The translations under genes and the position numbers were made by a program. A stretch of DNA of 64,000 nt from positions 7,993 to 71,992 of the forward strand of contig JABHLG010000013.1 in assembly GCA_018692915.1 (NCBI GenBank). Reading direction: 5' to 3'. Shown here in pieces: positions 1 through 64,000 of this stretch. The notes under the pieces were generated by a model, which worked only from the letters and a program-made list of their open reading frames with translations, was not told where the DNA came from and searched no databases. This stretch comes from Candidatus Woesearchaeota archaeon (GTDB lineage: Archaea; Nanobdellota; Nanobdellia; UBA10117; JABICX01). The number at the start of each line of letters is the position of its first letter. Positions within the stretch are counted from its first letter, which is position 1.

Positions 1-730
1 TTTCTTCTTCTTTTGATTTGCTTGGTGATTCTAATTTTGCTGCTTTCTTTTCTTCTACAGGTTTATCTTCAGCAACTACATTTTTCAATTCTTTAGGAGT
101 TTCTTTTACTTCTTCTATCTTTACAACAGGTTCAATAATCTTTATTCTATCAGGAATATATGTATCGGGCAACATTATACTAACAATAATTCCAACTGCT
201 CCACTTCGAAGATTTGCTCTTTCAATAGCAACATCTATCTTACTAACTGCAATATCTCCACATTTCTTAAGATATCCACCATAAAATCGCCATGTTTTAG
301 ATCTCTGGCTTGGAATTCCTCTTCCAGATATCTTAATTTCTGCACCCATAGCACCTTCTTTTAAAATATTTCCAAGAGCTCTATAACCCAATGCTTTGAA
401 ACGTCTTGGTCCAAATCTTTCCATATCATCTGAGATTTTCTTTGCAACTGTTGCTGCAACTAAACTTGGTTTTAGAATCTCTCGGACTTCTATCTGAGGA
501 TTTTCTAAACCGAAATATGATTTTAATTCTGATGTTAATTTCTTTATTGTTTCTCCACCACGACCAATAACAATACCAGGTCTTACTGTATCAACAATTA
601 TTTTTTCACCCATTGGTGTTTTCTCGATAGTAATATTACCACAGCCTGCGCTTTTTGTAACTACATCATTAATCCGCTGTCTAATACGTAAGTTCTTAAT
701 TTTGGTTTTTATGAACTCTCTTTCTATCAT
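1..730 (-). CDS. rps3: 30S ribosomal protein uS3 (C-terminus runs off window edge)
   Basis: Own translation from ATG at 730 gives MIEREFIKTKIKNLRIRQRINDVVTKSAGCGNITIEKTPMGEKIIVDTVRPGIVIGRGGETIK..., a KH-domain uS3. ATGA overlap with the rpl22 stop. Absent from the ORF track because there is no stop inside the window. Confidence 0.85.
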   Translation of the reverse strand, partial: MIEREFIKTKIKNLRIRQRINDVVTKSAGCGNITIEKTPMGEKIIVDTVRPGIVIGRGGETIKKLTSELKSYFGLENPQIEVREILKPSLVAATVAKKISDDMERFGPRRFKALGYRALGNILKEGAMGAEIKISGRGIPSQRSKTWRFYGGYLKKCGDIAVSKIDVAIERANLRSGAVGIIVSIMLPDTYIPDRIKIIEPVVKIEEVKETPKELKNVVAEDKPVEEKKAAKLESPSKSKEEE

Positions 731-1179
731 TTTTTAGTTTTCTCCTTAGTTTTTTGTGCTACTAATTCAATACTACAGACTTTTCGTAGTCTTCGTCTTT
801 GTCTTCCATAATGCCATAAGTTTGGCCCTTGTTGTGCTGCTGCGTGAATTATTGAAAGAGTTTCTTCATCTAATCCCTTATCTTTAGCATTTGCTTTGAT
901 TAAATTTAATAACATAATAGTGTGCTCACTGACTTTCTTTGGATATCGTCCAATGGACATTTTTCCTTTTCTATGTGGAACATCTCGCTTATATTTTAGG
1001 AATGGAACAGCGATTTTAGCATCTCTTACTTGTTCTAATAATGTAATTGCTTGGTTAACTTTTCTTCCCTTAATAAATTTCATAACCTCTGAAGTTGTTT
1101 TTAATGAAATTGGAAGATGTTTTCCACTAACTCTAACCATGCTCTTACTATCATATTCTTGGAAGCTATATTTTGCCAT
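727..1179 (-). CDS. rpl22: 50S ribosomal protein uL22
   Basis: 150-aa ORF lying between rps19 and rps3 in the canonical archaeal operon order, with uL22-like sequence. Confidence 0.85.
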   Translation of the reverse strand: MAKYSFQEYDSKSMVRVSGKHLPISLKTTSEVMKFIKGRKVNQAITLLEQVRDAKIAVPFLKYKRDVPHRKGKMSIGRYPKKVSEHTIMLLNLIKANAKDKGLDEETLSIIHAAAQQGPNLWHYGRQRRRLRKVCSIELVAQKTKEKTKK

Positions 1180-1186
1180 TTTAATT

Positions 1187-1579
1187 TTATTTTACACTTG
1201 CGTGTTTTGTTCCCTTAGTTGCACCAACTCCTGGTGCTTTGTGTGAAACTTCTTTTCGTGTTAACACAAATTCTCCTAAATATCTACCTAACATTTCAAC
1301 ATTTATTTCAACTGGATTGAATTTTTGTCCAGAGTAAATATGGAATGTGTGACCTACCATTTCAGGTAATACTATCATATCTCTACAATGTGTTTTTATT
1401 GGTTTGCTTCTACCTTTTTCTGCAGATTTAACTTGTTCAAGAAGTTTCTTTTGTTGGTCATTTAAACCTCTTTTTAGCACTCTACGTGCACGAGCTTTTA
1501 GATGATTAGCTAACTGAGAGTATCCCATATCTTTTAATTCTTCTAATTTTTTTCCACGATATAATATTTCTTTTATCAT
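1187..1579 (-). CDS. rps19: 30S ribosomal protein uS19
   Basis: THCRDMIVLPEMVGHTFHIYSGQKF...GEFVLTRK uS19 signature. Start moved to ATG 1579 (MIKEILYRGKK), which matches archaeal N-termini. The track ORF extends to 1612. Confidence 0.85.
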   Translation of the reverse strand: MIKEILYRGKKLEELKDMGYSQLANHLKARARRVLKRGLNDQQKKLLEQVKSAEKGRSKPIKTHCRDMIVLPEMVGHTFHIYSGQKFNPVEINVEMLGRYLGEFVLTRKEVSHKAPGVGATKGTKHASVK

Positions 1580-1688
1580 AGCCTTTTTCCAAAAAGGTTG
1601 GCGAAAAAACATTGCTTCTCGTAGTGCTAACGCACTCTAAGCAATTGCTTCGCAAATCTTATTGGTTTCCTCCTTGTTTTTTCATCTT

Positions 1689-2399
1689 TTATTTCTTCTT
1701 CCTACCCATTCTTCTAGCACCTATAGATCCAGATTTTCTACCTGCTGGAGCTCCTCGCTTAATAGCAGTAGGTCTTCCTAGGTTTCTTCGGTGTGTTCCA
1801 CCGTGAGGATGATTACATGCATTCATTGCAACTCCCTTTACTATTGGGAATAATTTGTTTCTTGCTTTTCTAGCATGAAATTTGTTACCTGCTTTAATCA
1901 TTGGTCTTGCTTTTCTTCCTGAGCCCGCAACTACACCGACAGTTGCTAAGCAATTTGCATTTAGTTCTTTTTTTGATTTTGAAGGTAACTTAATTGTTAC
2001 TTTTTTACTGCCGACAGTAACTACTTGAGCTGAAGCGCCACAAGCACGTAAGAATTTGCCTCGGTCTCCAGGATTTGATTCAATATTACAAACGATAGTT
2101 CCTGGAACTGCATCTTTAAGTCTAATAACATTACCAATTTGAACATCTTTTGATCCAAAGCTTATTCTTTGTCCAACACGAATACTAAATGGTGCTGGAA
2201 TAAGACACATTTGTTGATTATCTAATTCAACAATCATTAATGGTGCAGAGTGACCTATTGAATTAACAATATCTACAACTTCACCATATGTTTGCTCTTT
2301 AACTTCAGGATAAGCTAATTTTCCAAAGAATCAATGACTAGGAGATGCGTAACTAGGTCCGCCCTTTCCTCTTTTCTGAATTATTGTTCTTTTTGCCAT
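1689..2399 (-). CDS. rpl2: 50S ribosomal protein uL2, interrupted by one in-frame TGA (2331-2333)
   Basis: The track ORF 1689-2237 is the C-terminal 182 aa (..NACNHPHGGTHRRNLGRP..). Upstream and in the same frame is ATG 2399 MAKRTIIQKRGKGGPSYASPSH-TGA-FFGKLAYPEVKEQTYGEVVDIVNSIGHSAPL, which joins MIVELDN. Confidence 0.8.
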
Positions 2400-2405
2400 T
2401 TTTCT

Positions 2406-2675
2406 TTATACTAATCCTAATTTTGCGTTAACATCTACTGCGCTTGTTTCTGGTGATAACTTAATAAAGGCTTTCTTAAAGCCCTTTTGTGTAATTTGTG
2501 TTTGAATATCAATAACCTTAGCTTCAAATTCTTTTTGTATTGCCCATTTAATTTGAGGTTTTGTTGCATTTCTTGCAACTTTAAATATAAGAGTATTATT
2601 TGACTCCATCTCCCGAACAGCTTGCTCAGTAGATATTGGTCCTACTAATATGTGACTTATATCATTTCCTTTCAT
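2406..2675 (-). CDS. rpl23: 50S ribosomal protein uL23
   Basis: 89-aa ORF with uL23-like sequence, positioned upstream of rpl2. Confidence 0.8.
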   Translation of the reverse strand: MKGNDISHILVGPISTEQAVREMESNNTLIFKVARNATKPQIKWAIQKEFEAKVIDIQTQITQKGFKKAFIKLSPETSAVDVNAKLGLV

Positions 2676-2935
2676 CTAGCTGCCCCCTTTAAATATGGAC
2701 ATAATATACTAGTCATTGCAGTAACTTGTGCAGCATGTAATGGTGATATTTCTTTACCTACTGTGTGAAATACAATTCCTTCAAGCATATTTCTATCAAA
2801 AGTAATACCTAATTCTTCTGCTTTAGATTGTAAACCATAAACAAATGAGGGTAATGATTCTGCAGTCTCAATAGTACTAGTAAAATAATCAACCATTTTT
2901 CTCATATTACTATCTTGAACATCTCTTTTTATCAT
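2672..2935 (-). CDS. hypothetical 87-aa protein inserted between rpl4 and rpl23
   Basis: ORF with ATGA start/stop overlaps on both sides (rpl4 stop 2932-2934, rpl23 start 2673-2675). No family recognised. Confidence 0.5.
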   Translation of the reverse strand: MIKRDVQDSNMRKMVDYFTSTIETAESLPSFVYGLQSKAEELGITFDRNMLEGIVFHTVGKEISPLHAAQVTAMTSILCPYLKGAAR

Positions 2936-3696
2936 ATGTATAATTTCTCCTTAGCTAATATTTCAATTGCGTCTTTTGTCCAGAAGCTATTTCTTCTAGA
3001 TTTAAATCCTGGGCAAAGCATTTCTGCATTAAGCTTTTTAACATTAATTATATCAACACCTGCAATGTTTTTTGCAGCTTTAACTGCAGCTGTTTCTTTT
3101 GAAACAACAAATAAAGGTCCTCGTCTTCGAACATATTTTCTTCCTCTTCGAGTTCCTTTTCCTGCTCTTATTTTCTTGTCTTTTGATTTTTCAATTTCCT
3201 CTTTTAAGCCAAGACTTTCTAGTACTTTCTGAACTTCTTTTGTCTTTTTTAAGTCCATAAATTTATCATCAATAATTTTCAAAGTTTCAACATTTGCAGC
3301 CATAGCTGATCTAATTGCTTTTCTGTTTTCCTTTTTGTTAATATTTTCAATTAAAACCTTTTCAGATTTTGGTGGGAATGCTTTTCGTCCACTTATTGCG
3401 TTTGCAACAAATGCTCCAATAAATCCAAACTGCATTCCTCTGGAAAAAGAATATTTTCGCTTAATTCGTGATACTCCCTTACCATATGTTGTTTTATATT
3501 TTTGTCTTCGCTTTGTAGTTGCTGCTCCTTGCTTTGTTCCTGCATTTGGGTCTGAGCCATAAGCTTGTCTTTTCTTAGTTTGAATTGAAAAAACTGCTCT
3601 CTTAATTAAATCAAATCTAACTGGTTCTGAAAACTGAGTAGGTAAATCTACTTGTCCTTTTTTCTCTCCAGTTATTAAATATAATTCTGCTTTCAT
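2932..3696 (-). CDS. rpl4: 50S ribosomal protein uL4
   Basis: 254-aa ORF with uL4-like sequence and operon position. Confidence 0.85.
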   Translation of the reverse strand: MKAELYLITGEKKGQVDLPTQFSEPVRFDLIKRAVFSIQTKKRQAYGSDPNAGTKQGAATTKRRQKYKTTYGKGVSRIKRKYSFSRGMQFGFIGAFVANAISGRKAFPPKSEKVLIENINKKENRKAIRSAMAANVETLKIIDDKFMDLKKTKEVQKVLESLGLKEEIEKSKDKKIRAGKGTRRGRKYVRRRGPLFVVSKETAAVKAAKNIAGVDIINVKKLNAEMLCPGFKSRRNSFWTKDAIEILAKEKLYI

Positions 3697-4700
3697 TATC
3701 CTTGTTGGCTCCTTAAACTAATTAATTGTAATTCTGGTGCTTGTGGTATTTGTTTTGCTTTTGTTCGAATTGTAGGTGTTATTCTAATAAGTCTCTTTTT
3801 TGGTCCTGGAATTGAACCTGCAAATAAAAGATAATCTGATTTAACAAGTCCATAATTTACAATTCCACCGTTTGGATTAATTTCTTGGTCCTTTGGATTT
3901 GAAATAAGTAAAACTTGTTTATTATATTCAGTTCTTGTGTGGAAACCCATTTGACCTGGGTGTGGAACTGTGTGTGTTTTTGCGCCTGTAAAAGGTCCTA
4001 GTGTTCCGATTCTTCGGACACCTTTTTCAGATTTATGGAACTTCTTTCGAACGCCAAATCGCTTAATTACACCCTGGTAACCTTTACCAGTTGTAACTGC
4101 ATGAACATCATAATAAACTCCAGATGTAAGAATTTCTGAAACTTTAATTTCTTTTCCTAATAGTGCTTTAGCATAATCAAATTTTGCTTTAACATCTTCT
4201 CCACCAATAGCAATTTCAAATAATTCAGGTCTTTTCTTACCAAAACCTGCTTGCCGTGGTTGAGTTTGAACTAAAATTTTAATATCTACTGCTTGTTCTA
4301 ATTTTTCTTCTGCTTCTTTAATTTTTTGTTGTTCTGTTTTTTTCTTAGGTAAAGTTATTTTTCGTTTAAGGTCCATATCAAAATTGTCAGAGAAAACATC
4401 GAGAAAAGCAGAAAGAGAAGAAAGAGATTTTTTGTAAAGTCGAAGGCCAATTGCCTTCACAGGTGGGCATTCAATAATTGTCGCAGGCACACAAAGTTCT
4501 TCTCCCTTTGTTGGAGAAGTTGGATGGGTATCAACATAAAAAACTTGGGTCATGCCGGCCTTATATCCTGAAAAACCCGCTAACTTGACTTCATTAAACT
4601 TTGGTTGAGAACGAACTCTAGCGTAGATTCGGCTAGCTTTCTTTCTATGCCAAAACTGTAAACTTCCTCTTCTTGGTCGTTTTCGCTTAATGTGTCCCAT
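3696..4700 (-). CDS. rpl3: 50S ribosomal protein uL3
   Basis: 334-aa ORF starting MGHIKRKRPRRGSLQFWHRKKA, containing ..FTGAKTHTVPHPGQMGFHTRTE. It is the first gene of the operon. Confidence 0.9.
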   Translation of the reverse strand: MGHIKRKRPRRGSLQFWHRKKASRIYARVRSQPKFNEVKLAGFSGYKAGMTQVFYVDTHPTSPTKGEELCVPATIIECPPVKAIGLRLYKKSLSSLSAFLDVFSDNFDMDLKRKITLPKKKTEQQKIKEAEEKLEQAVDIKILVQTQPRQAGFGKKRPELFEIAIGGEDVKAKFDYAKALLGKEIKVSEILTSGVYYDVHAVTTGKGYQGVIKRFGVRKKFHKSEKGVRRIGTLGPFTGAKTHTVPHPGQMGFHTRTEYNKQVLLISNPKDQEINPNGGIVNYGLVKSDYLLFAGSIPGPKKRLIRITPTIRTKAKQIPQAPELQLISLRSQQG

Positions 4701-4853
4701 ATTTCACCTTTATCTTCAACTTAAGTTGATGCCTTTTTAAGGCTTGTGTTCATTAATTTTCGTCAAAAGAGTCTACACTCTTAGCGACAGAATTCTAAGA
4801 TTGCAAGGGGTAATTAAAACTAAAATGAATTATTTAAAAAGGTTCCTCTAATA

Positions 4854-5240
4854 TCAGAATTCTGCTAGCGCATTAGCACGTTCTCTACGTTTGTATTCAA
4901 CAGGATGGAAGTCCTGATCCCAAGGATTAAAAAATCCACCTCTACCAATTACATTAGATGGAATTGTATATGTCCCTGGTCGTGAGGTTGAAGATTTTGA
5001 AGTGTCTTTTTGAGAGTGCTCTTTTATTTTTTTGTTTAATGATTCAGAAGTGTTATTTGTAATAGGTTTATTTAGAAAACGTCTTGAAGCGTCATTCATA
5101 GGTTTTTCACGATTTACGTCACAAAAAGCGCGCATTTCCTCTGCAGAACAAACTTCATCTATCTCAGCAGGGTGCTCTTTCCAAATTCGTGGTTTATATT
5201 CTGGATTAAATCCATTACCCATTTCATCTAAAAGTGACAA
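4854..5240 (-). CDS. hypothetical protein
   Basis: 128-aa ORF. The track start is TTG. An ATG (MGNGF) lies at 5222. No family recognised. Confidence 0.35.
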   Translation of the reverse strand: MSLLDEMGNGFNPEYKPRIWKEHPAEIDEVCSAEEMRAFCDVNREKPMNDASRRFLNKPITNNTSESLNKKIKEHSQKDTSKSSTSRPGTYTIPSNVIGRGGFFNPWDQDFHPVEYKRRERANALAEF

Positions 5241-5262
5241 TTTTCACTTAAAAGTGTTTCGG

Positions 5263-5573
5263 TTAGCCTTTGACTACGACTAGCGGTTTTAGTTTAGCAA
5301 CCTTTTTCGCAAGTCCGGTTTTATGAAGAACACCAATCAGCTTTTGACGTGCAAAAGCTGGCAAAACACTTTCCTGCGCATTGCTTGGAAAATTAACCTT
5401 TTACAACCACTATTGGCTTCAACTGAGCTTTTTCTTACAGAAAAAGTTCGCAAAAAGAACGTTGTTTTTCCAAAACAACTGCTTCGCAAATGCAATTTAT
5501 CCTTTTACAACTACAAGAGGTTTCAATTTAGCAACCTTTTTCGCAAGTCCGGTTTTATGAAGAACATCAATAA
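5263..5573. repeat. Nested terminus-duplication locus at the rtcB 3' end
   Basis: On the plus strand the order is displaced copy 3 (5263-5339, encodes VLHKTGLAKKVAKLKPLVVVKG*) and a B-type hairpin element (5340-5392). Then come displaced copy 2 (5393-5422, LKPIVVVKG*), an A-type element (5423-5496) and the functional rtcB end (5497-5573). Confidence 0.85.
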
Positions 5574-6969
5574 CAATATCAACATCTTTGTATGCGCCAG
5601 GTGCTTCTTCTGCTAATCCTCTCCAATCATGTCCTTTTACTAAAATTCCTTGTTTTTCAAGTGAATCTTTAACAGATTGTCCTTTCCATTGTCGGTTTGC
5701 TTGATGGCGGCTCATTACTCTACCTGCGCCATGTGCTGCTGAGCCAAATGCTTTTTCCATGCTTGTTTTTGTTCCATGAAGAATATATGAACTAGTTCCC
5801 ATTGTTCCGCCAATCAAAACTGGCTGACCAATCTTTCGATACTTTTTTGGAACTTCTTTTAAGCCAGGGCCAAATGCTCGAGTTGCACCTTTTCTGTGTA
5901 CAATAAGCTCTTTTTCCTTGCCATTAACCATATGATTTTCTAGCTTACTATTATTGTGACCAATATCATAAAGTAAAGGTATATCTTTTTCTTTAAGTCC
6001 AAAAACCTTTGAAAATGCTTGTCTTCCAAGGTGACCAATTACTTGTCTGTTTGCAAAAGCTGCGTTAATTCCACAATTGACTGCTGAAAAATATTGTTGA
6101 CCTTCTTTACTTTTGAATGGTGCGCAAACAAGCTCTTTATCTGGCAATTTTATCTTGTATTTTCTAGCTGCTTCAGCTAAAAATGTAGTATAATCTGTTC
6201 CAATTTGATGGCCTAGAGCTCTAGAACCACAATGTAATGAAAATACAACTTGATCTTTTTCTAAGCCAAATGCTTTTGCTGCTTCTTTATCATATATTTT
6301 TTCAACATACTGAACTTCAAAATAATGATTTCCTGATCCCAGAGTTCCAACTTGTTTAAATTGTCTTTTCTTTGCTAGATCTGAGACAAACTTTGGATTT
6401 GCTCCTTTTATTCTTCCATTATTTTCAATATATTCTAAATCTTCTTTTAATCCATAGCCGCGCTCAACTGCAAATTCTGCTCCTTTAATAAGCACTTCGT
6501 CAATTTCTTCTTGATTTAGATGGATCTTTCCTTTGCTTCCCAAGCCTGCAGGAACAATCTGATATAATGCATCTAGAATTTCCTTTTGTTTCTTTACAAC
6601 ATCTTTCTTCTTAAGCGGAGTTGTATGCGTTCTAACTCCACAATTAATATCATAACCCACTCCTGCAAGTGCAATTACACCTGTTTTTGCGTCAAACGCC
6701 GCTACACCTCCAATACATACGCCGTAGCCAGGGTGCACATCACTCATTGCGTAACTCGATTCTTGAATTCCCGGTAAACTTGCGACATTTCTAATCTGTG
6801 GAAGTGCGGACCAAATTTTACCATCTTTAACATCCTTAACTAAATGTTGAATTATTTCTTTTGTACCAAAAATAAGTCCTGGCACATTCATTGCGCCTTT
6901 CTTCTTTAATGTCCATTCTAGTGGTGTTTCTTCCATTAATTCAAAATCGTCTATCTTGATTTTTCTCAT
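5497..6969 (-). CDS. rtcB: RNA-splicing ligase RtcB
   Basis: 490-aa contiguous RtcB (..SDVHPGYGVCIGGV.., GSGNHYFEVQ, ..HGAGR..). The ATG at 6969 is preferred over the GTG at 6978. Confidence 0.9.
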   Translation of the reverse strand: MRKIKIDDFELMEETPLEWTLKKKGAMNVPGLIFGTKEIIQHLVKDVKDGKIWSALPQIRNVASLPGIQESSYAMSDVHPGYGVCIGGVAAFDAKTGVIALAGVGYDINCGVRTHTTPLKKKDVVKKQKEILDALYQIVPAGLGSKGKIHLNQEEIDEVLIKGAEFAVERGYGLKEDLEYIENNGRIKGANPKFVSDLAKKRQFKQVGTLGSGNHYFEVQYVEKIYDKEAAKAFGLEKDQVVFSLHCGSRALGHQIGTDYTTFLAEAARKYKIKLPDKELVCAPFKSKEGQQYFSAVNCGINAAFANRQVIGHLGRQAFSKVFGLKEKDIPLLYDIGHNNSKLENHMVNGKEKELIVHRKGATRAFGPGLKEVPKKYRKIGQPVLIGGTMGTSSYILHGTKTSMEKAFGSAAHGAGRVMSRHQANRQWKGQSVKDSLEKQGILVKGHDWRGLAEEAPGAYKDVDIVIDVLHKTGLAKKVAKLKPLVVVKG

Positions 6970-6979
6970 GTTATTCACC

Positions 6980-7861
6980 CTATTTTTTGCTTTTAACCTT
7001 TTTGATTTGTTCTTCGGAGATTAAATCATTTGATAGCCACTTATCAAGGTTTTCTCGTCCATAGCTTGATAATTCATAATATATTCTTCCTTGTCCATTT
7101 ACTGCTTTTCTTATTTTGCTCTCGATTCCGAAGGTCTCTAACTCTTGCTTAACTCGGTCTAGATTTTCTTTTAGAATAGACATTAATCTAACGGTATATG
7201 GTTTCCGAGTTCGTGCTTTTTCTTTAATAATTTTATTACTGCCTTTTGAGAAATCCCAATTGTAATTAACATATGTCTCAATTGATTCTCTTAATCGTTT
7301 TTTCTTAAATGGATGAAGAAATCCGATTTCTTCTTCAAACTTAATTAGCTGATCTTTTCCATAAATACAAAGTGTAGCTGTGTCGCGATTACTTCTAGGT
7401 CTAATTGATGTACTAATATCAAAATGTTCTTTAAGCAAATTTGCTACTTGTTGCAATCCTTTATGATTTACACTGTCTGTACCGATTGCACGATTCTTTG
7501 CTTTTCTCACCCAAACCCAGCCTTCGCAATCAAAGAATGCTCTCAGCCAACGCGCAGCTTGCTCCTTATTCATATATTTCATAACATTCCAGTCTCTTGA
7601 ATGAAATGATCCATAATTATTTACAATATTAAAGTAAATATATTTAGAACCAACTGAACATCGATCCATATCTTTATTCATGTATGGAGTTATACCAAAC
7701 ACTTTCTCGAATTTCTCTTGAAAATCTAACAATAATTTCTTATTTGTATTTCTCAGACCAATATAGTAATACTTCTGTTTCTGTGTTTCATGATTACGAA
7801 TTACATATCCATCTGCACATAAATACGCATGCACTGCTGCAAAATCAGAACTATTCTCCAT
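6980..7861 (-). CDS. free-standing double-motif LAGLIDADG endonuclease-like protein
   Basis: Two LAGLIDADG-type motifs (AVHAYLCADGYV and RWLRAFFDCEGWV) followed by a C-terminal extension of about 100 aa. The stop lies 10 nt before the rtcB ATG. Confidence 0.7.
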   Translation of the reverse strand: MENSSDFAAVHAYLCADGYVIRNHETQKQKYYYIGLRNTNKKLLLDFQEKFEKVFGITPYMNKDMDRCSVGSKYIYFNIVNNYGSFHSRDWNVMKYMNKEQAARWLRAFFDCEGWVWVRKAKNRAIGTDSVNHKGLQQVANLLKEHFDISTSIRPRSNRDTATLCIYGKDQLIKFEEEIGFLHPFKKKRLRESIETYVNYNWDFSKGSNKIIKEKARTRKPYTVRLMSILKENLDRVKQELETFGIESKIRKAVNGQGRIYYELSSYGRENLDKWLSNDLISEEQIKKVKSKK

Positions 7862-7923
7862 TAAATAGCTAACATTCAGAACATAAAACTCTTGCGTTCT
7901 CCAGGATGTCTATCTGGCACAAT

Positions 7924-8391
7924 TTACAATTCTAACTCTAAAACTGTATCATATTCTTTAAAGTTATTCTTTTTGTAAAAATTAATTGCTAATTTGTTTT
8001 GATATGAAGCAGTTACTGTTGCTCTTTCTACTTTCTTTTTCTTGCACCATTTAATAAATTCGTTAATTAATTTCGTGCCAATGCCTTTATTTCTATATTC
8101 AGGTAAAACAATCATATTATCCATTTCTGCTAATTTACTAACAGCTCTATAAAACTCTGGCTTTGAAATACTACCTGCAAGATATCCAATAATCTTATCA
8201 CTATCAATAGCAACAATAGCAAAGCAATCGTCTTTTGTGATGCAATCTTTGAAATATTTATCTCCTTTTTTTGAAAAAGTCCAATCCATATTCAAGGTTT
8301 TATCATAATCTTTGTATTCCTTTTCAAATAATTTTAAATTAAGTTCTTTAATTACTTGCAAATCTGTTAATTTTGCTTCACGTATTTTCAT
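7924..8391 (-). CDS. GNAT family N-acetyltransferase
   Basis: VLPEYRNKGIGTKLINEFIKW acetyl-CoA binding motif. Confidence 0.7.
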   Translation of the reverse strand: MKIREAKLTDLQVIKELNLKLFEKEYKDYDKTLNMDWTFSKKGDKYFKDCITKDDCFAIVAIDSDKIIGYLAGSISKPEFYRAVSKLAEMDNMIVLPEYRNKGIGTKLINEFIKWCKKKKVERATVTASYQNKLAINFYKKNNFKEYDTVLELEL

Positions 8392-8723
8392 TCAACATAA
8401 ACTCTCTTTTTTCTATCAAATGGGGGGGTTGAAATTGCTAATAAAGTTAGCCCTTTCAGGTGTTTATAGTTTGTTACTTTTGGATAAAACACACAATCTC
8501 CTTTTTTAAGATGATGCTTTTTGCCTTCAATTACACAATCACCTTCACCATCTACTACATAATAAATACAATCACTCTCGGTATCATGTCCTAATTTTAT
8601 GTTATTACCAACTTTTCGAACTTTAGCTAAATTCAGAATATTTGTAGATATAATTGGTGTAGTCTTAGTATCTCCATGATCATTTTCCTTCAAATCCTTT
8701 GCACGAATTATCTGTTGTTTCAT
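8388..8723 (-). CDS. cupin domain protein
   Basis: GHDTESDCIYYVVDGEG...KKGDCVFYP two-motif cupin pattern. Confidence 0.55.
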   Translation of the reverse strand: MKQQIIRAKDLKENDHGDTKTTPIISTNILNLAKVRKVGNNIKLGHDTESDCIYYVVDGEGDCVIEGKKHHLKKGDCVFYPKVTNYKHLKGLTLLAISTPPFDRKKRVYVE

Positions 8724-8771
8724 AATATATACAAAACATTATTGTTTTAAATAGTATTTATTGTTTTAATT

Positions 8772-9155
8772 ATGAGTAACAGTGAAATACTTCAAAGAAT
8801 TGATGATACGAAGAAATATAGTCCTGTAGGACATAATTGTTGCACTTTTGCTTCTTTTGTTCTAGGAATAACTTCAGTTGAACTTTCATATAATAACACT
8901 ACGATTAAGCCAATTTCACACTATATGAAACAAGTATCAACTTTATGTAAAGCAGATCTAATTATTTATAAAAAAAATACGTTACTTGAACATCACATGG
9001 TAGTTCTTCCTGAAAATCCAGATTACTTTGTTCATAAAGCGGGTGATGATGAAATTATAAGTTATATTGATTTAGAAATTTTCCTGAACATGATAAAAGA
9101 TCATGATGGGTGTAAACCTGAATGGGGCGATCTTACTTTTTGGTCTATTAAATAA
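8772..9155 (+). CDS. hypothetical protein (possible Cys/His hydrolase fold)
   Basis: 127-aa ORF. A GHNCCTFASFVLG plus HHMVV pattern is the only hint. Confidence 0.3.
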   Translation: MSNSEILQRIDDTKKYSPVGHNCCTFASFVLGITSVELSYNNTTIKPISHYMKQVSTLCKADLIIYKKNTLLEHHMVVLPENPDYFVHKAGDDEIISYIDLEIFLNMIKDHDGCKPEWGDLTFWSIK

Positions 9156-9160
9156 AATAA

Positions 9161-9577
9161 TTAAACATCAACTATGCATTGAGCAATAAACTTTCCTGCT
9201 TTCTTTTCAACTTTGGCTTGGCTTAATGTAGCTGCTTTTACTTCAGTTCTAACTTCGGTCTTTGCAGTAATTGGTGAGCCCCAAGCAATTGCGCTTAAAG
9301 CTAGCATTCCATCTGTTGAAATTGTGACTTTAAATTTTGACAAAAACATCTGCTCTGCGTCTGCTTCACCCAAAGCCTGATTAAGAAAATTAATTAAAAG
9401 TTCAACTTCATTCTCAGCAGTCACTTCAAACTCTATTTTCTTTGTAGGTTTTATCTTTTTGATATTAGTCATAACCTCAAACATCGCTTTTGCAGATTCT
9501 TCAAAAGATTCTGCTAAAGTCTTACCTGTTCCTTTTACTCCAATATCTGCTCTATGTTCGAAGTGGCTAAATGTCAT
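9161..9577 (-). CDS. archease (RtcB activator)
   Basis: MTFSHFEHRADIGVKGTGKTLAESFEE... N-terminus typical of archease, 138 aa. Confidence 0.8.
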   Translation of the reverse strand: MTFSHFEHRADIGVKGTGKTLAESFEESAKAMFEVMTNIKKIKPTKKIEFEVTAENEVELLINFLNQALGEADAEQMFLSKFKVTISTDGMLALSAIAWGSPITAKTEVRTEVKAATLSQAKVEKKAGKFIAQCIVDV

Positions 9578-9650
9578 ATTATTTAAGAGAAATTTAGGTT
9601 TATATCCTTTTCCAAACGAATTCTTATAACGATTTCAAGATTTTTAATTA

Positions 9651-11291
9651 ATGCCACCTAGATTTATATTTGTAATTGGAGGAGTTATTTCAGGTCTTGG
9701 TAAGGGTATTACAACCGCATCAATAGGTAAATTACTCCAATATCAAGGATATTCAGTCACTGCAATTAAGATTGATCCGTATTTAAACCAAGATGCAGGG
9801 ACTATGCGACCAACAGAACATGGTGAAGTATGGGTAACTGAAGATGGTGGTGAAATTGATCAAGACCTAGGAAATTATGAAAGATTTCTTGGTATTGAAC
9901 TTCATAAAAACCATAATATAACTAGTGGCAGAGTATATTGGTCGATTCTAACAAAAGAGCGCAGAGGCGATTTCTTAGGTAAAACTATTCAGCCAATCCC
10001 ACAAGTAACTAATGAAATTAAGAAAATGATAACAGATATAGCAAAAGAAGATAATGCTGATTTTGTATTAATTGAAATTGGTGGGCAAGTTGGAGATTAT
10101 GAAAATGTTTTATTTTTAGAAGCTGCGCGCCAGATGAAAACGGATTTTCCAGTTATGTATATATTAGTTGGTTATCTTCCAATCCCAAAACACTTGGGTG
10201 AAATGAAAACAAAACCAATTCAACATGCAATTAATGCGCTTGGTCAGCATAATATTTTGCCAGATTTAGTTGTATGCAGAGCTGAAAAAATTGTTGATGA
10301 TGTAAGAAGAACAAAAATCGCTCAGTCTTGCGGTATTAAAAGATCATGTGTTATCTCAAATCCCGATGTTGATAATATTTATAAAATTCCACTTATTCTT
10401 GATGACCAGAATGTTTGTCAAAATATTTTAGAATCTTTTGGATTAAAATATAACAAACACTGTGAGGGATTAAAAAACTGGAGAGCGTTTATTCAAAATA
10501 TAAATAAGAATACTAAAGTTAAAGTAGGTATAATTGGAAAATATTTTGATATTGGTGATTTTAATTTAGTTGACTCATATATTTCAGTTATTGAGGCTGT
10601 AAAACATGCTGCTTGGAATAATAATTGTTTTGCAGAAATTATATGGATTGATTCAAAAAAATATGAGGATGATCCAAAGTCAATAAAAGAACTTGATAAT
10701 ATGGATTGTATAATTGTTCCGGGTGGTTTTGGAAAATCTGGAATTGAAGGTAAGATATCAACTGCTAAATACTGTAGAGAAAACAATATACCTTACTTAG
10801 GTCTTTGTCTTGGGTTACAGATAAGTGTTATTGAATTTGCGCGTAATGTATGCAATCTTAAAAATGCAAACTCTGAGGAATTTAATCCCGAAACAGCTCA
10901 TCCAGTTGTTGCTATAATTAATGAGCAAAAGAAAATCTTAAAAGAAAAAGGCTATGGTGCAACTATGCGACTGGGTGGCTGGCCAGCAATTCTAAAAAAA
11001 GGTACAAAAATATATCATCTTTATTCAAAACAAGAACAAATATCTGAGCGACATCGACACAGATATGAAATAAATCCTAAATATATTGAAACTTTAGAAA
11101 AATATGGTTTTGTGTTCTCAGGTCAGAATCCTGAAGCAAATATTATGGAATTTGGAGAAAATCCGAACTGTGATTATTTTGTAGGCACTCAAGCTCACCC
11201 TGAATTTAAATCTCGTCCAATGAAACCTGCACCGCTTTTTGATGGCTTAATCAAAGCTGCTCTAAATAAAACTCAGAAGAAATTAAGCTAA
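9651..11291 (+). CDS. pyrG: CTP synthase
   Basis: 546 aa with GGVISGLGKGI, a C-terminal glutamine amidotransferase domain, LGLCLGLQ and HRHRYE. Confidence 0.95.
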   Translation: MPPRFIFVIGGVISGLGKGITTASIGKLLQYQGYSVTAIKIDPYLNQDAGTMRPTEHGEVWVTEDGGEIDQDLGNYERFLGIELHKNHNITSGRVYWSILTKERRGDFLGKTIQPIPQVTNEIKKMITDIAKEDNADFVLIEIGGQVGDYENVLFLEAARQMKTDFPVMYILVGYLPIPKHLGEMKTKPIQHAINALGQHNILPDLVVCRAEKIVDDVRRTKIAQSCGIKRSCVISNPDVDNIYKIPLILDDQNVCQNILESFGLKYNKHCEGLKNWRAFIQNINKNTKVKVGIIGKYFDIGDFNLVDSYISVIEAVKHAAWNNNCFAEIIWIDSKKYEDDPKSIKELDNMDCIIVPGGFGKSGIEGKISTAKYCRENNIPYLGLCLGLQISVIEFARNVCNLKNANSEEFNPETAHPVVAIINEQKKILKEKGYGATMRLGGWPAILKKGTKIYHLYSKQEQISERHRHRYEINPKYIETLEKYGFVFSGQNPEANIMEFGENPNCDYFVGTQAHPEFKSRPMKPAPLFDGLIKAALNKTQKKLS

Positions 11292-12326
11292 TTTCCAAAT
11301 TCTTTTCTTGAATTCTTCATAATCTTTTTCACGGACAGCTCCACCTGCAGCAGGTCTATGCCCCCCTGCATTTGCGCCTTTAAGGCCTTTAACGGCTTTT
11401 TCAAGTAAGTCGTTAACTGCTCGCTTAGAAGTATGATTACGTGCATTAATTGATACCCATCCATTTTGACGCCGAGTTATTAAGATTGTATCATTTGGAT
11501 GTGCGATTGCGATTAACGTAGATACTGTTGAACCAATTCTACCTGAAGGGTCTATCTCATATATCCAAGTATCTTTCTTATGCTCTGCTTTTTCTTCAAA
11601 CTTACTAATCCAAAACTCAATCTCATTTTTAAGTTCATTATATAATTTACTAAAATTGGATTTTAAAATATCTTGATACTTCTTTGCTTCAAGAACAACT
11701 TCTAATGCTCGCTCAACTTGTGGTGGCTCAATTTGTTTTCCTGCATCAATAATACATCCTGCATTAATCAATTCTTTTTTTGATGTTTTATATTTCTTGT
11801 AAACTTTATTCAAAAAAGTCTGCCATTTATCATCAGTAATATCTGTTAATGTGCCTATCGCAGCTAGCCAATCAAATTCTGAAACATCTGTAACTTCTGA
11901 AAATAAGTCAAATGCCATCTTAGAAGTGCAATAATCTGACCCATCTAAATCTTTCCTTAAGTATTGCGCTTTTATAAAAATAATTTTATCTGAATTCAAA
12001 TCTTTGTATATTTTATGATGGTCAACAACCAAAATTGCATCAAATAATGATGTATTTTCTGTAAAATCAGAATACTGATCTGCAGAAAAGTCTAGGAAAA
12101 TAATTTTATTTATACCTTCGTCTTTTAATCCTTTTAATCTTGCAGGATTAAAATTACTATGGCTACAAGGGATGTATCGCTCTACTTTATGTCCTAATTT
12201 TTCTAAAGATTTAATTGTAATTGTTGCCGAGCAAATGCCATCAGAATCTGAATCATAAAAGATTGCTATATGGTCTTTTGAATTTAGTTCCTTTACAAAT
12301 TTTGAGAACTGAACTTTGGGTTTCAT
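11283..12326 (-). CDS. DHH/DHHA1 phosphoesterase (RecJ/NrnA-like)
   Basis: DSDSDGICSA, VVDHH and GGHRPAAGG motifs. Confidence 0.7.
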   Translation of the reverse strand: MKPKVQFSKFVKELNSKDHIAIFYDSDSDGICSATITIKSLEKLGHKVERYIPCSHSNFNPARLKGLKDEGINKIIFLDFSADQYSDFTENTSLFDAILVVDHHKIYKDLNSDKIIFIKAQYLRKDLDGSDYCTSKMAFDLFSEVTDVSEFDWLAAIGTLTDITDDKWQTFLNKVYKKYKTSKKELINAGCIIDAGKQIEPPQVERALEVVLEAKKYQDILKSNFSKLYNELKNEIEFWISKFEEKAEHKKDTWIYEIDPSGRIGSTVSTLIAIAHPNDTILITRRQNGWVSINARNHTSKRAVNDLLEKAVKGLKGANAGGHRPAAGGAVREKDYEEFKKRIWKLA

Positions 12327-12403
12327 TTTTATATGTAATACAATCTTTTTTAAGAATTGCGAATTTTGGAAAACCTATTTATTTAACCATATACTTAATT
12401 AAT

Positions 12404-13177
12404 ATGGTCTTAGAAGCAATTATATCTCCAAGCAAAGTTGAGCAGAATATCTTATGGGCCATACCTCTTGGTTTTATGTTATCAGTAGTAGGATTAGCAA
12501 TTGGTTTGTTTCTCTTTCCAAAAGATGCAAGCTTAGTAGGTATTTTATTTACAACGCTTGCAGGAGTTCCATTTTTACGAGGAATTCTAACAATTGAAGA
12601 AGTTAAAGATGAAAAGATACATGCAATAATTCAATTCTTAAGGCGAAACAAACGAGTTATTAAAATATACTTCATGTTTTTCTTAGGTGTAACTTTAAGT
12701 TATATTGTTTTATATTTTATTTTACCTACAGATATTGTAGCACAAATGTTTAGCAAGCAAATTTCAATATTCCCTGGTGCAACACCCACAGGTATGTTTT
12801 TAGGTAACGCATTATTTCAACGGATTGTAATTAATAATCTCAAGATAGCACTTATTGCACTTATTCTTTCATTTCTTTATGGTGCTGGAGCAATTATGAT
12901 TCTTACATGGAACGCATCTGCTTTAGCTATTTTCTTAGTTTCTTTGCGAAGTTTCAGAGCTATTGCATTTACACTTCCTCATGCACTTCTTGAATTTTCT
13001 GGATTTTTCATAGCAGCAGTTGCAGGTGGTCTGATTTCAATAGCTGCAGAAAGAGATAAATTATATAGCAAAAATTTTCAAGATATTCTCACAGACGGTC
13101 TTCTTTTCTTCTTAGTAGCTGTTCTAGTTATTGTTATTGCTGCTGTTGTCGAAGTCACAATTGGTGTTCTAGCTTAA
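12404..13177 (+). CDS. SpoIIM-like (DUF95) integral membrane protein
   Basis: Multi-TM protein with LPHALLEFSGFFIAAVAGG. Start trimmed to ATG 12404 because the track ORF overlaps the DHH gene. Confidence 0.5.
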   Translation: MVLEAIISPSKVEQNILWAIPLGFMLSVVGLAIGLFLFPKDASLVGILFTTLAGVPFLRGILTIEEVKDEKIHAIIQFLRRNKRVIKIYFMFFLGVTLSYIVLYFILPTDIVAQMFSKQISIFPGATPTGMFLGNALFQRIVINNLKIALIALILSFLYGAGAIMILTWNASALAIFLVSLRSFRAIAFTLPHALLEFSGFFIAAVAGGLISIAAERDKLYSKNFQDILTDGLLFFLVAVLVIVIAAVVEVTIGVLA

Positions 13178-14278
13178 ATCTGAGATTATTAATTGATAAC
13201 CTTCATATCCTAATTTAGGTTTATAATTTCCTTCGCGGTATTGTTCTTCATCCACTAAAGAGTATCCATTATCATCACCAACATAATCGTAAACACTTAC
13301 ACCAATAGCACCTGCATTATATGCTTCAAAGACATTTGAATAAATATACTCGCGCTGAAGTTCTTCATTTACCCATTGATCACATTCTTCAATTCCTTGT
13401 TCACAGTTTTGCCAATTATTAATTATTCCACCACCTTCGCGCCTTACTAAACATTGGCAAGTAGATGCTCCAGTTTCAGTAACCCAAACAGGTAAACTGC
13501 TAAATTCTATTGTTTTTTGCACAGAAGCAAGAATATAATTACTTTGTGGACCTGCACCAACTCCTACAGGATAAACTTGAATTCCAACCCAATCAGAATC
13601 ATACTTTATTGCATCTAAGAAATTATCCCATGTAGCAACATCTGTATCTAGATCATCAAAAGCTAAACGTGTTCCAACTTTAGCATCAGAGTCACCACGT
13701 TTAACTGCAGCAGATATGTTTTTGTATAATTCAACTTTTTCCAAATCAATATAATTTGGATCGTCTTCAGGATTATTCCAATGAAGTGGATTCATTTCAT
13801 TTCCAATCATCCAATAATCAATATCATAATGCTTAGCAGCTTCTTCTGCAAACTCTTCAAGCTCAGCAATAAATTCTTCATCAGTTTCTTCATAATCAGA
13901 TAACCAATTCGGACTACCTCTCCAACTATCCCACCAATTTATAAGAATCGCTTTAGGGGGCATATTATACTTAGTATAAATTTCTAAGTCTTTATCAGGA
14001 ATACTAAAATCATAAATATCATTTTCATGCTCAACTTCTGCCCAAAAAAGATGAACGGTGAGATGATTTACACCTAATTCACTTATTTTTTCTATATCTT
14101 CTTCTTGCATAGGTATTTGATAAACGATATCAAAAATAAATTCTTCATCTTCGGAAACTTCTTCTAAATCATCTTGCTGAGCCATTGAAAAATATGAAAG
14201 ATTATTCATCCCAAAAAATCCAATTAATAATATTCCAATAAGAGCAATTATAATAATTACTGACTTAGAATATTTCAT
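13169..14278 (-). CDS. secreted TIM-barrel glycoside hydrolase-like protein (clan GH-A-like)
   Basis: N-terminal TM/signal segment. IGNEMNP and VWVTETG look like the acid/base and nucleophile motifs. Confidence 0.4.
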   Translation of the reverse strand: MKYSKSVIIIIALIGILLIGFFGMNNLSYFSMAQQDDLEEVSEDEEFIFDIVYQIPMQEEDIEKISELGVNHLTVHLFWAEVEHENDIYDFSIPDKDLEIYTKYNMPPKAILINWWDSWRGSPNWLSDYEETDEEFIAELEEFAEEAAKHYDIDYWMIGNEMNPLHWNNPEDDPNYIDLEKVELYKNISAAVKRGDSDAKVGTRLAFDDLDTDVATWDNFLDAIKYDSDWVGIQVYPVGVGAGPQSNYILASVQKTIEFSSLPVWVTETGASTCQCLVRREGGGIINNWQNCEQGIEECDQWVNEELQREYIYSNVFEAYNAGAIGVSVYDYVGDDNGYSLVDEEQYREGNYKPKLGYEGYQLIISDLS

Positions 14279-14312
14279 ATTTTAATTATATTTCAAGATA
14301 TATATAATTTTA

Positions 14313-14330
14313 GAAAAGCTATTTAAATTA
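14313..14330 (+). promoter_or_regulatory. BRE/TATA-like promoter (gaaaagctatttaaatta)
   Basis: Purine-rich BRE followed by a TATA-like box about 25 nt upstream of position 14350. That position is the displaced 5' copy of tRNA-Ser, not the mature 5' end. Confidence 0.45.
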
Positions 14331-14349
14331 AATACCGAACTTTTAATCA

Positions 14350-14412
14350 CGTCGGGGCAGAGCTTAAAACGTAATGCGTTTTAGCTGGTCCCAACTCGTA
14401 AACTCGTCGGGG
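14350..14412. repeat. Terminus-duplication locus at the tRNA-Ser 5' end (E-type element)
   Basis: cgtcgggg (14350-14357), then a 47-nt hairpin element cagagcttaaaacgtaatgcgttttagctgg... (14358-14404), then cgtcgggg (14405-14412, the acceptor stem). Confidence 0.7.
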
Positions 14413-14489
14413 TGGCGCAATCTGGTACCGCGCAGCCCTGGAAAGGCTGTTTCCTCACGGATATCTGGGTTCAAATCCCAGTCCCGACG
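14406..14489 (+). tRNA. tRNA-Ser(GGA), class II, no internal intron
   Basis: Hand fold. Acceptor gtcgggg/tcccgac, anticodon stem cagcc/ggctg, loop ctGGAaa. Long variable arm and T arm ctggg-ttcaaat-cccag. Confidence 0.85.
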
Positions 14490-14493
14490 CTTA

Positions 14494-14510
14494 GAAAAGC
14501 TTTATAAATC
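14494..14510 (+). promoter_or_regulatory. BRE/TATA-like promoter (gaaaagctttataaatc) for rpl37ae
   Basis: Same motif as at 14313. The TATA box lies about 26 nt upstream of ATG 14530, which implies a leaderless mRNA. Confidence 0.45.
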
Positions 14511-14529
14511 CACTTCATAGATTAAAATA

Positions 14530-14745
14530 ATGGCACTTAAAAAACTAGGATCAGCAGGTCGTTTTGGATCAAGGTATGGTAGAAAGATTCGTCAGAAAGT
14601 TATAGCTGTTGAAAAAGTATTATATGGCAAGCACAAGTGTCCATACTGTAAAAAAAATGGAGTAAAAAGAGTATCTAATGGTATATGGTATTGCAATAAA
14701 TGTAATTCAAAATATGCTGGAAAGGCTTATGATAATAAATTATAA
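14530..14745 (+). CDS. rpl37ae: 50S ribosomal protein eL43 (L37Ae)
   Basis: GSAGRFGSRYG..., CPYC...CNKC zinc ribbon, 71 aa. Confidence 0.85.
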   Translation: MALKKLGSAGRFGSRYGRKIRQKVIAVEKVLYGKHKCPYCKKNGVKRVSNGIWYCNKCNSKYAGKAYDNKL

Positions 14746-14882
14746 TGGCATATAAATGTTTTAATTGTCAAAGAGAAATCGATGCTAAAAATGTTGAAAG
14801 AAGAGTAATTTGTCCATATTGTGGTTCAAGAATAATTTCAAAATCAAGACCTCCTGTAATAAAAAAAGTTAAAGCGAGGTAA
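14745..14882 (+). CDS. rpoP: DNA-directed RNA polymerase subunit P (Rpo12)
   Basis: Own translation gives MAYKCFNCQREIDAKNVERRVICPYCGSRIISKSRPPVIKKVKAR, 45 aa with CxxC...CxxC. TAATG overlap with rpl37ae. Too short for the ORF track. Confidence 0.7.
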   Translation: MAYKCFNCQREIDAKNVERRVICPYCGSRIISKSRPPVIKKVKAR

Positions 14883-14886
14883 TCTT

Positions 14887-15120
14887 ATGATAACATCCAC
14901 AATTAAAATTGCTGGTGAAAAAGCACTTTTAGATGCGTGCGTTGCTGCGCTTGAACCCGAACAACAATTCAAAACTAAGCGAGCAAATTATTCGCTCAAA
15001 AAAAGTAAGGACTTAATAATCACTGTGGAAGCACAAGACATAACTGCATTCCGTGCAGTTATTAATTCAATAACAGGTTTACTTGGAATTGTAAACCAAA
15101 ATTGGGAGAAAATACAATGA
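14887..15120 (+). CDS. KEOPS subunit Pcc1-like protein
   Basis: 77 aa with ..LIITVEAQDITAFRAVINSITGLLGIV, matching the Pcc1/CTAG pattern. Sits in the usual rpl37ae-rpoP-pfdB neighbourhood. Confidence 0.55.
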   Translation: MITSTIKIAGEKALLDACVAALEPEQQFKTKRANYSLKKSKDLIITVEAQDITAFRAVINSITGLLGIVNQNWEKIQ

Positions 15121-15446
15121 CTAAAGAAGCAGAAATTCAAGAAAAGATAATGCAAATGCAATCACTTCAGCAAAGACTTCAGGTTTTCGCTGCACAAAAA
15201 CAACAATTTCAGTTACAACAAATTGAAATTGAAAACGCACTTAAAGAAGTTTCTAAAACAAAAAAACCAGTTTATTCTTTAGTTGGTGAAATTATGATTG
15301 AAAAAACAGTTTCTTCTATCAAAAAAGACCTTGAAATAAAAAAGAAAGAAATTGATATCAAAGTTAAAAACATAGAGATTCAAGAAAAGAAAACACGAAA
15401 AAGTGCGGATGAATTACAAAAAGAAGTTACTAAAGTATTGAAATGA
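15117..15446 (+). CDS. pfdB: prefoldin subunit beta
   Basis: Coiled-coil / beta-hairpin / coiled-coil layout (..KPVYSLVGEIMIEKT..). ATG at 15117. Confidence 0.75.
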   Translation: MTKEAEIQEKIMQMQSLQQRLQVFAAQKQQFQLQQIEIENALKEVSKTKKPVYSLVGEIMIEKTVSSIKKDLEIKKKEIDIKVKNIEIQEKKTRKSADELQKEVTKVLK

Positions 15447-15697
15447 GTAATATAAATGAAGTTGTTGAAGTAGTAAAAGAACTATGTACTGAGAAATCAA
15501 TACCTAAAAACGTACGCTCAGTCCTTGAAGAAATACAAGAACTTCTATTAGATAATCACAAAGAACTTGCTGTAAAAGTAAATTCTGCAAGCCAAATGAT
15601 TGAAAATATTTCATTAGACCCAAATATTAGCTCATTTGCACGAACCCAAATATGGGAATTATCCTCAATTTTAGAAGATTTAATTGACAATAATTAA
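15443..15697 (+). CDS. UPF0147 family protein
   Basis: IPKNVRSVLEEI...ISLDPNISSFARTQIWELSSILE matches the archaeal UPF0147 pattern. Confidence 0.6.
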   Translation: MSNINEVVEVVKELCTEKSIPKNVRSVLEEIQELLLDNHKELAVKVNSASQMIENISLDPNISSFARTQIWELSSILEDLIDNN

Positions 15698-15799
15698 ATC
15701 AAATTAAGAAACATTTATATCTACCTATCTATTTTAGTATATTAATTGTTTTAAACCCAAAACAATAAGCATAAACATCATAATTAAGGTGAAATAATA

Positions 15800-16204
15800 A
15801 TGGCAATATTCGATAAAATAGGTTCTGTTTTCAAGAGAGACAGTGGCGATATAGAAATTTCAGATGATTATGTTGAATTAGAAGCAGATGTAACTGGCTC
15901 AAAATCAAAAATTACAATCCGACCATTTACATTAGACAGCTTTGACAGCATAAAACCAATTCTTGACGCACTAAGAGAAGGATATACAATAGCTTTAATC
16001 AACATGGCTCCACTACGTGAGAAAGACCAAGTGACTCTAAAACGTGCAATTGATAAAATCAAGAAAACTCTTGATGCAAATGAAGGCGATATTGCAGGTG
16101 TAGGGGATAATTGGTTAATTGCAACACCAAGTTTTGCAAGCGTTTATCGTGGCGGACACAACGAAGGACCAGAAGAACAACAAAGCACTGAAGTCTACGA
16201 TTAA
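15800..16204 (+). CDS. sepF: cell division protein SepF-like
   Basis: ITIRPFTLDSFDSIKPILDALREGYTIALINM...IAGVGDNWLIATP (DUF552 core). Confidence 0.7.
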   Translation: MAIFDKIGSVFKRDSGDIEISDDYVELEADVTGSKSKITIRPFTLDSFDSIKPILDALREGYTIALINMAPLREKDQVTLKRAIDKIKKTLDANEGDIAGVGDNWLIATPSFASVYRGGHNEGPEEQQSTEVYD

Positions 16205-16279
16205 TCTTTCTTTTTTATTTATTTTTTAGTTAATTTTAAATACAACTATCTATATACTTTATAGAATAGGTGATGTTTA

Positions 16280-16432
16280 ATGATAAATCCTGAAGAGTTA
16301 ATAATTTATGCTGCAATTCTTGGTCTATTACTTGGAATTATATGGGCACTGAAATACATAGTTATAATCGACCGTAAGATAGAAAAAATGGATGAGAAAA
16401 TCGAGCGCATGCTTAACCGAATCAAGAAATAG
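16280..16432 (+). CDS. small single-TM protein (50 aa)
   Basis: Own translation gives MINPEELIIYAAILGLLLGIIWALKYIVIIDRKIEKMDEKIERMLNRIKK. Support is ORF-only. Confidence 0.3.
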   Translation: MINPEELIIYAAILGLLLGIIWALKYIVIIDRKIEKMDEKIERMLNRIKK

Positions 16433-16470
16433 ATTTCTTTTTAACTTCTAATTTTTCTTAATTATATATT

Positions 16471-17247
16471 ATGAAATATATATTCAAACTATCTGGAGAG
16501 AATTATAATCTAGCAAAGTTTGAATTAGAAACTTTACTTAACAAAAAGCTGAAACGAAACAAAGATTCTGTTTCAATTGATTTGCCATTATCTACTGAGC
16601 AAATTAATAAAATTTGCAATCGCTCTGCAATGATTCAGAAATGCTACACTAATAACTTAAAAATTTGGGCAGCTAAATCAGACAAACGATTTGTTGCGAG
16701 GGTGCCGAAAAAGAAACCTAAACAACATCCTGCAATGCTCAAACCAAAGATGGCGCGTTTACTTGTAAATCTCACTAACGCTAAAAAACAGATTCTAGAT
16801 CCCTTTTGTGGAACTGGTTCAATTTTAATTGAAGCGGGAATTCTTGGTCTAAAACCTATTGGCTCAGATATTGATAGTAAAATGATCGAATACTCAAAGA
16901 TCAATACCAAACAATTCAAAGTTAAATCGGAACTAAAACAACTTGATGCAACTCAACTAGAAACTAATTTTAAAAATATTGAAGCAATTGCATGCGACCC
17001 ACCATACGGTATAAGTTCTACTCTTGCTGGAAAGAAAATGCAAGATTTATATCCAGACTTTCTAACAAGTGCAAATAAAATTCTAAAAAAAGGTTCTCGC
17101 TTAGTAATGGTTCGACCACATTATCTAAAACTTGGAGTCAACAAAGACTGGAAAAAACTAGGAGAATTTGACTGGTATATGCACAAAGGACTTACTAGAA
17201 AAATATTAGTACTTGAAAAAAGAAGTGCTACGAGCAATGCGAAGTAG
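16471..17247 (+). CDS. SAM-dependent RNA methyltransferase (Trm11/UPF0020-like, N2-guanine type)
   Basis: DPFCGTGSILIEAG (motif I) and ACDPPYG (motif IV). The last 7 codons (SATSNAK) read into an inserted element. Confidence 0.6.
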   Translation: MKYIFKLSGENYNLAKFELETLLNKKLKRNKDSVSIDLPLSTEQINKICNRSAMIQKCYTNNLKIWAAKSDKRFVARVPKKKPKQHPAMLKPKMARLLVNLTNAKKQILDPFCGTGSILIEAGILGLKPIGSDIDSKMIEYSKINTKQFKVKSELKQLDATQLETNFKNIEAIACDPPYGISSTLAGKKMQDLYPDFLTSANKILKKGSRLVMVRPHYLKLGVNKDWKKLGEFDWYMHKGLTRKILVLEKRSATSNAK

Positions 17248-17335
17248 TGTGCTTTTGCCAGCTTTTTCACTAAAAAGCTGTGTGTATATGCACAAAGGAC
17301 TCACTCGGAAGATTTTAGTATTAGAAAAGAGGTAA
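17175..17335. repeat. Terminus-duplication locus at the methyltransferase 3' end (B-type element)
   Basis: Copy 1 is 17175-17223 (YMHKGLTRKILVLEKR). The element is 17224-17283 and contains hairpin agctttttcactaaaaagct. Copy 2 is 17284-17335 (YMHKGLTRKILVLEKR*). Confidence 0.85.
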
Positions 17336-17340
17336 ATAAA

Positions 17341-18075
17341 ATGTTAGTAGATACTCATTGTCATATAGATTTATGTAAAGCAGCTGTTCAGGAAGTAGTT
17401 TCTGGAGATATAATAATTATATCAAATGGCACAGATTTGCAAAGTAATAAAAAAGTTCTGGAATATGCAAAGATTTTTCCAAATGTTAGAGCTGCGCTAG
17501 GTCTTTATCCCACAGAGGCACTAAAACTCTCACCAAAAGCACTAAAAGAAGTTTTTCAGTTCATTGAGGATAATAAAAATAAAATCGTGGCTGTTGGTGA
17601 AGTTGGTATTGATTTTTATCATATAACTGATCTAAAAGAACAGAAAAAAGAAATTGAAGTATTTAAGCAAATTATAGATTTAGCAAATAAAATCAATAAA
17701 CCATTAATTGTTCATTCTAGAAAAGCTTCTGAAAAAGCACTATCTCTTCTGAAAAAAGCTAAAGTTCCTGTTGTAATGCACTGTTTTGAGGGAAATTCTA
17801 CTCAAACACATGAAGCTCTTGAACGAGGGTATTATTTTACAGTTCCAGCAAACTTCTGGACGCGAAAAGGATTCAAAAAAACCGCGCAAAGAGTTCCAAT
17901 TGATAAAATTTTAACTGAAACAGACTCACCATTTCTTTCTCCAATTGAAGGGGAAAACAAACCAGCAAATGTCCGTTATGCTGTAAAAAAACTAGCAGAA
18001 ATAAAACAAATTCATGAAAGCAAAGTTGAAACGCAAATATACCAAAATTTTAAGAAAATGTTTATTAAAGAGTAA
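17341..18075 (+). CDS. TatD family metal-dependent hydrolase
   Basis: MLVDTHCHID..., VGEVGIDFYH, LIVHSR, TETDSPFL. Confidence 0.85.
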   Translation: MLVDTHCHIDLCKAAVQEVVSGDIIIISNGTDLQSNKKVLEYAKIFPNVRAALGLYPTEALKLSPKALKEVFQFIEDNKNKIVAVGEVGIDFYHITDLKEQKKEIEVFKQIIDLANKINKPLIVHSRKASEKALSLLKKAKVPVVMHCFEGNSTQTHEALERGYYFTVPANFWTRKGFKKTAQRVPIDKILTETDSPFLSPIEGENKPANVRYAVKKLAEIKQIHESKVETQIYQNFKKMFIKE

Positions 18076-18088
18076 GTATATGTAAAAT

Positions 18089-18580
18089 ATGGCGATTGAT
18101 CTTGGTGATGGTGTCAAAGATTTATTTAATATTGTAAAACACAAAAGATTTGTTATTCCTGCAGGAGTAATCGTTCTTGTTTTAGTTATGGCAATTTTTA
18201 TTGGCCCTAAAGTTACAGGATTTGCTGGATTTTCAAATGGTTTAGATGAATGTAAAACCGATCTTGGAATTTGTGGAACAAATGTAGATTCATTAACTAC
18301 AACGAATACACAACTAGAAGCAGATTTAGCTGCGTCTCAAAACACAATTGTTGAAAAAAATAATGAAATAAAAATATTACAAGATCAAAATACGTTGGAC
18401 AGAGAAAACTGGGAAGCAGATTATGATAAATTAGCAGGTAAATTTAATACTGTCGTAGATAAAAATGGTAATAATCTTTGCTGTATGCAACAAATACTAA
18501 ATCCTGATTATGATTCATATAATGTTGAAGATGGTGAAATAAAATGTTCTAATAATGGCACTTTTGCTATCGAGTGCTAA
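18089..18580 (+). CDS. membrane-anchored coiled-coil protein, Cys-rich C-terminus
   Basis: N-terminal TM segment followed by a PKVTGFAG motif. No family recognised. Confidence 0.35.
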   Translation: MAIDLGDGVKDLFNIVKHKRFVIPAGVIVLVLVMAIFIGPKVTGFAGFSNGLDECKTDLGICGTNVDSLTTTNTQLEADLAASQNTIVEKNNEIKILQDQNTLDRENWEADYDKLAGKFNTVVDKNGNNLCCMQQILNPDYDSYNVEDGEIKCSNNGTFAIEC

Positions 18581-18610
18581 GTTTTATAAGCTAATTTTTC
18601 TATTTTAAAT

Positions 18611-19579
18611 ATGAGTAAAATAACAAAAGATCTCAAAAAGAAACTGGAGAAAATGCATTATGAAATTATTGGTAATCATACTGCACTAGAAATATGTTCA
18701 TGGGCTAAAAAAAGTTTGCGAGATGAAGGAGTTTGCTATAAAGAGAAATTTTATGGTATAAAATCGCATCGCTGTGCTCAGATGAGTCCTGCTGCAGGTT
18801 TCTGTGACCAAAAATGTATCTTTTGCTGGCGACCACAAGAACACAATATTGGAACTAAAATGAATGCAAAAGTTGACTCTCCTACTGAAATAATTGATGG
18901 TTGTATTAAAGCGCAGCGAAGAAAGCTTTCTGGCTTTGGTGGTAATGAAAAAACCAATCCTGAAAAGTTCAAAGAAGCACAGGACCCAAATCAATGGGCT
19001 ATTTCTCTTACAGGTGAACCAACATTATATCCAAAAATTGGAGAATTAATATCTGAACTAACTAAAAGAAAAAACTCAACATTTCTCGTAACAAATGGTC
19101 AACATCCCGAAGTTCTTGAAAAACTAGCAAAAGAAAAGAATTTACCAACACAGTTATACATATCTCTTGATGCAACAACTGCTGAAGAATTTAAGAAAAT
19201 CAATGTGCCTCTAAACAAAAACGGTTGGCAAAGACTAAATAAAACGCTTAAATTACTTCCAAAATTAGACTGTAAAAAAGTAATTAGAATTACTGTAATC
19301 AAAGAATATAATGATAACTCAATTTCAGGCTTCGCAAAGCTGTTAAAAATCGCACAGCCTGACTTTGTTGAAGTTAAAAGCTATATGCATGTAGGATACT
19401 CACGAAATCGTCTTCCAAAAGAAGCTATGCCGCGCCACTCTGAAATCAGAGAATTTTCTGAAAAACTAGTAAAAGAACTAAATAATGTTTTTCGCGAACC
19501 TTTTTCTGAAAAAGGCTCATGGAAGATTAAAAATGAACAAATCAGAAGCAGAGTTGTCCTTATCTCCCGCAACGAATAA
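18611..19579 (+). CDS. taw1: tRNA 4-demethylwyosine synthase (Taw1/TYW1, radical SAM)
   Basis: CDQKCIFCWRP cluster, ISLTGEPTLYP, 322 aa. Confidence 0.8.
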   Translation: MSKITKDLKKKLEKMHYEIIGNHTALEICSWAKKSLRDEGVCYKEKFYGIKSHRCAQMSPAAGFCDQKCIFCWRPQEHNIGTKMNAKVDSPTEIIDGCIKAQRRKLSGFGGNEKTNPEKFKEAQDPNQWAISLTGEPTLYPKIGELISELTKRKNSTFLVTNGQHPEVLEKLAKEKNLPTQLYISLDATTAEEFKKINVPLNKNGWQRLNKTLKLLPKLDCKKVIRITVIKEYNDNSISGFAKLLKIAQPDFVEVKSYMHVGYSRNRLPKEAMPRHSEIREFSEKLVKELNNVFREPFSEKGSWKIKNEQIRSRVVLISRNE

Positions 19580-19617
19580 CTTTTAAATCAAAAACAAACC
19601 ATATAATTAAAGGTTCT

Positions 19618-19750
19618 GCGCTCGTGGTCTAATGGCTCATGATTCTAGCCTTCCAAGGAATCCCTTCTTAGAAAGAAGGTCTTCCAACCCCAAGAACTAT
19701 TCTTGTGGAGAGGAGAGCTGGAGGTAGGGGTTCGATTCCCCTCGGGCGCA
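19618..19750 (+). tRNA. tRNA-Gly(UCC) with 60-nt intron at 37/38 (19656-19715)
   Basis: Hand fold. Acceptor gcgctcg/cgggcgc, anticodon stem ctagc/gctgg, loop ctTCCaa, T arm agggg-ttcgatt-cccct. The intron carries the D-type core aatcccttcttagaaagaaggtcttccaaccccaagaac. Confidence 0.8.
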
Positions 19751-19799
19751 TATTATTCTTAATTAGTAAGGCTTAAAAACCAAAAAAATGAACTAAAAT

Positions 19800-19997
19800 A
19801 TGGCAATAGCAAGGATTATACGTCACAAAATCATAGCTACGAATGGAGGGTTTTCACACACTACATACAACCCTACAGATATAGCATCGCTTAGCCGTAA
19901 GGTACTTATACCTGAAATAACTGAAGAACTTGGTGAAGAAATTGAAACTCATCCAGACAAACCATTCAAAGAAAGAGATGGAAGGAATTTCTTTTAA
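19800..19997 (+). CDS. hypothetical small protein
   Basis: 65-aa ORF only. Confidence 0.25.
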   Translation: MAIARIIRHKIIATNGGFSHTTYNPTDIASLSRKVLIPEITEELGEEIETHPDKPFKERDGRNFF

Positions 19998-20052
19998 TAA
20001 GGATGTTAAAATATATAACATTTAAACAGTTCACTAAAACAAAGGTTTTGGC

Positions 20053-20652
20053 ATGAAATTAGGAATTTTATTTAGTGGTGGAAAAGATAGCGCTGCTGCT
20101 TTATTTTGGGCACAGCAACAGCACGAGCCAGTTTGTTTAATTACAATTGATTCTGAAAATAAAGATAGTTATATGTTTCATACAGACAAAGTTCAAGAAA
20201 TTCCGAATATTGCAAAACGAATTGGTTTGCCTTTAATCTTCAAAAAGACAAAAGGGGAAAAAGAAACTGAACTCAATGATTTAAAATCAGCTATATTAGA
20301 AGCAAAAAATAAATTTAAAATTGAAGGGGTTGTTTCTGGCGCACTTGCATCTGAATATCAACGACAGCGAGTTGATGTAATATGCCAAGATTTAGGATTA
20401 GCTTCATTTGCTCCACTTTGGCACAAAGACCCTGAACAATATGTTAGAGAATTAATTGATTTGGGATTTAAAATTAAAATAGTTAGAGTTGCTGCAGAAG
20501 GTCTTGATGAAAGCTGGGTTGGCAAATATATTGATAATAAATTTTTTAACAAACTTCTCGAGCTAAATCAAAAATATAGTGTCCACATTGCAGGCGAGGG
20601 TGGCGAATATGAGTCATTTGTAGAAGATGGTCCTATTTTCTCTAGTAAATAA
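20053..20652 (+). CDS. diphthine-ammonia ligase-like ATP pyrophosphatase (Dph6/MJ0570 family)
   Basis: MKLGILFSGGKDS PP-loop and GEGGEYESFV. Confidence 0.65.
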   Translation: MKLGILFSGGKDSAAALFWAQQQHEPVCLITIDSENKDSYMFHTDKVQEIPNIAKRIGLPLIFKKTKGEKETELNDLKSAILEAKNKFKIEGVVSGALASEYQRQRVDVICQDLGLASFAPLWHKDPEQYVRELIDLGFKIKIVRVAAEGLDESWVGKYIDNKFFNKLLELNQKYSVHIAGEGGEYESFVEDGPIFSSK

Positions 20653-20692
20653 TTCTTTTTATACTATTTTTTGTGCTTATTATTGAGTAAAA

Positions 20693-21694
20693 ATGGTATC
20701 AGATAATGTTATTAGGTCGGCCATTCCTTCAGCTTTCAAAGATATTGACCTTTCAGCTTTAGGGAGCCACCGTTCTGGAAAAGTTAGAGAAATTTATGAT
20801 ATGGGAGATAAACTAGCTCTTATTGCAACAGATAGAGTGTCTGCTTTTGATGTTGTTTTGCCTAGAGCAATCCCATTTAAAGGACGAACTTTAAGTGAAA
20901 CTGCTAAATTTTGGTTTGATAAAACAAAACATATTGTTCAAAATCAAGTCATTAGTTATCCACATCCAAATGTTACAATAGTCAAAAAAGCAAAACCCTA
21001 TCCTGTAGAAGTTATAATTAGGTCTTATGTCACAGGTCATCTTTGGAGAGAATATGCAAAAGGTAAAAGAGAATTATGTGGTATTAAATTACCTGACGGT
21101 TTGAAAGAGAATCAAAAACTTCCTGCGCCAATTCTTACACCCACAACAAAAACTGAACATGATGAAGACATTTCTAGAGAAGAATTATTAGAACAAGGTT
21201 TAGTTCCAGAAAATGTTTGGAAACAAATCGAAGATGTTGCAATGAAAATTTTTACATTAGGTCAGGAATTTTCTGCAAAACAAGATTTGATTTTAGTTGA
21301 TACAAAATATGAATTTGCAGATTACAATGGAGAATTAATTCTTATTGATGAAGTTCATACTAGTGACTCATCAAGATTTTGGGTTGCTTCAGAATATCAA
21401 GAACGATTTGATAATGGTGAGAAACAAAGAGGTCTGGATAAAGAATATATTAGACAATGGCTAAGAGAACAAGGTTTCACAGGAAAGCATGATGATGCTG
21501 CTATTGAAGGTGTTGAAAAGAAAGATACAATTGAAATTCCTGATGAAGTTGTTATAACTTCAGCTAAAAGATATATTGAAGCTTTTGAAAAATTAACTGG
21601 ACAGGAATTTAAAGTTACTAAAATTGACAAACCAATTCCAGATAAGATTCAGGAAACTCTAATTAAGGAGGGATTACTATGCTGGTTCCAATAA
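20693..21694 (+). CDS. purC: SAICAR synthetase
   Basis: GKVREIYD..LALIATDRVSAFD; 333-aa long form. Confidence 0.85.
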   Translation: MVSDNVIRSAIPSAFKDIDLSALGSHRSGKVREIYDMGDKLALIATDRVSAFDVVLPRAIPFKGRTLSETAKFWFDKTKHIVQNQVISYPHPNVTIVKKAKPYPVEVIIRSYVTGHLWREYAKGKRELCGIKLPDGLKENQKLPAPILTPTTKTEHDEDISREELLEQGLVPENVWKQIEDVAMKIFTLGQEFSAKQDLILVDTKYEFADYNGELILIDEVHTSDSSRFWVASEYQERFDNGEKQRGLDKEYIRQWLREQGFTGKHDDAAIEGVEKKDTIEIPDEVVITSAKRYIEAFEKLTGQEFKVTKIDKPIPDKIQETLIKEGLLCWFQ

Positions 21695-22146
21695 TTATGG
21701 GTTCAAAAGCAGACTTAGAGTTTGCTCAAAAGATTGCTAAGAAGCTAAAGGATTTAGGTGTTTATTATGTAATTCGTATTGCTTCAGCACACAAAGCTGC
21801 AGAATTATTGTTAAGTATAATAAAAAAATATGATGCTGAAGAAGATATTGTATACATCACAGTTGCAGGTCGTTCAAATGCATTATCTGGATTTGTATCT
21901 GCTAATTCAATAAATCCTGTAATTGCATGTCCACCATTAGATAAGCAATCTTATATGATGGATATTCATTCATCTCTACGAATGCCTAGCAATGCACCGT
22001 GCATGACTGTAGTTGACCCAAAGAATGCAGCACTTGCAGCAGCTAAAATTCTTGCTCTAAAGAACACTGAACTAAAATCTAAAATTACTCAAGGAATTGC
22101 AGATGTTCGAGCTGGAATTGAAAAAGACGATAAGGAATTACAATAA
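21679..22146 (+). CDS. purE: AIR carboxylase / N5-CAIR mutase family protein
   Basis: IIMGSKADLEFAQK..., SAHKAAE, VAGRSNALSG. Confidence 0.8.
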   Translation: MLVPIIMGSKADLEFAQKIAKKLKDLGVYYVIRIASAHKAAELLLSIIKKYDAEEDIVYITVAGRSNALSGFVSANSINPVIACPPLDKQSYMMDIHSSLRMPSNAPCMTVVDPKNAALAAAKILALKNTELKSKITQGIADVRAGIEKDDKELQ

Positions 22147-22153
22147 TATTACA

Positions 22154-23533
22154 ATGAATACATTTGAAAACATATCGCCGTTTGACTACAGATATTATGG
22201 TAGAAACAAATCAAAAGATGTTCTTGCTAAATACCTTTCTGAAGAAGCATATGTTCGAAGTCTAGCGCGAGTTGAAGCTGCTCTAACGCAAACACTTGCA
22301 GACAAAGGTGTGTGTTCTCAAGATATTGCTAAAGAAGTAACTAAAGCTTGTGAACAAGTTACTGCAGACGAGATGTATGCAGAAGAAGATAGAATTAAAC
22401 ATGATATTCGAGGTCTTGCAAATAGTATTAGAAAGCGCGTTTCAGATAAAGCAAAACCCTATGTTCATTTTTCTTCAACTTCTTTTGATATTGTCAACAC
22501 AGCAAACATGCTTCGATACAAAGAATTTACTCAAGATGTTTTAATACCAAAACTTCTAGAATTAGAAAAAGCATGGATCGATCTTGCTAGAAGAGAAAAA
22601 TATACACTTCAAGTTGGTCGAACACACGGACAACATGCAGAGCCAATTACATTTGGTTTTACAATAGCAGAATATGTTGATAGGTTAGGAAATAGAATTG
22701 CTGAATTTCAAGACAAGCACACTAAACTTCGTGGTAAAATGTCTGGAGCAGTTGGTGCTTACAATGCATCGTCTTTGCTTATAGATAATCCGCTAGAATT
22801 TGAAAAATTAGTTATGCAAAAATTAAATATGGAACCAACTTTGCACTCAACACAGATTGTAACTCCTGAACCAATTCTAGATTTAATTCATGCAACAGTT
22901 TCATGCTTCGGAGTTCTTGCTAATTTTGCAGATGATATGCGTCAACTTCAAAGAACCGAAATTGGTGAAGTTGGTGAACACTTTGCTTCTGATCAAGTTG
23001 GTTCATCAACAATGCCACAAAAAAAGAATCCAATTAATTTTGAGAATGTTAAAAGTTTTTGGAAAGAAATCATGCCGAGAATAAACACATTATATATGGA
23101 TCAAATATCTGAACATCAAAGAGATTTAACTAATTCTGCTTCAGCTAGATTTATACCTGAAATATTTGCGGGACTTTATCTTTCAACAGAACGATTAATT
23201 CGTGTTTCAAGCAAATTACAAGTTGATAAAGAAGCTATGCTTCGCAATTTTAATCTTCATAAAGACCTTATTGCAGCAGAACCACTTTATATTTTACTTG
23301 GTGCGCACAATCATCCTGATGCGCATGAAACTGTAAAGCAGTTGACACTAAAAGCAAGAGATAAAAAGGTTGCCTTACAAGACATAGCAATGAATGAGGC
23401 TTCGCTTAAACCTTATTTTGATAAGTTTACAGCTAAGCAAAAAGAAATCATACTCCATCCTGAAACATATACTGGCATCGCTTCAAAGAAAGTTGATGAT
23501 GTTTGTAACTTCTGGGAGGAGAAATTGAGGTAA
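22154..23533 (+). CDS. purB: adenylosuccinate lyase
   Basis: SPFDYRYYGRN, GRTHGQHAEPITFG, GSSTMPQKKNP signature. ATG at 22154. Confidence 0.9.
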   Translation: MNTFENISPFDYRYYGRNKSKDVLAKYLSEEAYVRSLARVEAALTQTLADKGVCSQDIAKEVTKACEQVTADEMYAEEDRIKHDIRGLANSIRKRVSDKAKPYVHFSSTSFDIVNTANMLRYKEFTQDVLIPKLLELEKAWIDLARREKYTLQVGRTHGQHAEPITFGFTIAEYVDRLGNRIAEFQDKHTKLRGKMSGAVGAYNASSLLIDNPLEFEKLVMQKLNMEPTLHSTQIVTPEPILDLIHATVSCFGVLANFADDMRQLQRTEIGEVGEHFASDQVGSSTMPQKKNPINFENVKSFWKEIMPRINTLYMDQISEHQRDLTNSASARFIPEIFAGLYLSTERLIRVSSKLQVDKEAMLRNFNLHKDLIAAEPLYILLGAHNHPDAHETVKQLTLKARDKKVALQDIAMNEASLKPYFDKFTAKQKEIILHPETYTGIASKKVDDVCNFWEEKLR

Positions 23534-23537
23534 TAAA

Positions 23538-23969
23538 ATGTCATTAGATAATAGAAGAACACAAGATAATCTTAAACAATTAGATATTGGAAGTAATTTT
23601 GCAATAGATGATACCAATAATATTAAAGCAACTGTAACTGTAAATGGTGCTGTATCAATACATGAGAATTTTTTAGGCAGTTTACCTACATTATTAAGTG
23701 AAAAAAATGGGATTCAAATATATGCTATAAATCCTGTATCGTTAATTTCAAAAACTCCTTCACTATTTGAAGATATTGTTGAATCAGCATACAAACCTTT
23801 TGCTAAAAAATTGATGGATCGTAGAATGGAAAAACATACAATTACAGGTAAGGTAACTGATATTGCAGTATTGAAAGAATTTCGTGGTGAAGCAACACAT
23901 GAAGCCTCAGGATATATAGGTAAAGAAGTGGTTTTTAGAGGACGCGCGTATGTAGATACGATAGTATAA
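23538..23969 (+). CDS. hypothetical protein embedded in the pur cluster
   Basis: 143-aa ORF, 4 nt after purB and 4 nt before purP. No family recognised. Confidence 0.4.
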   Translation: MSLDNRRTQDNLKQLDIGSNFAIDDTNNIKATVTVNGAVSIHENFLGSLPTLLSEKNGIQIYAINPVSLISKTPSLFEDIVESAYKPFAKKLMDRRMEKHTITGKVTDIAVLKEFRGEATHEASGYIGKEVVFRGRAYVDTIV

Positions 23970-23973
23970 TAAA

Positions 23974-25155
23974 ATGATAACAAGAGAAGAAATTCAAAAA
24001 ATAGCACAAGGATATGATAAAGAAAATATTCATATAGTTATACTTGGGTCACATTCAGCTAAAGAAATGGGTGTAGCTGCTAAAAGAGCTGGATTTAAAA
24101 CAATCTTAATTTCTCAAGAAGGTCGGGAAGAACTTTATGTAGAACATAACAAACATCTTTTTGATAAAAGTATAATTCTTCCAAAATTTTCACAAATGGC
24201 AGACAAAGATGTCCAAGAAATCTTGCGCAAACATAACGGTATTGTAATGCCTCATCGTTCATTTGCAGTTTATCTTGGATATGATGTAATTGAAAATAAT
24301 TTCAACGTTCCAATATATGGAAATAGATGGATGTTGCGAGCTGAAGAACGGACAACTGAAAAATCTCAATATTACATGATGGAACAAGCAGGTATGCGAC
24401 TTCCAAAACAAGTCAAGAGTCCTGAAGATATCAGATTCCCTGTAATTGTTAAAATTCAACAAAAAGATAATCCACTTGAACGTGCTTTTTTCTATGCAAC
24501 AACGCCTAAAAATTATTGGGAAACTGCAAGAAAAATGATTACAGATGGCGAGATTTCTTCAGTAGATTTAGACAAAGCAGTTATTGAAGAATTTGTTATT
24601 GGTCCAAGATTTAATGCAAACTTTCAAACATATGCTCTCAAAGATATTTTTGGTGAATTAGATTTAGTAGGTTTTGGTGATAGGCGCCAAGTTAATATTG
24701 GTGGAATTCTTAATCTAACTGCTCAAGATCAATTAAAGCTTCCAGAAATGTCAATTCGAAACGAAGAGATTGGACACATGGGCGTAACAATGCGCGAGTC
24801 AAAGCAAATGCTAACTTATACTCAAGCAAAATTATTTATTAAAAAAGCAAAAGAAGTATTTTCACCTGGAATGATTGGTCCGTTAGGATTACAGGGTGCT
24901 GTGCAATATATTCCCGGAACAAAGAAACTTGAGTTTGTAATTTTTGATTTAAGTTTAAGAAATTCAGGCGACCCACACATTGCTTCAACATCTCCTGAAA
25001 TGGAAAATCTTAGTCTTAAACATCTAAAAATTTTAAAGACCTTAAGAAAAGTAGACGGTAATACACCTCGGACAATTCAAGGTCCTTTAGACCTTGCAAT
25101 GATGGAAATTGAAATTGCAGTTAGAGATGGAAGAATAAAGGAGATAATAACGTAA
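23974..25155 (+). CDS. purP: FAICAR synthetase PurP (formate-dependent, ATP-grasp), paralog 1
   Basis: IVILGSHSAKEM N-terminal motif and ATP-grasp layout. Paralogous to the next ORF. Confidence 0.7.
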   Translation: MITREEIQKIAQGYDKENIHIVILGSHSAKEMGVAAKRAGFKTILISQEGREELYVEHNKHLFDKSIILPKFSQMADKDVQEILRKHNGIVMPHRSFAVYLGYDVIENNFNVPIYGNRWMLRAEERTTEKSQYYMMEQAGMRLPKQVKSPEDIRFPVIVKIQQKDNPLERAFFYATTPKNYWETARKMITDGEISSVDLDKAVIEEFVIGPRFNANFQTYALKDIFGELDLVGFGDRRQVNIGGILNLTAQDQLKLPEMSIRNEEIGHMGVTMRESKQMLTYTQAKLFIKKAKEVFSPGMIGPLGLQGAVQYIPGTKKLEFVIFDLSLRNSGDPHIASTSPEMENLSLKHLKILKTLRKVDGNTPRTIQGPLDLAMMEIEIAVRDGRIKEIIT

Positions 25156-25159
25156 AAAA

Positions 25160-26245
25160 ATGGTAGTTTCAAAAGAAGAAATACATAAGATAATCGAAAA
25201 TTATGATCCTAAAAAAATTACAATTGCTACGGTTTGTTCGCATTCTGCATTACAAACATTTTATGGTGCTCGACAAGAAGGTTTCAAAACATTAGGAATT
25301 GCAATCGGTTCTATTCCAAAATTTTATGATGCTTTTCCAAAAGCTAAACCTGATGAATTTTTGGTCTTAAACAATTATGCAGAAATACTTGATAAAGCAG
25401 ATGAGCTAATTAAGAAAAATGTTATTCTTATTCCAAACGGTTCTTTTGTAGAATATATGGGTGCTGAAATATTTAGAGACAAATTAAAAATTCCTACTTT
25501 TGGAAATCGTAAAGTTTTAAGTTGGGAATCTGACCGCAACAAACAAAGAGAGTGGCTTGAAGGTGGTGGTGTCCGAATGCCTGCAGTAATTAAACACCCT
25601 AGAGATATTAAAAATCCTGTTATTGTAAAATATTTTGGAGCTAAAGGTGGTCGAGGGTTTTTTGTTGCAAAAAATAAGGAAGAATTTTACAACAAGATTG
25701 GTTCTACAGGACAGAAATTCACAATGCAAGAATATGTTTTAGGAACGCGTTACTATCCACAATTTTTTGCTTCACCTTTCAAAAGAGATAATGCTATGCA
25801 AACAAAATCAGGTTCTGTTCAACTTATGAGTATTGATAGAAGAGATGAAACTAATATTGATGAAATGTATAAAATGGGAACAATTGAAGATATGCGAAAG
25901 CAAGGTTTTGTTCCAAGTTTTGTTGTTACGGGAAATGTTCCAGTTGTTTTAAGAGAATCATTGTTGCCTGAGATTTTTGATTTTGCTGAAAAAACATGTG
26001 ATAAAGCAAAAGAACTTTTTGATGGTATGATTGGACCATTTTGTTTAGAAGGCGTTTATACAGACCAATTGAAATTTTATGTATTTGAAATCTCTGGTCG
26101 TATAGTAGCGGGGACAAATCCTTTTATATCTGGCTCACCATATTCTGCATTAACATTTGATAAACAAATGTCTACGGGCAGACGAATTGCTGAAGAGATT
26201 CGTTATGCTATATCAATCAACCAACTCAAAGAGGTTATTAGTTAA
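25160..26245 (+). CDS. purP: FAICAR synthetase PurP, paralog 2
   Basis: ITIATVCSHSALQ, VIVKYFGAKGGRGFF, EISGRIVAGTN. Confidence 0.75.
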   Translation: MVVSKEEIHKIIENYDPKKITIATVCSHSALQTFYGARQEGFKTLGIAIGSIPKFYDAFPKAKPDEFLVLNNYAEILDKADELIKKNVILIPNGSFVEYMGAEIFRDKLKIPTFGNRKVLSWESDRNKQREWLEGGGVRMPAVIKHPRDIKNPVIVKYFGAKGGRGFFVAKNKEEFYNKIGSTGQKFTMQEYVLGTRYYPQFFASPFKRDNAMQTKSGSVQLMSIDRRDETNIDEMYKMGTIEDMRKQGFVPSFVVTGNVPVVLRESLLPEIFDFAEKTCDKAKELFDGMIGPFCLEGVYTDQLKFYVFEISGRIVAGTNPFISGSPYSALTFDKQMSTGRRIAEEIRYAISINQLKEVIS

Positions 26246-26246
26246 A

Positions 26247-26858
26247 ATGGAAAATAAAAATTACGCATTACTAAGTGTTACAAATAAAGATGGAATTATA
26301 AACTTTGCAAATAAATTAGTTCAAGAACATAATTTTGAAGTTATTTCAACAGGTGGAACTGCAGATATAATCGAAGAAGCGGGAATTCGTGTGCTTCGCT
26401 GTGAAAATTACACAGGTATGAAAGAGAGTAAATTGTTAAAAACAATGCATCACAAAATATCTGGTGGTCTTTTTTATTCAGATAATGGTGAAGAAGCTCT
26501 AAAATTCAGAGAAAAACTTAATTTAAATCCAATTAGTGTTGTTGCAAATAATTTTTATCTTACTAAAACAGGTGGAAGTATTGAAGAATTTTTAGACAAT
26601 GTAGATGTTGGCGGACCAACAATGACTAGAACTGCTGCAAAAATGGCCTTAAAACATGGAAGCGTAACGATACTAACAGACCCATCACAATATAAATTAG
26701 CACTTACAGATTTAAAAACTCATGGAGAAGTTCAGCGAAATTTAATAAATGAATTAGGCGTTACTGCATTTAGAAGATTAAAAGAATATAATGTACAAAT
26801 TGATGATTTCCTAACAAATTATTCTACAGAACATCCTGGATGGGCTAGAAAAATATAA
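26247..26858 (+). CDS. purH: IMP cyclohydrolase domain protein (PurH N-terminal MGS-like domain only)
   Basis: ALLSVTNKDGIINFANKL...VISTGGTADIIEEAGIRV...TMHHKISGG. ATG at 26247, immediately after the purP stop. Confidence 0.7.
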   Translation: MENKNYALLSVTNKDGIINFANKLVQEHNFEVISTGGTADIIEEAGIRVLRCENYTGMKESKLLKTMHHKISGGLFYSDNGEEALKFREKLNLNPISVVANNFYLTKTGGSIEEFLDNVDVGGPTMTRTAAKMALKHGSVTILTDPSQYKLALTDLKTHGEVQRNLINELGVTAFRRLKEYNVQIDDFLTNYSTEHPGWARKI

Positions 26859-26874
26859 TATGTGATTATTTAAA

Positions 26875-28143
26875 ATGTCAGAAGAAAATTTATCAGATTT
26901 ACCCACAATTAGAAAAGTAATTATTCCAGAAACACGAGCACCATATGGACAAGACAGAACACCTGTTGCATGGATAGGTAAAGAAGCTGGTGCGGGCGCA
27001 CCACCGTATGAACAATTTAGTGGGTCTGCTATTTCACATCATTTAATGACTGAATTAGGTATGTGGTCAGATGTTTCTACAATTTATAGACGAATGCGAA
27101 TGCTCGGTGTAGAAGGAACTATGGTATATCTTTCCAAACATACTAGACCTGAAGGTCTTGCTATGCATGAGGATCCTAAACAAGCAGTTAAGAATGCATA
27201 TAGAAAAATTCCTGCAGCATTTGGTGCTGAAGCATTTATACTTCCAAGAGTAACAGAAGAAGTTGCTGAAGAACTTGTAAAAATAATGCCCGATGTGGTT
27301 ATGTCACCAAATTATGATCTCGCAGCAAAAGAAATCATTAGTGGTGCAAGACAAAAGACACAAAAACTTCGTGGATTAGAAGTTACAGATCCTCTATGGC
27401 AGCCAGATCATTATAGATCAACAGAAGCATTTGGAAGACATGCTTGCGAAGAAAGACATCCATTTTTTATGCCACAAGATTTGCAGTTTAATCGTGAGAA
27501 TTATACATTAGAACAAGTTGGAAAGATTGAATCACAAGCAACTTTAGCACTTTCTGTTTCTGCTTTGAATTATTCTAATGGAACGGGATATACAAATATG
27601 TTAAATAATAACACACTTTCATCTGACGGTGGTGTTGGAATGAGAGAAGAAGGATTTTATGGTGGAATAATTAAAGCACTAGAAAGTTCTGGAAGATTAG
27701 AGCTTATGGGTATACCGCAAGGCACAATTTCAGCTGCAGTTTCAACAGATGGTTTTATATTTAATAGAAATACAATCGATCAAGTGCTTTCTGAAGCAGC
27801 AATAAAAAGAAGAAAAAGAATGTTAGCAGATGTTCCATTTGTTTTATACGAAATAAATGATGGCGTTACGTATAATACTACTCGGGCTGAAAGAAGAAGT
27901 ATGTATAAAGATCTTGATTTAGGAATAGAATTACTTGTTGAGCCAGGAAGGCCACCAAAACAGTTAGAGAATTCTGCTAAAGCAAGACGAGTAGATGCAG
28001 GTATACAGAAAGCTTGTGAAGATAATGATATACTTAGAATAACATCTGTAGGCGGTCGTAGATGGTTTAGACATCAAGATACTCCTATGTATCATGAACC
28101 ACGAAGACTTCTAGATGCATGGTTAGAATCTGCTTTAGTTTAA
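26875..28143 (+). CDS. divergent AICAR transformylase-domain protein (PurH C-terminal-like)
   Basis: Motif-level matches to AICARFT: APYGQDRTP (cf LRYGENPHQ), SKHTRPEGLA (cf KHTNPCGVA), STDGFIFNRNTID (cf SDAFFPFRD.ID), GGRRWFRHQ (cf G.RHFRH). Confidence 0.5.
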   Translation: MSEENLSDLPTIRKVIIPETRAPYGQDRTPVAWIGKEAGAGAPPYEQFSGSAISHHLMTELGMWSDVSTIYRRMRMLGVEGTMVYLSKHTRPEGLAMHEDPKQAVKNAYRKIPAAFGAEAFILPRVTEEVAEELVKIMPDVVMSPNYDLAAKEIISGARQKTQKLRGLEVTDPLWQPDHYRSTEAFGRHACEERHPFFMPQDLQFNRENYTLEQVGKIESQATLALSVSALNYSNGTGYTNMLNNNTLSSDGGVGMREEGFYGGIIKALESSGRLELMGIPQGTISAAVSTDGFIFNRNTIDQVLSEAAIKRRKRMLADVPFVLYEINDGVTYNTTRAERRSMYKDLDLGIELLVEPGRPPKQLENSAKARRVDAGIQKACEDNDILRITSVGGRRWFRHQDTPMYHEPRRLLDAWLESALV

Positions 28144-28167
28144 TGGTGCGAAAAACCCTCTTGTTTT

Positions 28168-29379
28168 TTATATAATTTGTTTTCCATCAACTAGAACTTT
28201 CTGAACACAAGAGCCATTAGCTGAGTAAACAAGATGGGAAATTATTCTATTTTTTTCTAGAGGTTGTAGTAAGAAATGATTTGCATCTAGCAAAACTAAA
28301 TCTGCTAGTTTTCCTTTCTCAATTGAACCTGCATTTATCCTAAGTGCTTTTGCTCCATTAATTGTTGCCATATCAAAAACAGTTTGAGCTGGAGCAACAG
28401 TAGCATCCCAATAATTATGCTTTTGAACTAATGCGCAAGTGTGCATCTCTTCAAACATATCAAGATTATTATTTGAAACTGCAGAATCTGTTCCAAGTCC
28501 AACATTGACGCCTGCTTCTTGTAACTCTTTTAATGGCATAATCCCACCAGATGCTAATTTCATATTTGAGCGAGGACAATGTGCGACTGAAACGCCTCTC
28601 TTTGCAAGAGTTTTGATTTCTCCTTTTGTAATCCAACAACAGTGTGCTGCAATAACCTTCTTATCTAAGAAACCAATTGATTCCAAGTATTCAACAGGTC
28701 GCTTTCCATAATTCTTTAGAGAATCTGCTAGCTCTTTTCGTGTTTCAGCAATATGAATATGATTTAATACATTATATTTTTTAGCAAGTTTTTGACTTTT
28801 GATTAATAAATTTTTAGAGCACGTATATGGTGCATGTGGCCCAACTGCAAAACTAATTCTTGAACTTTTTAATTGCTTAATATGATTTGCAAGTTCATCT
28901 GTTTCTTTTAATCTTTTTTCTGTAGGATTTTTGCCATCTATATCAACTAAACCTCTTGACAAAAAAGCTCGGATTCCAATTTCTTTAACTGCATCGGCAA
29001 CTTTATTCATACTTATATATTGGTCATTAAAACAAGTTGTTCCAGTTCGAAGCATCTCTTGAATTGCCATTGTTGAAGCAACATATATTTTATCAGGTGT
29101 TAGCTTTGATTCGGCAGGTAAAATTTTCTTGTTAAGCCAATCTTTAAGATGCATATCATCAGCGATTCCTCTAAGCAATTGCATTCCAATATGTGTATGT
29201 AAATTAATCAAACCAGGCATTACAATATTTTGTGAACAATCAATTGTTTCGTCTGCTTTCAAGTTCTTTCCAATTTTCTCAATTTTATTTCCGTTAATCA
29301 AAACATCTTGATTTTCTAAAATCTGTCGTTTAGAATTCTGAGTTACAATATATTTACAGTTTTTGAGTAATGTTTTCAT
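28168..29379 (-). CDS. mtaD: amidohydrolase, MTA/SAH deaminase-like
   Basis: PGLINLHTHIGM, HIHIAET, GLGTDS. Confidence 0.75.
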   Translation of the reverse strand: MKTLLKNCKYIVTQNSKRQILENQDVLINGNKIEKIGKNLKADETIDCSQNIVMPGLINLHTHIGMQLLRGIADDMHLKDWLNKKILPAESKLTPDKIYVASTMAIQEMLRTGTTCFNDQYISMNKVADAVKEIGIRAFLSRGLVDIDGKNPTEKRLKETDELANHIKQLKSSRISFAVGPHAPYTCSKNLLIKSQKLAKKYNVLNHIHIAETRKELADSLKNYGKRPVEYLESIGFLDKKVIAAHCCWITKGEIKTLAKRGVSVAHCPRSNMKLASGGIMPLKELQEAGVNVGLGTDSAVSNNNLDMFEEMHTCALVQKHNYWDATVAPAQTVFDMATINGAKALRINAGSIEKGKLADLVLLDANHFLLQPLEKNRIISHLVYSANGSCVQKVLVDGKQII

Positions 29380-29409
29380 ATAAACATTAAATTACCTAAA
29401 TTAAAAGAT

Positions 29410-30186
29410 TTATGCTATAGCATTATCTAAAGCATGATAGCAAGAACAGTCTTCATCAAGATTTATTTTTGGAATAATGTTCATCAGCATCTTCTTTGAC
29501 TTTTCTGAATTTGCTTTGACGGTCTCGATTATATCCTTCATTGAAACAGACTTATCTTTCCAGCAATCGTAATCAGTAACCATTGCAATTGATACATAAC
29601 AGATTTCTGCTTCTCTTGCTAAAACACTCTCTGGAACCATAGTCATTCCAATAACATCAGTTCCCCATTTCTGAAAGAGATTTGACTCTGCTTTTGTTGA
29701 AAATCTCGGACCATTTACACAAATATATGTGCCTGTTTTATGATAATTTAAATTCAATTCTTGAGCAGTTTCTATAAGCAATTTTCTTGTTCTTTCGCAG
29801 CAGGGTTCTGCTACAGAAATATGACAAACTTTTTCATTGTCGTAGAATGTGATTTTCCGCCCATGTGTTCTATCAATAAACTGGTCAACAAAAACAAAAT
29901 CTCCTGCTTTAATTTGCTCTTTCATAGAACCTACTGCACAAGGTGCAAGAATTAATTTAACACCCAATTCTTTTAGCGCCCAAATATTTGCTCGATAGTT
30001 TACTTTGTGTGGTGCAATTGAATGCTCTTTTCCGTGCCGAGATAGAAAAGCTACTTTCTTTCCTTGGAATTCTCCCATAGTAATTGCTGAAGAAGGTTCA
30101 CCAAACGGTGTTTTCATCTCTACTTCGTTAATATTTTCTAATAAAGAAATATCATAAACTCCAGATCCACCAATTATTCCAATCAT
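29410..30186 (-). CDS. S-methyl-5'-thioadenosine phosphorylase
   Basis: MIGIIGGSG, FLSRHGKEH, GMTMVPE. Confidence 0.8.
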   Translation of the reverse strand: MIGIIGGSGVYDISLLENINEVEMKTPFGEPSSAITMGEFQGKKVAFLSRHGKEHSIAPHKVNYRANIWALKELGVKLILAPCAVGSMKEQIKAGDFVFVDQFIDRTHGRKITFYDNEKVCHISVAEPCCERTRKLLIETAQELNLNYHKTGTYICVNGPRFSTKAESNLFQKWGTDVIGMTMVPESVLAREAEICYVSIAMVTDYDCWKDKSVSMKDIIETVKANSEKSKKMLMNIIPKINLDEDCSCYHALDNAIA

Positions 30187-30211
30187 AATACTTGTTATAT
30201 TACACAGGTTT

Positions 30212-30466
30212 TTAAGAATATATTTTCTTAATCCAATACTTTTTGAAAAAAGGTAAAGTCAATGTTGATAAAACAAAAGCCACTGCAGGTATTATAGCAT
30301 TTAACCAAGGATCTGGAATATCTGCTGACCACAAAAAGACAGCTATTACAATATAAGTTAGCACTCCAATCAGAACTTTTCGAGTTATACTAATTTCCCA
30401 CGCTTTATCTGATTCTACTTTCTTGTTTCGTTCCTTTATTTTTTTTATCTCTAATTCTATTTTCAT
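30212..30466 (-). CDS. small two-TM membrane protein
   Basis: 84-aa ORF with hydrophobic segments. Confidence 0.35.
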   Translation of the reverse strand: MKIELEIKKIKERNKKVESDKAWEISITRKVLIGVLTYIVIAVFLWSADIPDPWLNAIIPAVAFVLSTLTLPFFKKYWIKKIYS

Positions 30467-30515
30467 GCTAAAACCTCATTTTTAGCAAGCTGTTTAAATG
30501 TTTCACATTTTAACA

Positions 30516-30869
30516 TCATAACATTTGTAATTTACTTGTAACTTTATCTATATCTTTATCTTCTGCTGGACCAATTGCGCAAGCTGTTACAGTTCCAGGT
30601 TTAAGTTCAGTCATTCCTGCATCTGCAATAACTGCTGTTGTTAATCCAGCATCATCTGCTTCTTGTTTATATTTATAAAGGTCTTTCTGATTATCAACTT
30701 TCAAAACAACTTTTTTCATTCCACTAAGTCGCCATGCTGAGAACGTAATTCTATTTTTCTTTTTAGACTTAAGAGAAGCTTCAACAGCTGCGTGACTCGA
30801 TTGCGCTGCTAGTTTTCCTCGGCTCATCTTCAAATCTGTCCGAATTAATATTACTTGTTTGTAAGCCAT
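30516..30869 (-). CDS. pth: peptidyl-tRNA hydrolase, archaeal Pth2 type
   Basis: KQVILIRTDLKMSRGKLAAQSSHAAV. Confidence 0.85.
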   Translation of the reverse strand: MAYKQVILIRTDLKMSRGKLAAQSSHAAVEASLKSKKKNRITFSAWRLSGMKKVVLKVDNQKDLYKYKQEADDAGLTTAVIADAGMTELKPGTVTACAIGPAEDKDIDKVTSKLQML

Positions 30870-30900
30870 GTATTATAAAATACTTAGAAGTATATAATCC

Positions 30901-31039
30901 TTACTCGTGACGTAAAGCATCAACCAGCTTTTTAGAAAAACCGAGCGACTACGTCGCGTGGCCACGCTAAAGTGTAACTTTAGCTTGGAGTTGGCAAAAA
31001 ACGATTGTTGACGTTTTACTCATGACGAAGTGCGTCAAC
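30901..31039. repeat. Terminus-duplication locus at the ABC permease 3' end (B-like, extended and structured)
   Basis: Displaced copy 30901-30924 (VDALRHE*), 91-nt insert 30925-31015 with several hairpins and the ggcaaaaaacg motif, functional end 31016-31039 (VDALRHE*). Confidence 0.8.
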
Positions 31040-32203
31040 AGGTTTTAGTTTAGCAGCACCTAATGCTGGAAGAGTTCCTGAGAGTGCTCCAATTAAGAAT
31101 GCAAAAGATATTGCTCCTAAAATTAATGGCCAAGATATTTCAACTCTTAATGGTATAAATCCAGAACTGCCTGCTGCAATTTCTACACCTTTACCCATAA
31201 TCATACCTAAAATAGTTCCTACAATTCCACCAACAATTCCAAGTATTCCTGCTTCTGCTAAAAATATCATCATAATTGCGTTGTTTGAAGCGCCAATTGC
31301 TTTCATTATTCCAATTTCTTTTGTCCGCTCAAGCACAGATGTATACATAGTATTCATAATTCCAATTGCACCAACAAGGAGAGAAATTGCTGCAATTCCA
31401 ACTAATACTAATTGTATTATTCCGAGAATATCATTAATTTGCTCAAGAATTTCAGAAGGAGTTAGTGCATTAAAATCTTCAGCATCTCGATATTTCTCAA
31501 GTTTTCTCTGGACTTTATCTGCTACAAGCTCAGCATCATTACCTGGCTTAACTTTAGCCATAATCATATTATAATCTTCTTGATCAAGAATATCTTTGGC
31601 AACATCCACATCCATATAAATCGCTGTATCATCTTGACTGTTACCAACTTCTTTAGCAATGCCTACAATTTTGAACTTTTCATCATTTACCATTATTGTA
31701 TTCTTAACACGCAATTCATCATCAAACATTTCTTTTGCTGCAAGATACCCAATACCTACTTCTTTCTTACCTGCTTCAGGAAATCTTCCTTCTAAAATAT
31801 CCCAACCAATATCATCCCAAACTTTGTTAGATTCTTTATCTAATGGAATGCCCATTAAATAAGAATAACTATCCTGATTATGGAATGTAAACTTTGCTGT
31901 CCCATACATCATCGGAAGAACTGTATCAATTTCAGGAATTCTTTCAATAACTCGCACATCTCCATCATCAAACGGCGCTTCTGCAGTTGAACCGGGCCCA
32001 GTAAAAGATGTTGGAGTAATTGTAATTGTATCTGTTCCCATTTGCTCAAATTGTTCTTCAATCGCACCTTGCATTCCTTGAGAAACAGAAATCAATGCTA
32101 CAACTGACGCTACACCTATAATAATTCCAATAGCTGTCAGCCAAGATCGCAACTTACGATGTGTAATGTTCCTAAGCGCGATCCTAAGGTAATCTTGTAT
32201 CAT
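31016..32203 (-). CDS. ABC transporter permease (MacB/FtsX family)
   Basis: 395 aa with an N-terminal TM, a large extracytoplasmic domain and a C-terminal FtsX 3-TM bundle ending ..KLKPVDALRHE. Confidence 0.8.
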   Translation of the reverse strand: MIQDYLRIALRNITHRKLRSWLTAIGIIIGVASVVALISVSQGMQGAIEEQFEQMGTDTITITPTSFTGPGSTAEAPFDDGDVRVIERIPEIDTVLPMMYGTAKFTFHNQDSYSYLMGIPLDKESNKVWDDIGWDILEGRFPEAGKKEVGIGYLAAKEMFDDELRVKNTIMVNDEKFKIVGIAKEVGNSQDDTAIYMDVDVAKDILDQEDYNMIMAKVKPGNDAELVADKVQRKLEKYRDAEDFNALTPSEILEQINDILGIIQLVLVGIAAISLLVGAIGIMNTMYTSVLERTKEIGIMKAIGASNNAIMMIFLAEAGILGIVGGIVGTILGMIMGKGVEIAAGSSGFIPLRVEISWPLILGAISFAFLIGALSGTLPALGAAKLKPVDALRHE

Positions 32204-33144
32204 TGTTTATTTGTGTTTTTTCTTTTTCTCCAATACCAGAAGATTCCACCTGCTGCAATTAATCCAATAATCATATACATATTATTTCCACTATTCTCAG
32301 TCATTAAACCAAATCGCTTTAAGTCTGTTTGAGAATAAACTTTCAATTTAACTTGTGATTGTGCTGTATAATCTTTATTATTAGAATCAGTGTATTCCAC
32401 TTTTACAGGTAAGTCAACATAAACAGTATCTTCTTCAGCTACATTTTCATTAATAAATAAATTATAATCTACTGTATCAAAATCATCAGATTCTAGCTCT
32501 CCAATATAAACTTCAGTTGGAGATAAAATATCATATTGATCAGATGGAAGTAATGTTAAAGTTAAAAATTTAATATCTAATCTACCACGATTTACAATAT
32601 TCAAAGTAACATCTCCATTCGTACTACTTTGGAAAGTATCTGCATCTTCCAAACCAACTCTTATTCTTGGAGAACCTCCAGTTTTAACACTTATACTTAC
32701 TTCAATTTCTTTTATGACATTACTACAACTTGCATCATCACACTGCTGAATATTAAAAGAGTATACTCCTTCAATTGCATCATCATCTACAATTAAATCA
32801 TATTCAACAAGTCGTTCACCAAAGCCCGCAATTCTGCCAACTTCTTCAATTCCAGCACCACTTGGAAGTCTGAAAGGATATTCTGGAACAACTCTTAAAT
32901 AAGCATTCTCTATACTTTCTTCGCCCCAGTTTTGTGCAGCAACCCATAAAGTTACGACCTGACCTGGCTCTGCCGGATAAGGATCGTATTTCGTTTGAAG
33001 TAATCTAATATTTCCATTATTTTCTGGAGCGTTTACATTTTCAGTAGTTGACGAAACTAATACTCCAGATATTCCTTCGGTCTCAGCTAATGCTACTGGC
33101 GCCAACATTAGCAAACAAATTAAAAACAATATACTTTTTCTCAT
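32200..33144 (-). CDS. exported COG1361/CARDB-like protein with C-terminal TM anchor
   Basis: Signal peptide, KYDPYPAEPGQVVTLWV...EYPFRLP pattern, C-terminal TM followed by a basic tail. Confidence 0.4.
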   Translation of the reverse strand: MRKSILFLICLLMLAPVALAETEGISGVLVSSTTENVNAPENNGNIRLLQTKYDPYPAEPGQVVTLWVAAQNWGEESIENAYLRVVPEYPFRLPSGAGIEEVGRIAGFGERLVEYDLIVDDDAIEGVYSFNIQQCDDASCSNVIKEIEVSISVKTGGSPRIRVGLEDADTFQSSTNGDVTLNIVNRGRLDIKFLTLTLLPSDQYDILSPTEVYIGELESDDFDTVDYNLFINENVAEEDTVYVDLPVKVEYTDSNNKDYTAQSQVKLKVYSQTDLKRFGLMTENSGNNMYMIIGLIAAGGIFWYWRKRKNTNKQ

Positions 33145-33836
33145 TTCTCTCTCCTTTTTTTCTCAATTGCACCATCTTTTAACCAAAAGACATTATCTAC
33201 ACCTTTAAGTTTTGCGAATCGAGGATCGTGAGTTACGATAATTAATGTTTTTTTATGTTTTTCATGTAAGTCTAATAGCAAATCCATAATTTGCTCGCCC
33301 ATTTTAGAATCAAGATTTCCTGTTGGTTCGTCAGCAAGAATAATTTCAGGGTCATTAGCAAGTGATCTTGCAATTGCTACTCTCTGGCGCTCTCCACCAG
33401 ATAATTCACCGGGGCGATGAGTCATACGTTCTCCAAGGCCGACAAGCCGTAGTATTTTTTTTGCTTTTTCAACTTTATCTAAAACAAATGATCTCTTAAA
33501 TATCATCGGTAATGTAACATTCTCAATAGCTGTTAATGTTGGAATTAAATTAAATGTTTGAAAAACAAAACCAATTTTCTCTCCACGAACTTGTGCAAGT
33601 GTGCTCTCATCCATATGTGCAATATTCCTTCCATCTAATTTAACAATGCCTTTTGTTGGTAAATCTAACGCACCAACCATATTCATTGCAGTTGATTTAC
33701 CTGAACCAGATGGCCCCATAATAACTGCAAAATCTCCCTTATTTATTGTAATATCTAAACCTCGCAGTGCCGGAACTTCAACACTACCCATCTGATAAAT
33801 CTTCCAAACGTCTTGAACATCAATTATAGCTTTCAT
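33141..33836 (-). CDS. ABC transporter ATP-binding protein (MacB/LolD-like)
   Basis: Walker A GPSGSGKST, LSGGERQR, ILADEPTGNLD. Confidence 0.9.
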   Translation of the reverse strand: MKAIIDVQDVWKIYQMGSVEVPALRGLDITINKGDFAVIMGPSGSGKSTAMNMVGALDLPTKGIVKLDGRNIAHMDESTLAQVRGEKIGFVFQTFNLIPTLTAIENVTLPMIFKRSFVLDKVEKAKKILRLVGLGERMTHRPGELSGGERQRVAIARSLANDPEIILADEPTGNLDSKMGEQIMDLLLDLHEKHKKTLIIVTHDPRFAKLKGVDNVFWLKDGAIEKKRREK

Positions 33837-33924
33837 TTATACCTCCGAAGTTTGTGAGACTCGCTAAAATTTTGTTTAGCTCTGTCTTCCAAACGCCTTG
33901 CACATCTATTATTGCCTTACTCAT
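33801..33924. repeat. Terminus-duplication locus at the ABC ATPase 5' end (E-type element)
   Basis: Functional start copy 33801-33836 (MKAIIDVQDVWK), element 33837-33885, displaced start copy 33886-33924 (MSKAIIDVQGVWK). Confidence 0.8.
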
Positions 33925-34082
33925 ACGTTCAGTATTATCTCAACTATTTAATATTTCTGTAGTATTGATTAGATACGACAGTTAGTAAGTATTATAAGAA
34001 CAAAATTCTATATTTATATACATCAAATCCTAATGGATTTGCTGTCTCTTAATTCCTATTTAAATAGGATAATGGAACAAAG

Positions 34083-34700
34083 ATGATATTAATATTAGTA
34101 GCTCATCCAGATGATGAAGTTCTTGGCTGTGGTGGAACTATTGCTAAATATGCTCAAGAAGGTGAAGATATTGTTGCAATTATAATATCTGATGGAGACC
34201 CTCTAAATAAATCAAATGAGTTTGCTATAAAGCGAAGAAAAGAATCTATTGCTGCAGGTAAAATTCTTGGAATAAATGATACAGTATTTATAGGACTTCA
34301 AGATAGACCTTTTGGTTCAGATTTAAAAGATAAACATGTTAAAGGGCGAATTGAAAAAATTATAAATAAACTAGCTCCAAAAATCATTTTTACACATTGT
34401 CCAGATGACCCGCACCCTGTTCATGCAAATATTGCAAAATTAGCTAAGGAAATAGCTCAAAAAGATAATATCCCGCTATATACATTTTCAATAGGTTCTC
34501 CATTTAAAGTTAAGCAAAGAGATATGCCAAGACTTTACATAGATATATCAGATACATTTGATAAAAAGAAAAAAGCCTTGAAAGAATTCCATTCACAAGA
34601 ACATTGGCTTATTTATTATAAATTAATTGCGCAAGTATCGAATAAAATTGCAGGTATGCATTCTAATCATAAATATGCAGAGGTGTTTTACAAATGGTAA
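34083..34700 (+). CDS. PIG-L/LmbE family deacetylase
   Basis: ILVAHPDDEVLGCGGTIAKY and HPVH motifs. Confidence 0.75.
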   Translation: MILILVAHPDDEVLGCGGTIAKYAQEGEDIVAIIISDGDPLNKSNEFAIKRRKESIAAGKILGINDTVFIGLQDRPFGSDLKDKHVKGRIEKIINKLAPKIIFTHCPDDPHPVHANIAKLAKEIAQKDNIPLYTFSIGSPFKVKQRDMPRLYIDISDTFDKKKKALKEFHSQEHWLIYYKLIAQVSNKIAGMHSNHKYAEVFYKW

Positions 34701-35833
34701 GAAAAATAAAAATTCTTTATGTTGCAGATACCGCTCCTCCGAAAAAAGATGGAGTAGTTAGATTTATGTTAGAGACTGCTCGAAGATTAAATAAAGAAAA
34801 ATTTGAAATTTCTTTTCTTTTACCAAGACTAGAAGATTCTGAACAAGCTATGAAAACTATGAACTTAGATGCTACTTTTGTTCCAGTGCGTAGATTCAAA
34901 ATAGCAACATATCATCCTGCAATCCCAAAATCAAAAATAGTAAGAAGTGCAATAGATAAAACAGATATTGTTTTTATAAATTCTGTAGCACCTTTAGGTA
35001 GCTCATCACTTAAATATGCAAAGAAAATAAGCAAACCAGTTATTGAATTCATTCACTCAATTGATTGGGAACTTTTTGCATATGCCACAGCATTTCCAGA
35101 CAAATACGCAGGAGCACTAAAACCAATTGTTAGAAGACTTTACAACAAAAGTGATTTGCTATTAGTTGCAAACAAAGGTCTTAGAACAATACTTCATGCT
35201 TCAAAAATAAATAACACAATTAAAATACTTCCTCTTGGTGTAGATATTAAAAAATTCAAACAAGATAGAATTAAGAGAGTTTACATTAGAAGAGAACTAC
35301 GCTTAAAAGATAATTTTGTAATTGGATATCACGGACGTTTAAGTAAAGAAAAAAATATCAAAATGTTAGCAAAAGCATTTGAGAAATTCAGAACAAAAGT
35401 TCCTGAAGCTAAATTATTAATTATGGGTGATGGTAAAGAAAAAAAATATTTGAAAGGTAATCCAAATATATTAACAACGGGTTTTGTTAATAATCCAGAA
35501 GACTATCTCCAAGCAATTGATATTTATGTTCTTCCATCAATGACTGAAACAACAGGTCTTGCACTTATGGAAGCTATGGCATGTGGCTTAGCTTGCATTG
35601 CAACGAATGTTGGTGCAATTCCAAGCTATGTCCGAGATGGTGGAAATGGAATTCTTTTAGATAAAAATAAAATTGATGCTAATTTACTAGCTCTTGCAAT
35701 TGAGAAACTTCACAGAAACATAAAACTTCGCAATGAGCTTAAACAAAACGCTTCAAAATCAATAGATTGTTGTTATACTTGGGAAAACACTACAAAAGAA
35801 CTAGAAAAATTCTTTGAAAGCATGATAAAATAA
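34694..35833 (+). CDS. glycosyltransferase family 4 (GT-B)
   Basis: C-terminal PSMTETTGLALMEAMACGL motif typical of the E-x7-E type. Confidence 0.75.
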   Translation: MVRKIKILYVADTAPPKKDGVVRFMLETARRLNKEKFEISFLLPRLEDSEQAMKTMNLDATFVPVRRFKIATYHPAIPKSKIVRSAIDKTDIVFINSVAPLGSSSLKYAKKISKPVIEFIHSIDWELFAYATAFPDKYAGALKPIVRRLYNKSDLLLVANKGLRTILHASKINNTIKILPLGVDIKKFKQDRIKRVYIRRELRLKDNFVIGYHGRLSKEKNIKMLAKAFEKFRTKVPEAKLLIMGDGKEKKYLKGNPNILTTGFVNNPEDYLQAIDIYVLPSMTETTGLALMEAMACGLACIATNVGAIPSYVRDGGNGILLDKNKIDANLLALAIEKLHRNIKLRNELKQNASKSIDCCYTWENTTKELEKFFESMIK

Positions 35834-35864
35834 CTTTTTAAACAACAATTCTAAGTTTTAATAT

Positions 35865-36036
35865 GAGCCAGTAGCTTAGTCTGGATAACCGTTAGGTTCT
35901 TGCTGAACCTTGGTTCAGGAATAGAGCACTTCCCTCCTAAGAGCTTTTTCTTTTCTAAAGAAAAAGTTCGCAAAAAGAAACTAATTTTTGTAAAAGAGGT
36001 AGGAAGGGGTCGCAGGTTCGAATCCTGTCTGGCTCG
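35865..36036 (+). tRNA. tRNA-Arg(CCU) with two introns (D-loop 35888-35923; 37/38 position 35941-36001)
   Basis: Hand fold. Acceptor gagccag/ctggctc, D stem gctt/gagc, anticodon stem cttcc/ggaag, loop ctCCTaa, T arm gcagg-ttcgaat-cctgt. The canonical intron carries the A-type core gagctttttcttttctaaagaaaaagttcgcaaaaagaaac. Confidence 0.75.
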
Positions 36037-37692
36037 TTATTCAAATTTGATTTCTTCGCGTTTTGCAAGAGCTTCTAAAATTGCTTTACCTAAGCCGCTC
36101 TTTTTGAAAATACGTATTTCTCTAGAACGTGAAAGTGGAAGTGTAGCTAGAACTTCGCCATTAATAGTTAAGTCTGCTCGCCTTGCATGGTCAAGGAAAT
36201 AAAACTCGAAATATTTTTTGCTTTCCTTAAGCCGATATCTTAATGGAGCTTGGCTCTTATTTTTTGCTTTATTATGAACAGGCATGACAACAGTCGCATC
36301 TCCAAAAGTATAAATTTCATATTCTAAAGTTCCGTCTTCAAAATCATATATATCAACAACAGGTCTTGCTAAGTCTTTATCATTCATACCTGTTGGGCAT
36401 TTGACATTCATCTTTAATCCAAAGACTTTTGCAACTTTTCCATCTTTAATAAAAATTACTGTATCTAAAATATGTGGAATCATTCCTAATTCAACTTTAC
36501 CAATAAATCTCTGAATTGCATCAATTGGATTTGCTGCGTGCACAACCCCAACCATACCAACACCAGACAGCCGCATATCTGCAAACAATTTAAAATCTGG
36601 TGCATCTCTAACTTCATCATATAAAGTATAATCTGGGCGGGTTAGGAGCAAAATATCTTTTAGTTCCTGGTGACTTGCTTTTGCTGTTGAAAGTTGCGTG
36701 ATTTCAGGAGGTAGCTGTAAATCTCGTGGAGCTTCTAATGACTTTACAACTTTCTTTTTCTCAGAATAAACTTTAGCAAGTGCTTGTGCGAATGTAGATT
36801 TTCCGTGTCCTGGAGCTCCAGAAATAAGTATTCCTTCTGCGCGTTCTAAAAGTCGTGCTTTAATTTTAATATCTAATTTGTAATCTTTTAGTTCTAATTT
36901 CTTTACAGGTCGAACAATTGTGATTTCCCAAGAATTTGATAAAGGTGGTCGAGTAACAACTATTCTGTACTGTTTAACTTGTGCAATTAAGCTTCCCTTT
37001 CTTTCAATCTCAAGAAAACTATTTTTTAAACTTCTTGCTGCCTCAATTATCTCATCTGAAATTGCTTCTAATTCTTCTGACTTTAAAATATTTTTATCTA
37101 TCTCAATAAATTTCCAAGCGCCAGGCTTGCCTGCTTTAGCTCTAGGAAGTGCACCTTCTTTGAGATGAACAGACATATAATCTGGTTTGAAAAGTTTAGG
37201 AAAAGTAAGGTCTTCTTCAGTAATACCTGAAGGAATGTGAATAACATCCATCCCTGTTGCTTTGCCAACTTCTGCCTGAACCATATCAGAAGTTATCATA
37301 GTTGCTTTCAAATCCTCAGCTAGCTTTCGGATTTTTGAATCAATTCCACCTTTTTTAGCAAACTTAATTTCTTCGATTGTCGGCTGTTCTCCTGCAAAAG
37401 TTAATTTAAATTTTTTCTTGTTAGCAAGCTCTCTAAGTCTTTTGATTTCATCAAGACCAATAAAACCAATTTCCCTACCAGAATTAGCTTGATTCTCAAG
37501 CTCAGAAAGCATTGCATTATGCAAAATCAGCTCTTTAAATTTCAGTTTGCCTTTTGCAAATTGCTTTGAAATAACAATATTAATAATCGCAGATGTATCT
37601 GGAACAAGCTTAGTTATGCCTGTTGTTTTAGCATTTGTCTTAATCAAAGATTCTCTAGATTTCCTTCTTATCCTTTTTGTCGGACTAACCAT
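36037..37692 (-). CDS. PIN-domain / PilT-like P-loop ATPase / KH-domain protein (COG1855-like)
   Basis: N-terminal PIN-like region, Walker A GAPGHGKSTF, C-terminal KH-like tail. The stop abuts the tRNA-Arg 3' end. Confidence 0.55.
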   Translation of the reverse strand: MVSPTKRIRRKSRESLIKTNAKTTGITKLVPDTSAIINIVISKQFAKGKLKFKELILHNAMLSELENQANSGREIGFIGLDEIKRLRELANKKKFKLTFAGEQPTIEEIKFAKKGGIDSKIRKLAEDLKATMITSDMVQAEVGKATGMDVIHIPSGITEEDLTFPKLFKPDYMSVHLKEGALPRAKAGKPGAWKFIEIDKNILKSEELEAISDEIIEAARSLKNSFLEIERKGSLIAQVKQYRIVVTRPPLSNSWEITIVRPVKKLELKDYKLDIKIKARLLERAEGILISGAPGHGKSTFAQALAKVYSEKKKVVKSLEAPRDLQLPPEITQLSTAKASHQELKDILLLTRPDYTLYDEVRDAPDFKLFADMRLSGVGMVGVVHAANPIDAIQRFIGKVELGMIPHILDTVIFIKDGKVAKVFGLKMNVKCPTGMNDKDLARPVVDIYDFEDGTLEYEIYTFGDATVVMPVHNKAKNKSQAPLRYRLKESKKYFEFYFLDHARRADLTINGEVLATLPLSRSREIRIFKKSGLGKAILEALAKREEIKFE

Positions 37693-37777
37693 TTAGAAAT
37701 TATATTTTATGGATTATAATGTTTGTGATTAAAATCCATTATATAAATATTTAAAAGAAAGAAAAACAAGAAAGATA

Positions 37778-38116
37778 ATGATAATTTACATCACACATAC
37801 AAGTTCTATATATAAAATACTAAATGAGGAAATAACTAGAAACAATGAGACTCTTGAAAATACAATTTTAATATGTGGCACTCGTGAAATCGTGCCAACT
37901 ACGGAAGGGCAACTTGCTAATCCTGCAAAAGCACCTGAATTTGGAGAGAAAGCACTTAGGCTTAAAATTAATAGACCTCCACAGAAAGGTGATTGCTTAC
38001 TTATGTTATCAAAAGATCTTAAAGAAGGTAAAGATTATCATTTTGATAATAATGATTTAATAATGTATACTAATACTAAAGTTCGAACTAGCACACCTAT
38101 AAATACAATAATTTAA
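37778..38116 (+). CDS. hypothetical protein
   Basis: 112-aa ORF only. Confidence 0.3.
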   Translation: MIIYITHTSSIYKILNEEITRNNETLENTILICGTREIVPTTEGQLANPAKAPEFGEKALRLKINRPPQKGDCLLMLSKDLKEGKDYHFDNNDLIMYTNTKVRTSTPINTII

Positions 38117-38129
38117 TTATTTTTTACGA

Positions 38130-38477
38130 TTAAGCAACTCTTTGGTCTTCAACCCATTTCATAAAATCTCTTGTTTTGCGGATTAAGTGTTCAACTTCAG
38201 TTACAGGTACTTCTGGTCTGCTTGCTAACTTCAAAATATTAATATAAAATTTTGAAAATTCTCCTGCTTTTGATTCCTCAAATCGCTTTAATGTTTTTGC
38301 AACAATTTGTGGGCTTTTTGCAGAACTATCATCTAAATCAGTTAGCTCCTGAATCAACATTGTAGATGCAGTTAAAACATGCTTAAATGCTGCTGAAGAA
38401 TAACTTCCACTATCTCCTTGACTAATTAAAAAATCTGCAAAATTCAATTTCTTTTCAATTTCATAAAAATTACTCAT
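38130..38477 (-). CDS. hypothetical helical protein (weak HEPN/UPF0332-like look)
   Basis: 115 aa. Its N-terminal pattern resembles the upstream 184-aa ORF. There is an 8-nt overlap between the two. Confidence 0.3.
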   Translation of the reverse strand: MSNFYEIEKKLNFADFLISQGDSGSYSSAAFKHVLTASTMLIQELTDLDDSSAKSPQIVAKTLKRFEESKAGEFSKFYINILKLASRPEVPVTEVEHLIRKTRDFMKWVEDQRVA

Positions 38478-39024
38478 TATCTTTTAATACACTCTGGCGA
38501 GCATCCTCCTCTTTAATTATATCTTCTGACTTATCAACAAAGTCTTTTGCAATACTTAAATATTTTTTTACAGTATCTATATCAAGCACTTTTAGAGAAT
38601 AAACATCATTTGTAAGAATATATTTATCTTGGCGCTTAAATCGCATGCTGCTAGTACTAATAGCATGACGCATTTCACCTACTTTTTTTAAGAATTCAGC
38701 ATATTTGCGCTCAAAATTATGTTTATCTTGAACATCTCTTACCCAAATGTCAGTCATAGCACCAAAAGTCCTTGGAAATGCTTCTAATTTCTTATAGTAA
38801 CGCATTTGCTCAAGAACAGATTCTATAGCTGAACTTGATGCATTAAAAACATGCTCAATAATTGCTAACATAAACTTAGTATCATCAGTAAGAGGCATAG
38901 TAACATAAACTAAATGGTCTGCAAGGTCAATTTCTCTGCGAGCTTTTGCCATAATTTCCTTATGCCGCAAGTCATAACTAGGCTTTTTAGTCCGCCAATC
39001 TGTTGAAAATACGTCTGAGTGCAT
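38470..39024 (-). CDS. hypothetical helical protein, paralog-like to 38130-38477
   Basis: 184 aa. REIDLADHLVYV...AIIEHVFNASSSAIESVL compares with LNFADFLIS...AFKHVLTASTMLIQEL in the neighbouring ORF. Confidence 0.3.
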   Translation of the reverse strand: MHSDVFSTDWRTKKPSYDLRHKEIMAKARREIDLADHLVYVTMPLTDDTKFMLAIIEHVFNASSSAIESVLEQMRYYKKLEAFPRTFGAMTDIWVRDVQDKHNFERKYAEFLKKVGEMRHAISTSSMRFKRQDKYILTNDVYSLKVLDIDTVKKYLSIAKDFVDKSEDIIKEEDARQSVLKDNE

Positions 39025-39084
39025 AGTCTTTTAAGTGAATAAAAGTTTATATTTCTTTGTTTGGCCAAAGAGACAATAGTTTAC

Positions 39085-39633
39085 TTATTTTTTATTAACT
39101 AATTTTGATATATTACCAAATGCTTTTCTAACATGTTTAGCTTTTGTAGTAAATTCTCCTGAATGTCTAATTAAATCATAATGTTGGACAGCATTAACTA
39201 TATCATCTAATCCCTCAGTTGATATAAACTTAGCTGAAAGCATTAAAGAATTCACGTGCGTACCTCTACCCTGTCGACCGCTAATGTGTCTCTCTTTTTG
39301 TATAGGATTATCTAATCCATATTTTTCAGATATATATTCTGCTAATCTAATTACAGCTAATTTATTATATAAATTATAATTATTATCTTGATTTACAAAA
39401 CCTTCTTCTAATTTTAAACTTGGCTCTTCTATATCCCGTTCTAAAACAATATCTATTGTAATAATTCCATCAAAATCAATTTTCTTGAACTGTTGTGCTA
39501 AATTATCTGAAATTGGCTCTAAAGAAGTTTTAACACTATAAGTATTATTTTTAAAGTCTAAGTCATATTTATCGCCGCCTTGGTGTTTACAAACACCTGC
39601 TTCATTTAAATATCTCCGAACTTTATTTTCCAT
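39085..39633 (-). CDS. hypothetical protein
   Basis: 182-aa ORF only. Confidence 0.3.
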   Translation of the reverse strand: MENKVRRYLNEAGVCKHQGGDKYDLDFKNNTYSVKTSLEPISDNLAQQFKKIDFDGIITIDIVLERDIEEPSLKLEEGFVNQDNNYNLYNKLAVIRLAEYISEKYGLDNPIQKERHISGRQGRGTHVNSLMLSAKFISTEGLDDIVNAVQHYDLIRHSGEFTTKAKHVRKAFGNISKLVNKK

Positions 39634-39683
39634 ATAACTATATGATAGTAAAACTTAAAACAGTTTTTAATTTTATATATTAT

Positions 39684-39811
39684 GCCTCTATAGCTCAGCT
39701 GGTAGAGCGTTACCCTCGTAAGAATCCCTTTCTTGTAAGAAAGGTCTTCCAACCCCAAAGAACGGATTCGGAAAAAGGTAAAGGTCGCAGGTTCAATTCC
39801 TGCTAGGGGCT
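39684..39811 (+). tRNA. tRNA-Thr(CGU) with 55-nt intron at 37/38 (39721-39775)
   Basis: Hand fold. Acceptor gcctcta/taggggc, D arm gctc-agctggta-gagc, anticodon stem ttacc/ggtaa, loop ctCGTaa, T arm gcagg-ttcaatt-cctgc. The intron carries the D-type core. Confidence 0.85.
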
Positions 39812-39920
39812 CTAACCTAAATAAGAAATATCTTTTATATCTCAGCTTTCTTCCAAGAAAGCTGGCAAAGAAACCTGCTAACTCAGTTGCTTCGCATTAG
39901 CCAAGGTAGCTAATGTCTTT
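39812..39920. repeat. Terminus-duplication locus at the PAC2-like gene 3' end (B-type element)
   Basis: Displaced copy 39812-39835 (KDISYLG*). Element 39836-39896 (cagctttcttccaagaaagctggcaaagaaac...gcttcgca). Functional end 39897-39920 (KDISYLG*). Confidence 0.85.
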
Positions 39921-40634
39921 TTTATCTTTGATTTGCTTGGTTTCTTTTGATTTTTGCATTAGCTCTTTTAGTTTAGCTTCTACGTTCTTTGCTTCAGATA
40001 AGAGTGGTTTTGTATCAACTTTTAAGCCGATATATTTATTTAGAACTTCAATCAGCGCTGCTGCAGCATGGCTATCTGGCATGTTTGTATGTGTTTCTGC
40101 AAAAATAAATGATGATTTTATACTGCCAATTGATTTTTCCATAATTGCACCTGTAACTCCAACAATCATACCTTCTGTTAGCTTTTCTGGTCCTTTTAGA
40201 GCTGCTAGCTTTTTCTCGCAAGCAGGTGAATTTGAATAATAAAAAGTCCGAGCCATAGGATTTCCAAACGGTGAGCCAACACCTTCTAAACTAATCATTT
40301 CTTTTGCTTTTAATTGACCTGCAATTTTCATAACAACATCTGCTAGCTTCCATTCCATTCCTTTAACTCCAGAAAGAGCGTGCATTAACACTAAATTTTT
40401 CTCTTTTACATAAAATATCTCAAATATATGTCTCAGCCGATTGTGATGAATTGTAGCAATTGGTGGCATTTCTTCTGACCAAACATAACCAATTGGTTTA
40501 GCATTTAGCTTCTCAACTAAGTATTCTGTTGCAATTGTTCCAACAAAACCCAAACCAGGAAAACCTTCGATAATAATCGGGCTCTTGGGCTTAAAAGTAA
40601 GATTAATCTCCATCCTATCTATTTGCTCAATCAT
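39897..40634 (-). CDS. PAC2-family proteasome assembly chaperone-like protein
   Basis: IIIEGFPGLGFVGTIATEYLV motif. Start is ATG 40634, or 40613 if leaderless behind the tatatat box. The track ORF extends further upstream. Confidence 0.6.
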   Translation of the reverse strand: MIEQIDRMEINLTFKPKSPIIIEGFPGLGFVGTIATEYLVEKLNAKPIGYVWSEEMPPIATIHHNRLRHIFEIFYVKEKNLVLMHALSGVKGMEWKLADVVMKIAGQLKAKEMISLEGVGSPFGNPMARTFYYSNSPACEKKLAALKGPEKLTEGMIVGVTGAIMEKSIGSIKSSFIFAETHTNMPDSHAAAALIEVLNKYIGLKVDTKPLLSEAKNVEAKLKELMQKSKETKQIKDKKDISYLG

Positions 40635-40764
40635 ATATATAATTTTTCCCAGAAAAATTCTATTAGCTGAGCTCTGCTCAACTATATATAATTTCCTCTG
40701 AGAAATAAATTGCGGCAAAAACAGTAAAAGCAAAGCTTATAAATCAAAGAAATTGATATTATTT

Positions 40765-40877
40765 GTGGCGGTCAAAGCCAAAGGGTAACACCTGTTCTCA
40801 TTCCGAACACAGAAGTTAAGCCTTTGTACGTTCCTTTGTGGTACTGCATTTATGTGGGAAGCTTGGAAAGCTGCCAT
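40765..40877 (+). rRNA. rrf: 5S rRNA (stand-alone)
   Basis: ccgaacacagaagttaagc core. Terminal helix tggcgg/ctgcca. No 16S or 23S gene nearby. Confidence 0.8.
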
Positions 40878-40938
40878 ATTTCATTTTCACAAACTTCTCA
40901 ATTCTTAATCTTTTTATATACTTAATTCAAACATTATT

Positions 40939-41679
40939 ATGAATGAACTATTACTCTGGATTTTAGGATTTACGTTCCTAAATGGGCTTGTTGCTTTTGT
41001 TGGAGCATTTACTCTAGCAATAAAACCTAAAACATTACAGAAGATAATATTTATACTTGTTGCACTTTCTACAGGAACATTACTGGGTGGTGGATTATTA
41101 CATTTATTACCTGAAGCAATTAAGAATCTGGGTGTTGAAGCTGCAATAAACTATCTTCTAATTGGTTTCATAATTTTCTTCTTGATGGAAAAACTGCTGC
41201 ATTGGCACCATTGCCATGATGGTGTTTGTAAAGTTCATACATTTAGTCAAATGATTCTTTTTGGGGACGCGCTTCACAATTTTATTGATGGTCTAATTAT
41301 TGCTGCAAGTTTCTTTGTAAGTATTCCTTTTGGTATAGTAACTACATTAGTTATAATTGCGCACGAGCTGCCGCAAGAATTAGGTGATTTTGGCGTATTA
41401 ACACATGGAGGATTTAGTAAAAATAAAGCACTTTTCTACAATTTCTTATCGCAACTAACTGCTGTATTAGGTGGTCTTGTTGGATTCTTTTTTGTCCAAT
41501 CAAGTGGTTTAGAATCATTGTTGCTACCTTTTGCAGCAGGTGGATTTATTTACATAGCTGCTTCAGATTTAATCCCTGAGTTACATAAAGAAAATGATAC
41601 AAAAAGAATGATATTATCATTTACATTTTTCATAATTGGTATAATGATAATGTTTTTATTCAGACATATTGGAGGTTAG
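40939..41679 (+). CDS. ZIP family metal (zinc) transporter
   Basis: Multi-TM protein with HELPQELGDF motif. Confidence 0.8.
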   Translation: MNELLLWILGFTFLNGLVAFVGAFTLAIKPKTLQKIIFILVALSTGTLLGGGLLHLLPEAIKNLGVEAAINYLLIGFIIFFLMEKLLHWHHCHDGVCKVHTFSQMILFGDALHNFIDGLIIAASFFVSIPFGIVTTLVIIAHELPQELGDFGVLTHGGFSKNKALFYNFLSQLTAVLGGLVGFFFVQSSGLESLLLPFAAGGFIYIAASDLIPELHKENDTKRMILSFTFFIIGIMIMFLFRHIGG

Positions 41680-41680
41680 A

Positions 41681-42016
41681 ATGAATAAAAAATCTCGTAG
41701 ACATAAACCACAAGGATGGATTAAGGTAGCTAAAGAACGAATTGAAATCTTATTTAGCGAAGCTAGAAAACAAGCTAGCAAGAAGCCTAAACGAGCGAAT
41801 CGTTATGTTAAAATGGCTCGCAAGATTGGAATGCGATACAATGTTCGAATTCCGCGAAAGTATCGCAGAGAGTTTTGTCACAAATGTGATTCTTATCTTC
41901 TACCTGGAAAAAACTGCACGGTTCGAACTAATGCAAAAACAAAATGTGTAGAATATATTTGTGGAGAATGTAAAGCAATTAATCGCTATGGTTATAAAAA
42001 AGAACAAAAAAAGTGA
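41681..42016 (+). CDS. rnp4: RNase P protein component 4 (Rpp21/Rnp4)
   Basis: RANRYVKMARKIGMRYNVRIP...FCHKC...CGEC zinc ribbon. GGAGGT lies 4 nt upstream of ATG 41681. Confidence 0.7.
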   Translation: MNKKSRRHKPQGWIKVAKERIEILFSEARKQASKKPKRANRYVKMARKIGMRYNVRIPRKYRREFCHKCDSYLLPGKNCTVRTNAKTKCVEYICGECKAINRYGYKKEQKK

Positions 42017-42263
42017 CTTTTCTATCTCTCGAGATCGAAGATCTCCAGATACACTAAAGAGAATAAAAGTAAAACCAAACGCTAGGAAATCTGAAATCTT
42101 AGAAGAAACTGAAAATGAAATTAAGATTGCAATAGCTGCACCTGCACAAGATGGAAAAGCAAATACCGAACTTATTCGATTTCTAAAAAAAGAACGCAAT
42201 TGGAAATGTAAAATTGTTTCAGGGCTAAGATGTAAGAATAAACTTATTCAAATCCAAGAATGA
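41988..42263 (+). CDS. DUF167 (YggU-like) protein; start uncertain
   Basis: IKIAIAAPAQDGKANTELIRFLKK...IVSGLRCKNKLIQI. The present C-terminus (..QIQE*) reads into an inserted element. Confidence 0.55.
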   Translation: MVIKKNKKSDFSISRDRRSPDTLKRIKVKPNARKSEILEETENEIKIAIAAPAQDGKANTELIRFLKKERNWKCKIVSGLRCKNKLIQIQE

Positions 42264-42367
42264 ATTTCGCGACGAACAGATAAAGTGTTCTGAGGAGCGA
42301 AGTGGTGCGAACTGGCGCTGTCAGTTCATGTAAAAGGAAAGACTAATAAGAATAAACTTATTCAAAT
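42233..42367. repeat. Terminus-duplication locus at the DUF167 3' end (C-type element)
   Basis: Perfect 21-bp direct repeat taagaataaacttattcaaat (42233-42253 and 42347-42367) around a 93-nt insert containing gcgacgaacagataaagtgttctgaggagcgaagtg. Confidence 0.85.
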
Positions 42368-42370
42368 TCT

Positions 42371-43003
42371 ATGAGTGAACAAGCTAATTTAATAGATCAT
42401 TTTGAAGATGAATTACAAGATATTAAGAAACCTTCTCCGTTTCGCTGGATTCTTGGACTATTTCTTATTTTCATGATGATTTTATGGTTTATTCCATCTT
42501 ATCAAATTCAGATTGACCCACCACCAGCTAGAATTCCTACAGTTGAAGAAGTCTCAAGCATAACTGAATATGATAGAATTGAATCAAATAATATTCAAGA
42601 TTATGTTATAATTGATTCTGAAATAAAAGGTGTAGCTGATAGGATTGCAACAATCGCTTGTGATTCTAATCAGAAAAAATGTCAGGCTCGAGCAATGTTT
42701 GGCTTTGTTCAAGAGAACTTTGAATATGTGTCTGACCCAACAAGTTTTGAATATATGAAAACAGCTAAGGAAAGCTTGGTAAATGGTGCTGCGGGCGATT
42801 GTGATGATAGCTCAATTGCATTAGCTACATTATTAGAATCAATTGGAATTCCTGCACGGTTTGTATTTGTTCCAGGTCATGTTTATGTTGAAGGTTACAT
42901 AAACAACAAATGGGAACCGATGGATGCTACTTGCTCAAACTGCAATTTTGGTGAAATCCATTACAAATATGCCAAAGATGAAAAAAGAATTGTTAATGCT
43001 TAA
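42371..43003 (+). CDS. membrane-anchored transglutaminase-like cysteine protease domain protein
   Basis: GDCDDSSIALATLLESIGIPARFVFVPGHVYVE, matching the Cys...His core. Confidence 0.65.
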   Translation: MSEQANLIDHFEDELQDIKKPSPFRWILGLFLIFMMILWFIPSYQIQIDPPPARIPTVEEVSSITEYDRIESNNIQDYVIIDSEIKGVADRIATIACDSNQKKCQARAMFGFVQENFEYVSDPTSFEYMKTAKESLVNGAAGDCDDSSIALATLLESIGIPARFVFVPGHVYVEGYINNKWEPMDATCSNCNFGEIHYKYAKDEKRIVNA

Positions 43004-43284
43004 TCTTTATGGTTATATTTTCGTCTAACTGATAAAATCATAAGACCATATTTATTAATATCTTCTTTTGAATAAAATTTTTCTGCAATCTTTGTATTTA
43101 AATTAAAAATAACTTCAAATTCTTTCTCTCGTCCAGTTAATTCTTTTGATCCTTGCTTTTGCTCTTTCAAAATTAATGTATCTCCAGGTTTACATTTAAA
43201 ATCAGCTAACCTGACTTCAAACCGTTTTCTACCATCAGTTATTGCTTCAAAATATTCTTGCTGAACATTTTTTATAATTTTCAT
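43000..43284 (-). CDS. ASCH/DUF3850-like PUA-fold protein
   Basis: YFEAITDGRKRFEVRLADFKCKPGDTLILKE. Confidence 0.5.
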   Translation of the reverse strand: MKIIKNVQQEYFEAITDGRKRFEVRLADFKCKPGDTLILKEQKQGSKELTGREKEFEVIFNLNTKIAEKFYSKEDINKYGLMILSVRRKYNHKD

Positions 43285-44498
43285 TTCTTACTTTCTACTT
43301 CTTTCTTCATATCTTTAATAAGATTATCAAACTTTACACCGAACTTTGGTTTATCTCCTCTAGAACGAACTGCAAGAGTTCCTGCGTCTTTTTCTTTATC
43401 TCCAATTACAATTACATAAGGTATTTTCATTAGAGAAGCTTCTCGAACTTTCTTTCCAACAGATTCTAATCTATAATCTGAATCAACTCTGAAGCCAGCA
43501 TCTCTGAACTTCTTCTCAATTCCTTCAGAATACTCAATTAAAGTATCATTCATATTTATGATTCGAACCTGAACAGGTGCTAACCAAAGTGGAAATGCTC
43601 CATTGCAATTTTCAATTAAAATTGCCATAAATCTTTCAACTGCGCCAAGCATTGCTCTATGAAGCATTGTAACTTGTTTTTTCTCGTTTTTCTCATCTAT
43701 GTAAAAAAGTTTGAATCTTTCTGGAAGATTAAAATCAACCTGAATAGTTCCTAATTGCCAACTTCTTCCAAGAACATCCTTAACATGAAAATCAATCTTT
43801 GGCCCATAAAATGCACCATCTCCTGGATTAACTTTGTAAGTAGTTTTATTCTTCTTAAGAGCTTTTTCTAGCAATTCTTCAGCTTTATTCCAACTTTCAA
43901 TATCCCCAATATGTTTCTTAGGCATAGTTGAAAGCTCAATTGTATCTATAGATAATCCAAATTCATTATAAGTTTCTATGAAAAAATTAATCATATTAAT
44001 TACTTCTGACTCAATTTGCGATTCTGTACAAAATATGTGTGCATCATCTTGAGTAATAGTTCTAACTCGAGTTAGTCCGGTTAAGTTTCCAGATAGTTCA
44101 TTTCTATAAACTGTTCCAAACTCTGCAAGTCTTATTGGCAGATCTCTATAGCTGTGGCTCTTGTGTTTGTAAATGTAAATATGTCCTGGACAGTTCATTG
44201 GTTTGATTGCAAACTTCTGACCTTCTGATTCTGTGTAAAACATATTCTCTTTGAACTTTGCTTCATGGCCAGACTTTTTCCAGACTCCTGCTTTGTATAT
44301 GTGCGGAGTCTTGGCAAGATGGTAGCCACTTTTTAGAAGCTTGTCTGTTATATATTGCTCAATTAAACGAAAAAGCATTGCTCCATTTGGATGGAACAAA
44401 GGTAAACCTGCTCCAGTAGATTCATTTACACTAAATAAATCTAATTTCTGACCAATAATTCTATGGTCATTTTCAGGTAAATTATCATTCTCTTGCAT
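43281..44498 (-). CDS. thrS: threonyl-tRNA synthetase, catalytic plus anticodon-binding domains only
   Basis: DHRIIGQKLDLF, class II motifs (FRNELSG.., GFYGPKIDF), C-terminal anticodon-binding domain. No N-terminal editing domain. Confidence 0.85.
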   Translation of the reverse strand: MQENDNLPENDHRIIGQKLDLFSVNESTGAGLPLFHPNGAMLFRLIEQYITDKLLKSGYHLAKTPHIYKAGVWKKSGHEAKFKENMFYTESEGQKFAIKPMNCPGHIYIYKHKSHSYRDLPIRLAEFGTVYRNELSGNLTGLTRVRTITQDDAHIFCTESQIESEVINMINFFIETYNEFGLSIDTIELSTMPKKHIGDIESWNKAEELLEKALKKNKTTYKVNPGDGAFYGPKIDFHVKDVLGRSWQLGTIQVDFNLPERFKLFYIDEKNEKKQVTMLHRAMLGAVERFMAILIENCNGAFPLWLAPVQVRIINMNDTLIEYSEGIEKKFRDAGFRVDSDYRLESVGKKVREASLMKIPYVIVIGDKEKDAGTLAVRSRGDKPKFGVKFDNLIKDMKKEVESKK

Positions 44499-44630
44499 TA
44501 TAATCTCCTCTAAATACTAAGCTATAAAAAACTTTAGAAATATGGCTAGATACAAAATTATTCAACTGTGGGGTACTCACCCAGTTTAGCCATAATATAT
44601 ATAGAAAAAATAAGTTATAAGGATTGTGGT

Positions 44631-45041
44631 TTAGAATTCTCGGCTTAATTCTGCCAGAGGATGTCCTTTGACATGGATGTTGAATTCTTTATACCAACCA
44701 AAAGGTGCTGTAGCAACTTCAAAATCAGATTCTATCTTTTCTGCAGTTTTCTGTAAAATTTCTAAAGCAATTCCAGGCTTTCCGGGCTTTGAAGTCAGAT
44801 GAACATAAGGATAAAGCATAATTTTCTTTACACCAATCTGCGCTTGATATGCTTTTATTTCTTTAACAATTCGGTCTGAAACAGCTTCTACATCAGTATC
44901 ATGCTCTTCTGAAGCCATCATAACAGTCATACATTTCTTCATTTCAATTGGCTCATCTTGCTTTGCAGGTGGTGCTGATTTCAGAGCGGGCTTTCTAGGA
45001 ATAACAGTTATTGCTGTTGTATGTAAAAGTAGTATTTTCAT
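44631..45041 (-). CDS. free-standing archaeal ThrRS editing domain (DTD-like)
   Basis: 136 aa with ..IMLYPYVHLTS...APFGWYKEFNIHVKGHPLAE, typical of the archaea-specific ThrRS N-terminal editing domain. Confidence 0.65.
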   Translation of the reverse strand: MKILLLHTTAITVIPRKPALKSAPPAKQDEPIEMKKCMTVMMASEEHDTDVEAVSDRIVKEIKAYQAQIGVKKIMLYPYVHLTSKPGKPGIALEILQKTAEKIESDFEVATAPFGWYKEFNIHVKGHPLAELSREF

Positions 45042-45090
45042 AAAAATATATAGAAAATAAACCTTAAAAGTCTTTACTCTAAGGTAAATT

Positions 45091-45519
45091 ATGAGCCTTA
45101 CTAATAAAATACAGAATGCGATAATAAATATTAAAATATCATATTATTCTAGAAAACTCGATAGAGCACCTCTTGAAACTAGACAAAATTTCCATCGTAT
45201 TTATTTACATAAACTTGTAGAAAAACTAACTGATAAAGATAATCCTTTATCTGAATTAGATAAATATATTGCTCTTAAACATGGATTAAACTGTATTGAA
45301 GCAATTGAATGTATGGAAAATCCAGAAGCTAAAAGAAAAGAATATACTAATGAAATAAAAGAAGCAATATCTAATTGGGATATTAATACTGCAACAGAAG
45401 CAATTCTTAAATTTAAACCATTTATGTATGTAACGGATATTAAACCTGTAGAGGTTGGTTCTTTAGGCCAGATATACAAAGCAATGATTAACTTAAAAAG
45501 AGAATCAAAGAATTCTTGA
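45091..45519 (+). CDS. hypothetical protein
   Basis: 142-aa ORF only. Confidence 0.3.
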   Translation: MSLTNKIQNAIINIKISYYSRKLDRAPLETRQNFHRIYLHKLVEKLTDKDNPLSELDKYIALKHGLNCIEAIECMENPEAKRKEYTNEIKEAISNWDINTATEAILKFKPFMYVTDIKPVEVGSLGQIYKAMINLKRESKNS

Positions 45520-47097
45520 TTGCTTAATTAAATCTATAAATTCTGGAACTGAAACAACTTCGTAATCATCAGAAAGCTGTGCAATTTCTGAATCAATATG
45601 TTTAGGGAAATTATATCGCATTTCTGTTCCAATAAATAAGAAAGCCGGTCGCTCTTTTGGTGTTCTTTCAACAATCCGTTCTGCTATATTTCCATCTTTT
45701 TCAACAAATGCTGCTGACCAAACTGCTGGATTGTCATTGTAAAATTCAATTGATTTACTATATGGCTGTAATATTGTGTATTCCATAAACAAACCATTAG
45801 ATATTTGAGAAAATTCATCTAACATTTCTGGAGAATAACCTCTAAATGCGATGTCAAGAAGCCAAATATATTTCAAATCAGATTCTTTCATAAATTTATC
45901 TGTGTGTTCAACAAAAGCAGGGAAGTATTTGTAAGTTGAAGGGTAAATAAATCCTCCTCCTGAAGGTGCAACAACAAGTGTATCTCCCTGTGGTAAATTT
46001 GAAGAGTAATATTCAAACATATTTGGTGCAAATTCATTCAAAAACGGACTTACACTCCAAGCAAGAGGAGTTTCGTGTTGCTGGGAAAAACTTTTGTATT
46101 TTGAATATGGAAGATCTAAATTATCTCCATCAGATAAAATTATAACAACATATACTTTATCCTCCAATGTAATATTTGATATTGGAGTTGAATGTGTTGG
46201 TTTTGCTCGTTCTAAAGCAGATAAAAAAGATAAATTTGGAACTCCAGGTATTGGAAGTGAAAAACATCCTTTTTCTGATAAATAACCAATTGTCTCGACT
46301 TCACCAATAATTCCAGGATTTATATTATATCCAACCATTGCACAGTCGGGATTCATCTGAGACATAATTTCATCACTAATTTCTGCTTCAGTTGTTGATT
46401 TATGATATACAGGCATTGGTGAATCTTCTCCACTAAGCGCTAAAGATGACATAATCATTTTATTCTTAACAATAAAATCGATGTGGTCTATTTTTCCGTC
46501 GCGAAATGAAATCATATTTTTGTTTGTTTCTTTTGAAACTTCAAGTACTAACATATTAATCTCTTCTTCAGAAAGAATTGTTAAATCATAAATTGGATCT
46601 TCTGCAGAAGTTACTGGAATTGCATCGTAAACTCCTGAAAGAGTAATTGCTAAATATTTCTGCTTAACTGAATCAACATCATATTTAATTGTAGGATAAT
46701 TAGAATAATCTAAGTCTGAAACTACTGTTTTTTCAGCAGAAATTTGCTCTAACCAAAATTCATCTTTCTCAGAACCAATAAGATATAGTATTGGCTTCTC
46801 ACGATTGAGCAAACCTTGGAAAACTCTTGCTTTTAATTCATCTTCATGAGATAATTCTGAGATATCATAAACTAACATTTGATCTGGCGAGCTTCGTGGA
46901 GTTGTTAAACCTTGAAAAGAAGTTGATTCAATTGTGGATATCTCGCGCGGAATCAGTCTTGAAACGCCCAAGACCAAAGGTCCGAATTTCTCTCCAGAAA
47001 CTAATGGATTTTTCAAAACTTGTGAAAATATAAAATTGCTTAAGATTATAAGAAATATAACAGATATAACGATTATTATGAGTTTTTTGCTTTTCAC
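45505..47097 (-). CDS. secreted protein, possible GxGYxYP-family glycoside hydrolase
   Basis: N-terminal TM/signal segment. APSGGGFIYPS resembles the GxGYxYP motif. Confidence 0.35.
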   Translation of the reverse strand: MKSKKLIIIVISVIFLIILSNFIFSQVLKNPLVSGEKFGPLVLGVSRLIPREISTIESTSFQGLTTPRSSPDQMLVYDISELSHEDELKARVFQGLLNREKPILYLIGSEKDEFWLEQISAEKTVVSDLDYSNYPTIKYDVDSVKQKYLAITLSGVYDAIPVTSAEDPIYDLTILSEEEINMLVLEVSKETNKNMISFRDGKIDHIDFIVKNKMIMSSLALSGEDSPMPVYHKSTTEAEISDEIMSQMNPDCAMVGYNINPGIIGEVETIGYLSEKGCFSLPIPGVPNLSFLSALERAKPTHSTPISNITLEDKVYVVIILSDGDNLDLPYSKYKSFSQQHETPLAWSVSPFLNEFAPNMFEYYSSNLPQGDTLVVAPSGGGFIYPSTYKYFPAFVEHTDKFMKESDLKYIWLLDIAFRGYSPEMLDEFSQISNGLFMEYTILQPYSKSIEFYNDNPAVWSAAFVEKDGNIAERIVERTPKERPAFLFIGTEMRYNFPKHIDSEIAQLSDDYEVVSVPEFIDLIKQSRIL

Positions 47098-47148
47098 ATA
47101 TTTGTATACTAAAAGAAATATTTAAGAGTTTTCAGTATTGCTGTAAAA

Positions 47149-47283
47149 ATGGATAAAATTCATATATACACGCAAGGATGCACAGGAGCTTTTTCCGCTT
47201 CGCGCAAAAAGTTCGCAAAAAATACATATTATAGAGGTTACTCAAAATGATAAAAATCTATATACATACACAAGGTTGTACAG
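47149..47283. repeat. Terminus-duplication locus at the MiaB-like gene 5' end (A-type element)
   Basis: Displaced start copy 47149-47185 (MDKIHIYTQGCT). Element 47186-47246 (gagctttttccgcttcgcgcaaaaagttcgcaaaaaatac...). Functional start 47247-47283 (MIKIYIHTQGCT). Confidence 0.8.
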
Positions 47284-48341
47284 CTAATCAATCAGATTCT
47301 GAAGTTATAGCTGGGCTGCTCAAAGAAGCAGGTTATAAACTAACTGATTTGAAAAATGCAGATTTAGTAATATTTAATACATGTAGTTTGAAAAGTCCCA
47401 CTGAGCAAAGTTTATTTAGGAAAATTCAAGACAATGCTAAAACTAAAAAAATAATTATTGCTGGCTGCTTTCCACTTTCATTTCCAGAAGATAAACGATT
47501 GAAAAACTATTCCTTACTAGGTAGCTTTGATTTGAAAAAAGTTGTTGATGTTGTTAGTAAAACACTAAATGGCAAGCGCGTTGTTCTGCTTAGTCGAAAA
47601 GCAGAAGATAAATCCTGTCTTCCAAAAATCAGAGATAATCAAAAAATTGCAAAAGTTGTAATATCAAAAGGCTGTCTTTCAAACTGTGCGTTTTGCGCGG
47701 GAAAAAAAGCTCGGGGAAAATTAGAAAGCTACAGTATTACAAATATTATATCTGAAGTTCAAGCTGCTGTTGCAGATGGATGCAATCGAATTTATTTAAC
47801 TTGTCAAGACACTGGCTGCTATGGCTTTGATCAAAACACAAATCTTATTGAGTTAGTTAAGAAAGTACTTGCAGTTAAAGGTAATTTTAAAGTTCGGATT
47901 GGAATGATGAGTCCACAGTGGGCTCTTAAATTATTACCTGAATTAATTGAAATTTATAAGCATGAAAAAGTTGTGAAATTCTTGCACATTCCTGTTCAGT
48001 CTGGCTCAGATAAAATTCTAAAGCTAATGAATCGGCAATACACTATAGCTGAATTCAAGAAGGTTGTTGAAACTTTCCGCAAACAGGTTCCAATAGACAG
48101 CATTTCAACAGATATAATTGTTGGCTTTCCTGGAGAGACTGAAGCAGATTTTAAGAAAACCGTTGAGCTGTTACAGTGGTTGAAGCCAGAAGTTCTGAAC
48201 ACAACAAAATACTGGCCTCGAAAAGGCACAGTTGCCGGTGATAATTACTTTAATTCAATTGATAATCCAAACAGCCATCAAGCAAAAGAGATTTCTAAAA
48301 TCAAACAAGAGCGAGCACTAATTCTACATCAATTAAAATAA
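47247..48341 (+). CDS. MiaB-like radical-SAM methylthiotransferase (archaeal e-MtaB/CDKAL1 type)
   Basis: N-terminal UPF0004 domain (HTQGCTANQSDSE) and radical SAM cluster CLSNCAFCAG. Confidence 0.75.
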   Translation: MIKIYIHTQGCTANQSDSEVIAGLLKEAGYKLTDLKNADLVIFNTCSLKSPTEQSLFRKIQDNAKTKKIIIAGCFPLSFPEDKRLKNYSLLGSFDLKKVVDVVSKTLNGKRVVLLSRKAEDKSCLPKIRDNQKIAKVVISKGCLSNCAFCAGKKARGKLESYSITNIISEVQAAVADGCNRIYLTCQDTGCYGFDQNTNLIELVKKVLAVKGNFKVRIGMMSPQWALKLLPELIEIYKHEKVVKFLHIPVQSGSDKILKLMNRQYTIAEFKKVVETFRKQVPIDSISTDIIVGFPGETEADFKKTVELLQWLKPEVLNTTKYWPRKGTVAGDNYFNSIDNPNSHQAKEISKIKQERALILHQLK

Positions 48342-48382
48342 AAAAGAAAGAAAGGGAAAGGTGCACCTTCCGAAGTAAATAA

Positions 48383-48676
48383 TTAAATGTGCTTAATACC
48401 TTTCTTCTTAACGTTGGACTTCCAGATTTGTTTTCCTCTCATCCATGCAGGTGCGTTTGCTGGTGCTTTGACCCTCTTTCTTGTTCCTGTAAAGATGTGT
48501 AACCTTTTCCGTCCTCTTTCACGAAGTACTATATTTGTGAAACCACGTGTTGCTGCTTTAAGTGCTGCTTGTCGAGGTTGTCTGCCTGTAAATACATGCT
48601 TAGTATCCTTTCCGTTCTGTTGTAACACGAAATACCGTGTTGAACCTTTAGCTTTTCTTGCTCTTCGCTTTGCCAT
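48383..48676 (-). CDS. chromatin protein MC1
   Basis: VFTGRQPRQAALKAATRG...LRERGRKRLHIFTG...APANAPAWM matches my recollection of the Methanosarcina MC1 sequence. Confidence 0.7.
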   Translation of the reverse strand: MAKRRARKAKGSTRYFVLQQNGKDTKHVFTGRQPRQAALKAATRGFTNIVLRERGRKRLHIFTGTRKRVKAPANAPAWMRGKQIWKSNVKKKGIKHI

Positions 48677-48805
48677 TTTTTAACTCCTATAGAATAACTA
48701 TATAGTTAATCTACTAAAATCAGACAACGTTATCATATATAAATTCTTCGGTGCTGTAGTGCGTTTTTAAAAAAAAGGTTATTATTACACAGTCAGAACA
48801 AAATC

Positions 48806-49552
48806 CTATTTATTCTCTATTCGAGGAGCAAGTATGAAGCTCATTTGTAGCTTGTTTAAGCTCTTGAAATCTATTTTAAGAGGATAATCTGAACTAAATT
48901 GTATAATTGCAGTATCTGATAAAACTGAAGACTTTGCCATTTTCTTAAGATATTCGGTTGAATATATGCCTGTAACTTTTTCTTTAACATCCATACTAAC
49001 TAATGCGTCGCTTCCTTTTGCTAAATCAATATTAACTTTAGACCCTGTATCGCCTGCACTTAATTGAAGTTTTTCTGAATCTGCGACAAAATTTAATGCA
49101 TCACCAACAACACTTGCGTCATCAATAAGATCTCTAAATTCCTTAGCATCAATCTCAATTTTTGCTGCAAATTCTAAACTTGGTGCTTGCTTTTCCTTTG
49201 TTTCTTTTTCAAGCATAGGGATTTGGAATTTCTTAATTGATTTGCTGAATATTGTTAAAACTAATCTATTACCTTCTGCAGTCAATGAAATTGGCTCAGT
49301 TGGCTTAACTCGTCTAAGTGCTTGCTTAAGATTATCAAGATTTATTGTAATTTCTTCTGAGCCATCAACTTGGTAACTTGTAAATGCTGATGGTAAAATA
49401 TCAAGAATAACCATAGAAATATTTGCTGGGTCCATAGCAGTTAGCTTAACACCTTCTTTTGTAATTGAAAATGTTGCTTCCGTTATAAAATCAGATATAA
49501 TAGCTACAGTATTACTCAAAATTCGAGATTCATCTAGCTTAATATTAAACAT
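48806..49552 (-). CDS. pcn: DNA polymerase sliding clamp (PCNA)
   Basis: 248 aa with two-domain PCNA layout, MFNIKLDES...ISDFITEATF... Confidence 0.85.
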   Translation of the reverse strand: MFNIKLDESRILSNTVAIISDFITEATFSITKEGVKLTAMDPANISMVILDILPSAFTSYQVDGSEEITINLDNLKQALRRVKPTEPISLTAEGNRLVLTIFSKSIKKFQIPMLEKETKEKQAPSLEFAAKIEIDAKEFRDLIDDASVVGDALNFVADSEKLQLSAGDTGSKVNIDLAKGSDALVSMDVKEKVTGIYSTEYLKKMAKSSVLSDTAIIQFSSDYPLKIDFKSLNKLQMSFILAPRIENK

Positions 49553-49654
49553 AGCTTCACCTAATTGAAACAGTTAAATTGTATTTATAATGATTTTGCG
49601 TTTTCAACAGACAGCTCAAGATTTAAAATCTTGTGAGGTAGCAAATTCCTTTTG

Positions 49655-50152
49655 CTACAACTCATATATTCCATATTTCTTAAATATTCCAATAGTTTCA
49701 ACTAATTTTGCTCCACATTTCTTAATCATACACATCGAGGATTTATTTTTCATATCAATCTGACAAAAAAGCGGTTTATGTATTTGATTAATCGCTCTAT
49801 TTATCAATTCAGAACCAATTCCTTTATTACGATAGGCCTTATCAACAAAAGTTAAAATAACAAATGCATCGTTACGATATTTTTTTGCAGGCACAAGTAA
49901 TAATTGTGTGCTCGGTAACATTTTATCTAAGAAACTAGCATTTTTTAAAATTTTAGAAGCATCATCTATTGCATATATGAACCCAACAATTGTATTTTTA
50001 TCTCGAGCAACTAAACTAAATTCAGGATTTTTTAAATATATTGAAATAACTCTTTCTGAAAATTTCTTTGAGAACTTCTTTTCTAAAAAAGATTTCCTAA
50101 AAAGAATAGAAATATCAGAGATATCTTTCTCTGATGGTTTTTCATATTGCAT
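49655..50152 (-). CDS. GNAT family N-acetyltransferase
   Basis: VDKAYRNKGIGSELINRAI motif. Confidence 0.65.
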   Translation of the reverse strand: MQYEKPSEKDISDISILFRKSFLEKKFSKKFSERVISIYLKNPEFSLVARDKNTIVGFIYAIDDASKILKNASFLDKMLPSTQLLLVPAKKYRNDAFVILTFVDKAYRNKGIGSELINRAINQIHKPLFCQIDMKNKSSMCMIKKCGAKLVETIGIFKKYGIYEL

Positions 50153-50154
50153 TT

Positions 50155-50295
50155 CTATATTGGCAGAATACTTAAGTCCAGAATGCCGTGATTTGATAGA
50201 TAGGTTGCGATTAATATTCCAATAATTATTCCAATACCTATATACATAGTTAATCCGCCGCCCATCATTCCCATGCCCATTGCTTTTTTATTCAT
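50155..50295 (-). CDS. small Gly/Met-rich membrane protein (46 aa)
   Basis: Own translation gives MNKKAMGMGMMGGGLTMYIGIGIIIGILIATYLSNHGILDLSILPI. Support is ORF-only. Confidence 0.25.
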   Translation of the reverse strand: MNKKAMGMGMMGGGLTMYIGIGIIIGILIATYLSNHGILDLSILPI

Positions 50296-50359
50296 AAACA
50301 TCACCTCAATTATTAGTTATACATACTATTGGCTATATATATAATTTACTAATTAATTG

Positions 50360-50692
50360 CTATGCAAATACTTGCTTATATAAACCTAAATCAAAATTTG
50401 TAAAGTCTTGAACAATATCGCCTTGAAGTTCAATATCGTCTCCATCGCCCCAAATCCTACCGAAAACTCTAACAACTTGACCATCTTTAATCTGATTAAA
50501 CTTATCTGCATCATTCATAATTATATTTACAGTTCCAGTGCTATCATCTAGCAAGAATGAAAGTATTTTATCATTTTTGCTAACAATTGTTCCAACAATA
50601 GATACTCTAGTCAAATCTTTATTTAAATTTTTTACTAAAACTTGCTTTGAAGGTGCTCTTTTTTGAAAAGTTCTTTTTTCTTCTTCTGCCAT
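50360..50692 (-). CDS. OB-fold nucleic-acid-binding protein (RPA small-subunit-like)
   Basis: VSIVGTIVSKNDKILSFLLDDSTGTVNIIM...VVRVFGRI OB pattern. Confidence 0.35.
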   Translation of the reverse strand: MAEEEKRTFQKRAPSKQVLVKNLNKDLTRVSIVGTIVSKNDKILSFLLDDSTGTVNIIMNDADKFNQIKDGQVVRVFGRIWGDGDDIELQGDIVQDFTNFDLGLYKQVFA

Positions 50693-50742
50693 CTCAATTC
50701 TCATAAATTCGAATTAAAATAAAAGCATTTGTTTAGTAAGGT

Positions 50743-50867
50743 CTATGCGTATTCTCTCCAAGTGTGATTGCCATTTTCTTTCTTGAAAGAAAGAAACTAT
50801 GCTTCCAAAGAAAGAACATATACTCGTGCTTCGCACGCAATTATGCGTATTCTCTCCAAGTGTGATT
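50743..50867. repeat. Terminus-duplication locus at the tfs 3' end (D/B-like element)
   Basis: 27-nt repeat (50743-50769 and 50841-50867, NHTWREYA*) with 26/27 identity, TAG vs TAA. It flanks a 71-nt insert gccattttctttcttgaaagaaagaaactatgcttccaaagaaagaac...gtgcttcgcacgcaa. Confidence 0.85.
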
Positions 50868-51155
50868 ACATTTAATGCATCTATAAAATTGGGTCTCTGC
50901 TTCATCAGTAGATCTTGTTTGTAATGACCAATTATATGCTTCAAGATGTTTGCATTTTGGGCACTTTTCTTTAACTTTTGCTAAAGTATCTGCAGTTTCC
51001 TCTTTAACTTTATGATTATCTTCGCAATCTGCTTTTTCTTTTAAAGATAATTCTGCTTTTGAATGTGATGAGTAACCACAAGAACAATGTATATTCTTCT
51101 TATCTGAAGATGGAATTAATAGACCACCACATTTTGGACAAAAAGGTGTGTTCAT
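50841..51155 (-). CDS. tfs: transcription factor S / RNAP subunit M family
   Basis: N-terminal CPKC..C.C ribbon and C-terminal CPKC...QTRSTDEAETQFYRCIKCNHTWRE TFIIS ribbon. Confidence 0.85.
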   Translation of the reverse strand: MNTPFCPKCGGLLIPSSDKKNIHCSCGYSSHSKAELSLKEKADCEDNHKVKEETADTLAKVKEKCPKCKHLEAYNWSLQTRSTDEAETQFYRCIKCNHTWREYA

Positions 51156-51243
51156 TTCGTTCTTCCGACAAAACCTGGATATATAAAACTTACTATACCA
51201 AATAAGATGAAAATGTTTTTATAAGTTGTTATAGCTTGATTAA

Positions 51244-51813
51244 ATGACAGTAAAAATGCGCAAATTATTTTGGAAAACGTGGAATTTCCTAATTCATGAA
51301 GATACAGTATATAGCTTTATAGCTGACGCAATATTAATTTTAATAATTGGTAAATTTATACTTTTTCCAGGATTAGGGCTTATTTTTGGTAATGACTTCC
51401 CAATTGTTGCAGTAATTTCAGGTTCTATGGACCATCACAATGCTGAATTTGATGAATGGTGGGCAGAGAATAACAGATATTATGATTATTTTAATATAAG
51501 TGAGTCTGATTTTAATGATTTTTATGTAAATAATGGTTTTGAGAAAGGAGATGTTCTAATTATTAAAAGCATTCCAGAGGCGGAATTAGAAATAGGTGAC
51601 GTTATAGTATATTCTGTTCCATATAGAGCTGATCCAATTATACACAGAATTGTTTCTTTTGACCCTATTGAAACAAAAGGTGACGCAAACCAAGGTCAAA
51701 TTTCTTTTGAAACATCAATACCTTACAATCAAGTTCATGGAAAAGCAGTTTTTATTGTTCCATACATAGGTTGGGTTAAAGTAGGCGCAATGGAAGTCTT
51801 AGGTATAATATAA
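51244..51813 (+). CDS. signal peptidase I (archaeal Sec11/S26B type)
   Basis: TM segment, ISGSMDH, GDVIVY, IIHRIV, KGDAN. Confidence 0.6.
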   Translation: MTVKMRKLFWKTWNFLIHEDTVYSFIADAILILIIGKFILFPGLGLIFGNDFPIVAVISGSMDHHNAEFDEWWAENNRYYDYFNISESDFNDFYVNNGFEKGDVLIIKSIPEAELEIGDVIVYSVPYRADPIIHRIVSFDPIETKGDANQGQISFETSIPYNQVHGKAVFIVPYIGWVKVGAMEVLGII

Positions 51814-51876
51814 TCAAATATATTTATTTTTCGACTATCATCAAAACTTATTTATACAATCTAGTATATATTCTAT

Positions 51877-52899
51877 ATGAATATTAGTAAGACAAGTCTA
51901 GATAGTAAAATAATTGAATATAATAAATACTTAACAAAATTAGAAAGAGAATTACAAAGAGTAGTTATAGGCCAAAGCAATGCAGTTAAAGTTGTTATTA
52001 TGGCTCTAATGTGTAATGGACATGTTTTATTAGAAGGTAAGCCAGGTCTTGCTAAAACACTTTTAGTAAAAGTACTGGCTGAATTAAATGATTGTAATTT
52101 TAGTAGAATTCAATTTACTCCAGACCTACTACCTACAGATATTATCGGTATGACTACTCTTGCAAGCACATTCTCAGCAATAGTTGGTGGTAAAGCTCCC
52201 CTTGACCTTGAAATAATTAAAGGTCCTGTTTTTGCAAATTTTATACTAGCAGATGAAATTAATAGAGCATCTCCAAAAGTTCAATCTGCGCTTTTAGAAG
52301 CAATGCAGGAAAAGCAAGTAACTATTGGTAAAAAAACTTACAAACTAGACGAACCTTTCCTTATTTTTGCAACACAGAACCCCATAGAAGAATCTGGAAC
52401 ATATGAATTACCTGCTGCACAAACAGATAGATTTTTATTTAAATCAAAAGTAGGGTATCCAGATATTTTTTCTGAAGAAATAATATTAGATAACAATGTA
52501 ACAACAAATAAATTTTCTGATTTAAATATTAAACCAGTTATTAATAGTAAAAAAATCATTGAAATCCAAGAATTAGTTAAGCAAATTGAAGTAAGTCCGA
52601 CAGTTAAAAGATATATAGTTAAAATCGTAGATGCAACAAGAAATCCTAAAAATTATAATGTTAATAGTGGTAAGTATATTTTATATGGTGCAAGTCCTAG
52701 AGCATCAATTGGATTATATATTGCAGGAAAAGCAAATGCTTTTCTAAATAATAAATCATTTGTCCTACCACAATATATTAAAAATGTAGCATATGACATA
52801 CTTAGACATCGTATAAGAGTAAACTACGAAGGAATTGCAAACAAAATAACTTCAGAAGATATTATCAAAGAGATACTTGAAAAAGTTCCGCTACCATAA
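51877..52899 (+). CDS. MoxR-family AAA+ ATPase
   Basis: LLEGKPGLAKT Walker A, LADEINRASPKVQSALLEAMQE, FLIFATQNP. Confidence 0.9.
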   Translation: MNISKTSLDSKIIEYNKYLTKLERELQRVVIGQSNAVKVVIMALMCNGHVLLEGKPGLAKTLLVKVLAELNDCNFSRIQFTPDLLPTDIIGMTTLASTFSAIVGGKAPLDLEIIKGPVFANFILADEINRASPKVQSALLEAMQEKQVTIGKKTYKLDEPFLIFATQNPIEESGTYELPAAQTDRFLFKSKVGYPDIFSEEIILDNNVTTNKFSDLNIKPVINSKKIIEIQELVKQIEVSPTVKRYIVKIVDATRNPKNYNVNSGKYILYGASPRASIGLYIAGKANAFLNNKSFVLPQYIKNVAYDILRHRIRVNYEGIANKITSEDIIKEILEKVPLP

Positions 52900-52905
52900 T
52901 TAATA

Positions 52906-53802
52906 ATGAAATCACTTAAAGTTGATATTGATGATGTAATTAGAAAAACATCTGCAATGAGTACAGAGTTACAAATAACAAAAAAAGGCTCTATTGGATT
53001 TACACGTCAATATGAAAGTAAAGAACTTGGATCTGAGAGTATAGAATTTTTTGATTTTAGAGAATACACTCCACAAGATAATCCAAAAAATATTGATTGG
53101 AAAGCTTCAATTCGTTCAGGTAAAATGGTAATACGTCAAACAATTATTGAAAAAGACGTGGAAGTTATTTTTGCAGTAGATTGTGGCAATAGTATGTTAT
53201 TTGGTTCTGTTGATAAATTAAAAATCGAAAATTCTGTAGAATTAACTGCTGCACTATCTCATATGCTATTACATTCTGGCGTATCTGTTGGTTTAATTTT
53301 ATACAGCGACAAAGTTAAAGATTTTGTAAAACCTAGTTTTGGTGGTCATCAGTTTGAAGATATTAGAAGAACTTTAATGAATTATCAAGCATTTGGTGGA
53401 GAAACAAATATAAACATTTCAATTCCAATTATCCATTCTGTAGCAAGACCTGAGAGTGTTGTAATATTTATATCTGATTTTATTAAATTTAATGAGCGGG
53501 AGATAGATATAATAAAAAAAATTGGCAACAGATGCAAAGTTGCTGGAATCATGGTTAGAGATATAACAGATAAAAATTTACCAAAAGGAGGTTATGTTAT
53601 CTTTGAGGACCCTTCTGAAAAAGAGCATCTTCTAATAAACACAAGTGAAATAAATGAAGAATATGAAAGAATTGCAACTAAACAAGAAAATATTATATCA
53701 GAAGGATTTACTGCTATAAACGCAGCACTATATAAAATATACACAAACAAAAATATAGTTGATAATATCAAAGATATACTTTCGAGAAATGCTAGTGTTT
53801 GA
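52906..53802 (+). CDS. DUF58 domain protein (MoxR partner)
   Basis: FDFREYTPQDNPKNIDWKASIRSGK motif followed by a VWA-like region. Confidence 0.8.
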   Translation: MKSLKVDIDDVIRKTSAMSTELQITKKGSIGFTRQYESKELGSESIEFFDFREYTPQDNPKNIDWKASIRSGKMVIRQTIIEKDVEVIFAVDCGNSMLFGSVDKLKIENSVELTAALSHMLLHSGVSVGLILYSDKVKDFVKPSFGGHQFEDIRRTLMNYQAFGGETNINISIPIIHSVARPESVVIFISDFIKFNEREIDIIKKIGNRCKVAGIMVRDITDKNLPKGGYVIFEDPSEKEHLLINTSEINEEYERIATKQENIISEGFTAINAALYKIYTNKNIVDNIKDILSRNASV

Positions 53803-54727
53803 ACATCCACAATATTTGATATTATTAATAACAATACCTATAGTTATCTTTGCGCATTCATTAAGTATATACAAATCAAAAAGAAGAGCTATACTTTTCT
53901 CTAATTATGAAGCTATGAAAAGAGTTAGTAGTAAACATAAACTTCCAAAAAACATTTCTTGGATTGTTTTTAAAATATTAATTTGTGTGCTATTTACATT
54001 TGCGATAGCAGGAACAACACTTGTTTATGAAACAACTGTTAGTGATGCAGATTATATTCTTGCACTTGATGCTTCAGGTTCAATGCTTAGCGCTGATGTT
54101 GAACCAACTAGATTTGATGCTGCAAAGCAAGCTGAAATTAATTTCATTAATACATTAACTAAAACTGGAACAAAATCTCGAGTTTCATTATTAACTTTTG
54201 CAGGTTCTACATTTATACACACACACCTAACTTATGATACAGGCCCTCTACCTGATGTTGTAAAAAGTTTAAACATAAGCACAGTTCCTGGAACTGCAAT
54301 TGGAGAAACAATAGTAAATGGTGCAAATATATTATATGATAGTGATAAAGTTAAGGTTCTATATATTATAACGGATGGTCAGAGTAATGTTGGTGTAGAT
54401 GTAGATTATGCTATAAAATATGCGCAAAGAAATTCTCTTGTTGTAAATACAATAGGTATTGGAACAGTCCGAGACCCATTAGTTGAAGAAGATAGATTAT
54501 CTTCTACTCTTGATGAAAGCACACTTAAGAAAATTGCTTCTGAAACAGGAGGTTCATATTATGCAGTAACAAGTTCTAAACAATTAAGTGATATATTTAG
54601 AACATCTATTGGACACACACAAGGAATATATGAACTTGATTTAACACATTACATATTATTACTAATATTAGCTTTATTTGTTTTAGAATGGGTTTTAATT
54701 AATACATTATTTAAGATGATTCCGTAG
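53789..54727 (+). CDS. VWA domain membrane protein (BatA-like)
   Basis: Two N-terminal TM segments, MIDAS-like LALDASGSM, C-terminal TM. ATG at 53789. Confidence 0.75.
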   Translation: MLVFEHPQYLILLITIPIVIFAHSLSIYKSKRRAILFSNYEAMKRVSSKHKLPKNISWIVFKILICVLFTFAIAGTTLVYETTVSDADYILALDASGSMLSADVEPTRFDAAKQAEINFINTLTKTGTKSRVSLLTFAGSTFIHTHLTYDTGPLPDVVKSLNISTVPGTAIGETIVNGANILYDSDKVKVLYIITDGQSNVGVDVDYAIKYAQRNSLVVNTIGIGTVRDPLVEEDRLSSTLDESTLKKIASETGGSYYAVTSSKQLSDIFRTSIGHTQGIYELDLTHYILLLILALFVLEWVLINTLFKMIP

Positions 54728-55304
54728 TGAGTTTGTTTTTTTCAGAATTTGTAGAATTATGATTTAATAATGCGTTCATGTAATCAAGGTACGCTTTTAT
54801 TTGTTCTGAATCTATTTTTTCTAGTTTGTGTTTTAGTGTTCTGAAACGTATAAGAAGATGAATTAATTTATTTGAAGAGTGATCTTTCTTATTTATCCTA
54901 TCTGCAATTTCAGATACAGTATCTCCTGGCGATATTCTAATATTTTTATGAACTGCTAAATAATATCGTGCAATCATATCCATTTCAATTATTGCTTCCC
55001 GAGAGCTTAATTTGTCTATATTTTCCATAAGATAAGATACTCTTATCCTAAAATAATCAATTAAATTTTCTCTAGTAAATTTTTTCGGCTTAGAAGAAAA
55101 TTTAAAATCTATACCTTTAAATTTTGGTAATTCAATACCCGGAATGTTAATATTTGGCATTTTAATATCTGGCGCCTTAATTTTCTTAAGTTCTTTACTA
55201 TATTCAATAATGTACAAATAAATCCAAATAACTAACGCAATAACAGATATGACTAGTAAAATAAAAACATTCTCAAATAGGAAATTAGCTAAACTATCTA
55301 TCAT
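54711..55304 (-). CDS. membrane-anchored helical protein (DUF4129-like); homologous to the N-terminal domain of the 1167-aa protein
   Basis: GDTVSEIADRINKKD...LIRFRTLKHKLEKIDSEQIKAYLDYMNALLN aligns with NATYEELMERINSSD...LIRIFKF...ENKIDDKHLKKFIDYAINLAN of ORF 55434-58937. Confidence 0.4.
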   Translation of the reverse strand: MIDSLANFLFENVFILLVISVIALVIWIYLYIIEYSKELKKIKAPDIKMPNINIPGIELPKFKGIDFKFSSKPKKFTRENLIDYFRIRVSYLMENIDKLSSREAIIEMDMIARYYLAVHKNIRISPGDTVSEIADRINKKDHSSNKLIHLLIRFRTLKHKLEKIDSEQIKAYLDYMNALLNHNSTNSEKNKLTTESS

Positions 55305-55351
55305 AGAATGTAATATAGTCTTAAGTATATATATTTTTTGTGTTAGTTATT

Positions 55352-55441
55352 ACTGACGAAGTCTGTTCCACTGACGAAGTTAGTGATACTGACGAAGTCT
55401 GTTCCACTGACGAAGTTAGTGATACTGACGAAGTTAGTTGT
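55352..55441. repeat. Tandem repeat, five 18-bp units (actgacgaagtctgttcc / actgacgaagttagtgat alternating)
   Basis: Read directly. Units start at 55352, 55370, 55388, 55406 and 55424. The last unit overlaps the stop of the 1167-aa ORF. Confidence 0.9.
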
Positions 55442-58400
55442 TATGTAGATATAGCGAAGCAATATACATCATACTAATAACTGCAACACCTAAAATTATC
55501 ATGATTTTATTCCTATCTAGACCGCTTCGATCTAATAGAGGGTCTAATATATTTATATCAGTAGTAATTCTATCTTTACATTCTTTAATATATGTGTCTA
55601 AAACTCTGTGTGCTTTAGAAAAACTGCCACCATAGTAAAAAGTTTTTGCAGATTGAACATGTTCTAAATATTCAATACACTCCGGATTTGTCTTAAATAA
55701 ATCTTCAATGAATCTTACTTTTGCAAAAAATGATTCATCATCGTCTTCCTTAATTTTAATTACGAAAGTTTCACTATCAGTTACATCCATAGGTTTTATT
55801 GCTTTACCAGTTATAGTTGCATTATATTCTCCAGATGTAGCTAAATAAGTTGTAAATTTAACTGTAATTGTCTGGTTTGTTTTAGTAGGAAGCTTATCAA
55901 TAGTATTTTTTTCTAAATTAGCATCAAAACCAGATATAGTTGGGAACAAACTATTCAAGCTAATATCTTCTAAATCTTTATCACCATCGTTTATAATAGT
56001 TAATTGAGAAATCTTTGCATCAATTGGATACATTTCAACATCATCCATATTTAATTTAAGAGATACAACTTTAACACTAGAACCGCCTCCACCTGAAGAT
56101 GGTGATGATGTAGACTCAGATGTAACAGCATTAACAATTAAACTCGTATTTGCTGTCAAATTTTCACCAGAGGCATCTGTTGCAATAAAAGTCACTGTCT
56201 CTGTTCCAGACCAACCCGATGTAGGTGTAAATGATGCTAAATGACTTGCATTTGCAATAGATACCAATATATTTTCATTGCCTGATACAGTAAAGTTTAA
56301 AGCATAACCATCAGGGTCTAAAAAGTAATCATCTAAATCAGGTCCTTGCTGTACTGAACCAGTATTCCATGTATAATTAGGGATTTGCTTTGTAAGGTTA
56401 ACAAAAATATATGGGCTCTCATTAAATCGCATTTCTCCATATGCACTAGCTGTATCATTATCACCTAAACCAAAGAAAGTTGTTGCTTGTATACTATCAT
56501 TAATTGTTCCGTTTGTGTATGGACTATACATAATATATGAGAAATTTGTGTAATTTATCCCATATTGTGAAGCAACTAAACTTGTAACATTAATTGTCGA
56601 ATTACCTGTAGAATTAATATCTGTAAGATTTGTATTTAATCCAGCAGTCATACCTGTAAGAATATCATAATTTTCAGTTGAGACCCAACTCTCATTTGTA
56701 ATTTCTTCGACAGTAATACTTCCATTCCATTCAGTTGTTACTATCGATGTATTAATTATTATACTAGCATTATTAATTGATATTACATCTAAATCATATA
56801 ATCCTGTTGCATTAAATTTAAGGAAACTTTTTTGGTTGTAATATGTATCATCATCAAAATCTCCTGCACATACAACTGCACCTTCTTGCAAATTAAGATT
56901 AACATAAGATTCATACATCTCAGGGTTTTGATTTACATAAAAATTACTTGCATTTCCAGATGAACAAGAACTTGAGTCACATACAAAAATCCATATGCCT
57001 GTCGTTATATTATCTGTGCTCAAAACAGTGTAATTACAAGAAACATTATAATTTGTTGTTTCATTTACAGAGCAGAAAGTTGTTTCATTACAACCTGCAG
57101 AAGTATTTGCTGTGCTTGTATTACAAACATAAACTGAAACATTTGTGCTATCCACATCTGACCATGTGAAATTAAATAAAATTGTATTATTAACAGGAGT
57201 TCTATTAAATGAATCTGAATCAGAAGTTAAAATATTAAGTGTTGGTGCTGATGCGCCTATTGTAATATTTGTAGAATTAATAAACGTAGTATTTTGATCT
57301 GTTACATTAACGGTACAATTCCACATATTATCAATTCTTGTTTCTGAATCATTTATTGTTTCGCTTGAATTACATGTTGTGCTTTGTGTACAACTAATAT
57401 CTGTTTCAGTGAGATTTAATGTCCAAGCACCACTAACATTTAGATACCAATAAACTTCTGCAGTTATATTTACATCTGAATCATTACTTGCAGTATACCA
57501 ACTACATGAGAGATTACTATCATTATTTGGAGAACTTGGTGATATTGCTACTTGTGACAATTCAAGTGCATCATAAACACCTGTAACATTCATAAGAACG
57601 CCATATGAATCACTCGTATCAATTCCATCTGATGCAGTAAATGTAATTGTTTCTGAATTATTCCAATTATCATCAGGAGTTAAAGTTACAACACCTGTTG
57701 CAGCAATTGAAACAGTTATGTTTGTATTACCTGAATAAGTAAATGTTAAGGTATCATTCTCAGTATCATTAAAATAATCACTTAAATTAAGACTAGTATT
57801 AGCTGTATCTTCTGGCCAAGTCATATTTGGAATATCTGTATGAAATGAAGGTGCAGTATTTTCAGTAACTGTAATAACAAGTCCTTCTGATGCTGCATCA
57901 TTATCTTCAGAACGTGCAATAGCTGTTACATTAAAATCTCCTATGCTTCCAGTTGAAGCAGGTTGAAAAGTCAAATTTCCTGTTGCATTAGTATCGCCTG
58001 CGGTTACACCACTAATTGTTGCTATTGAAACCCAGCTAGGGTCACTATCTCCAATATCAAATGTTATTGTTTCGCCATCAGTATCATTTGCAGTTATTGT
58101 AATTGATAAATTATGACCTTCAACAACAGATTGGTCTGCAATTGTATGTATTGTTACACTACCACTAGTTCCTTCAGTAATTTCATAAGATGAAAAACCC
58201 GTTATACTTCCTCCAATAAATGCGAAACCTGTTACAAAAAGAAGCGCAAGAACAAATATTCCAGTTACTTTTGCAAACTTTAAATTATGAATTGGAGTTA
58301 AAAATTCATCTTGCTTAGGGATTTTAATTTTCTTTGGTGCTTTTGGAGAATCATTAAAGTTATTTGCTAGATTAATTGCATAATCAATAAACTTTTTTAG

Positions 58401-58937
58401 ATGTTTATCATCAATTTTATTTTCTTTGTATCTAGAAACCATGATGAATTTGAAAATCCTAATTAAATCGTGCTTTAATTTAACACTTTTATCTGAAGAA
58501 TTAATCCGTTCCATTAATTCTTCATATGTTGCATTACTATTGCCACCAATTATTTTGCTAACAATTTCTTTAAATGTAATACAAAAACGATCTGTTGCAT
58601 CTTCTAAAGTAATACTATCAAAATCATTATGTAAATTATTAAGTTTAGATATTTGTTTATCCAAAGGTAATTTGACGTTCTTCTTCTTAACTTTAAATCT
58701 TACAAATAATTCATCAAAAGATAAATTTAATCTTTCTTTTTCAAAAAGAATCATAAAAATAAGAATTATAGGTAAAATAACAAACGTACTTGCAAAATAT
58801 CCTCTATGTTGGCATCCAGAAGGCAAATTACATAAATAATAGAAAAATCCAATAAATATGATTAACAAAAATACAATTGTTGTAAATATTAATAAGGGTG
58901 TAATTTCTTTCATATAATTTACTTTAACTTTACCCAT
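55434..58937 (-). CDS. giant membrane-anchored surface protein with Ig/cadherin-like repeats, extremely rich in N-x-S/T sequons
   Basis: 1167 aa. N-terminal TM segments, then a DUF4129-like cytoplasmic domain, a TM segment and an SITGFSS motif. Repeated modules follow (L.LSDYFNDTENDTLTFTYSG...ITFTASDG...), then a Ser/Gly linker and a C-terminal TM. Confidence 0.6.
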   Translation of the reverse strand: MGKVKVNYMKEITPLLIFTTIVFLLIIFIGFFYYLCNLPSGCQHRGYFASTFVILPIILIFMILFEKERLNLSFDELFVRFKVKKKNVKLPLDKQISKLNNLHNDFDSITLEDATDRFCITFKEIVSKIIGGNSNATYEELMERINSSDKSVKLKHDLIRIFKFIMVSRYKENKIDDKHLKKFIDYAINLANNFNDSPKAPKKIKIPKQDEFLTPIHNLKFAKVTGIFVLALLFVTGFAFIGGSITGFSSYEITEGTSGSVTIHTIADQSVVEGHNLSITITANDTDGETITFDIGDSDPSWVSIATISGVTAGDTNATGNLTFQPASTGSIGDFNVTAIARSEDNDAASEGLVITVTENTAPSFHTDIPNMTWPEDTANTSLNLSDYFNDTENDTLTFTYSGNTNITVSIAATGVVTLTPDDNWNNSETITFTASDGIDTSDSYGVLMNVTGVYDALELSQVAISPSSPNNDSNLSCSWYTASNDSDVNITAEVYWYLNVSGAWTLNLTETDISCTQSTTCNSSETINDSETRIDNMWNCTVNVTDQNTTFINSTNITIGASAPTLNILTSDSDSFNRTPVNNTILFNFTWSDVDSTNVSVYVCNTSTANTSAGCNETTFCSVNETTNYNVSCNYTVLSTDNITTGIWIFVCDSSSCSSGNASNFYVNQNPEMYESYVNLNLQEGAVVCAGDFDDDTYYNQKSFLKFNATGLYDLDVISINNASIIINTSIVTTEWNGSITVEEITNESWVSTENYDILTGMTAGLNTNLTDINSTGNSTINVTSLVASQYGINYTNFSYIMYSPYTNGTINDSIQATTFFGLGDNDTASAYGEMRFNESPYIFVNLTKQIPNYTWNTGSVQQGPDLDDYFLDPDGYALNFTVSGNENILVSIANASHLASFTPTSGWSGTETVTFIATDASGENLTANTSLIVNAVTSESTSSPSSGGGGSSVKVVSLKLNMDDVEMYPIDAKISQLTIINDGDKDLEDISLNSLFPTISGFDANLEKNTIDKLPTKTNQTITVKFTTYLATSGEYNATITGKAIKPMDVTDSETFVIKIKEDDDESFFAKVRFIEDLFKTNPECIEYLEHVQSAKTFYYGGSFSKAHRVLDTYIKECKDRITTDINILDPLLDRSGLDRNKIMIILGVAVISMMYIASLYLHNN

Positions 58938-59757
58938 AATTATTTCCTCCTGCTTTCATTCTTTTATGAATAAATAAATATACCTCTGCTGAAAATACAA
59001 GACCGAGTAAAGATACTACCCATAAAATCGGTCTATGAGATACTTCTTTAAATATAGGTGCAATTATATCTTCGTCTTCATAATCTACAGGCACTTCTCC
59101 AGGTAAAAGACAACTCTGGGATAAAGATGGCTCTTCTAATTCAGTTGCACATTCATTTCTATCAATACAACTTCTTGTTTGAATATTATTTATACAATCT
59201 GACCAATCAGTACAAGCCCAAGATTCATTACATTCTCCGACTACGAGCTTTGTGCCTCCTCCGCCGCCTCCTCCTCCTCCGGAGCCAGAGCTAGAGGAAC
59301 TATCGCCAGAGTAAGGGATTATAGTAAGGTTTACAAAATTACTATCAATGGATAATCCATGGTTATCTGTTGCGGTGAATGTAATATTATTATCTCCTGT
59401 CCACGAACTTTCTACTGCAATAAGAGTAACTATGCTCTCATTACTTATTGCAACTGCAATATCTTGAGGTCCTGAAAATGTATATGTAAGAAATTCTCCC
59501 ACAGTATCATTAAAATGATCATCTAAATCCAAACCAGTATATGTGTATGTCTGATACCAAGATATATCTGAAATATTCTCAACAAGTATAGGTGCAATAT
59601 TAAGATATAAACCAATTGTTGCATCTTCGCCTGCAATATCTCCAGAATTATATGCAGTAGGATAATCTGCAATCATAGTATTACTAATTTTAAGGACTAG
59701 CACAACTATATAGATCACTAGCAATAACGCTAGTATACCTTTTGATACTTGCTTCAT
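58930..59757 (-). CDS. surface protein with one Ig/cadherin-like module, poly-Ser/Gly linker, Cys-rich module and C-terminal TM
   Basis: LDLDDHFNDTVGEFLTYTFSGPQDIAVAI...ITFTATDNHGLS is the same module as in the giant ORF. Also contains SSSSSGSGGGGGGGG. Confidence 0.5.
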   Translation of the reverse strand: MKQVSKGILALLLVIYIVVLVLKISNTMIADYPTAYNSGDIAGEDATIGLYLNIAPILVENISDISWYQTYTYTGLDLDDHFNDTVGEFLTYTFSGPQDIAVAISNESIVTLIAVESSWTGDNNITFTATDNHGLSIDSNFVNLTIIPYSGDSSSSSGSGGGGGGGGGTKLVVGECNESWACTDWSDCINNIQTRSCIDRNECATELEEPSLSQSCLLPGEVPVDYEDEDIIAPIFKEVSHRPILWVVSLLGLVFSAEVYLFIHKRMKAGGNNYG

Positions 59758-59819
59758 ATATTATTAAGAACACTGATACATTTATACTTTTCGTGTTACA
59801 TTGGCCAAATTAACTACTC

Positions 59820-60266
59820 TTAAGTTTTAAATTCACTAATTTTTATTTTAACTTGACCAGAATATTCACCAAACAGTGTATTTGCTGGAATAAATATATC
59901 AAAATTAATTTTTCTATTTTCATTTGCTTTAATAAAAATAGAATTCTCACCTGTTGTTAAAAATTCAGTAATATTTCCTTTAACAAATATTTCAACGCTT
60001 TGATCATACTTACTTGGAATAATATTTATTGCGCGCGATGCATAATTACCTGAAGGAACCATCCCAAAAGTAATTGCATCAGGATTTAAATCAAAACCAA
60101 CACGATCGCCAACAATAACACTTGTATTATAAACAATATTTGTTGTATTTGTTTTAAGATAAAATGCTCCCATACTAAAAAATATTATATAAATTACTAA
60201 ATATACAAACAATGCTTTTTTTAAGCTAACTTCCAAAATTATCACCTGATTTATTATTTGGTTCAA
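59820..60266 (-). CDS. hypothetical membrane-anchored beta-rich protein
   Basis: 148-aa ORF with an N-terminal TM segment. Confidence 0.3.
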   Translation of the reverse strand: MNQIINQVIILEVSLKKALFVYLVIYIIFFSMGAFYLKTNTTNIVYNTSVIVGDRVGFDLNPDAITFGMVPSGNYASRAINIIPSKYDQSVEIFVKGNITEFLTTGENSIFIKANENRKINFDIFIPANTLFGEYSGQVKIKISEFKT

Positions 60267-60429
60267 TAGTAATTCTTATGTCTCCTTGACTTGCTTCCTC
60301 AATATTATCATTTATGTGCGGTGCATTTACTTCATTCCAATCATAATCTTCAATTAAGAAAGGTAAGTAAATTGAAAATGCTGCTATTGTGATTATTCCA
60401 ATAACAAATATACTAAAAGGAATTTTCAT
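60226..60429 (-). CDS. hypothetical small membrane protein
   Basis: 67-aa ORF with an N-terminal TM segment. Confidence 0.25.
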   Translation of the reverse strand: MKIPFSIFVIGIITIAAFSIYLPFLIEDYDWNEVNAPHINDNIEEASQGDIRITIEPNNKSGDNFGS

Positions 60430-61544
60430 TATTTATTTTTTTTAAAAGTTATATTAATATTTGTCTTGTGCAATATATAAATTATAATTATTAATGCTGC
60501 TGCAATTAGGATATATGTTAAATTTGTTGAATCAAGCTCAAAAAACGATGGAATAATCTCAATTTCTCCCGATGTTGTGCTTGTTTTACCTACATAATAA
60601 ATTGTTATTTCAACGGGATACAGTTCACCAACTTTTAATTCAGATGTATCAACATATGCAGTCATTGTTTGCGATTCCCATGGTGGTAAATCAACTGGAA
60701 AAGACTTAAACTCTACTTCATTAATTGCTACACTTGCATAAACATCTTTTACTTCTGAATTCCACTTGCTTTCTACAGTTATATCAAAAGGTTGTGTTTT
60801 TGATTTTGTTAATTCTTCTGAAAAGCCAAAAATTTCAACTAATAATTCTCCCACTCTAAAATCATCTTCTGCTTCTACATTTTGACCATCATAATATATA
60901 GTTGCTTTAGCATAATATATTCCATTACTTTCAGGAGTATCTACCCAAACAGCTTCAATACTATTTGACATAAAAGAATCAAGTGAAATGATATTAGATC
61001 TTAAACTATCTACTAATTCGTCTGTTGAATTATCATATATATCAACGTCCATATACGTTGCATCAATTTTCGTGTTCCCTAAATTCTGAATTGCTGCGAC
61101 AAATGTTCCTTTTTCTCCTACAGCAATATTTCTTGCTATAAAACTATTCAGCCGAATATATTTTCCATCAAAGGGAACAAATACTTTAATTTCATTAACA
61201 ATTTCTGTTCTTGTGCCTACTGCACCATATGAAGAAGAATCTTCATAAACAAGAATATTTAATTTATGGTCACCTGGCTCTGCAATGTATTCAGGCAAAT
61301 TTACTGTAATCCAAAATCGATGGTTTTCATCTAACTCTGTCATTGTAGCATATGGTTTTAGAGCACCATCTAAATCAATCTTAACATCTTCAATATTATT
61401 ATGTCCCATAACTCTAAAAGATACTTCAATAACACCATTTGGTTGGAAATTATGTTTTAAAGGTCCGTGTGCTAATCCTATAGCGTCAGCAGATTGTATA
61501 ATTAATAATAAACCAACTAAAAGTATCAATTTCTTGTATATCAT
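60429..61544 (-). CDS. exported CARDB-like repeat protein with C-terminal TM
   Basis: Signal peptide (..IIQSADA), repeated beta-sandwich-like segments, C-terminal TM. Confidence 0.4.
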   Translation of the reverse strand: MIYKKLILLVGLLLIIQSADAIGLAHGPLKHNFQPNGVIEVSFRVMGHNNIEDVKIDLDGALKPYATMTELDENHRFWITVNLPEYIAEPGDHKLNILVYEDSSSYGAVGTRTEIVNEIKVFVPFDGKYIRLNSFIARNIAVGEKGTFVAAIQNLGNTKIDATYMDVDIYDNSTDELVDSLRSNIISLDSFMSNSIEAVWVDTPESNGIYYAKATIYYDGQNVEAEDDFRVGELLVEIFGFSEELTKSKTQPFDITVESKWNSEVKDVYASVAINEVEFKSFPVDLPPWESQTMTAYVDTSELKVGELYPVEITIYYVGKTSTTSGEIEIIPSFFELDSTNLTYILIAAALIIIIYILHKTNINITFKKNK

Positions 61545-61614
61545 ATGTAATAAAACAATAGAAATTATTTATAGTTTACTAAAGAATATAACAAAATAAA
61601 TACTAAAAAATTAA

Positions 61615-61910
61615 AAATCCCTAACTTTCTTCCTCAGAACTCAAGATATGTTCGTCAGAAAATTAACATAATATATTAATAAATAATATTATATTTCTTA
61701 ATTAAAATTAAAGTCCTCTTCCTGTTGCACAAACTTCAGGTGAAGTTTGATCACACCTTTGCTCCTCAGAATCCAAATTATATTCGTCGCAAAATAATGC
61801 CATTGGTTAACCAATTACTAAATTGAAAATCTCTAAATTTTCATTAAAAATCAATATAACATATTAATATACACATTTAACTCTATTCAAAATTAAAGTC
61901 CTCTTCCTGT
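61615..61910. repeat. Terminus-duplication locus at the 3' end of gene 61893-62534, with two tandem C-type units
   Basis: 22-bp perfect repeat aaaattaaagtcctcttcctgt at 61704-61725 and 61889-61910. C-type cores are ...cttcctcagaactcaagatatgttcgtcagaaaat (61629-61663) and ...tgctcctcagaatccaaattatattcgtcgcaaaat (61760-61794). Confidence 0.75.
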
Positions 61911-62534
61911 AGCTGTAATTGTTGCACTTAGAGCTCCTGTTTGATTTGCATCTGTTGGGATAATTAATTGTATTTCAACATTAATTGAATTATTAGCTTG
62001 ATTTGCATCAAGAACAGAACAAATAATATTTGCTGAAGTGTTAATATCTGTAAAACTTGTGTCAACTATATCTGCACAGGAATCTGATTCATTTTGTTCG
62101 ATTTTCCATCTAAAAGCAGGGTCTGAACCACCAACAAAATCTTCAGCAGTTTTATTTGCTGTAAGATTTAACTCAATTAAATCTCCACCAATATTTTCAA
62201 GAACTAAAGATTGACTTGTAGCTGTCCAATTTCCCCCAGTTACTGATTTCGCATCTGTATCTAATGTAGCATTTTCAAAACCACCTGTAACTGAGCCAGT
62301 TCCCCAATCTATTGCTGCTGACGTCCAATTAATTGCTGTAACAGATTCTATTGTTACTGTAGCGGTTGCATTTGAATCTGATGTAACAAAACCTGTAAAT
62401 CCCATACTATCTCCTAAAAAGAAATCAACCATAGACAAACTAATAGCTACAACTAACAAAAGAGCTAATAGCTCATTTGATATATTAAATCCTTTTCTTT
62501 TGCTAGACTGTCTCTTCCTGCTCACCATTTTCAA
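61893..62534 (-). CDS. secreted protein with pilin-like (class III-like) N-terminus
   Basis: KRKGFNISNELLALLLVVAISL N-terminus followed by FTGFVTSDS. Thr/Asn-rich with many sequons. Confidence 0.4.
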   Translation of the reverse strand: MKMVSRKRQSSKRKGFNISNELLALLLVVAISLSMVDFFLGDSMGFTGFVTSDSNATATVTIESVTAINWTSAAIDWGTGSVTGGFENATLDTDAKSVTGGNWTATSQSLVLENIGGDLIELNLTANKTAEDFVGGSDPAFRWKIEQNESDSCADIVDTSFTDINTSANIICSVLDANQANNSINVEIQLIIPTDANQTGALSATITATGRGL

Positions 62535-62727
62535 CTGCTCCTGTATCTAAATTATCTTCATTTGATTCAATTACTAAATTAATTGTAGCTTCAGAATCAC
62601 CTTGCTTTACTACACTTTCTGATTCCTGACTGCTAATATTTGCGTTCATTGAATATAAAAAGTAAATTATTACTATAAGTAAAATTAACACAATTGGATA
62701 TAAATACTTCTTGTCTTTAATATTCAT
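62503..62727 (-). CDS. small TM protein with acidic tail
   Basis: 74-aa ORF only. Confidence 0.3.
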   Translation of the reverse strand: MNIKDKKYLYPIVLILLIVIIYFLYSMNANISSQESESVVKQGDSEATINLVIESNEDNLDTGAVENGEQEETV

Positions 62728-62780
62728 TAATTATAATATATCTTATTCTATATAAACTTTATGTGAATTTTAATAGAATT

Positions 62781-62889
62781 AATTAAAATTACTAACATCC
62801 TGTTCCTGTGTAATCCCTTCTTTTAAAAAGAAGGTTTTACAATCCCAAGAAATAAATTATAATTAAAATTACTAACATCCTGTTCCTGT
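62781..62889. repeat. Terminus-duplication locus at the 3' end of gene 62872-63735 (D-type, tRNA-intron-like element)
   Basis: Perfect 29-bp direct repeat aattaaaattactaacatcctgttcctgt (62781-62809 and 62861-62889). It flanks the 51-nt element gtaatcccttcttttaaaaagaaggttttacaatcccaagaaataaattat. Confidence 0.9.
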
Positions 62890-63735
62890 CTGGACATATC
62901 TGAAATTTACTACATTATTGTATGTTCCTGCAGGTTGTGAAAGTGGTATTGATAACCAGAATCTAAAGTATTCATTATCTCCGCCTGCTACATTAGTGTC
63001 TGCATTTACAAAGCTAGTTGTTAATCCTGTAGCGCTTCCGATTGCAGGTGTTGTTGAACTTGTTGATATTGCAGATACCCATGTCATATTATCTAATCCA
63101 AGACTATTATCTGTGCTGTTTAGGTCATCGTCTGCGTTTACGCAGAAGTCAATTGGCACATTGGAATCATTAGATACTGCCAAATACATTGAACTTCCAC
63201 TACTATCGTTATTGTAGTTGTCTGTAGCATTATTATTATCTGTTCCTGCTGTTGCTGTTCCAAATTCAATACCATCTAATAAATTATCAGATCTAGCAAC
63301 TGCGAAGTAAGCAGTAATATTTGCTTCTGCTGTAACTTGCGAACTATCTCCTGCAAATCCTGTAATACTTGTTGGGATTTGTATTCCAGCTAGCGCTGCA
63401 AGAACCATCATAAATATTGCAGCTACTCCAAATGCTTTCTTTGCACTTTCTCTGAAGTCTGCCTTTGCTTTATTGTGTCTTAAAGCATGCAAGGTATCTT
63501 CAAACTGTGTTTTTCTTTCAACCCACTCTGCATCCCATTGTTCTGTTGTTTTGCCTTCAAGGATTGCATTTCTATGTAATAGATAGTGTTCTTGGTCAAG
63601 CACTCCTGCTGCAAACGCAGTATTTAGTTCCTCTAGCTTTCTTGCTATTTCTGTCCGTTTAGCTTCTAATCTCTCGAGAGATGTTTCTAGGTAGCTTATT
63701 TTCCTATCTGAAACAAAGCTAAACTTTCTAGACAC
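62872..63735 (-). CDS. membrane protein with N-terminal coiled-coil, TM and Asn/Thr-rich ectodomain
   Basis: 287 aa. TM segment followed by SITGFAGDSS. No family recognised. Confidence 0.4.
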   Translation of the reverse strand: MSRKFSFVSDRKISYLETSLERLEAKRTEIARKLEELNTAFAAGVLDQEHYLLHRNAILEGKTTEQWDAEWVERKTQFEDTLHALRHNKAKADFRESAKKAFGVAAIFMMVLAALAGIQIPTSITGFAGDSSQVTAEANITAYFAVARSDNLLDGIEFGTATAGTDNNNATDNYNNDSSGSSMYLAVSNDSNVPIDFCVNADDDLNSTDNSLGLDNMTWVSAISTSSTTPAIGSATGLTTSFVNADTNVAGGDNEYFRFWLSIPLSQPAGTYNNVVNFRYVQTGTGC

Positions 63736-64000
63736 TTTCAGCTACCTCCATTTCTTCAAATTGGCACTTCCACTTAGTCAAGAAACTACGAATTTTTGCA
63801 GAGCTTCTGCTAGATGTAATAATTACAGATTTAGCAAAGAACTCACTATGCGTAACTTCTAATATTCCTTTTTGTTTTCCTCTTCCTTTTAACTCATAAT
63901 GAAACTGAACTTTTGCTGAACCAGTTAATTGCTTAGTTGAATAAACAAACAAAGTCTTTGGGGTGACCTTCTTTTCTTTAGCAATTAAACTAGTTCCTTG
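63728..64000 (-). CDS. hypothetical protein (N-terminus may lie beyond the window)
   Basis: The frame stays open to the window edge upstream of the track start at 63952. Confidence 0.3.
   Translation of the reverse strand, partial: QGTSLIAKEKKVTPKTLFVYSTKQLTGSAKVQFHYELKGRGKQKGILEVTHSEFFAKSVIITSSRSSAKIRSFLTKWKCQFEEMEVAESV

Follow-up and report, generated by a model that had tools for sequence, protein, structure and literature searches.

The window analyzed here, a 64,000-nucleotide stretch of DNA from a Candidatus Woesearchaeota archaeon, carries on its minus strand a gene (39897–40634) that encodes a protein of the PAC2 family (proteasome assembly chaperone). This assignment rests on the PF09754 domain, which precomputed annotation places in the window protein and in all 120 listed homologs, and on an alignment of 20 homologs, in which the C-terminal motif KKD[ILV]SY[LMV]G is kept across relatives. 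In one PAC2 relative (P0002, 85% identical), the stop codon is followed by a 176-nt gap. The PAC2 gene converges on a plus strand tRNA-Thr(CGU) gene (39684–39811), which scores 57.9 bits with the Rfam tRNA model and is interrupted at the canonical site, 37/38, by an intron of 55 nt (about 39721–39775). The tRNA-Thr(CGU) gene was missed by ARAGORN in its default mode, which found only one tRNA, and was recovered by Rfam and by ARAGORN with introns allowed.

The 3´ end of the PAC2 gene is present twice on the minus strand. The end now in use (39897–39926) reads DKKDISYLG* and terminates in TAA, and a second, displaced and untranslated end (39812–39841) reads DIKDISYLG* and terminates in TAG. A preliminary description of this DNA had reported two KDISYLG* copies, and their positions and translations were confirmed on the minus strand; the used copy is encoded by aaa gac att agc tac ctt ggc taa (39920–39897) and the displaced copy by aaa gat att tct tat tta ggt tag (39835–39812). 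As also reported there, six of the eight codons differ between the copies, all silently and with AGC versus TCT among them, and the displaced stop codon ends at 39812, directly beside the tRNA-Thr discriminator base at 39811. The 61-nt gap that had been placed between the copies does hold an element, but the homology extends two codons further (gat aAa aaa in the used end versus gat aTa aaa in the displaced end), so that the repeats are 30 nt each with a period of 85 and the true spacer is 55 nt (39842–39896). The Lys/Ile difference is the one non-silent change within the 30-nt repeats. Both copies thus encode D[KI]KDISYLG*, and the ORF remains intact through the copy that is joined to the gene, while a TGA at 39844–39842 shuts the frame just upstream of the displaced copy and excludes this copy from any larger ORF. 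Chance similarity over 24 nt, the case that the preliminary description named as its own refutation, can be discounted, as the probability of KDISYLG* arising within 300 nt downstream of PAC2 is ~5e-8 given the base composition. The arrangement at PAC2 is identical in an independent contig (L035). These data demonstrate the anatomy of the locus and the silent-only divergence of the KDISYLG* codons.

The 55-nt spacer (39842–39896) is a hairpin element that we call B-type. It lies on the plus strand, i.e. antisense to PAC2, when its sense is taken to be that found in a tRNA intron. The element contains a perfect hairpin, CAGCTTTCTT-cc-AAGAAAGCTG, at 39843–39864, which is followed by GCAAAGAAAC and then by a mini-hairpin, GCTTCGC, at 39889–39895. 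This corresponds to the family pattern CAGCTTT..AAAGCTGGCAAA..GCTTCGC, and membership of the PAC2 spacer in a family is established by its kin at 5338–5392 and 17224–17283 within the window and at the DPANN loci L016, L025, and L027 beyond it. Because the element sequences were gathered with a pattern that fixes the stem, the invariance of the hairpin stem is circular and provides no covariation evidence. No Rfam family matched the PAC2 spacer, even at a permissive threshold, and the 55 nt contain no ORF, there being stop codons in the frame read; nothing in the spacer fulfills what would be expected of an integrase or excisionase of its own. A 9-bp complementarity between 39939–39947 and 39867–39875 was judged compatible with chance. 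In viral contigs, the longer element pattern had 0 matches and the shorter pattern 59, which is about the chance number by our own estimate. Pattern matches in bacterial MAGs (Acutalibacter, Clostridia) appear to represent an unrelated intergenic repeat.

The duplication of a gene end around an element is found in at least 10 events in the 64 kb window. The minus strand RtcB gene contains three copies of its 3´ end (5263–5571), one used (5497–5571) and two displaced (5393–5428 and 5263–5337), which are separated by an A-type spacer (5429–5496) and a B-type spacer (5338–5392). At the 3´ end of a plus strand tRNA (G10-N2) dimethyltransferase gene (17175–17331), the used end (17175–17223) is followed by a B-type element (17224–17283) and the displaced end (17284–17334), and the used copy reads into the element (..EKRSATSNAK*) whereas the displaced copy stops at ..EKR*. 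The 3´ end of a MacB/FtsX-type permease gene (30901–31039, minus strand) harbors VDALRHE* twice, with a period of 115 and differences that are all silent. A PF1765-like gene (42233–42368, plus strand) is a 3´-end case in which the displaced end still overlaps the ATG of the next gene; its "C-type" spacer is common to a 3´-end case in an unnamed gene at 61.7–61.9 kb (61702–61914, minus strand), which has a period of 185 and near-identical repeats. Two cases involve 5´ ends, namely a MiaB-like radical SAM gene (47150–47285, plus strand), the mirror image of the others with a displaced start codon region, an A-type spacer, and the used start, and an ABC-transporter ATPase gene (33800–33924, minus strand) with a period of 85. 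Young examples include the 3´ end of the TFS / RNA polymerase M gene (50744–50870, minus strand), where the 27-nt repeats are identical except for TAA/TAG and the period is 98, and a 3´-end case at 62780–62890 (minus strand), where identical 31-nt repeats extend 12 nt beyond the stop codon and the spacer resembles the tRNA intron at 19660–19700. The young loci (50.7, 61.7, and 62.8 kb) have identical repeats, which in two of the three extend beyond the stop codon, indicating that in some insertions, at least, the second copy arises by duplication of target sequence and not by import.

One layout rule holds at 10 or more of the window loci, at 3´ ends and 5´ ends alike: in the element's own sense, a displaced fragment is followed by the CAGC hairpin..GCTTCGC and then by the intact gene terminus. 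Equivalent layouts are found at the 3´ end of a KaiC-like gene in L016 (Micrarchaeota), where the displaced copies contain stop codons, and at the IscU 5´ end in L025 (Undinarchaeales), where there is a new ribosome-binding site. For eight duplications in the window, the pooled pN/pS between copies is 0.095, with 12.5 non-silent changes observed versus ~66 expected if the displaced copies had been evolving neutrally over half of the divergence.

In the nearest relative (L006), which shares ~91% nucleotide identity with the window (91.5% over the PAC2 gene body), there is no spacer, and the PAC2 gene finishes with aag gat att tct tac tta gga TAG, a working end of the displaced type (tct, TAG). 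Relative to this end, the displaced copy differs at 3 of 24 nt, which is ordinary for the gene pair, and the used end differs at 9 of 24, all silent, an excess over the gene-body divergence of 8.5% with P about 1e-4. Judged by this sequence comparison, the displaced copy is the resident, ancestral end of PAC2, a point on which the preliminary description took no position; it is this copy that the element-free L006 end matches, and the used end represents a hyper-diverged patch. The element was present in none of the 14 orthologous PAC2 loci examined. Polarity and absence of the element from close relatives are thereby demonstrated. Over the 6.7 kb shared by the window and L006, three elements vary in presence, namely the tRNA-Thr intron, the PAC2 spacer, and the spacer at 42 kb. 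Relatives also have other ORFs between PAC2 and the tRNA, so that the contact between PAC2 and tRNA-Thr looks incidental.

The preliminary description had proposed the comparison of tRNA-Thr/PAC2 junctions just given and a check of codon usage. In the latter, the displaced copy was found to use the codons that the genome prefers, and the used end to contain five C-ending codons in a genome with a GC3 of 0.18 and to have a codon typicality in the lowest 6%. The serine switch between AGC and TCT, from which that description had argued, indeed has no silent path; it is nonetheless weaker evidence than supposed, since TCT, TCG, AGT, and AGC are all found at this codon among the 14 orthologs.

Data from the methyltransferase locus bear on lateral movement. 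Two relatives, L099 and L100 (~71% nucleotide identity over the gene body), also have the element, at an identical site (55 of 60 positions identical, P = 1e-4), and share the read-through tail ATSNAK* with the window methyltransferase. The element is absent from a closer methyltransferase relative (L097, 76% nucleotide identity). Over the 30-nt terminal part of the gene, the window used end shows 3–4 differences from the L099 and L100 copies and 8 from its own displaced copy, and the window displaced copy is closest to element-free L097 (6 differences). Support for a lateral origin of the methyltransferase used end is only moderate (P about 0.015 for all sites and 0.05 for third positions). 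The L006 polarity, the codon usage, the low pooled pN/pS, and the methyltransferase used end all support the earlier contention that the two PAC2 ends are separately evolved coding ends and not the product of in-place drift.

The elements are also kin to genuine tRNA introns. A B-type module resides inside a 110-nt canonical intron of the L027 tRNA-Thr(GGU) identified by ARAGORN, and the RtcB A-type spacer is ~80% identical over 45 nt to a tRNA intron segment at 35951–35995. One intron family is present in two window tRNAs, the tRNA at 19618 and tRNA-Thr. The same tRNA-Thr in L006 has no intron, those of L001 and L012 have introns near-identical to that of the window with different exons, and among relatives the same tRNA-Thr position harbors different introns or none. 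Two other candidate tRNA contexts, a tRNA-Ser T-loop intron (L024) and a tRNA leader (L026), were assigned by eye only and were set aside, as neither Rfam nor ARAGORN confirmed them.

We consider it probable, though well short of certain, that the PAC2 spacer is a mobile element in miniature that brings along a substitute gene end as it moves, similar to e14 in icd but with no integrase; the enzyme that acts on it is unknown. According to this model, the ancestral PAC2 gene would have ended in aaa gat att tct tat tta ggt TAG, abutting the convergently oriented tRNA-Thr gene at its 3´ end. Insertion would have taken place about ten codons ahead of the PAC2 stop, adding 85 nt made up of a coding end that replaces the old one (..gac att agc tac ctt ggc TAA) and, after it, the 55-nt non-coding hairpin element, with the join located in a short stretch common to both copies (GATAAAAAAGA / GATATAAAAGA). 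PAC2 would then terminate in the imported end with the same protein sequence, and the resident end would be left as an untranslated relic downstream. The element is one of a family of miniature, protein-less hairpin elements that is common in the genome and occurs in several DPANN phyla, with a module also in a tRNA intron, and such elements may persist at gene termini because they bring or create a second copy of the terminus. The heavy but silent divergence between the copies would be explained if the element had brought the used copy with it from another lineage. As the PAC2 protein is unchanged, the insertion probably has little direct effect on function.

That the used PAC2 end was imported laterally, and that recombination took place within the short core common to both copies, are inferences. 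The import is inferred by analogy with the methyltransferase locus, as no second PAC2 carrier genome was readable, and several points weigh against it. Homologous recombination would have had a core of only 11 nt to work with at PAC2, one of them mismatched, which is compatible with a crossover but short (the core is 18 nt at the 17 kb locus and 45 nt with one mismatch at RtcB); an actual crossover was not observed. The analysis identified neither a recombinase nor a transposase, and a unit of 55–85 nt is too small for a plasmid-like circle. Patchy gain could be mimicked by precise loss between direct repeats. Finally, codon typicality is opposite at RtcB and the methyltransferase, where it is the displaced copies that carry rarer codons; for RtcB, the relatives L036 and L037 have no element, both codon styles are found among relatives, and which copy is native is not settled.

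The used end could alternatively have originated in place. Here the element would have been inserted with a ~30-nt duplication of PAC2's own end and the upstream copy re-coded on the spot, driven by selection for a stem-loop across the stop codon or for lower repeat identity, with the downstream copy not yet decayed. That insertion can duplicate its target is evident from the young loci with their identical 27–31-nt repeats, two of which reach beyond the stop codon. Moreover, the used PAC2 end contains a 9-bp stem-loop at 39895–39915 that includes the stop codon and is stronger than 99.45% of synonymous re-encodings (synonymous resampling, 0.0055), and four of the six changed codons (GAC, AGC, GGC, and TAA) are exactly those that this stem needs. 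By the same resampling, however, re-coding of used ends toward pairing with the element had no significance at six other loci; PAC2 being the only significant case among the loci resampled, pairing with the element was rejected as a general cause of re-coding in working ends. An origin in place must also account for 9 changes in 24 nt where, relative to L006, the gene body has diverged by 8.5% and the neutral displaced copy by ~3 nt, which would call for local hypermutation, as well as for a change from TCT to AGC that has no silent path and for a methyltransferase used end that resembles the copies of another lineage. We regard this origin as unlikely, but not to be dismissed.

Another possibility, which we think highly improbable, is that the PAC2 transcript contains the 85 nt as a bulge-helix-bulge (BHB) intron, which the tRNA-splicing endonuclease would remove and after which RtcB would ligate the exons. 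The in-frame copy inside such an intron would be a fail-safe, whereby spliced and unspliced mRNAs encode the same protein and both copies are under selection. Both copies do look selected, a genuine tRNA intron contains a member of the element family, and DPANN splicing endonucleases tolerate relaxed motifs (PMC3239211, PMC12397907). But a relaxed scan (helix / 7-nt / 7-nt / helix), which detects the tRNA-Thr intron with a 5-bp outer helix, a 6-bp inner helix, and a length of 55, found no length-85 candidate at PAC2 on either strand, leaving a BHB motif at this locus without support. The relaxed scan is very permissive in AT-rich DNA, and the few repeat-period hits that it gave at other loci are 4-bp helices, which we do not trust; a strict scan with both geometries misses even genuine tRNA introns and is therefore uninformative. 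Further arguments against a BHB intron are that the element at 3´ ends is antisense to its host gene, relative to the tRNA-intron orientation, and that there are stop codons in the displaced copies of L016.

That the duplication reflects chance similarity, or a metagenome assembly artefact in which two strain variants were joined in tandem, is hardly credible. Strain variants do show silent-only differences, but a divergence of 9 of 19 nt beside zero flanking divergence is unlike strain variation, the copies enclose a structured element that has relatives elsewhere, the arrangement is repeated in the independent contig, and the architecture is also seen in the unrelated assemblies L016, L025, and L099; chance alone is countered by the probability given above. 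Diversity-generating retroelements (DGRs), which are reportedly common in DPANN, feature a near-copy of a gene's 3´ end nearby and a hairpin after the variable repeat, but despite this similarity in layout the reading of PAC2 as a DGR target, with the variable repeat at the 3´ end and the template repeat downstream, is effectively refuted by the substitution pattern (T/C, TCT/AGC, TTA/CTT, and G/A), which is all silent and not adenine-specific, and is opposed by repeats of 30 nt, not about 100 nt or more, and by hosts that are conserved housekeeping genes.

A broader proposal can be made, which we put forward only tentatively and which may well prove wrong. It holds that DPANN genomes harbor widespread, protein-less hairpin elements of ~50 nt, kin to tRNA introns, which invade the ends of essential genes and spread between lineages carrying a re-coded replacement, the displaced native end serving as the downstream homology arm. 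If true, these elements would constitute a natural counterpart of "home-and-rescue" drives and would give archaeal tRNA introns, whose mobility has long been unexplained, a concrete way to move at the DNA level. The occurrence of tRNA-intron-family sequences at protein-gene ends comes with a footprint, consisting of a native end that has been displaced, a short core common to both copies, and a working end that is imported or re-coded. This footprint makes movement testable by comparing element-bearing with element-free alleles in populations and by determining whether it is the element or the host that working ends track. For annotation, such insertions alter C-termini, as in the ATSNAK tail, and create pseudo-starts and pseudo-ends, and in small DPANN genomes they could be mistaken for assembly errors or strain chimeras. 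A literature search, confined to open-access text, found no description of such a gene-end/element architecture.

Several known systems share individual features with these elements. CIMEs, MITEs, and IS200/IS605-derived palindrome elements are short, non-coding, multi-copy, and hairpin-rich, with the enzyme presumably encoded elsewhere, and the PAC2 element family is like them in these respects. Unlike a MITE or classical transposon, however, the element has ends that differ from each other (the GCTTCGC mini-hairpin versus the CAGC..GCTG hairpin), with no terminal inverted repeats, and instead of a fixed short target duplication it has flanking repeats of 24–75 nt that are variable and partly re-coded. 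Unlike in IS200/IS605, long duplications flank every gene-end copy, and there is no common target motif at the junctions and no conserved tetranucleotide. Synthetic "home-and-rescue" gene drives contain a re-coded rescue copy and are engineered, with a nuclease. The order of gene body, re-coded terminus and stop, cargo, and original terminus as a possible homology arm is like that of such a drive; here, though, neither a nuclease nor cleavage of element-free alleles has been shown.

Near-identical introns have been described in different tRNA genes and positions of Thermoproteales, a tRNA intron "transposition" (Fujishima et al. 2010, as cited in PMC4090602), and this likeness is taken there to imply spread at the DNA level by an unknown mechanism. 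Similarly, one intron family is found here in two tRNAs, and the introns at the tRNA-Thr site vary among close relatives. The Thermoproteales work concerned tRNA genes only, whereas the present cases are protein-gene ends with duplicated termini in DPANN. Sugahara et al. (2012, PMC3293823) modeled tRNA gene disruption in Caldiarchaeum subterraneum as the integration of a mobile element bearing part of its target, from which a displaced gene fragment and a new functional copy result; intron gain is linked to this process. The target in that model is a tRNA gene, and at PAC2 it is a protein gene.

The nearest layout is that of e14 and phage 21 in the Escherichia coli icd gene, with its icdC pseudogene. 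There, the element supplies a substitute 3´ end that keeps the gene intact, the original end persists as a fragment beyond e14, the two ends differ mainly silently, and excision of e14 recombines icd with the displaced fragment (PMC13626634, citing Hill et al. 1989). The PAC2 element is like e14 in icd in that two copies of the host end flank the element and an element-free relative uses the displaced-type end. In contrast to e14, which is about 15 kb and has its own site-specific recombination system, the PAC2 insert is 55 nt with no ORF. Also unlike e14, the flanking repeats are 24–75 nt, and a single family, with kinship to tRNA introns, is found at many genes and at both 5´ and 3´ ends.

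The PAC2 gene (39897–40634, minus strand; PF09754, common to all listed homologues) ends in the codons aaa gac att agc tac ctt ggc taa (KDISYLG*), and 85 bases downstream on the same strand, at 39835–39812, the same peptide and a stop are encoded again as aaa gat att tct tat tta ggt tag. The preliminary description had claimed this second KDISYLG* and six differing codons among the eight, all silent; direct reading of the minus strand and both translations bear this out. From base composition, the chance of finding KDISYLG plus a stop within 300 nt is ~5e-8. The similarity extends two codons further (gat aAa aaa in the used end, gat aTa aaa in the displaced copy), such that the repeats are really 30 nt (39897–39926 and 39812–39841), with one non-silent difference in the extended part, and are parted by a 55 nt spacer (39842–39896); the ends had been placed correctly, but as 24 nt copies 61 nt apart. 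The displaced frame is closed by a TGA directly upstream. An independent contig, L035, shows the identical arrangement.

The displaced stop ends at 39812 and directly adjoins the discriminator base (39811) of a convergent tRNA-Thr(CGU) gene (39684–39811; Rfam 57.9 bits), as had been described. This gene harbors a 55 nt intron at position 37/38 (39721–39775) and is found by ARAGORN when introns are allowed but not in its default mode. The orthologous junctions, to which the preliminary description had pointed, were compared. The PAC2 end of the nearest relative, L006, is of the displaced type and spacer-free. The contact with the tRNA appears incidental, because relatives have intervening ORFs between PAC2 and the tRNA, of 97–99 aa in L001 and L004 and of ~190 aa in L006 (about 3770–4340, on the 3´ side of the tRNA). 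On the 5´ side, the window contains a 182-aa ORF (39085–39633) that has no Pfam match, is absent in L006 and is unrelated to the ~190-aa ORF; the surroundings of this tRNA gene are thus a variable spot. The window, L001 and L012 share a near-identical tRNA-Thr intron, even though their exons differ at many positions. This intron is missing from L006, and other, unrelated introns occupy the same position in L004, L009 and L013.

The spacer is absent from all 14 of the orthologous PAC2 loci compared. L006 is the closest of these (protein identity 94%, DNA identity 91.5% over the gene body; third-position divergence 0.185), and its PAC2 gene ends in aag gat att tct tac tta gga TAG. Compared with this sequence, the displaced copy has 3 differences in 24 bases, a usual level between these two genomes, and the used end has 9 in 24, all silent (P ~1e-4 at the gene-body rate). 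Codon usage, the other check that had been proposed, separates the two ends: the displaced copy is typical, consisting of the genome’s preferred codons, while five codons of the used end finish in C, against a genomic GC3 of 0.18, and this end falls in the lowest 6% of usage-drawn encodings. The L006 match and codon usage thus identify the displaced copy as the resident, ancestral PAC2 end and the working end as a locally hyper-diverged patch. The AGC/TCT serine switch, claimed earlier as an argument for separate copies, does look like the product of separate lineages, yet alone it would not be exceptional, as the serine codon varies freely among TCT, TCG, AGT and AGC across PAC2 orthologues.

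Differences between the paired copies are unevenly distributed. Toward the gene interior, the copies agree completely or almost so (10/11 in PAC2, 18/18 at 17 kb and 44/45 in RtcB), and silent changes saturate the terminal part (9/19, 11/30 and 9/30, respectively). Pooled over eight duplications, pS is 0.60 and pN 0.057 (pN/pS 0.095), with 12.5 non-silent changes observed versus ~66 expected had the displaced copies drifted neutrally for half of the divergence; several of the 12.5 are forced intermediates of six-fold codon switches. These values support the earlier claim of independent evolution as coding copies, and indicate that most of the divergence arose while both copies were working gene ends, that is, in different genomes.

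Duplication of the PAC2 end in place, followed by rapid re-coding, is the strongest alternative, though an unlikely one. It fits the young cases at 50.7, 61.7 and 62.8 kb, in which the repeats (27–31 nt) are identical or nearly so and two of the three extend a few bases beyond the stop; the insertion process can therefore also duplicate the target’s own sequence. It also fits the 9-bp stem-loop into which the working PAC2 end folds over its stop codon, built from precisely the unusual codons GAC, AGC, GGC and TAA and stronger than 99.45% of synonymous re-encodings. This stem-loop may be an mRNA end mark or part of the element; in the same re-encoding test, the effect was not general beyond PAC2. 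However, in-place duplication would need nine substitutions in 24 nt while the neutral relic changed about three, and a passage from TCT to AGC that has no silent path.

On the plus strand the PAC2 spacer reads T CAGCTTTCTT-cc-AAGAAAGCTG GCAAAGAAACCTGCTAACTCAGTT GCTTCGC A: a 10-bp hairpin without mismatches, then GCAAA, then a GCTTCGC mini-hairpin. Its module, CAGCTTT..AAAGCTGGCAAA, here termed B type, parts duplicated ends at two more loci in the window, RtcB (5338–5392, GCTTCGC motif degenerate) and the tRNA G10-N2 dimethyltransferase gene (17224–17283, followed by an imperfect GCTTCGC form). A second spacer, A type, is found at RtcB (5429–5496) and at a MiaB-like gene (47.2 kb), and matches, with 80% identity across 45 nt, a segment of an intron in the tRNA at 35865–36036. 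A third, C type (TTTYGCGACGAA ... TTCTGAGGAGCRAAG), is common to two gene-end duplications 19 kb apart in opposite orientation, at 42.3 kb (42264–42307) and 61.8 kb (61752–61795), and the 62.8 kb spacer resembles the intron of the tRNA at 19618. These two further tRNA genes were detected by Rfam only: 35865–36036 (172 nt) apparently has two introns, the second being the A type, and 19618–19750 (133 nt) has an intron of the tRNA-Thr intron family (75% over 48 nt). A related hairpin element (GCCTTTTTccAAAAAGGTTGGCGAAAA ... TTGCTTCGCAA) lies at 1575–1660, just upstream of the ribosomal protein S19 gene; no duplicated gene end was seen beside it. The window also contains tandem 18-nt (36-nt) repeats, TACTGACGAAGTCTGTTC/CACTGACGAAGTTAGTGA, at 55351–55440, within or just upstream of a 1167-aa ORF (55434–58937), and a 61-nt inverted repeat (20002–20062 and 30457–30517; 82% complementary, arms 10.4 kb apart).

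At least 10 gene termini in the 64 kb show the duplicated-end pattern: RtcB (twice), the methyltransferase, a MacB-type permease, an ABC ATPase, PAC2, a PF1765-like gene, the MiaB-like gene, TFS and two unnamed genes. One order fits every one of them when read in the element’s sense, namely displaced fragment, element, intact gene terminus; an element at a 3´ end thus lies antisense to its gene, and one at a 5´ end lies in the sense orientation. At RtcB (5263–5571), three successive 3´-end copies are parted by B-type and A-type spacers, implying two successive insertions. The outermost copy matches the gene at 44 of 45 nt in its inner part, while its last ten codons differ at 9 of 30, all silently.

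That the PAC2 spacer might be an mRNA intron with a fail-safe copy of the gene end is an attractive idea but a very improbable one: there is no suitably placed helix-bulge-helix at PAC2, even with a motif loose enough for the tRNA-Thr intron, and the element runs antisense to PAC2. Three other readings are ruled out: chance by the numbers, an assembly artefact by the agreement of independent contigs and assemblies, and a DGR by the pattern of substitutions.

Direct evidence that the elements move between lineages is provided by the methyltransferase gene. The relatives L099 and L100 share only 73% protein and ~71% DNA identity with the window, and carry the same element at the same codon, which gives both an identical type of read-through tail, ..KR[SG]ATSNAK*. 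Of 60 positions in the L099 element, 55 are identical to the window’s (P = 1e-4 against gene-body divergence), and L099 keeps a displaced end of its own that still overlaps the start codon of TatD. L097, a closer relative (78% protein, 76% DNA), has no element, and its end, ..LEKC*, overlaps the TatD ATG. Over the 30-nt terminal part, the window’s working end has 3 differences from the L099 displaced copy, 4 from the L100 working copy and 8 from its own displaced copy, the last being nearest to the element-free L097 (6 differences); over the inner 18 nt, each of the window’s two copies is specific to the window. Such a pattern would be expected were a terminal patch to come in with the element and be joined within the inner shared stretch, though the statistical support is moderate (P ~0.015 for all sites, 0.05 for third positions). 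The [SG]ATSNAK* tail is encoded by the element (window 17224–17247, L099 1260–1283, L100 918–941) and is lacking in most relatives; the element therefore alters the protein C-terminus at this locus. Element turnover is fast: three elements differ in presence within the 6.7 kb common to the window and L006.

When species-representative genomes were scanned with a sequence pattern, the module turned up in several DPANN lineages; the pattern fixes the hairpin, so stem conservation and covariation cannot be judged. In a Micrarchaeota MAG (L016), the module follows the stop of a KaiC-like gene and precedes a decayed copy of that gene’s end. In an Undinarchaeales MAG (L025), it splits the IscU start: the native start is displaced and still overlaps iscS as TAATG, and the gene gains a new ribosome-binding site and a new start. 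In archaeon SO_2017_LW3_27 (L027), it lies within a 110-nt canonical tRNA-Thr(GGU) intron, in the sense of the window’s plus strand. The same archaeon contains tandem arrays of similar short hairpins, TTTTCGCCAGCCTTTTT..AAAAGGCT (L028 5900–6100; L018; L027). Bacterial MAGs also gave pattern matches. Those read in Acutalibacter (L017) and Clostridiales (L021) belong to an intergenic sequence that occurs repeatedly, GCGAAGCGGCGTAAAAGTTTTGCCAGCTTTTTCAAAAGCTG, and is probably a repeat unrelated to the module; L022, L029, L031, L032 and L034 are pattern matches only, their sequence unread.

At the level of sequence comparison, these data show that an 85-nt unit, the working end plus the hairpin element, interrupts the former last ten codons of PAC2, that the relic is the native end, that the element belongs to a mobile, multi-copy family with tRNA-intron relatives, and that the insertion leaves the predicted PAC2 protein unchanged. 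We infer, by analogy with the methyltransferase locus and without a second PAC2 carrier having been read, that element and working end were imported jointly from a lineage whose PAC2 had long harbored the element. Recombination within the short shared core would have joined it, leaving the recipient’s end downstream, where it could act as a second homology arm in later transfers. Since the 55-nt insert encodes nothing, one has to assume either an enzyme acting in trans or simple repair by homology or microhomology; no such enzyme was identified.

Gene-end replacement by integrating elements and the “transposition” of archaeal tRNA introns are already known. We found no description, in open-access text, of miniature non-coding intron-related elements replacing many housekeeping gene ends across DPANN. 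The PAC2 case follows the same logic as e14 and phage 21 in icd, which bring the gene an alternative 3´ end and leave icdC behind (PMC13626634), and as the mobile-element model of tRNA disruption in Caldiarchaeum (PMC3293823). Unlike either, the PAC2 insert is only 55 nt and encodes nothing.

Follow-up and report, generated by a model that had tools for sequence, protein, structure and literature searches.

A short element of the tRNA-intron family between two copies of a tRNA methylthiotransferase gene start in a Woesearchaeota archaeon

Integrative elements that rebuild the gene they enter are well known, among them prophage e14 and phage 21, which occupy the 3′ end of icd, and the SXT/R391 elements, which occupy the 5′ end of prfC. 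In fungal mitochondria, mobile open reading frames have given rise to gene hybrids such as atp6-ORF360 of Allomyces and the atp6, atp9 and cox2 genes of Glomus. Among archaea, a pNOB8-type element with a tRNA-Thr fragment has been described in Caldiarchaeum (PMC3293823). A different kind of mobility has been named tRNA intron “transposition” in the Thermoproteales, where, according to the account of Fujishima et al. (2010) given in PMC4090602, near-identical introns are present in unrelated tRNA genes and at unrelated positions. That account takes the spread to have occurred at the DNA level by an unknown mechanism, and the question of how archaeal tRNA introns arrive is also treated as open in a preprint on Asgard tRNA introns (bioRxiv 10.64898/2026.10.13.758758).

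Here we describe a locus at which a 61-nt non-coding element lies between two copies of the start of a tRNA methylthiotransferase gene. With e14/phage 21, SXT/R391 and the Caldiarchaeum element it has in common a displaced resident gene end and a respelled working end that the incoming DNA appears to have supplied. Those elements, however, are kilobases long, carry an integrase and use one fixed attachment site, whereas the element here is 61 nt, non-coding and associated with many unrelated genes. The fungal gene hybrids are similar in that the mobile DNA brings along a gene end from elsewhere, as it probably does here, and reduces the resident one to a stub, but the fungal elements carry a homing-endonuclease ORF, while no nuclease is associated with the elements described here. 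In being short, structured, multi-copy, protein-less and tolerated in or by coding sequence, the element also resembles the Rickettsia palindromic elements, the Correia/NEMIS and REP/BIME repeats and the IS200/IS605-derived palindromes; these, however, bring neither a replacement gene end nor a long variable duplication, whereas our element doubles as a tRNA intron in a genome without a Y1 transposase or TnpB. The Thermoproteales introns provide the likeness of one intron sequence at unrelated sites. The difference is that the present elements, with a core made of a hairpin and a mirror purine tract, also occur at the ends of protein genes between two copies of the gene end, and this leaves a readable insertion footprint. 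No published description of such elements was found in the literature.

The stretch analysed here (64,000 nt, hereafter the window) belongs to a genome of 608 kb in 13 contigs (32% G+C, 77% complete) with archaeal genes and many tRNA introns. An intact gene on the forward strand (47247–48341) encodes a CDKAL1/MtaB-type tRNA methylthiotransferase of 364 aa. Its N-terminal UPF0004 domain (PF00919, 8.4e-20, residues 3–78) and its radical-SAM domain (PF04055 Radical_SAM, 1.7e-26) place it among the MiaB/MtaB/CDKAL1 methylthiotransferases, and its homologues are named t6A37 methylthiotransferases of the CDKAL1/MtaB type in databases. Like the two most similar proteins, P0001 and P0002, with lengths of 372 and 381 aa, the protein has no C-terminal TRAM domain; in other genera the homologous open frames are 410–458 aa long. 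At least 20 contigs, from many samples, encode the exact protein, and 230 nt around the locus were identical in all eight loci read, which are independent assemblies from different samples. The arrangement is therefore not an assembly artefact.

The gene start is present twice. Copy 1 (47149–47185, forward strand) consists of the displaced first 12 codons plus 1 nt, with peptide MDKIHIYTQGCT and DNA sequence ATGGATAAAATTCATATATACACGCAAGGATGCACAG, and heads a 33-codon ORF (47149–47250). Copy 2 (47247–47283, forward strand) comprises the replacement first 12 codons (peptide MIKIYIHTQGCT, DNA sequence ATGATAAAAATCTATATACATACACAAGGTTGTACAG) and is contiguous with the gene body. A preliminary description of this DNA had regarded the upstream copy as displaced and the downstream copy as functional; copy 2 indeed heads the intact 364-aa ORF, and the sequences quoted there for both flanks and for the element were all found in place. 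The copies are identical at 27 of 37 nt. Our recount of the codons affected by the 10 nucleotide differences gives the same result as the preliminary description, namely four silent changes (ATT/ATC, ACG/ACA, GGA/GGT and TGC/TGT) and three replacements (D2I, H5Y and Y7H). Residues 2, 5 and 7 are variable across the methylthiotransferase family, and the changed codons at family-conserved positions (I4, T8, G10 and C11) are silent in four of four cases, so that copy 2 looks selected as a real N-terminus. A score of at least 27/37 at a spacing of 98 nt is reached at only 2 of 606,477 genome positions, the other being an element-bearing pair at window position 50741, which shows that the duplication is not due to chance.

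The element between the copies (47186–47246, forward strand, 61 nt) starts with GAGCTTTTTCCGCTTCGCGCAAAAAGTTCGCAAAAAATAC and ends with CTCAAA. Its first part is a hairpin (47186–47214, forward strand) of sequence GAGCTTTTTC CGC TTC GCG CAAAAAGTTC, which is followed on the 3′ side by a linker and purine tract (GCAAAAAA) and by a tail carrying a Shine-Dalgarno-like GAGGT (47234–47238, forward strand) 8 nt before the new ATG. The predicted fold has a dG of −12.1 and a z-score of −4.0. The window contains three perfect matches to the 16-mer AAAAAGTTCGCAAAAA, at 5441 behind rtcB, at 35961 in a tRNA-Arg intron and at 47206, where 0.39 matches with up to two mismatches would be expected by chance, and GAGCTTTTTC opens all three of these elements. 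The rtcB element (5425–5496, forward strand) lies directly behind the rtcB stop codon and is antisense to the gene. An nhmmer profile seeded with the three elements found 14 copies in the genome at E < 0.01 and about 10 weaker ones, giving a family of at least 14–20 genome copies; the core also has many matches in four related genomes. An E-value scan of 47050–47350 gave no Rfam match.

The hairpin closes at nucleotide 1 in 14 of 16 family members (dG −10 to −14 kcal/mol, z −2.4 to −6.3, from single folds), with a G-C closing pair in one subtype and a C-G pair in the other, and stems that differ in sequence between members still pair through compensatory changes. The purine tract 3′ of the hairpin mirrors the purine arm of the stem and co-varies with it across members (AAGAAAG/AAAGAAAC, AAAAGAGAAAA/AAAAGAGAAAC and AAGAAAGAAAAA/AAAAAGAAAGAA), the mirror in the copy at 47186–47246 being approximate only (CAAAAAG/CAAAAAA). 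A hairpin with a mirror purine tract is, as far as sequence can tell, the arrangement of intrastrand purine-motif triplex repeats.

The element is kin to tRNA introns. With introns allowed, ARAGORN reports 18 tRNA genes in the genome, 12 of which bear introns of 33–92 nt, and nearly all of the introns in these 12 genes have the same layout of hairpin, linker, mirror purine tract and tail. The canonical-position intron of tRNA-Arg(CCU) (35940–36000, forward strand; ARAGORN with introns allowed, Rfam tRNA) belongs to the family and is likewise 61 nt long. The core of the 47186–47246 element is identical to this intron at 32 of 39 positions, to the rtcB element at 31 of 36 and to a tRNA-Pro intron at 34 of 38, and homology to tRNA introns of the same genome is supported by nhmmer E-values of 1e-11 to 1e-6. 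Its nearest kin are two copies within archaellin-like genes on contig C8 (36/40 and 35/40), and with the copy in the second of these genes (C8b) it agrees at 49 of 60 positions over its full length, the tail being homologous down to the last bases. The AGAGGT near its end is also the terminal sequence of the tRNA-Arg intron and is there placed opposite the CCU anticodon loop. The preliminary description had spoken of a reuse of the tRNA-Arg intron core. The family relationship to that intron and to the rtcB element holds, but a special link to tRNA-Arg is overstated there, since nearly all tRNA introns share the architecture and the archaellin-like copies and the tRNA-Pro intron are closer.

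Related tRNA and rtcB loci were also inspected. The tRNA-Arg(CCU) gene (35865–36036) contains two introns, one at the canonical position and one in the D-loop, and is missed by ARAGORN under default settings. In its 3′ part (GGTTCAGGAATA), the D-loop intron is similar in sequence to the D-loop (AGTCTGGATAA), and this may reflect an exon-segment duplication like those at protein-gene ends. In G001, a genome of the same genus, tRNA-Arg(CCU) has three interruptions, in the D-loop, at the canonical site and in the T-arm (L027, contig G001:C32, about 1500–1700). The canonical site of that gene holds a hairpin element of a different subtype, indicating that introns at one site turn over fast. In two genomes of another genus (G004 and G005; loci L033 and L034), hairpin elements of the superfamily lie directly after the rtcB stop codon. 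The rtcB 3′ end is thus a recurrent landing site, and donors of gene ends plausibly exist.

Comparison with relatives identifies the empty site. The insert 47186–47283, made up of the element and copy 2, is absent from five relatives read as DNA. Relatives without the element are the same-genus genomes G001 and G002 and the metagenome relatives L021–L024, among which the N-terminal starts MEKIHIY, MNIHIY, MDKIHIY, MTKIHIY and MNIHIY were read; as L023 and L024 have the start sequence of G002, four distinct relative sequences are available. The spelling K-I-H-I-(Y/H) occurs in all seven of the relatives and database homologues, two of which are known as protein only and start MKIHIY, and IYIH occurs in none; among more distant homologues the starts MHKIHIH and MNIHIH are found. 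L021, the closest relative (82% aa identity), has the same MDKIHIYTQGCT peptide start as copy 1. Of 37 nt, copy 1 shares 34 with L021, 31 with L022, 30 with G001 and 28 with G002, and copy 2 shares 28, 28, 25 and 25, respectively. Deleting 47186–47283 makes the locus colinear with G001 over a stretch that takes in AATATTTAAGAGTT and the beginning of the divergent GxGYxYP gene, and in pairwise tests the alignment score with G001 was 120.5 for this deletion versus 110.5 when copy 1 and the element were deleted. Copy 1 moreover remains joined without a break to the conserved promoter and, beyond it, to the GxGYxYP gene. The preliminary description had left the choice of the ancestral copy to a comparison of MiaB-like N-termini in relatives, and this comparison assigns the ancestral spelling to copy 1.

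Whether copy 2 came from elsewhere was judged from bases present in none of the four relatives. There are 6 of these per 36 nt in the copy 2 block, 2 in copy 1, and 1, 1, 0, 1, 0, 1 and 1 in the next seven 36-nt blocks; the drop after copy 2 means that the unusual stretch stops at the duplication border. Some observations count against import. Strict polarisation leaves a small sample, with five derived sites in copy 2 versus one in copy 1 and four ambiguous (p = 0.11). The identity of copy 2 to L021 (27/36) is inside the range of other gene blocks (26–34), and the state at position 36 (ACA, codon 12) is common to both copies and present in no relative. No donor DNA for MIKIYIHTQGCT was found in genome contigs (searched with a degenerate DNA pattern) or in a scan of metagenome contigs, which returned four relatives, none with that start; no KIYIHTQGC or IYIH start turned up among 5.8 billion proteins (word search of residues 1–40), and blastn-short detected no second copy of copy 2 within the genome. 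Judged from these sequence comparisons, copy 1 is probably resident, with the element and copy 2 forming a 98-nt insertion in which copy 2 was imported; we do not put this call higher because the polarised sample is small. Two bases of copy 1 are unseen in relatives, a C at 47181 and an A at 47184, both within 5 nt of the element border and the A shared with copy 2, and these may represent a short exchange tract at the junction.

The same pattern recurs at other gene ends. A local direct-repeat scan of the genome found about a dozen gene-end pairs parted by such elements, and in 12 of 12 pairs the order, read in the orientation of the element, is displaced copy, element, working copy with gene body. 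At gene starts the element is in sense orientation, at gene ends in antisense. The duplications are 15–75 nt long, and mismatches between the copies are confined to the roughly 30 nt nearest the start or stop codon, the inner part being identical (combined p = 1.2e-5). For the rtcB pair, 8 of 9 nucleotide differences in 75 nt fall in the first 30, and 8 of the 9 are silent by codon reading; for the pair at window 17173, all 8 fall in the first 30 of 48 nt, and for a pair on contig C10 (C10:53204), all 9 fall in the first 26 of 52. In other pairs nearly every difference is silent, and among them are codon switches that need several steps, such as AGA/CGG and CTT/TTA.

Two of the pairs are informative about the source of the outer sequence. 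The peptide encoded by the displaced copy at C10:53204 is exactly the N-terminus of its G002 orthologue, and a reading of the sequence gives seven silent and three replacement codons. In the 3′ pair at window 17173–17335, the displaced copy keeps the ancestral ending (LEKR followed by the stop codon), while the working copy has lost the stop and gained seven codons from the element tail; the last 33 nt of the working copy are 94% identical to G001 versus 77% just upstream, in a G001 contig that ends just past the gene. Both pairs fit the view that the stub is resident and the working copy a chimera with ~30 nt of foreign sequence at its outer end, G001 being a distant outgroup for 3′ pairs. 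The preliminary description had also proposed that 5′ pairs are less strictly silent than 3′ pairs. Replacements are in fact more numerous at 5′ ends (three here and three at C10:53204, set beside eight of nine silent differences in rtcB), but in copy 2, whose replacements fall on variable residues and whose changes at conserved ones are silent, they do not look like a sign of laxer selection.

Individual loci showed further peculiarities. The C10 pair (C10:53184–53371, outside the window) lies at the 5′ end of a 430-aa gene that matches PHP_C (PHP-associated) below threshold, and the inner border of its working copy has a compensated frameshift (TS-NK-LD, where relatives have TS-KS-LD). The pair at window 50741–50873 has the 98-nt spacing and a perfect 26-nt duplication, with TAG as the displaced and TAA as the working stop codon. 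In the in-register scan, a perfect 30-nt pair at window 62780–62889 scored H 4, h 6, h′ 4, a strict bulge-helix-bulge-like pattern that may be a mere palindrome within the repeat. On contig C8, outside the window, tandem archaellin/pilin-like genes (C8:52658–52761 and C8:53404–53509) carry the element in frame (84 nt) in the leader, ahead of the KKG/ITP site, which we take to be a class III signal-peptide cleavage site. As the inner copy in the second gene (C8b) lacks an ATG, the element there must be translated or spliced out.

Signals around the two starts bear on how the interrupted gene is expressed. An AT-rich promoter block (AAATATTTAAGAG, 47116–47128, forward strand) is conserved in G001 and L022; its TTTAA core lies some 26 nt upstream of the old ATG. 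Genome-wide, TATA-like motifs peak 21–28 nt before ATGs and a Shine-Dalgarno-like motif is present in only 18% of genes, which together indicate that leaderless mRNAs dominate. No TATA-like motif was found at that distance before the new ATG (47247). The GAGGT of the element tail starts at −13 from this ATG, within the genome-wide Shine-Dalgarno-like peak of −16 to −10, and the TGA stop codon of the old-start ORF overlaps the new ATG in an ATGA (47247–47250, forward strand). A stop-start overlap of the same kind is present at the independent 5′ pair C10:53204. The old-start ORF remains open through the element in all 5–6 of the 5′ pairs, with a chance expectation of about 0.01–0.05; in the 5′ pair at window 33800 it stops 15 nt past the new ATG, with a GGAGGT, and both archaellin-like genes read through the element in frame.

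Termination-reinitiation coupling at overlapping stop and start codons (AUGA) occurs in archaeal and bacterial operons. The present arrangement is alike in that the UGA of an upstream ORF overlaps the AUG of the working gene with a Shine-Dalgarno sequence in front; it differs in that the upstream “gene” is a cut-off old start plus element sequence, made by insertion. The ATGA overlap behind a Shine-Dalgarno site suggests a hand-over of ribosomes from the old leaderless start. Under this model the promoter would still stand ahead of the old start and produce a predicted leaderless mRNA; ribosomes would begin at the old AUG, translate through the open frame of the element and halt at the UGA in AUGA, and re-initiation would follow at the overlapping new AUG, aided by the GAGGU in the element tail. 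A T5 run inside the element counts against the hand-over, however, as it could end archaeal transcription before the new start.

We assign a probability of roughly 55% to the reading that a small protein-less mobile element entered the methylthiotransferase gene 37 nt past its start and brought a replacement start with it, the ribosome hand-over and a primed insertion being the steps that we infer. The mobile unit would consist of the hairpin, the mirror-image purine tract and the short tail, and would belong to the family that forms the core of most tRNA introns here. The 98-nt insert would then be the 61-nt element plus a respelled set of the first 12 codons, probably foreign and derived from the gene of an unsampled relative; the imported copy would keep the gene whole, and the resident first 12 codons would be left upstream as a stub. 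As to the route, an element carrying a short gene-end stretch (up to ~30 nt) at its 3′ side could pair through the 3′ end of a single strand with the target gene and prime re-copying of resident DNA as far as the insertion point. The 5′ end with its hairpin structure would be joined to the broken resident strand, and the product would be resident copy, element and chimeric working copy. This primed-copy model is favoured by the fixed polarity of the pairs, the sharpness of the 5′ border, which lies at the hairpin base, a foreign tract that is short and adjoins the 3′ end of the element, and the identical inner tract. A two-step history is also possible, in which a perfect duplication was followed by a swap of the adjacent 30 nt with another lineage, the element serving as homology anchor. 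Searches of the 77%-complete genome found no Y1_Tnp, no TnpB zinc ribbon and no reverse transcriptase (RVT_1), and guide-like complementarity between element and target did not exceed chance in 12 pairs (longest 5–8 nt, p 0.17–0.97 versus shuffles).

Other histories of the locus have to be weighed against this reading. Ordinary transposition could have produced a long target-site duplication on the spot, in which case the copies would once have been identical and later diverged, with nothing imported. Young pairs in the window do have perfect 26–30-nt duplications, both copies here share the ACA at codon 12 that no relative has, and a donor was found neither in genome contigs nor in metagenome contigs or the 5.8 billion proteins. 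We nevertheless consider such a history unlikely: an unused copy should decay faster, yet unique changes number 1–2 in copy 1 and 5–8 in copy 2; other pairs show nearly all silent differences with multi-step codon switches; the differences stay within ~30 nt of the gene end; the duplications have no uniform length (15–75 nt); and the 77%-complete genome yielded no transposase. Another proposal places the event at the RNA level, where the 98 nt would be a tRNA-type intron in the mRNA that is cut out by the splicing endonuclease and RtcB, leaving the old start at the head of the protein and copy 2 as a passenger. The homology of the element to true tRNA introns speaks for it, as do the restoration of the ancestral ORF by excision of exactly 47186–47283, a relaxed motif exactly at the borders (central helix 3/4, GCAC/GUAC; inner helix 6 bp), the absence of replacements in copy 1 relative to L021 and the second copy without ATG in C8b. 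Yet no strict bulge-helix-bulge motif of frame-restoring length exists, the best in-register candidate (H 3/4, h′ 6 bp) having no exon-exon helix (h = 0), so that the locus lacks an hBHBh′/HBh′ motif; even the tRNA-Arg intron reaches no more than H 3/4, h 5, h′ 0. At this locus, the inner helix of 6 bp would have to compete with the far stronger element hairpin, no in-register motif recurs across the 12 pairs, and elements at 3′ ends are antisense to the mRNA. Splicing would also leave the open frame, the ATGA overlap and the Shine-Dalgarno site unexplained, and the fact that conserved codons of copy 2 changed only silently speaks for its translation, all of which makes it distinctly improbable.

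The layout, in which a displaced resident end and a working replacement end flank an insert, is that of integrative elements, and one could see in the locus what is left of a larger, integrase-driven element, a virus or plasmid, which had the replacement start within its attachment site and was later emptied of its interior. The same layout is seen in e14 in icd and in the tRNA-Thr fragment of Caldiarchaeum (PMC3293823), and the genome does encode one tyrosine recombinase (a Phage_integrase match on contig C12). However, unrelated genes are accompanied by this 61-nt element, with homology down to the last base, and one recombinase, encoded on another contig, could not recognise sites so different; repeated exact loss of all but the same hairpin is implausible, and we regard this origin as very unlikely. 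An integrase-driven element in the strict sense does not fit, as the 98-nt insert has no ORF of its own and no single attachment core is shared where the same element lies by unrelated genes. A MITE or IS-derived transposon does not fit either: terminal inverted repeats are absent (the hairpin is at the 5′ end only and the tail is unrelated to it), the duplication of 15–75 nt is not fixed, and no cognate transposase was found in the 77%-complete genome. Finally, in a genome of 32% G+C short A/T words recur everywhere, and the likeness might be fortuitous, with no real element or duplication behind it; a generic low-complexity A/T run was also what the preliminary description had named as the outcome that would overturn it. 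The data point to a structured hairpin family instead. Three exact 16-mers against 0.39 expected, a duplication score reached at 2 of 606,477 positions and compensatory changes in the hairpin stems reduce chance to a negligible explanation.

The preferred reading, insertion of a small element with a replacement start, makes this locus an intron-family element caught in a protein gene together with its footprint, namely an empty site, a fixed polarity and a short, probably foreign gene end. Such a footprint constrains the mechanism of intron movement far more than comparisons of introns only. The arrangement further suggests a way in which a leaderless gene can withstand an insertion immediately behind its start, with the old start kept for initiation and ribosomes passed on at the AUGA. 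A broader idea is offered tentatively and is less likely than the reading of this one locus: the hairpin elements might be the DNA-level mobile form of archaeal tRNA introns, with 3′-end-primed copying by host enzymes dragging ~30 nt of gene end between lineages, and they would persist as introns in tRNA genes, survive at protein-gene ends only with a spare gene end, and be translated through at 5′ ends. If true, this would provide a concrete route for archaeal intron gain and define a new class of protein-less, gene-end-swapping elements common to DPANN archaea and ultra-small bacteria. As the affected genes (RtcB, the tRNA methylthiotransferase and the tRNAs) are conserved, the elements could move short pieces of essential genes between lineages.

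Follow-up and report, generated by a model that had tools for sequence, protein, structure and literature searches.

A tRNA-intron-like element, polymorphic in a marine Woesearchaeota population, resides between duplicated ends of a protein-coding gene

Results

The DNA analysed, referred to as the window, is a stretch of 64,000 nt from a Candidatus Woesearchaeota genome. At 62810..62859 the window hosts a 50-nt element, called E, which reads in the intron sense on the + strand, is homologous in sequence to bona fide tRNA introns, and is missing, along with one of the two repeats flanking it, from an otherwise nearly identical natural allele. E is probably the product of a recent insertion, which occurred at the DNA level, of the ~43-nt core of a tRNA intron family, closest to the tRNA-Trp type, into a 64-nt intergenic spacer. 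We read E as a small, non-autonomous mobile element drawn from the pool of tRNA introns, and associated with a long target duplication.

E resides behind the stop codon of a gene located on the - strand (62872..63735), encoding a hypothetical protein of 287 aa which contains no Pfam domain and ends with VQTGTGC. Since the intron sense of E is on the + strand, the element is antisense to the gene, as already stated in a preliminary description of this DNA. A search for short-range repeats identified at the edges of E two direct repeats of 30 bp, 100% identical, with a spacing of 80. Each repeat takes in the final 5 codons (TGTGC), the TAG stop and, beyond it, 12 nt of the 3' flank. The copy at 62860..62889 is the functional end of the gene, the copy at 62780..62809 a detached version of the same sequences. 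The preliminary description had correctly set the start of the element, and recognized a perfect repeat encompassing the gene end and the stop codon; its counts (a 51-nt element ending at 62860; a 29-bp repeat made of 6 codons, stop and 11 nt) are replaced by those given here.

The window has a GC content of 32%, and is 100% identical to contigs of the NCBI MAG GCA_018672575.1 (Candidatus Woesearchaeota). Contigs from several marine oxygen-minimum-zone metagenomes are also 100% identical to the window, and the host is a marine Ca. Woesearchaeota population. The gene content is that of an ordinary chromosomal region, and includes genes for ribosomal proteins, RtcB, archease, CTP synthase, purine synthesis, PCNA and ThrRS. 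Transposase, reverse transcriptase, integrase and Cas domains are missing in the ~45 window ORFs examined. The only mobility-type gene in the window is a free-standing LAGLIDADG_3 ORF, which abuts rtcB and is absent from relatives.

By intron-aware ARAGORN and Rfam, a tRNA-Ser and three intron-containing tRNAs, all three on the + strand, were identified in the window. tRNA-Gly(TCC) (19617-19751) and tRNA-Thr(CGT) (39684-39812) host introns of the type found in E, named G-type, of 60 nt (19656..19715) and 55 nt (39721..39775), respectively. Both were delimited by ARAGORN, and the latter is missing from the orthologous tRNA of the related sequence L028. tRNA-Arg(CCT) (35865-36037, with the true start at 35865) carries two introns on the + strand: a canonical 61-nt intron of a different type, named A-type (35940..36000), and a second one of ~36 nt in the D-loop (35886..35921, boundaries uncertain by 1-2 nt), which is absent in L028. 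Strict bulge-helix-bulge (BHB) motifs are missing in the Gly, Thr and Arg pre-tRNAs, and only relaxed hBH forms were found. In tRNA-Gly the relaxed motif is made by helices H1 (TTCTAGC/GCTGGAG) and H2 (CTTC/GAGG).

E corresponds to the 5' core of a family of introns found in Gly, Thr and Trp tRNAs, and is composed of a hairpin (CCCTTCTTTT/AAAAGAAGG) and a tail (GGTTTTACAATCCCAAGAA), followed by ~8 nt of junction sequence (ATAAATTA). The core shared by E and the Gly and Thr introns includes the hairpin CCCTTCTT..AAGAAGG, and then GGTYTTMCAAYCCCAAGAA; in the Thr intron the 5' arm of the hairpin has one additional T, balanced by one additional A in the 3' arm. Local alignment, evaluated against 2000 dinucleotide shuffles, gave scores of 50 (z=13.7) for E and the Gly intron, 34 (z=7.8) for E and the Thr intron, and 53 (z=14.1) for the two introns. 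When both strands of the whole window were searched with E, the two top non-self matches were exactly the Gly (50) and the Thr (34) introns, in agreement with the homology initially proposed. The best scores reached by shuffled E in the whole window averaged 28.4 (sd 2.8), with a maximum of 37. The Gly match exceeds this maximum, and is therefore significant for a sequence of 32% GC; the Thr match appears significant only through the link between the Gly and Thr introns, so that the similarity originally described withstands the shuffled-sequence test directly for one intron, and indirectly for the other.

The closest relative of E was found by a pattern scan of GTDB representative genomes, in which the E pattern occurs in two other places only. 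One, in a related Woesearchaeota MAG (L020), is the intron of the orthologous tRNA-Thr; the other (L021) is a 64-nt intron in another Woesearchaeota MAG. The latter interrupts a tRNA called Arg by ARAGORN, which we read as tRNA-Trp(CCA) on the basis of the anticodon loop CUCCAAC. The first 42 aligned nucleotides of the L021 intron match E at 41/42 positions, including the diagnostic TTTTACAATCCC variant of E; the Trp-type variant reads TTTACAA. In a later comparison of inserts with introns, E scored z=26 against the Trp and z=16 against the Gly intron. E starts within one nucleotide of the 5' splice site of the L021 intron (GTAATCCC in E vs GGAATCCC), and has no counterpart of the final 10-14 nt present in the Gly and Trp introns. 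In tRNA-Gly the missing 3' segment forms the 4-bp central helix (H2) of the relaxed BHB motif. Both strands of the E locus can fold into a strong extended hairpin. No known RNA family, C/D-box or other, matched E in Rfam, even at E<=0.1. Two other origins were considered and rejected. E is not the remnant of an integration site within a tRNA gene, as the homology ends at the intron core, and does not extend to exon sequences. Similarly, a viral or plasmid origin was dismissed, as G-type and A-type patterns found 0 matches in IMG/VR viral contigs.

The filled and the empty site coexist in nature. The same 287-aa protein is encoded in 17 contigs, and the filled structure was found in eight assemblies among the ten contigs listed. 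The empty allele resides in contig L001 (sample ERZ27237601), which contains a single 30-mer, lacks E, and is exactly 80 bp shorter; the spacer behind the host gene measures 64 nt in the empty, 144 nt in the filled allele. Aside from the 80-bp indel and a change in the length of a tandem repeat, L001 is 100% identical to the window over 1141 bp on one side, and 99.97% identical over 7.4 kb on the other. The near-identity outside the 80-bp indel implies that the event is very recent. The recent origin suggested in the preliminary description is thus borne out by a natural allele without exactly the element and one repeat. Contig L006 breaks off at 62783, as an assembly fork would do in a sample containing both alleles. 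The filled allele has been assembled identically in at least eight independent samples, by two assemblers, as well as in GCA_018672575.1. In turn, the collapse of repeats does not explain the empty contig, because the 30-bp repeat is much shorter than the k=141 used in the L001 assembly. Taken alone, the polymorphism may reflect either an insertion accompanied by a 30-bp target duplication, or its exact reversal, a precise deletion mediated by the repeats.

E is not an isolated case. By repeat search and inspection, at least 10 cases were identified in the window in which a hairpin segment of 30-90 nt is located between direct repeats of 19-75 nt containing the terminus of a gene or a tRNA. 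The inserts belong to at least three sequence families, and 4 or 5 of them (the fifth being weak) are significantly similar to tRNA introns. The diverged repeats mark the 3' ends of rtcB and of a methyltransferase gene, and the 5' ends of the genes encoding an ABC ATPase, a MiaB-like protein and tRNA-Ser. The A-type insert X2 (5424..5496, +) is downstream of, and antisense to, rtcB, and scores z=17 against the Arg intron. It separates the functional end of rtcB (end A, 5497-5527, encoding LKPLVVVKG and the stop) from a fossil end (end B, 5393-5423, LKPIVVVKG and stop). Fossil end B is in turn separated from a 75-nt fossil end (end C, 5263-5337) by X1 (5338..5389, +), a hairpin of a third type, named C-type, homologous to the reverse complement of 17223-17283 and to positions 2839-2880 of the related contig L030. 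Two nested events have thus left the rtcB C-terminus in triplicate. Behind rtcB, the gap measures 275 nt in the window vs 69 and 32 nt in relatives with RtcB proteins 90% and 82% identical, respectively. An A-type element plus spacer (47186..47246, +; z=15 against the Arg intron of the related contig L026) precedes a MiaB-like gene featuring Pfam UPF0004 and Radical_SAM domains, and has a fossil start (47149-47185, MDKIHIYTQGCT) on one side and the functional start (from 47247, MIKIYIHTQGCT) on the other. The recurrence of the tRNA-Arg A-type core at these two genes had been noticed at the outset, and is substantiated by an 87% identity over 39 nt at rtcB (5425-5459, E=2.5e-8), and by a 16-nt exact match (47206-47221) and a 91% identity to the L026 tRNA-Arg intron upstream of the MiaB-like gene. 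Both copies are flanked by duplicated gene ends, and the proposed tie between tRNA introns and a mobile population landing at the ends of protein genes is supported.

Further inserts were located. A C-type element (D3, 17223..17283, -; z=7.5 against the Arg intron) is flanked by 48-nt repeats (17175-17222 and 17284-17331). A 72-nt hairpin (D12, 50770..50841, +) is placed behind a TFIIS-like gene (50841..51155, -), with an exact 26-bp repeat on either side (50744-50769 and 50842-50867). The similarity of D12 to introns is weak (z=6.8), and its inclusion among clear G-type members was rejected, a profile search being not significant. D16 (42254..42346) is located at a gene-gene junction between exact 21-bp repeats (42233-42253 and 42347-42367); in the relative L023 the two genes simply overlap by stop and start (ATGA), and the insert is absent. 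D6 (33834..33884, -) separates two copies of the 5' end of the ABC-ATPase gene (33800-33833 and 33885-33918); the insert is shared with L028, and the site is empty in L020 and L022. D17 (14358..14389, +) is a 32-nt hairpin flanked by copies of the leader and the first 7 nt of tRNA-Ser (14335-14357 and 14390-14412). No significant homology to tRNA introns was found for X1, D6, D16 and D17. No strain polymorphism affects the D12 and rtcB sites, both fixed in every contig. As a side observation, a fossil GCCTCAATAGCTCA and a C-type element are found upstream of the real tRNA-Thr in L030.

A common trait of these inserts is the asymmetry of their ends. All A- and C-type copies begin with (C)AG(A)GCT right at the repeat boundary, where tRNA-Arg has its 5' splice site; the 3' ends vary from copy to copy. 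Similarly, E has a sharp 5' end, placed at the 5' splice site, and a ragged 3' end, connected via a short target-like filler. Because a sharp 5' end and a ragged 3' end with filler fit it, a templated, retroposition-like copying is the preferred mode of insertion.

The same observations may be accounted for with no mobile element at all, by hypothesizing a one-off templated insertion, due to break repair or template switching in replication, with the polymerase re-annealing 30 nt upstream after having copied 40-50 nt of a tRNA intron. The variable length of the repeats (21-75 nt), and the lack of transposases among the window ORFs examined, are in line with this hypothesis, and so are the fillers at 3' junctions, ATAAATTA beside TAATTAAAATTA at E, AACTAAAGTTAG beside AACTAA in L060, a sequence described below. 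Within the D6 insert, the target end of the insert itself recurs in inverted orientation. Yet, random template switching should capture arbitrary segments of the genome, whereas the inserts at many sites, in several species, come from the same few families, with sharp and identical 5' ends, and one family is found at the same site in two species. We hold a one-off event to be unlikely.

The second species is a distant one. In L060/L062 (GCA_018650885.1), the gap behind the orthologue of the host gene (protein 62% identical) is 145 nt long, and contains the same element. The L060/L062 element is antisense to the gene as E is, has a core 40/43 identical to that of E, starts again with GTAATCCC, and is bracketed by 29-nt repeats of the end of its own gene (VQNGQSCS and VQNGWSCA, each with the stop). 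The repeat boundaries are offset by 6-9 nt with respect to the window. In five further lineages, in which the protein is 86-56% identical, the gap measures 72, 88, 50, 50 and 55 nt. Gaps of 50-88 nt are too short for the element and a repeat, and these intermediate and outgroup lineages therefore appear to be devoid of E. A profile search of 420 kb of related sequence identified no non-tRNA G-type copies in addition to E and the L060/L062 element. Both copies mark the same orthologous gene end, and start with GTAAT, not GGAAT. The occupancy of the orthologous site in a distant species implies that the landing of E was not simply random, and the finding of two G-type copies at one orthologous end is equally compatible with an element that is old or targeted and with a fresh, random insertion. 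Shared occupancy may reflect either repeated targeting, or spreading between lineages at the site, or an ancient insertion which has been often lost.

It could be argued, from the common orientation, core and start of the elements in the two species, and from the strong extended hairpin formed by either strand, that E is an old functional 3'-UTR element (a terminator, a stabiliser, an antisense RNA), ancestral and selected, and that empty alleles are deletions mediated by the repeats. Several data make this quite improbable. The five gaps of intermediate and outgroup lineages cannot accommodate element plus repeat, the repeat boundaries are not the same in the two species, the site is polymorphic inside one population, and no Rfam family was matched. 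Moreover, the window repeats are identical at 30/30 positions, 12 of which are non-coding. As for the resemblance, the tRNA-intron source is itself conserved across species, and independent copies would look alike.

Duplicated ends may also be looked at as potential RNA processing signals. In the + strand of E no BHB of period length, or located at the boundaries, was found. In the mRNA strand the repeats can form a geometrically perfect hBHBh' motif (GTTAGT/AATT/tta/ATTA ... TAGT/AATT/tta/ATTAAT), weak because made of A-U and G-U pairs only. The motif owes its origin to a stem, present in the repeat, whose 7-nt loop starts with the palindromic AATT. The predicted intron (62864..62785) is exactly 80 nt, and its excision would recreate the RNA of the empty site. 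According to this view, E and one repeat would be excised from the mRNA as an 80-nt circle by the tRNA splicing endonuclease and RtcB. We regard this as very improbable. The motif is absent from the MFE fold, 1.9% of random 30-bp window targets would form a BHB as good, and 12% a weaker one; no period-length BHB was found at the other duplicated sites (0/9); both cut sites fall after the stop codon, leaving the protein unchanged. Judging from these predicted folds, the hBHBh' at E is a probable coincidence. mRNA splicing as a general reason for the conservation of fossil ends was rejected, since the nine other sites lack a period-length motif.

A broader possibility, which we consider doubtful, is that BHB tRNA introns in this lineage are the tRNA-resident members of a genome-wide population of tiny, target-duplicating elements, and that duplicated quasi-palindromic targets become spliceable introns, or come within a single mutation of being so. 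In such a scheme, a duplicated stem-loop or quasi-palindromic target would turn into a helix-bulge-helix by pairing of the repeat copies, and the endonuclease would remove one period, i.e. the element and one repeat. Two observations would fit: the 80-nt hBHBh' at E, and the architecture of the D-loop intron of tRNA-Arg (35886-35921), in which H2 pairs the exon end TCTGGA with a repeat-like copy, TCAGGA, at the intron end. If true, this would explain in concrete terms how archaeal introns originate and spread, possibly also through excised 80-nt circles homing back by recombination.

Finally, although a unique segment of 50 nt flanked by 30-bp repeats looks like a single CRISPR unit, a mini-CRISPR, an ectopic spacer integration by Cas1-Cas2, or an assembly artefact are hardly credible, as the repeat is the coding end of the gene itself and occurs only twice, the repeats of the other events (19-75 nt) reveal no fixed ruler, the window carries no cas gene, and the assembly data reported above speak against an artefact.

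The insertion hypothesis does not suffice to explain older loci. The copies at 17175 and 17284 differ at 8/48 nt, and all the changes are synonymous, including AGA vs CGG. Likewise, rtcB ends A and C both encode KLKPLVVVKG and the stop, despite 9 differences. Older ends thus differ almost only at synonymous positions, which duplication and decay would not predict, and recombination with diverged alleles must be added to the picture. Allele replacement or recombination also shapes the older loci with duplicated ends. As an example, the functional rtcB end looks imported or replaced, and the fossil looks like the resident original, because codons of fossil C, not those of end A, are shared with the outgroup L067. 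This pattern is reminiscent of the attL/attR logic. At the ABC-ATPase locus, the fossil start is 40/40 identical in the window and L028, the element 45/51, the functional copy 35/42.

The tRNA introns of the same families also change rapidly, with gains, losses and replacements between close relatives. The tRNA-Thr(CGT) orthologue is intronless in L028, which is ~90% identical to the window at the nucleotide level. The G-type tRNA-Thr intron is found in the window, L020, L022 and L030 (~73% identity). Elsewhere tRNA-Thr hosts an A-type intron (L027), an unrelated 37-nt intron (L025), or a 125-nt composite (L049). In L027, tRNA-Gly lacks an intron. tRNA-Arg is interrupted in the D-loop in the window vs the T-loop in L028, and its canonical intron in relatives measures ~32-68 nt, where the ARAGORN call looks reliable. 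The same intron can thus be found in different tRNAs, G-type introns in Gly, Thr and Trp, A-type introns in Arg and, in L027, Thr, and its presence is patchy among related genomes. The Thr intron is 53/55 identical between genomes in which the tRNA exons differ at 5/38 and ~9/36 positions, and is therefore better conserved than the exons around it. Patchy distribution combined with high identity is the signature of a horizontal or homing-like spread, rather than of vertical decay.

Discussion

The starting observation, that sequences homologous to tRNA introns reside also at the ends of protein genes, is confirmed, and its interpretation in terms of mobile introns is supported. Sharp 5' and ragged 3' ends, long and variable repeats, the lack of inverted ends and of an encoded protein are best fitted by templated copying. 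In the model proposed, the elements are non-autonomous, and their insertion, templated or similar to retroposition, would be carried out by host enzymes, or by some enzyme acting in trans. The filling-in of a staggered break whose nicks lie ~20-75 bp apart would give the duplication, and the intron core would enter the gap as a copy of either a tRNA gene or the RNA of its excised intron. Copying may have proceeded from tRNAs to intergenic sites, or a shared pool may have supplied both. Insertions would persist only where the gene stays intact. At a gene terminus the duplication would restore the stop or the start; in a tRNA, the splicing endonuclease would remove the insert. Later on, the duplicated conserved gene end may allow the precise loss of the insert, or serve as a homology arm, recombination with a diverged allele replacing both the gene body and the functional end. 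Homologous recombination may also carry the filled allele into new lineages at the orthologous site.

Different known systems share features with the elements described here. The nearest are the introns of Thermoproteales. As recounted in reviews, similar introns found in different tRNAs have been taken in this order as evidence of transposition, acting at the DNA level by a mechanism not known (Fujishima 2010, Mol Biol Evol 27:2233, via PMC4090602, PMC4033280). In the accounts given by the same reviews, similarity is from tRNA to tRNA only. The presence of the same intron in different tRNAs, the patchy occurrence, and movement inferred at the DNA level are common to the two cases. In contrast to Thermoproteales, the host here belongs to DPANN (Woesearchaeota), copies are found also at the termini of protein genes and at tRNA 5' ends, with long target duplications, and one copy has been caught as a filled/empty polymorphism. 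In Caldiarchaeum subterraneum, the heterogeneity of the population denotes a recent intron gain, and a duplicated tRNA fragment resides beside a mobile element (Sugahara et al. 2012, PMC3293823). The Caldiarchaeum insert is 1.8 kb long and encodes a recombinase, whereas the inserts described here measure 30-90 nt, and are non-coding.

MITEs and REP-like elements are tens of nucleotides long, non-coding, able to form hairpins, present in multiple copies in intergenic regions near gene ends, and dependent on functions supplied in trans. The elements of the window are likewise small, non-coding and hairpin-forming, are found in multiple copies beside gene ends, and one site exists in a filled and an empty state. 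Yet, convincing terminal inverted repeats are missing: E has only GTAAT...ATTA(T), 4-5 bp, and the other copies none. In addition, 3' ends vary between copies, and target duplications span 19-75 bp, vs 2-10 bp for MITEs, and none for REPs and IS200/IS605 elements. In place of a fixed short duplication, exact repeats of 30, 26 and 21 bp, and older ones of 34-75 nt, are found, and the 30-bp duplication at E is at odds with the insertion without duplication typical of REP and IS200-IS605 elements. No parent IS was seen in the window.

To our knowledge, IS1549 and IS1634 are the only known transposons making long variable repeats. Direct repeats of variable length (8-514 bp) are formed upon insertion, and in its account of the repeats the paper describing them offers no mechanistic model (PMC2266710). 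These repeats resemble those of the window, but IS1549 and IS1634 are 1.5-2 kb in size, with a DDE transposase and inverted ends, and nothing of the kind is found in the 64-kb window. SINE-like, target-primed retroposition would fit the defined 5' end, the variable 3' junction, the long variable duplications, and an abundant small RNA as source. Reverse transcriptase, poly(A) and internal promoter are not in evidence, and the RNA intermediate is an inference only. CRISPR arrays feature non-coding repeats of fixed length and cas genes, at variance with what is observed here, and only 50 nt separate the repeats of E, unlike an integrase-bearing element between att sites. A defining feature is missing for each of the classical MITE, REP/IS200-605, CRISPR and integrase models. 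In the searchable literature no report was found of a DPANN host, of intron copies outside tRNAs, of long duplications restoring gene termini, or of a filled/empty polymorphism caught in the act.

How archaeal tRNA introns spliced by proteins are gained and move has been an open question since transposition was inferred in Thermoproteales. The E locus represents a snapshot of the process: a copy of an intron core with a defined end, a 30-bp duplication, and the matching empty allele in the same wild population. It argues that the event acts on DNA, makes a staggered break, and takes place beyond tRNA genes too. The predictions can be tested with existing metagenomes and metatranscriptomes. In a wider perspective, the locus shows that compact DPANN genomes gather small inserts which remodel the termini of their genes.

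Bulge-helix-bulge motif at element E

On the mRNA strand, the two copies of the direct repeat bordering E, the tRNA-intron-like element behind the gene at 62872..63735 (-), can pair with each other to form a bulge-helix-bulge motif of perfect geometry (62785-62864, minus strand). Excision at this motif is predicted to release exactly the 80-nt insertion unit. The chance expectation for such a motif is about 2%.

tRNA loci

The whole tRNA-Ser gene, together with the hairpin insert upstream of it, is bracketed by a 19-nt promoter-like direct repeat, TTAGAAAAGCTATTTAAAT, found at 14310-14328 and 14491-14509. The tRNA-Arg(CCT) gene (35865-36037) carries two introns, one in the D-loop (35886-35921), the other canonical (35940-36000). 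The orthologous gene is inverted with respect to its neighbours in two related contigs, L027 and L028, and in L028 it has a T-loop intron in place of the D-loop intron. The tRNA-Thr gene is adjoined by a 182-aa ORF with no Pfam match (39085-39633, minus strand), which is missing from the corresponding place in L028; a weak C/D-box-like Rfam match, sn2317, falls within the ORF at 39134-39199 (-), with E=0.077, under the gathering score. In the related contig L030, a fossil tRNA-Thr 5' end, that is a detached copy, and a hairpin element of the C-type sequence family lie at 2805-2900, both upstream of the real tRNA.

Other repeats and recurrent hairpins

The 1167-aa cadherin-like gene has at its end an 18-nt tandem repeat (TACTGACGAAGTCTGTTC / CACTGACGAAGTTAGTGA; 55351-55440), and the length of this repeat varies by 36 nt between strains. 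An imperfect tandem duplication of about 185 nt, comprising the repeat pairs D5, D9 and D15 of the short-range repeat search, occupies intergenic DNA at 61599-61913; it sits behind the paralogous gene 61893..62534, and takes in the last codons of that gene (ATGRGL*) with the stop. The gene junction at 42.3 kb, which holds an insert with a 21-bp repeat in the window, is occupied in L028 by another, different hairpin insert, roughly 50 nt long and with no obvious repeat. The mini-hairpin GCTTCGC, which reads GCGAAGC on the opposite strand and whose closing pairs co-vary, recurs in several inserts (5476-5484, 17238-17246, 47196-47206 and 50825-50835 are examples) and in some tRNA introns of the related contigs L026, L046 and L049; its place in both is a 3' module or a loop.

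Duplicated gene ends

The C-terminal coding end of rtcB is present in three copies within 5263-5571, the functional end A (5497-5571) and the fossils B (5393-5423) and C (5263-5337), and the differences among them are almost all synonymous. Codons of an outgroup rtcB (L067) are shared with fossil C, and not with the functional end. The rtcB ORF begins 2 nt past the end of a free-standing, homing-endonuclease-like ORF of 293 aa with a LAGLIDADG_3 domain match (6980-7861, minus strand). At the compared loci, relatives lack a LAGLIDADG_3 ORF in the position adjoining rtcB, and the genes upstream of rtcB there are those for dCMP deaminase and archease, or one for a cupin. The rtcB 3' end beside the LAGLIDADG_3 ORF looks imported.

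The detached upstream copy of the ABC-ATPase gene start (33885-33925 in the window) is identical at 40/40 positions between the window and L028, overall about 90% identical, while at the same site divergence is seen in the inserted element, with 45/51 positions identical, and in the functional start, with 35/42. The 48-nt duplicates of the methyltransferase gene end (17175-17222 and 17284-17331) differ at 8 nucleotides, through synonymous changes such as AGA versus CGG, but at no amino acid, so the detached methyltransferase copy is no decaying pseudo-end.
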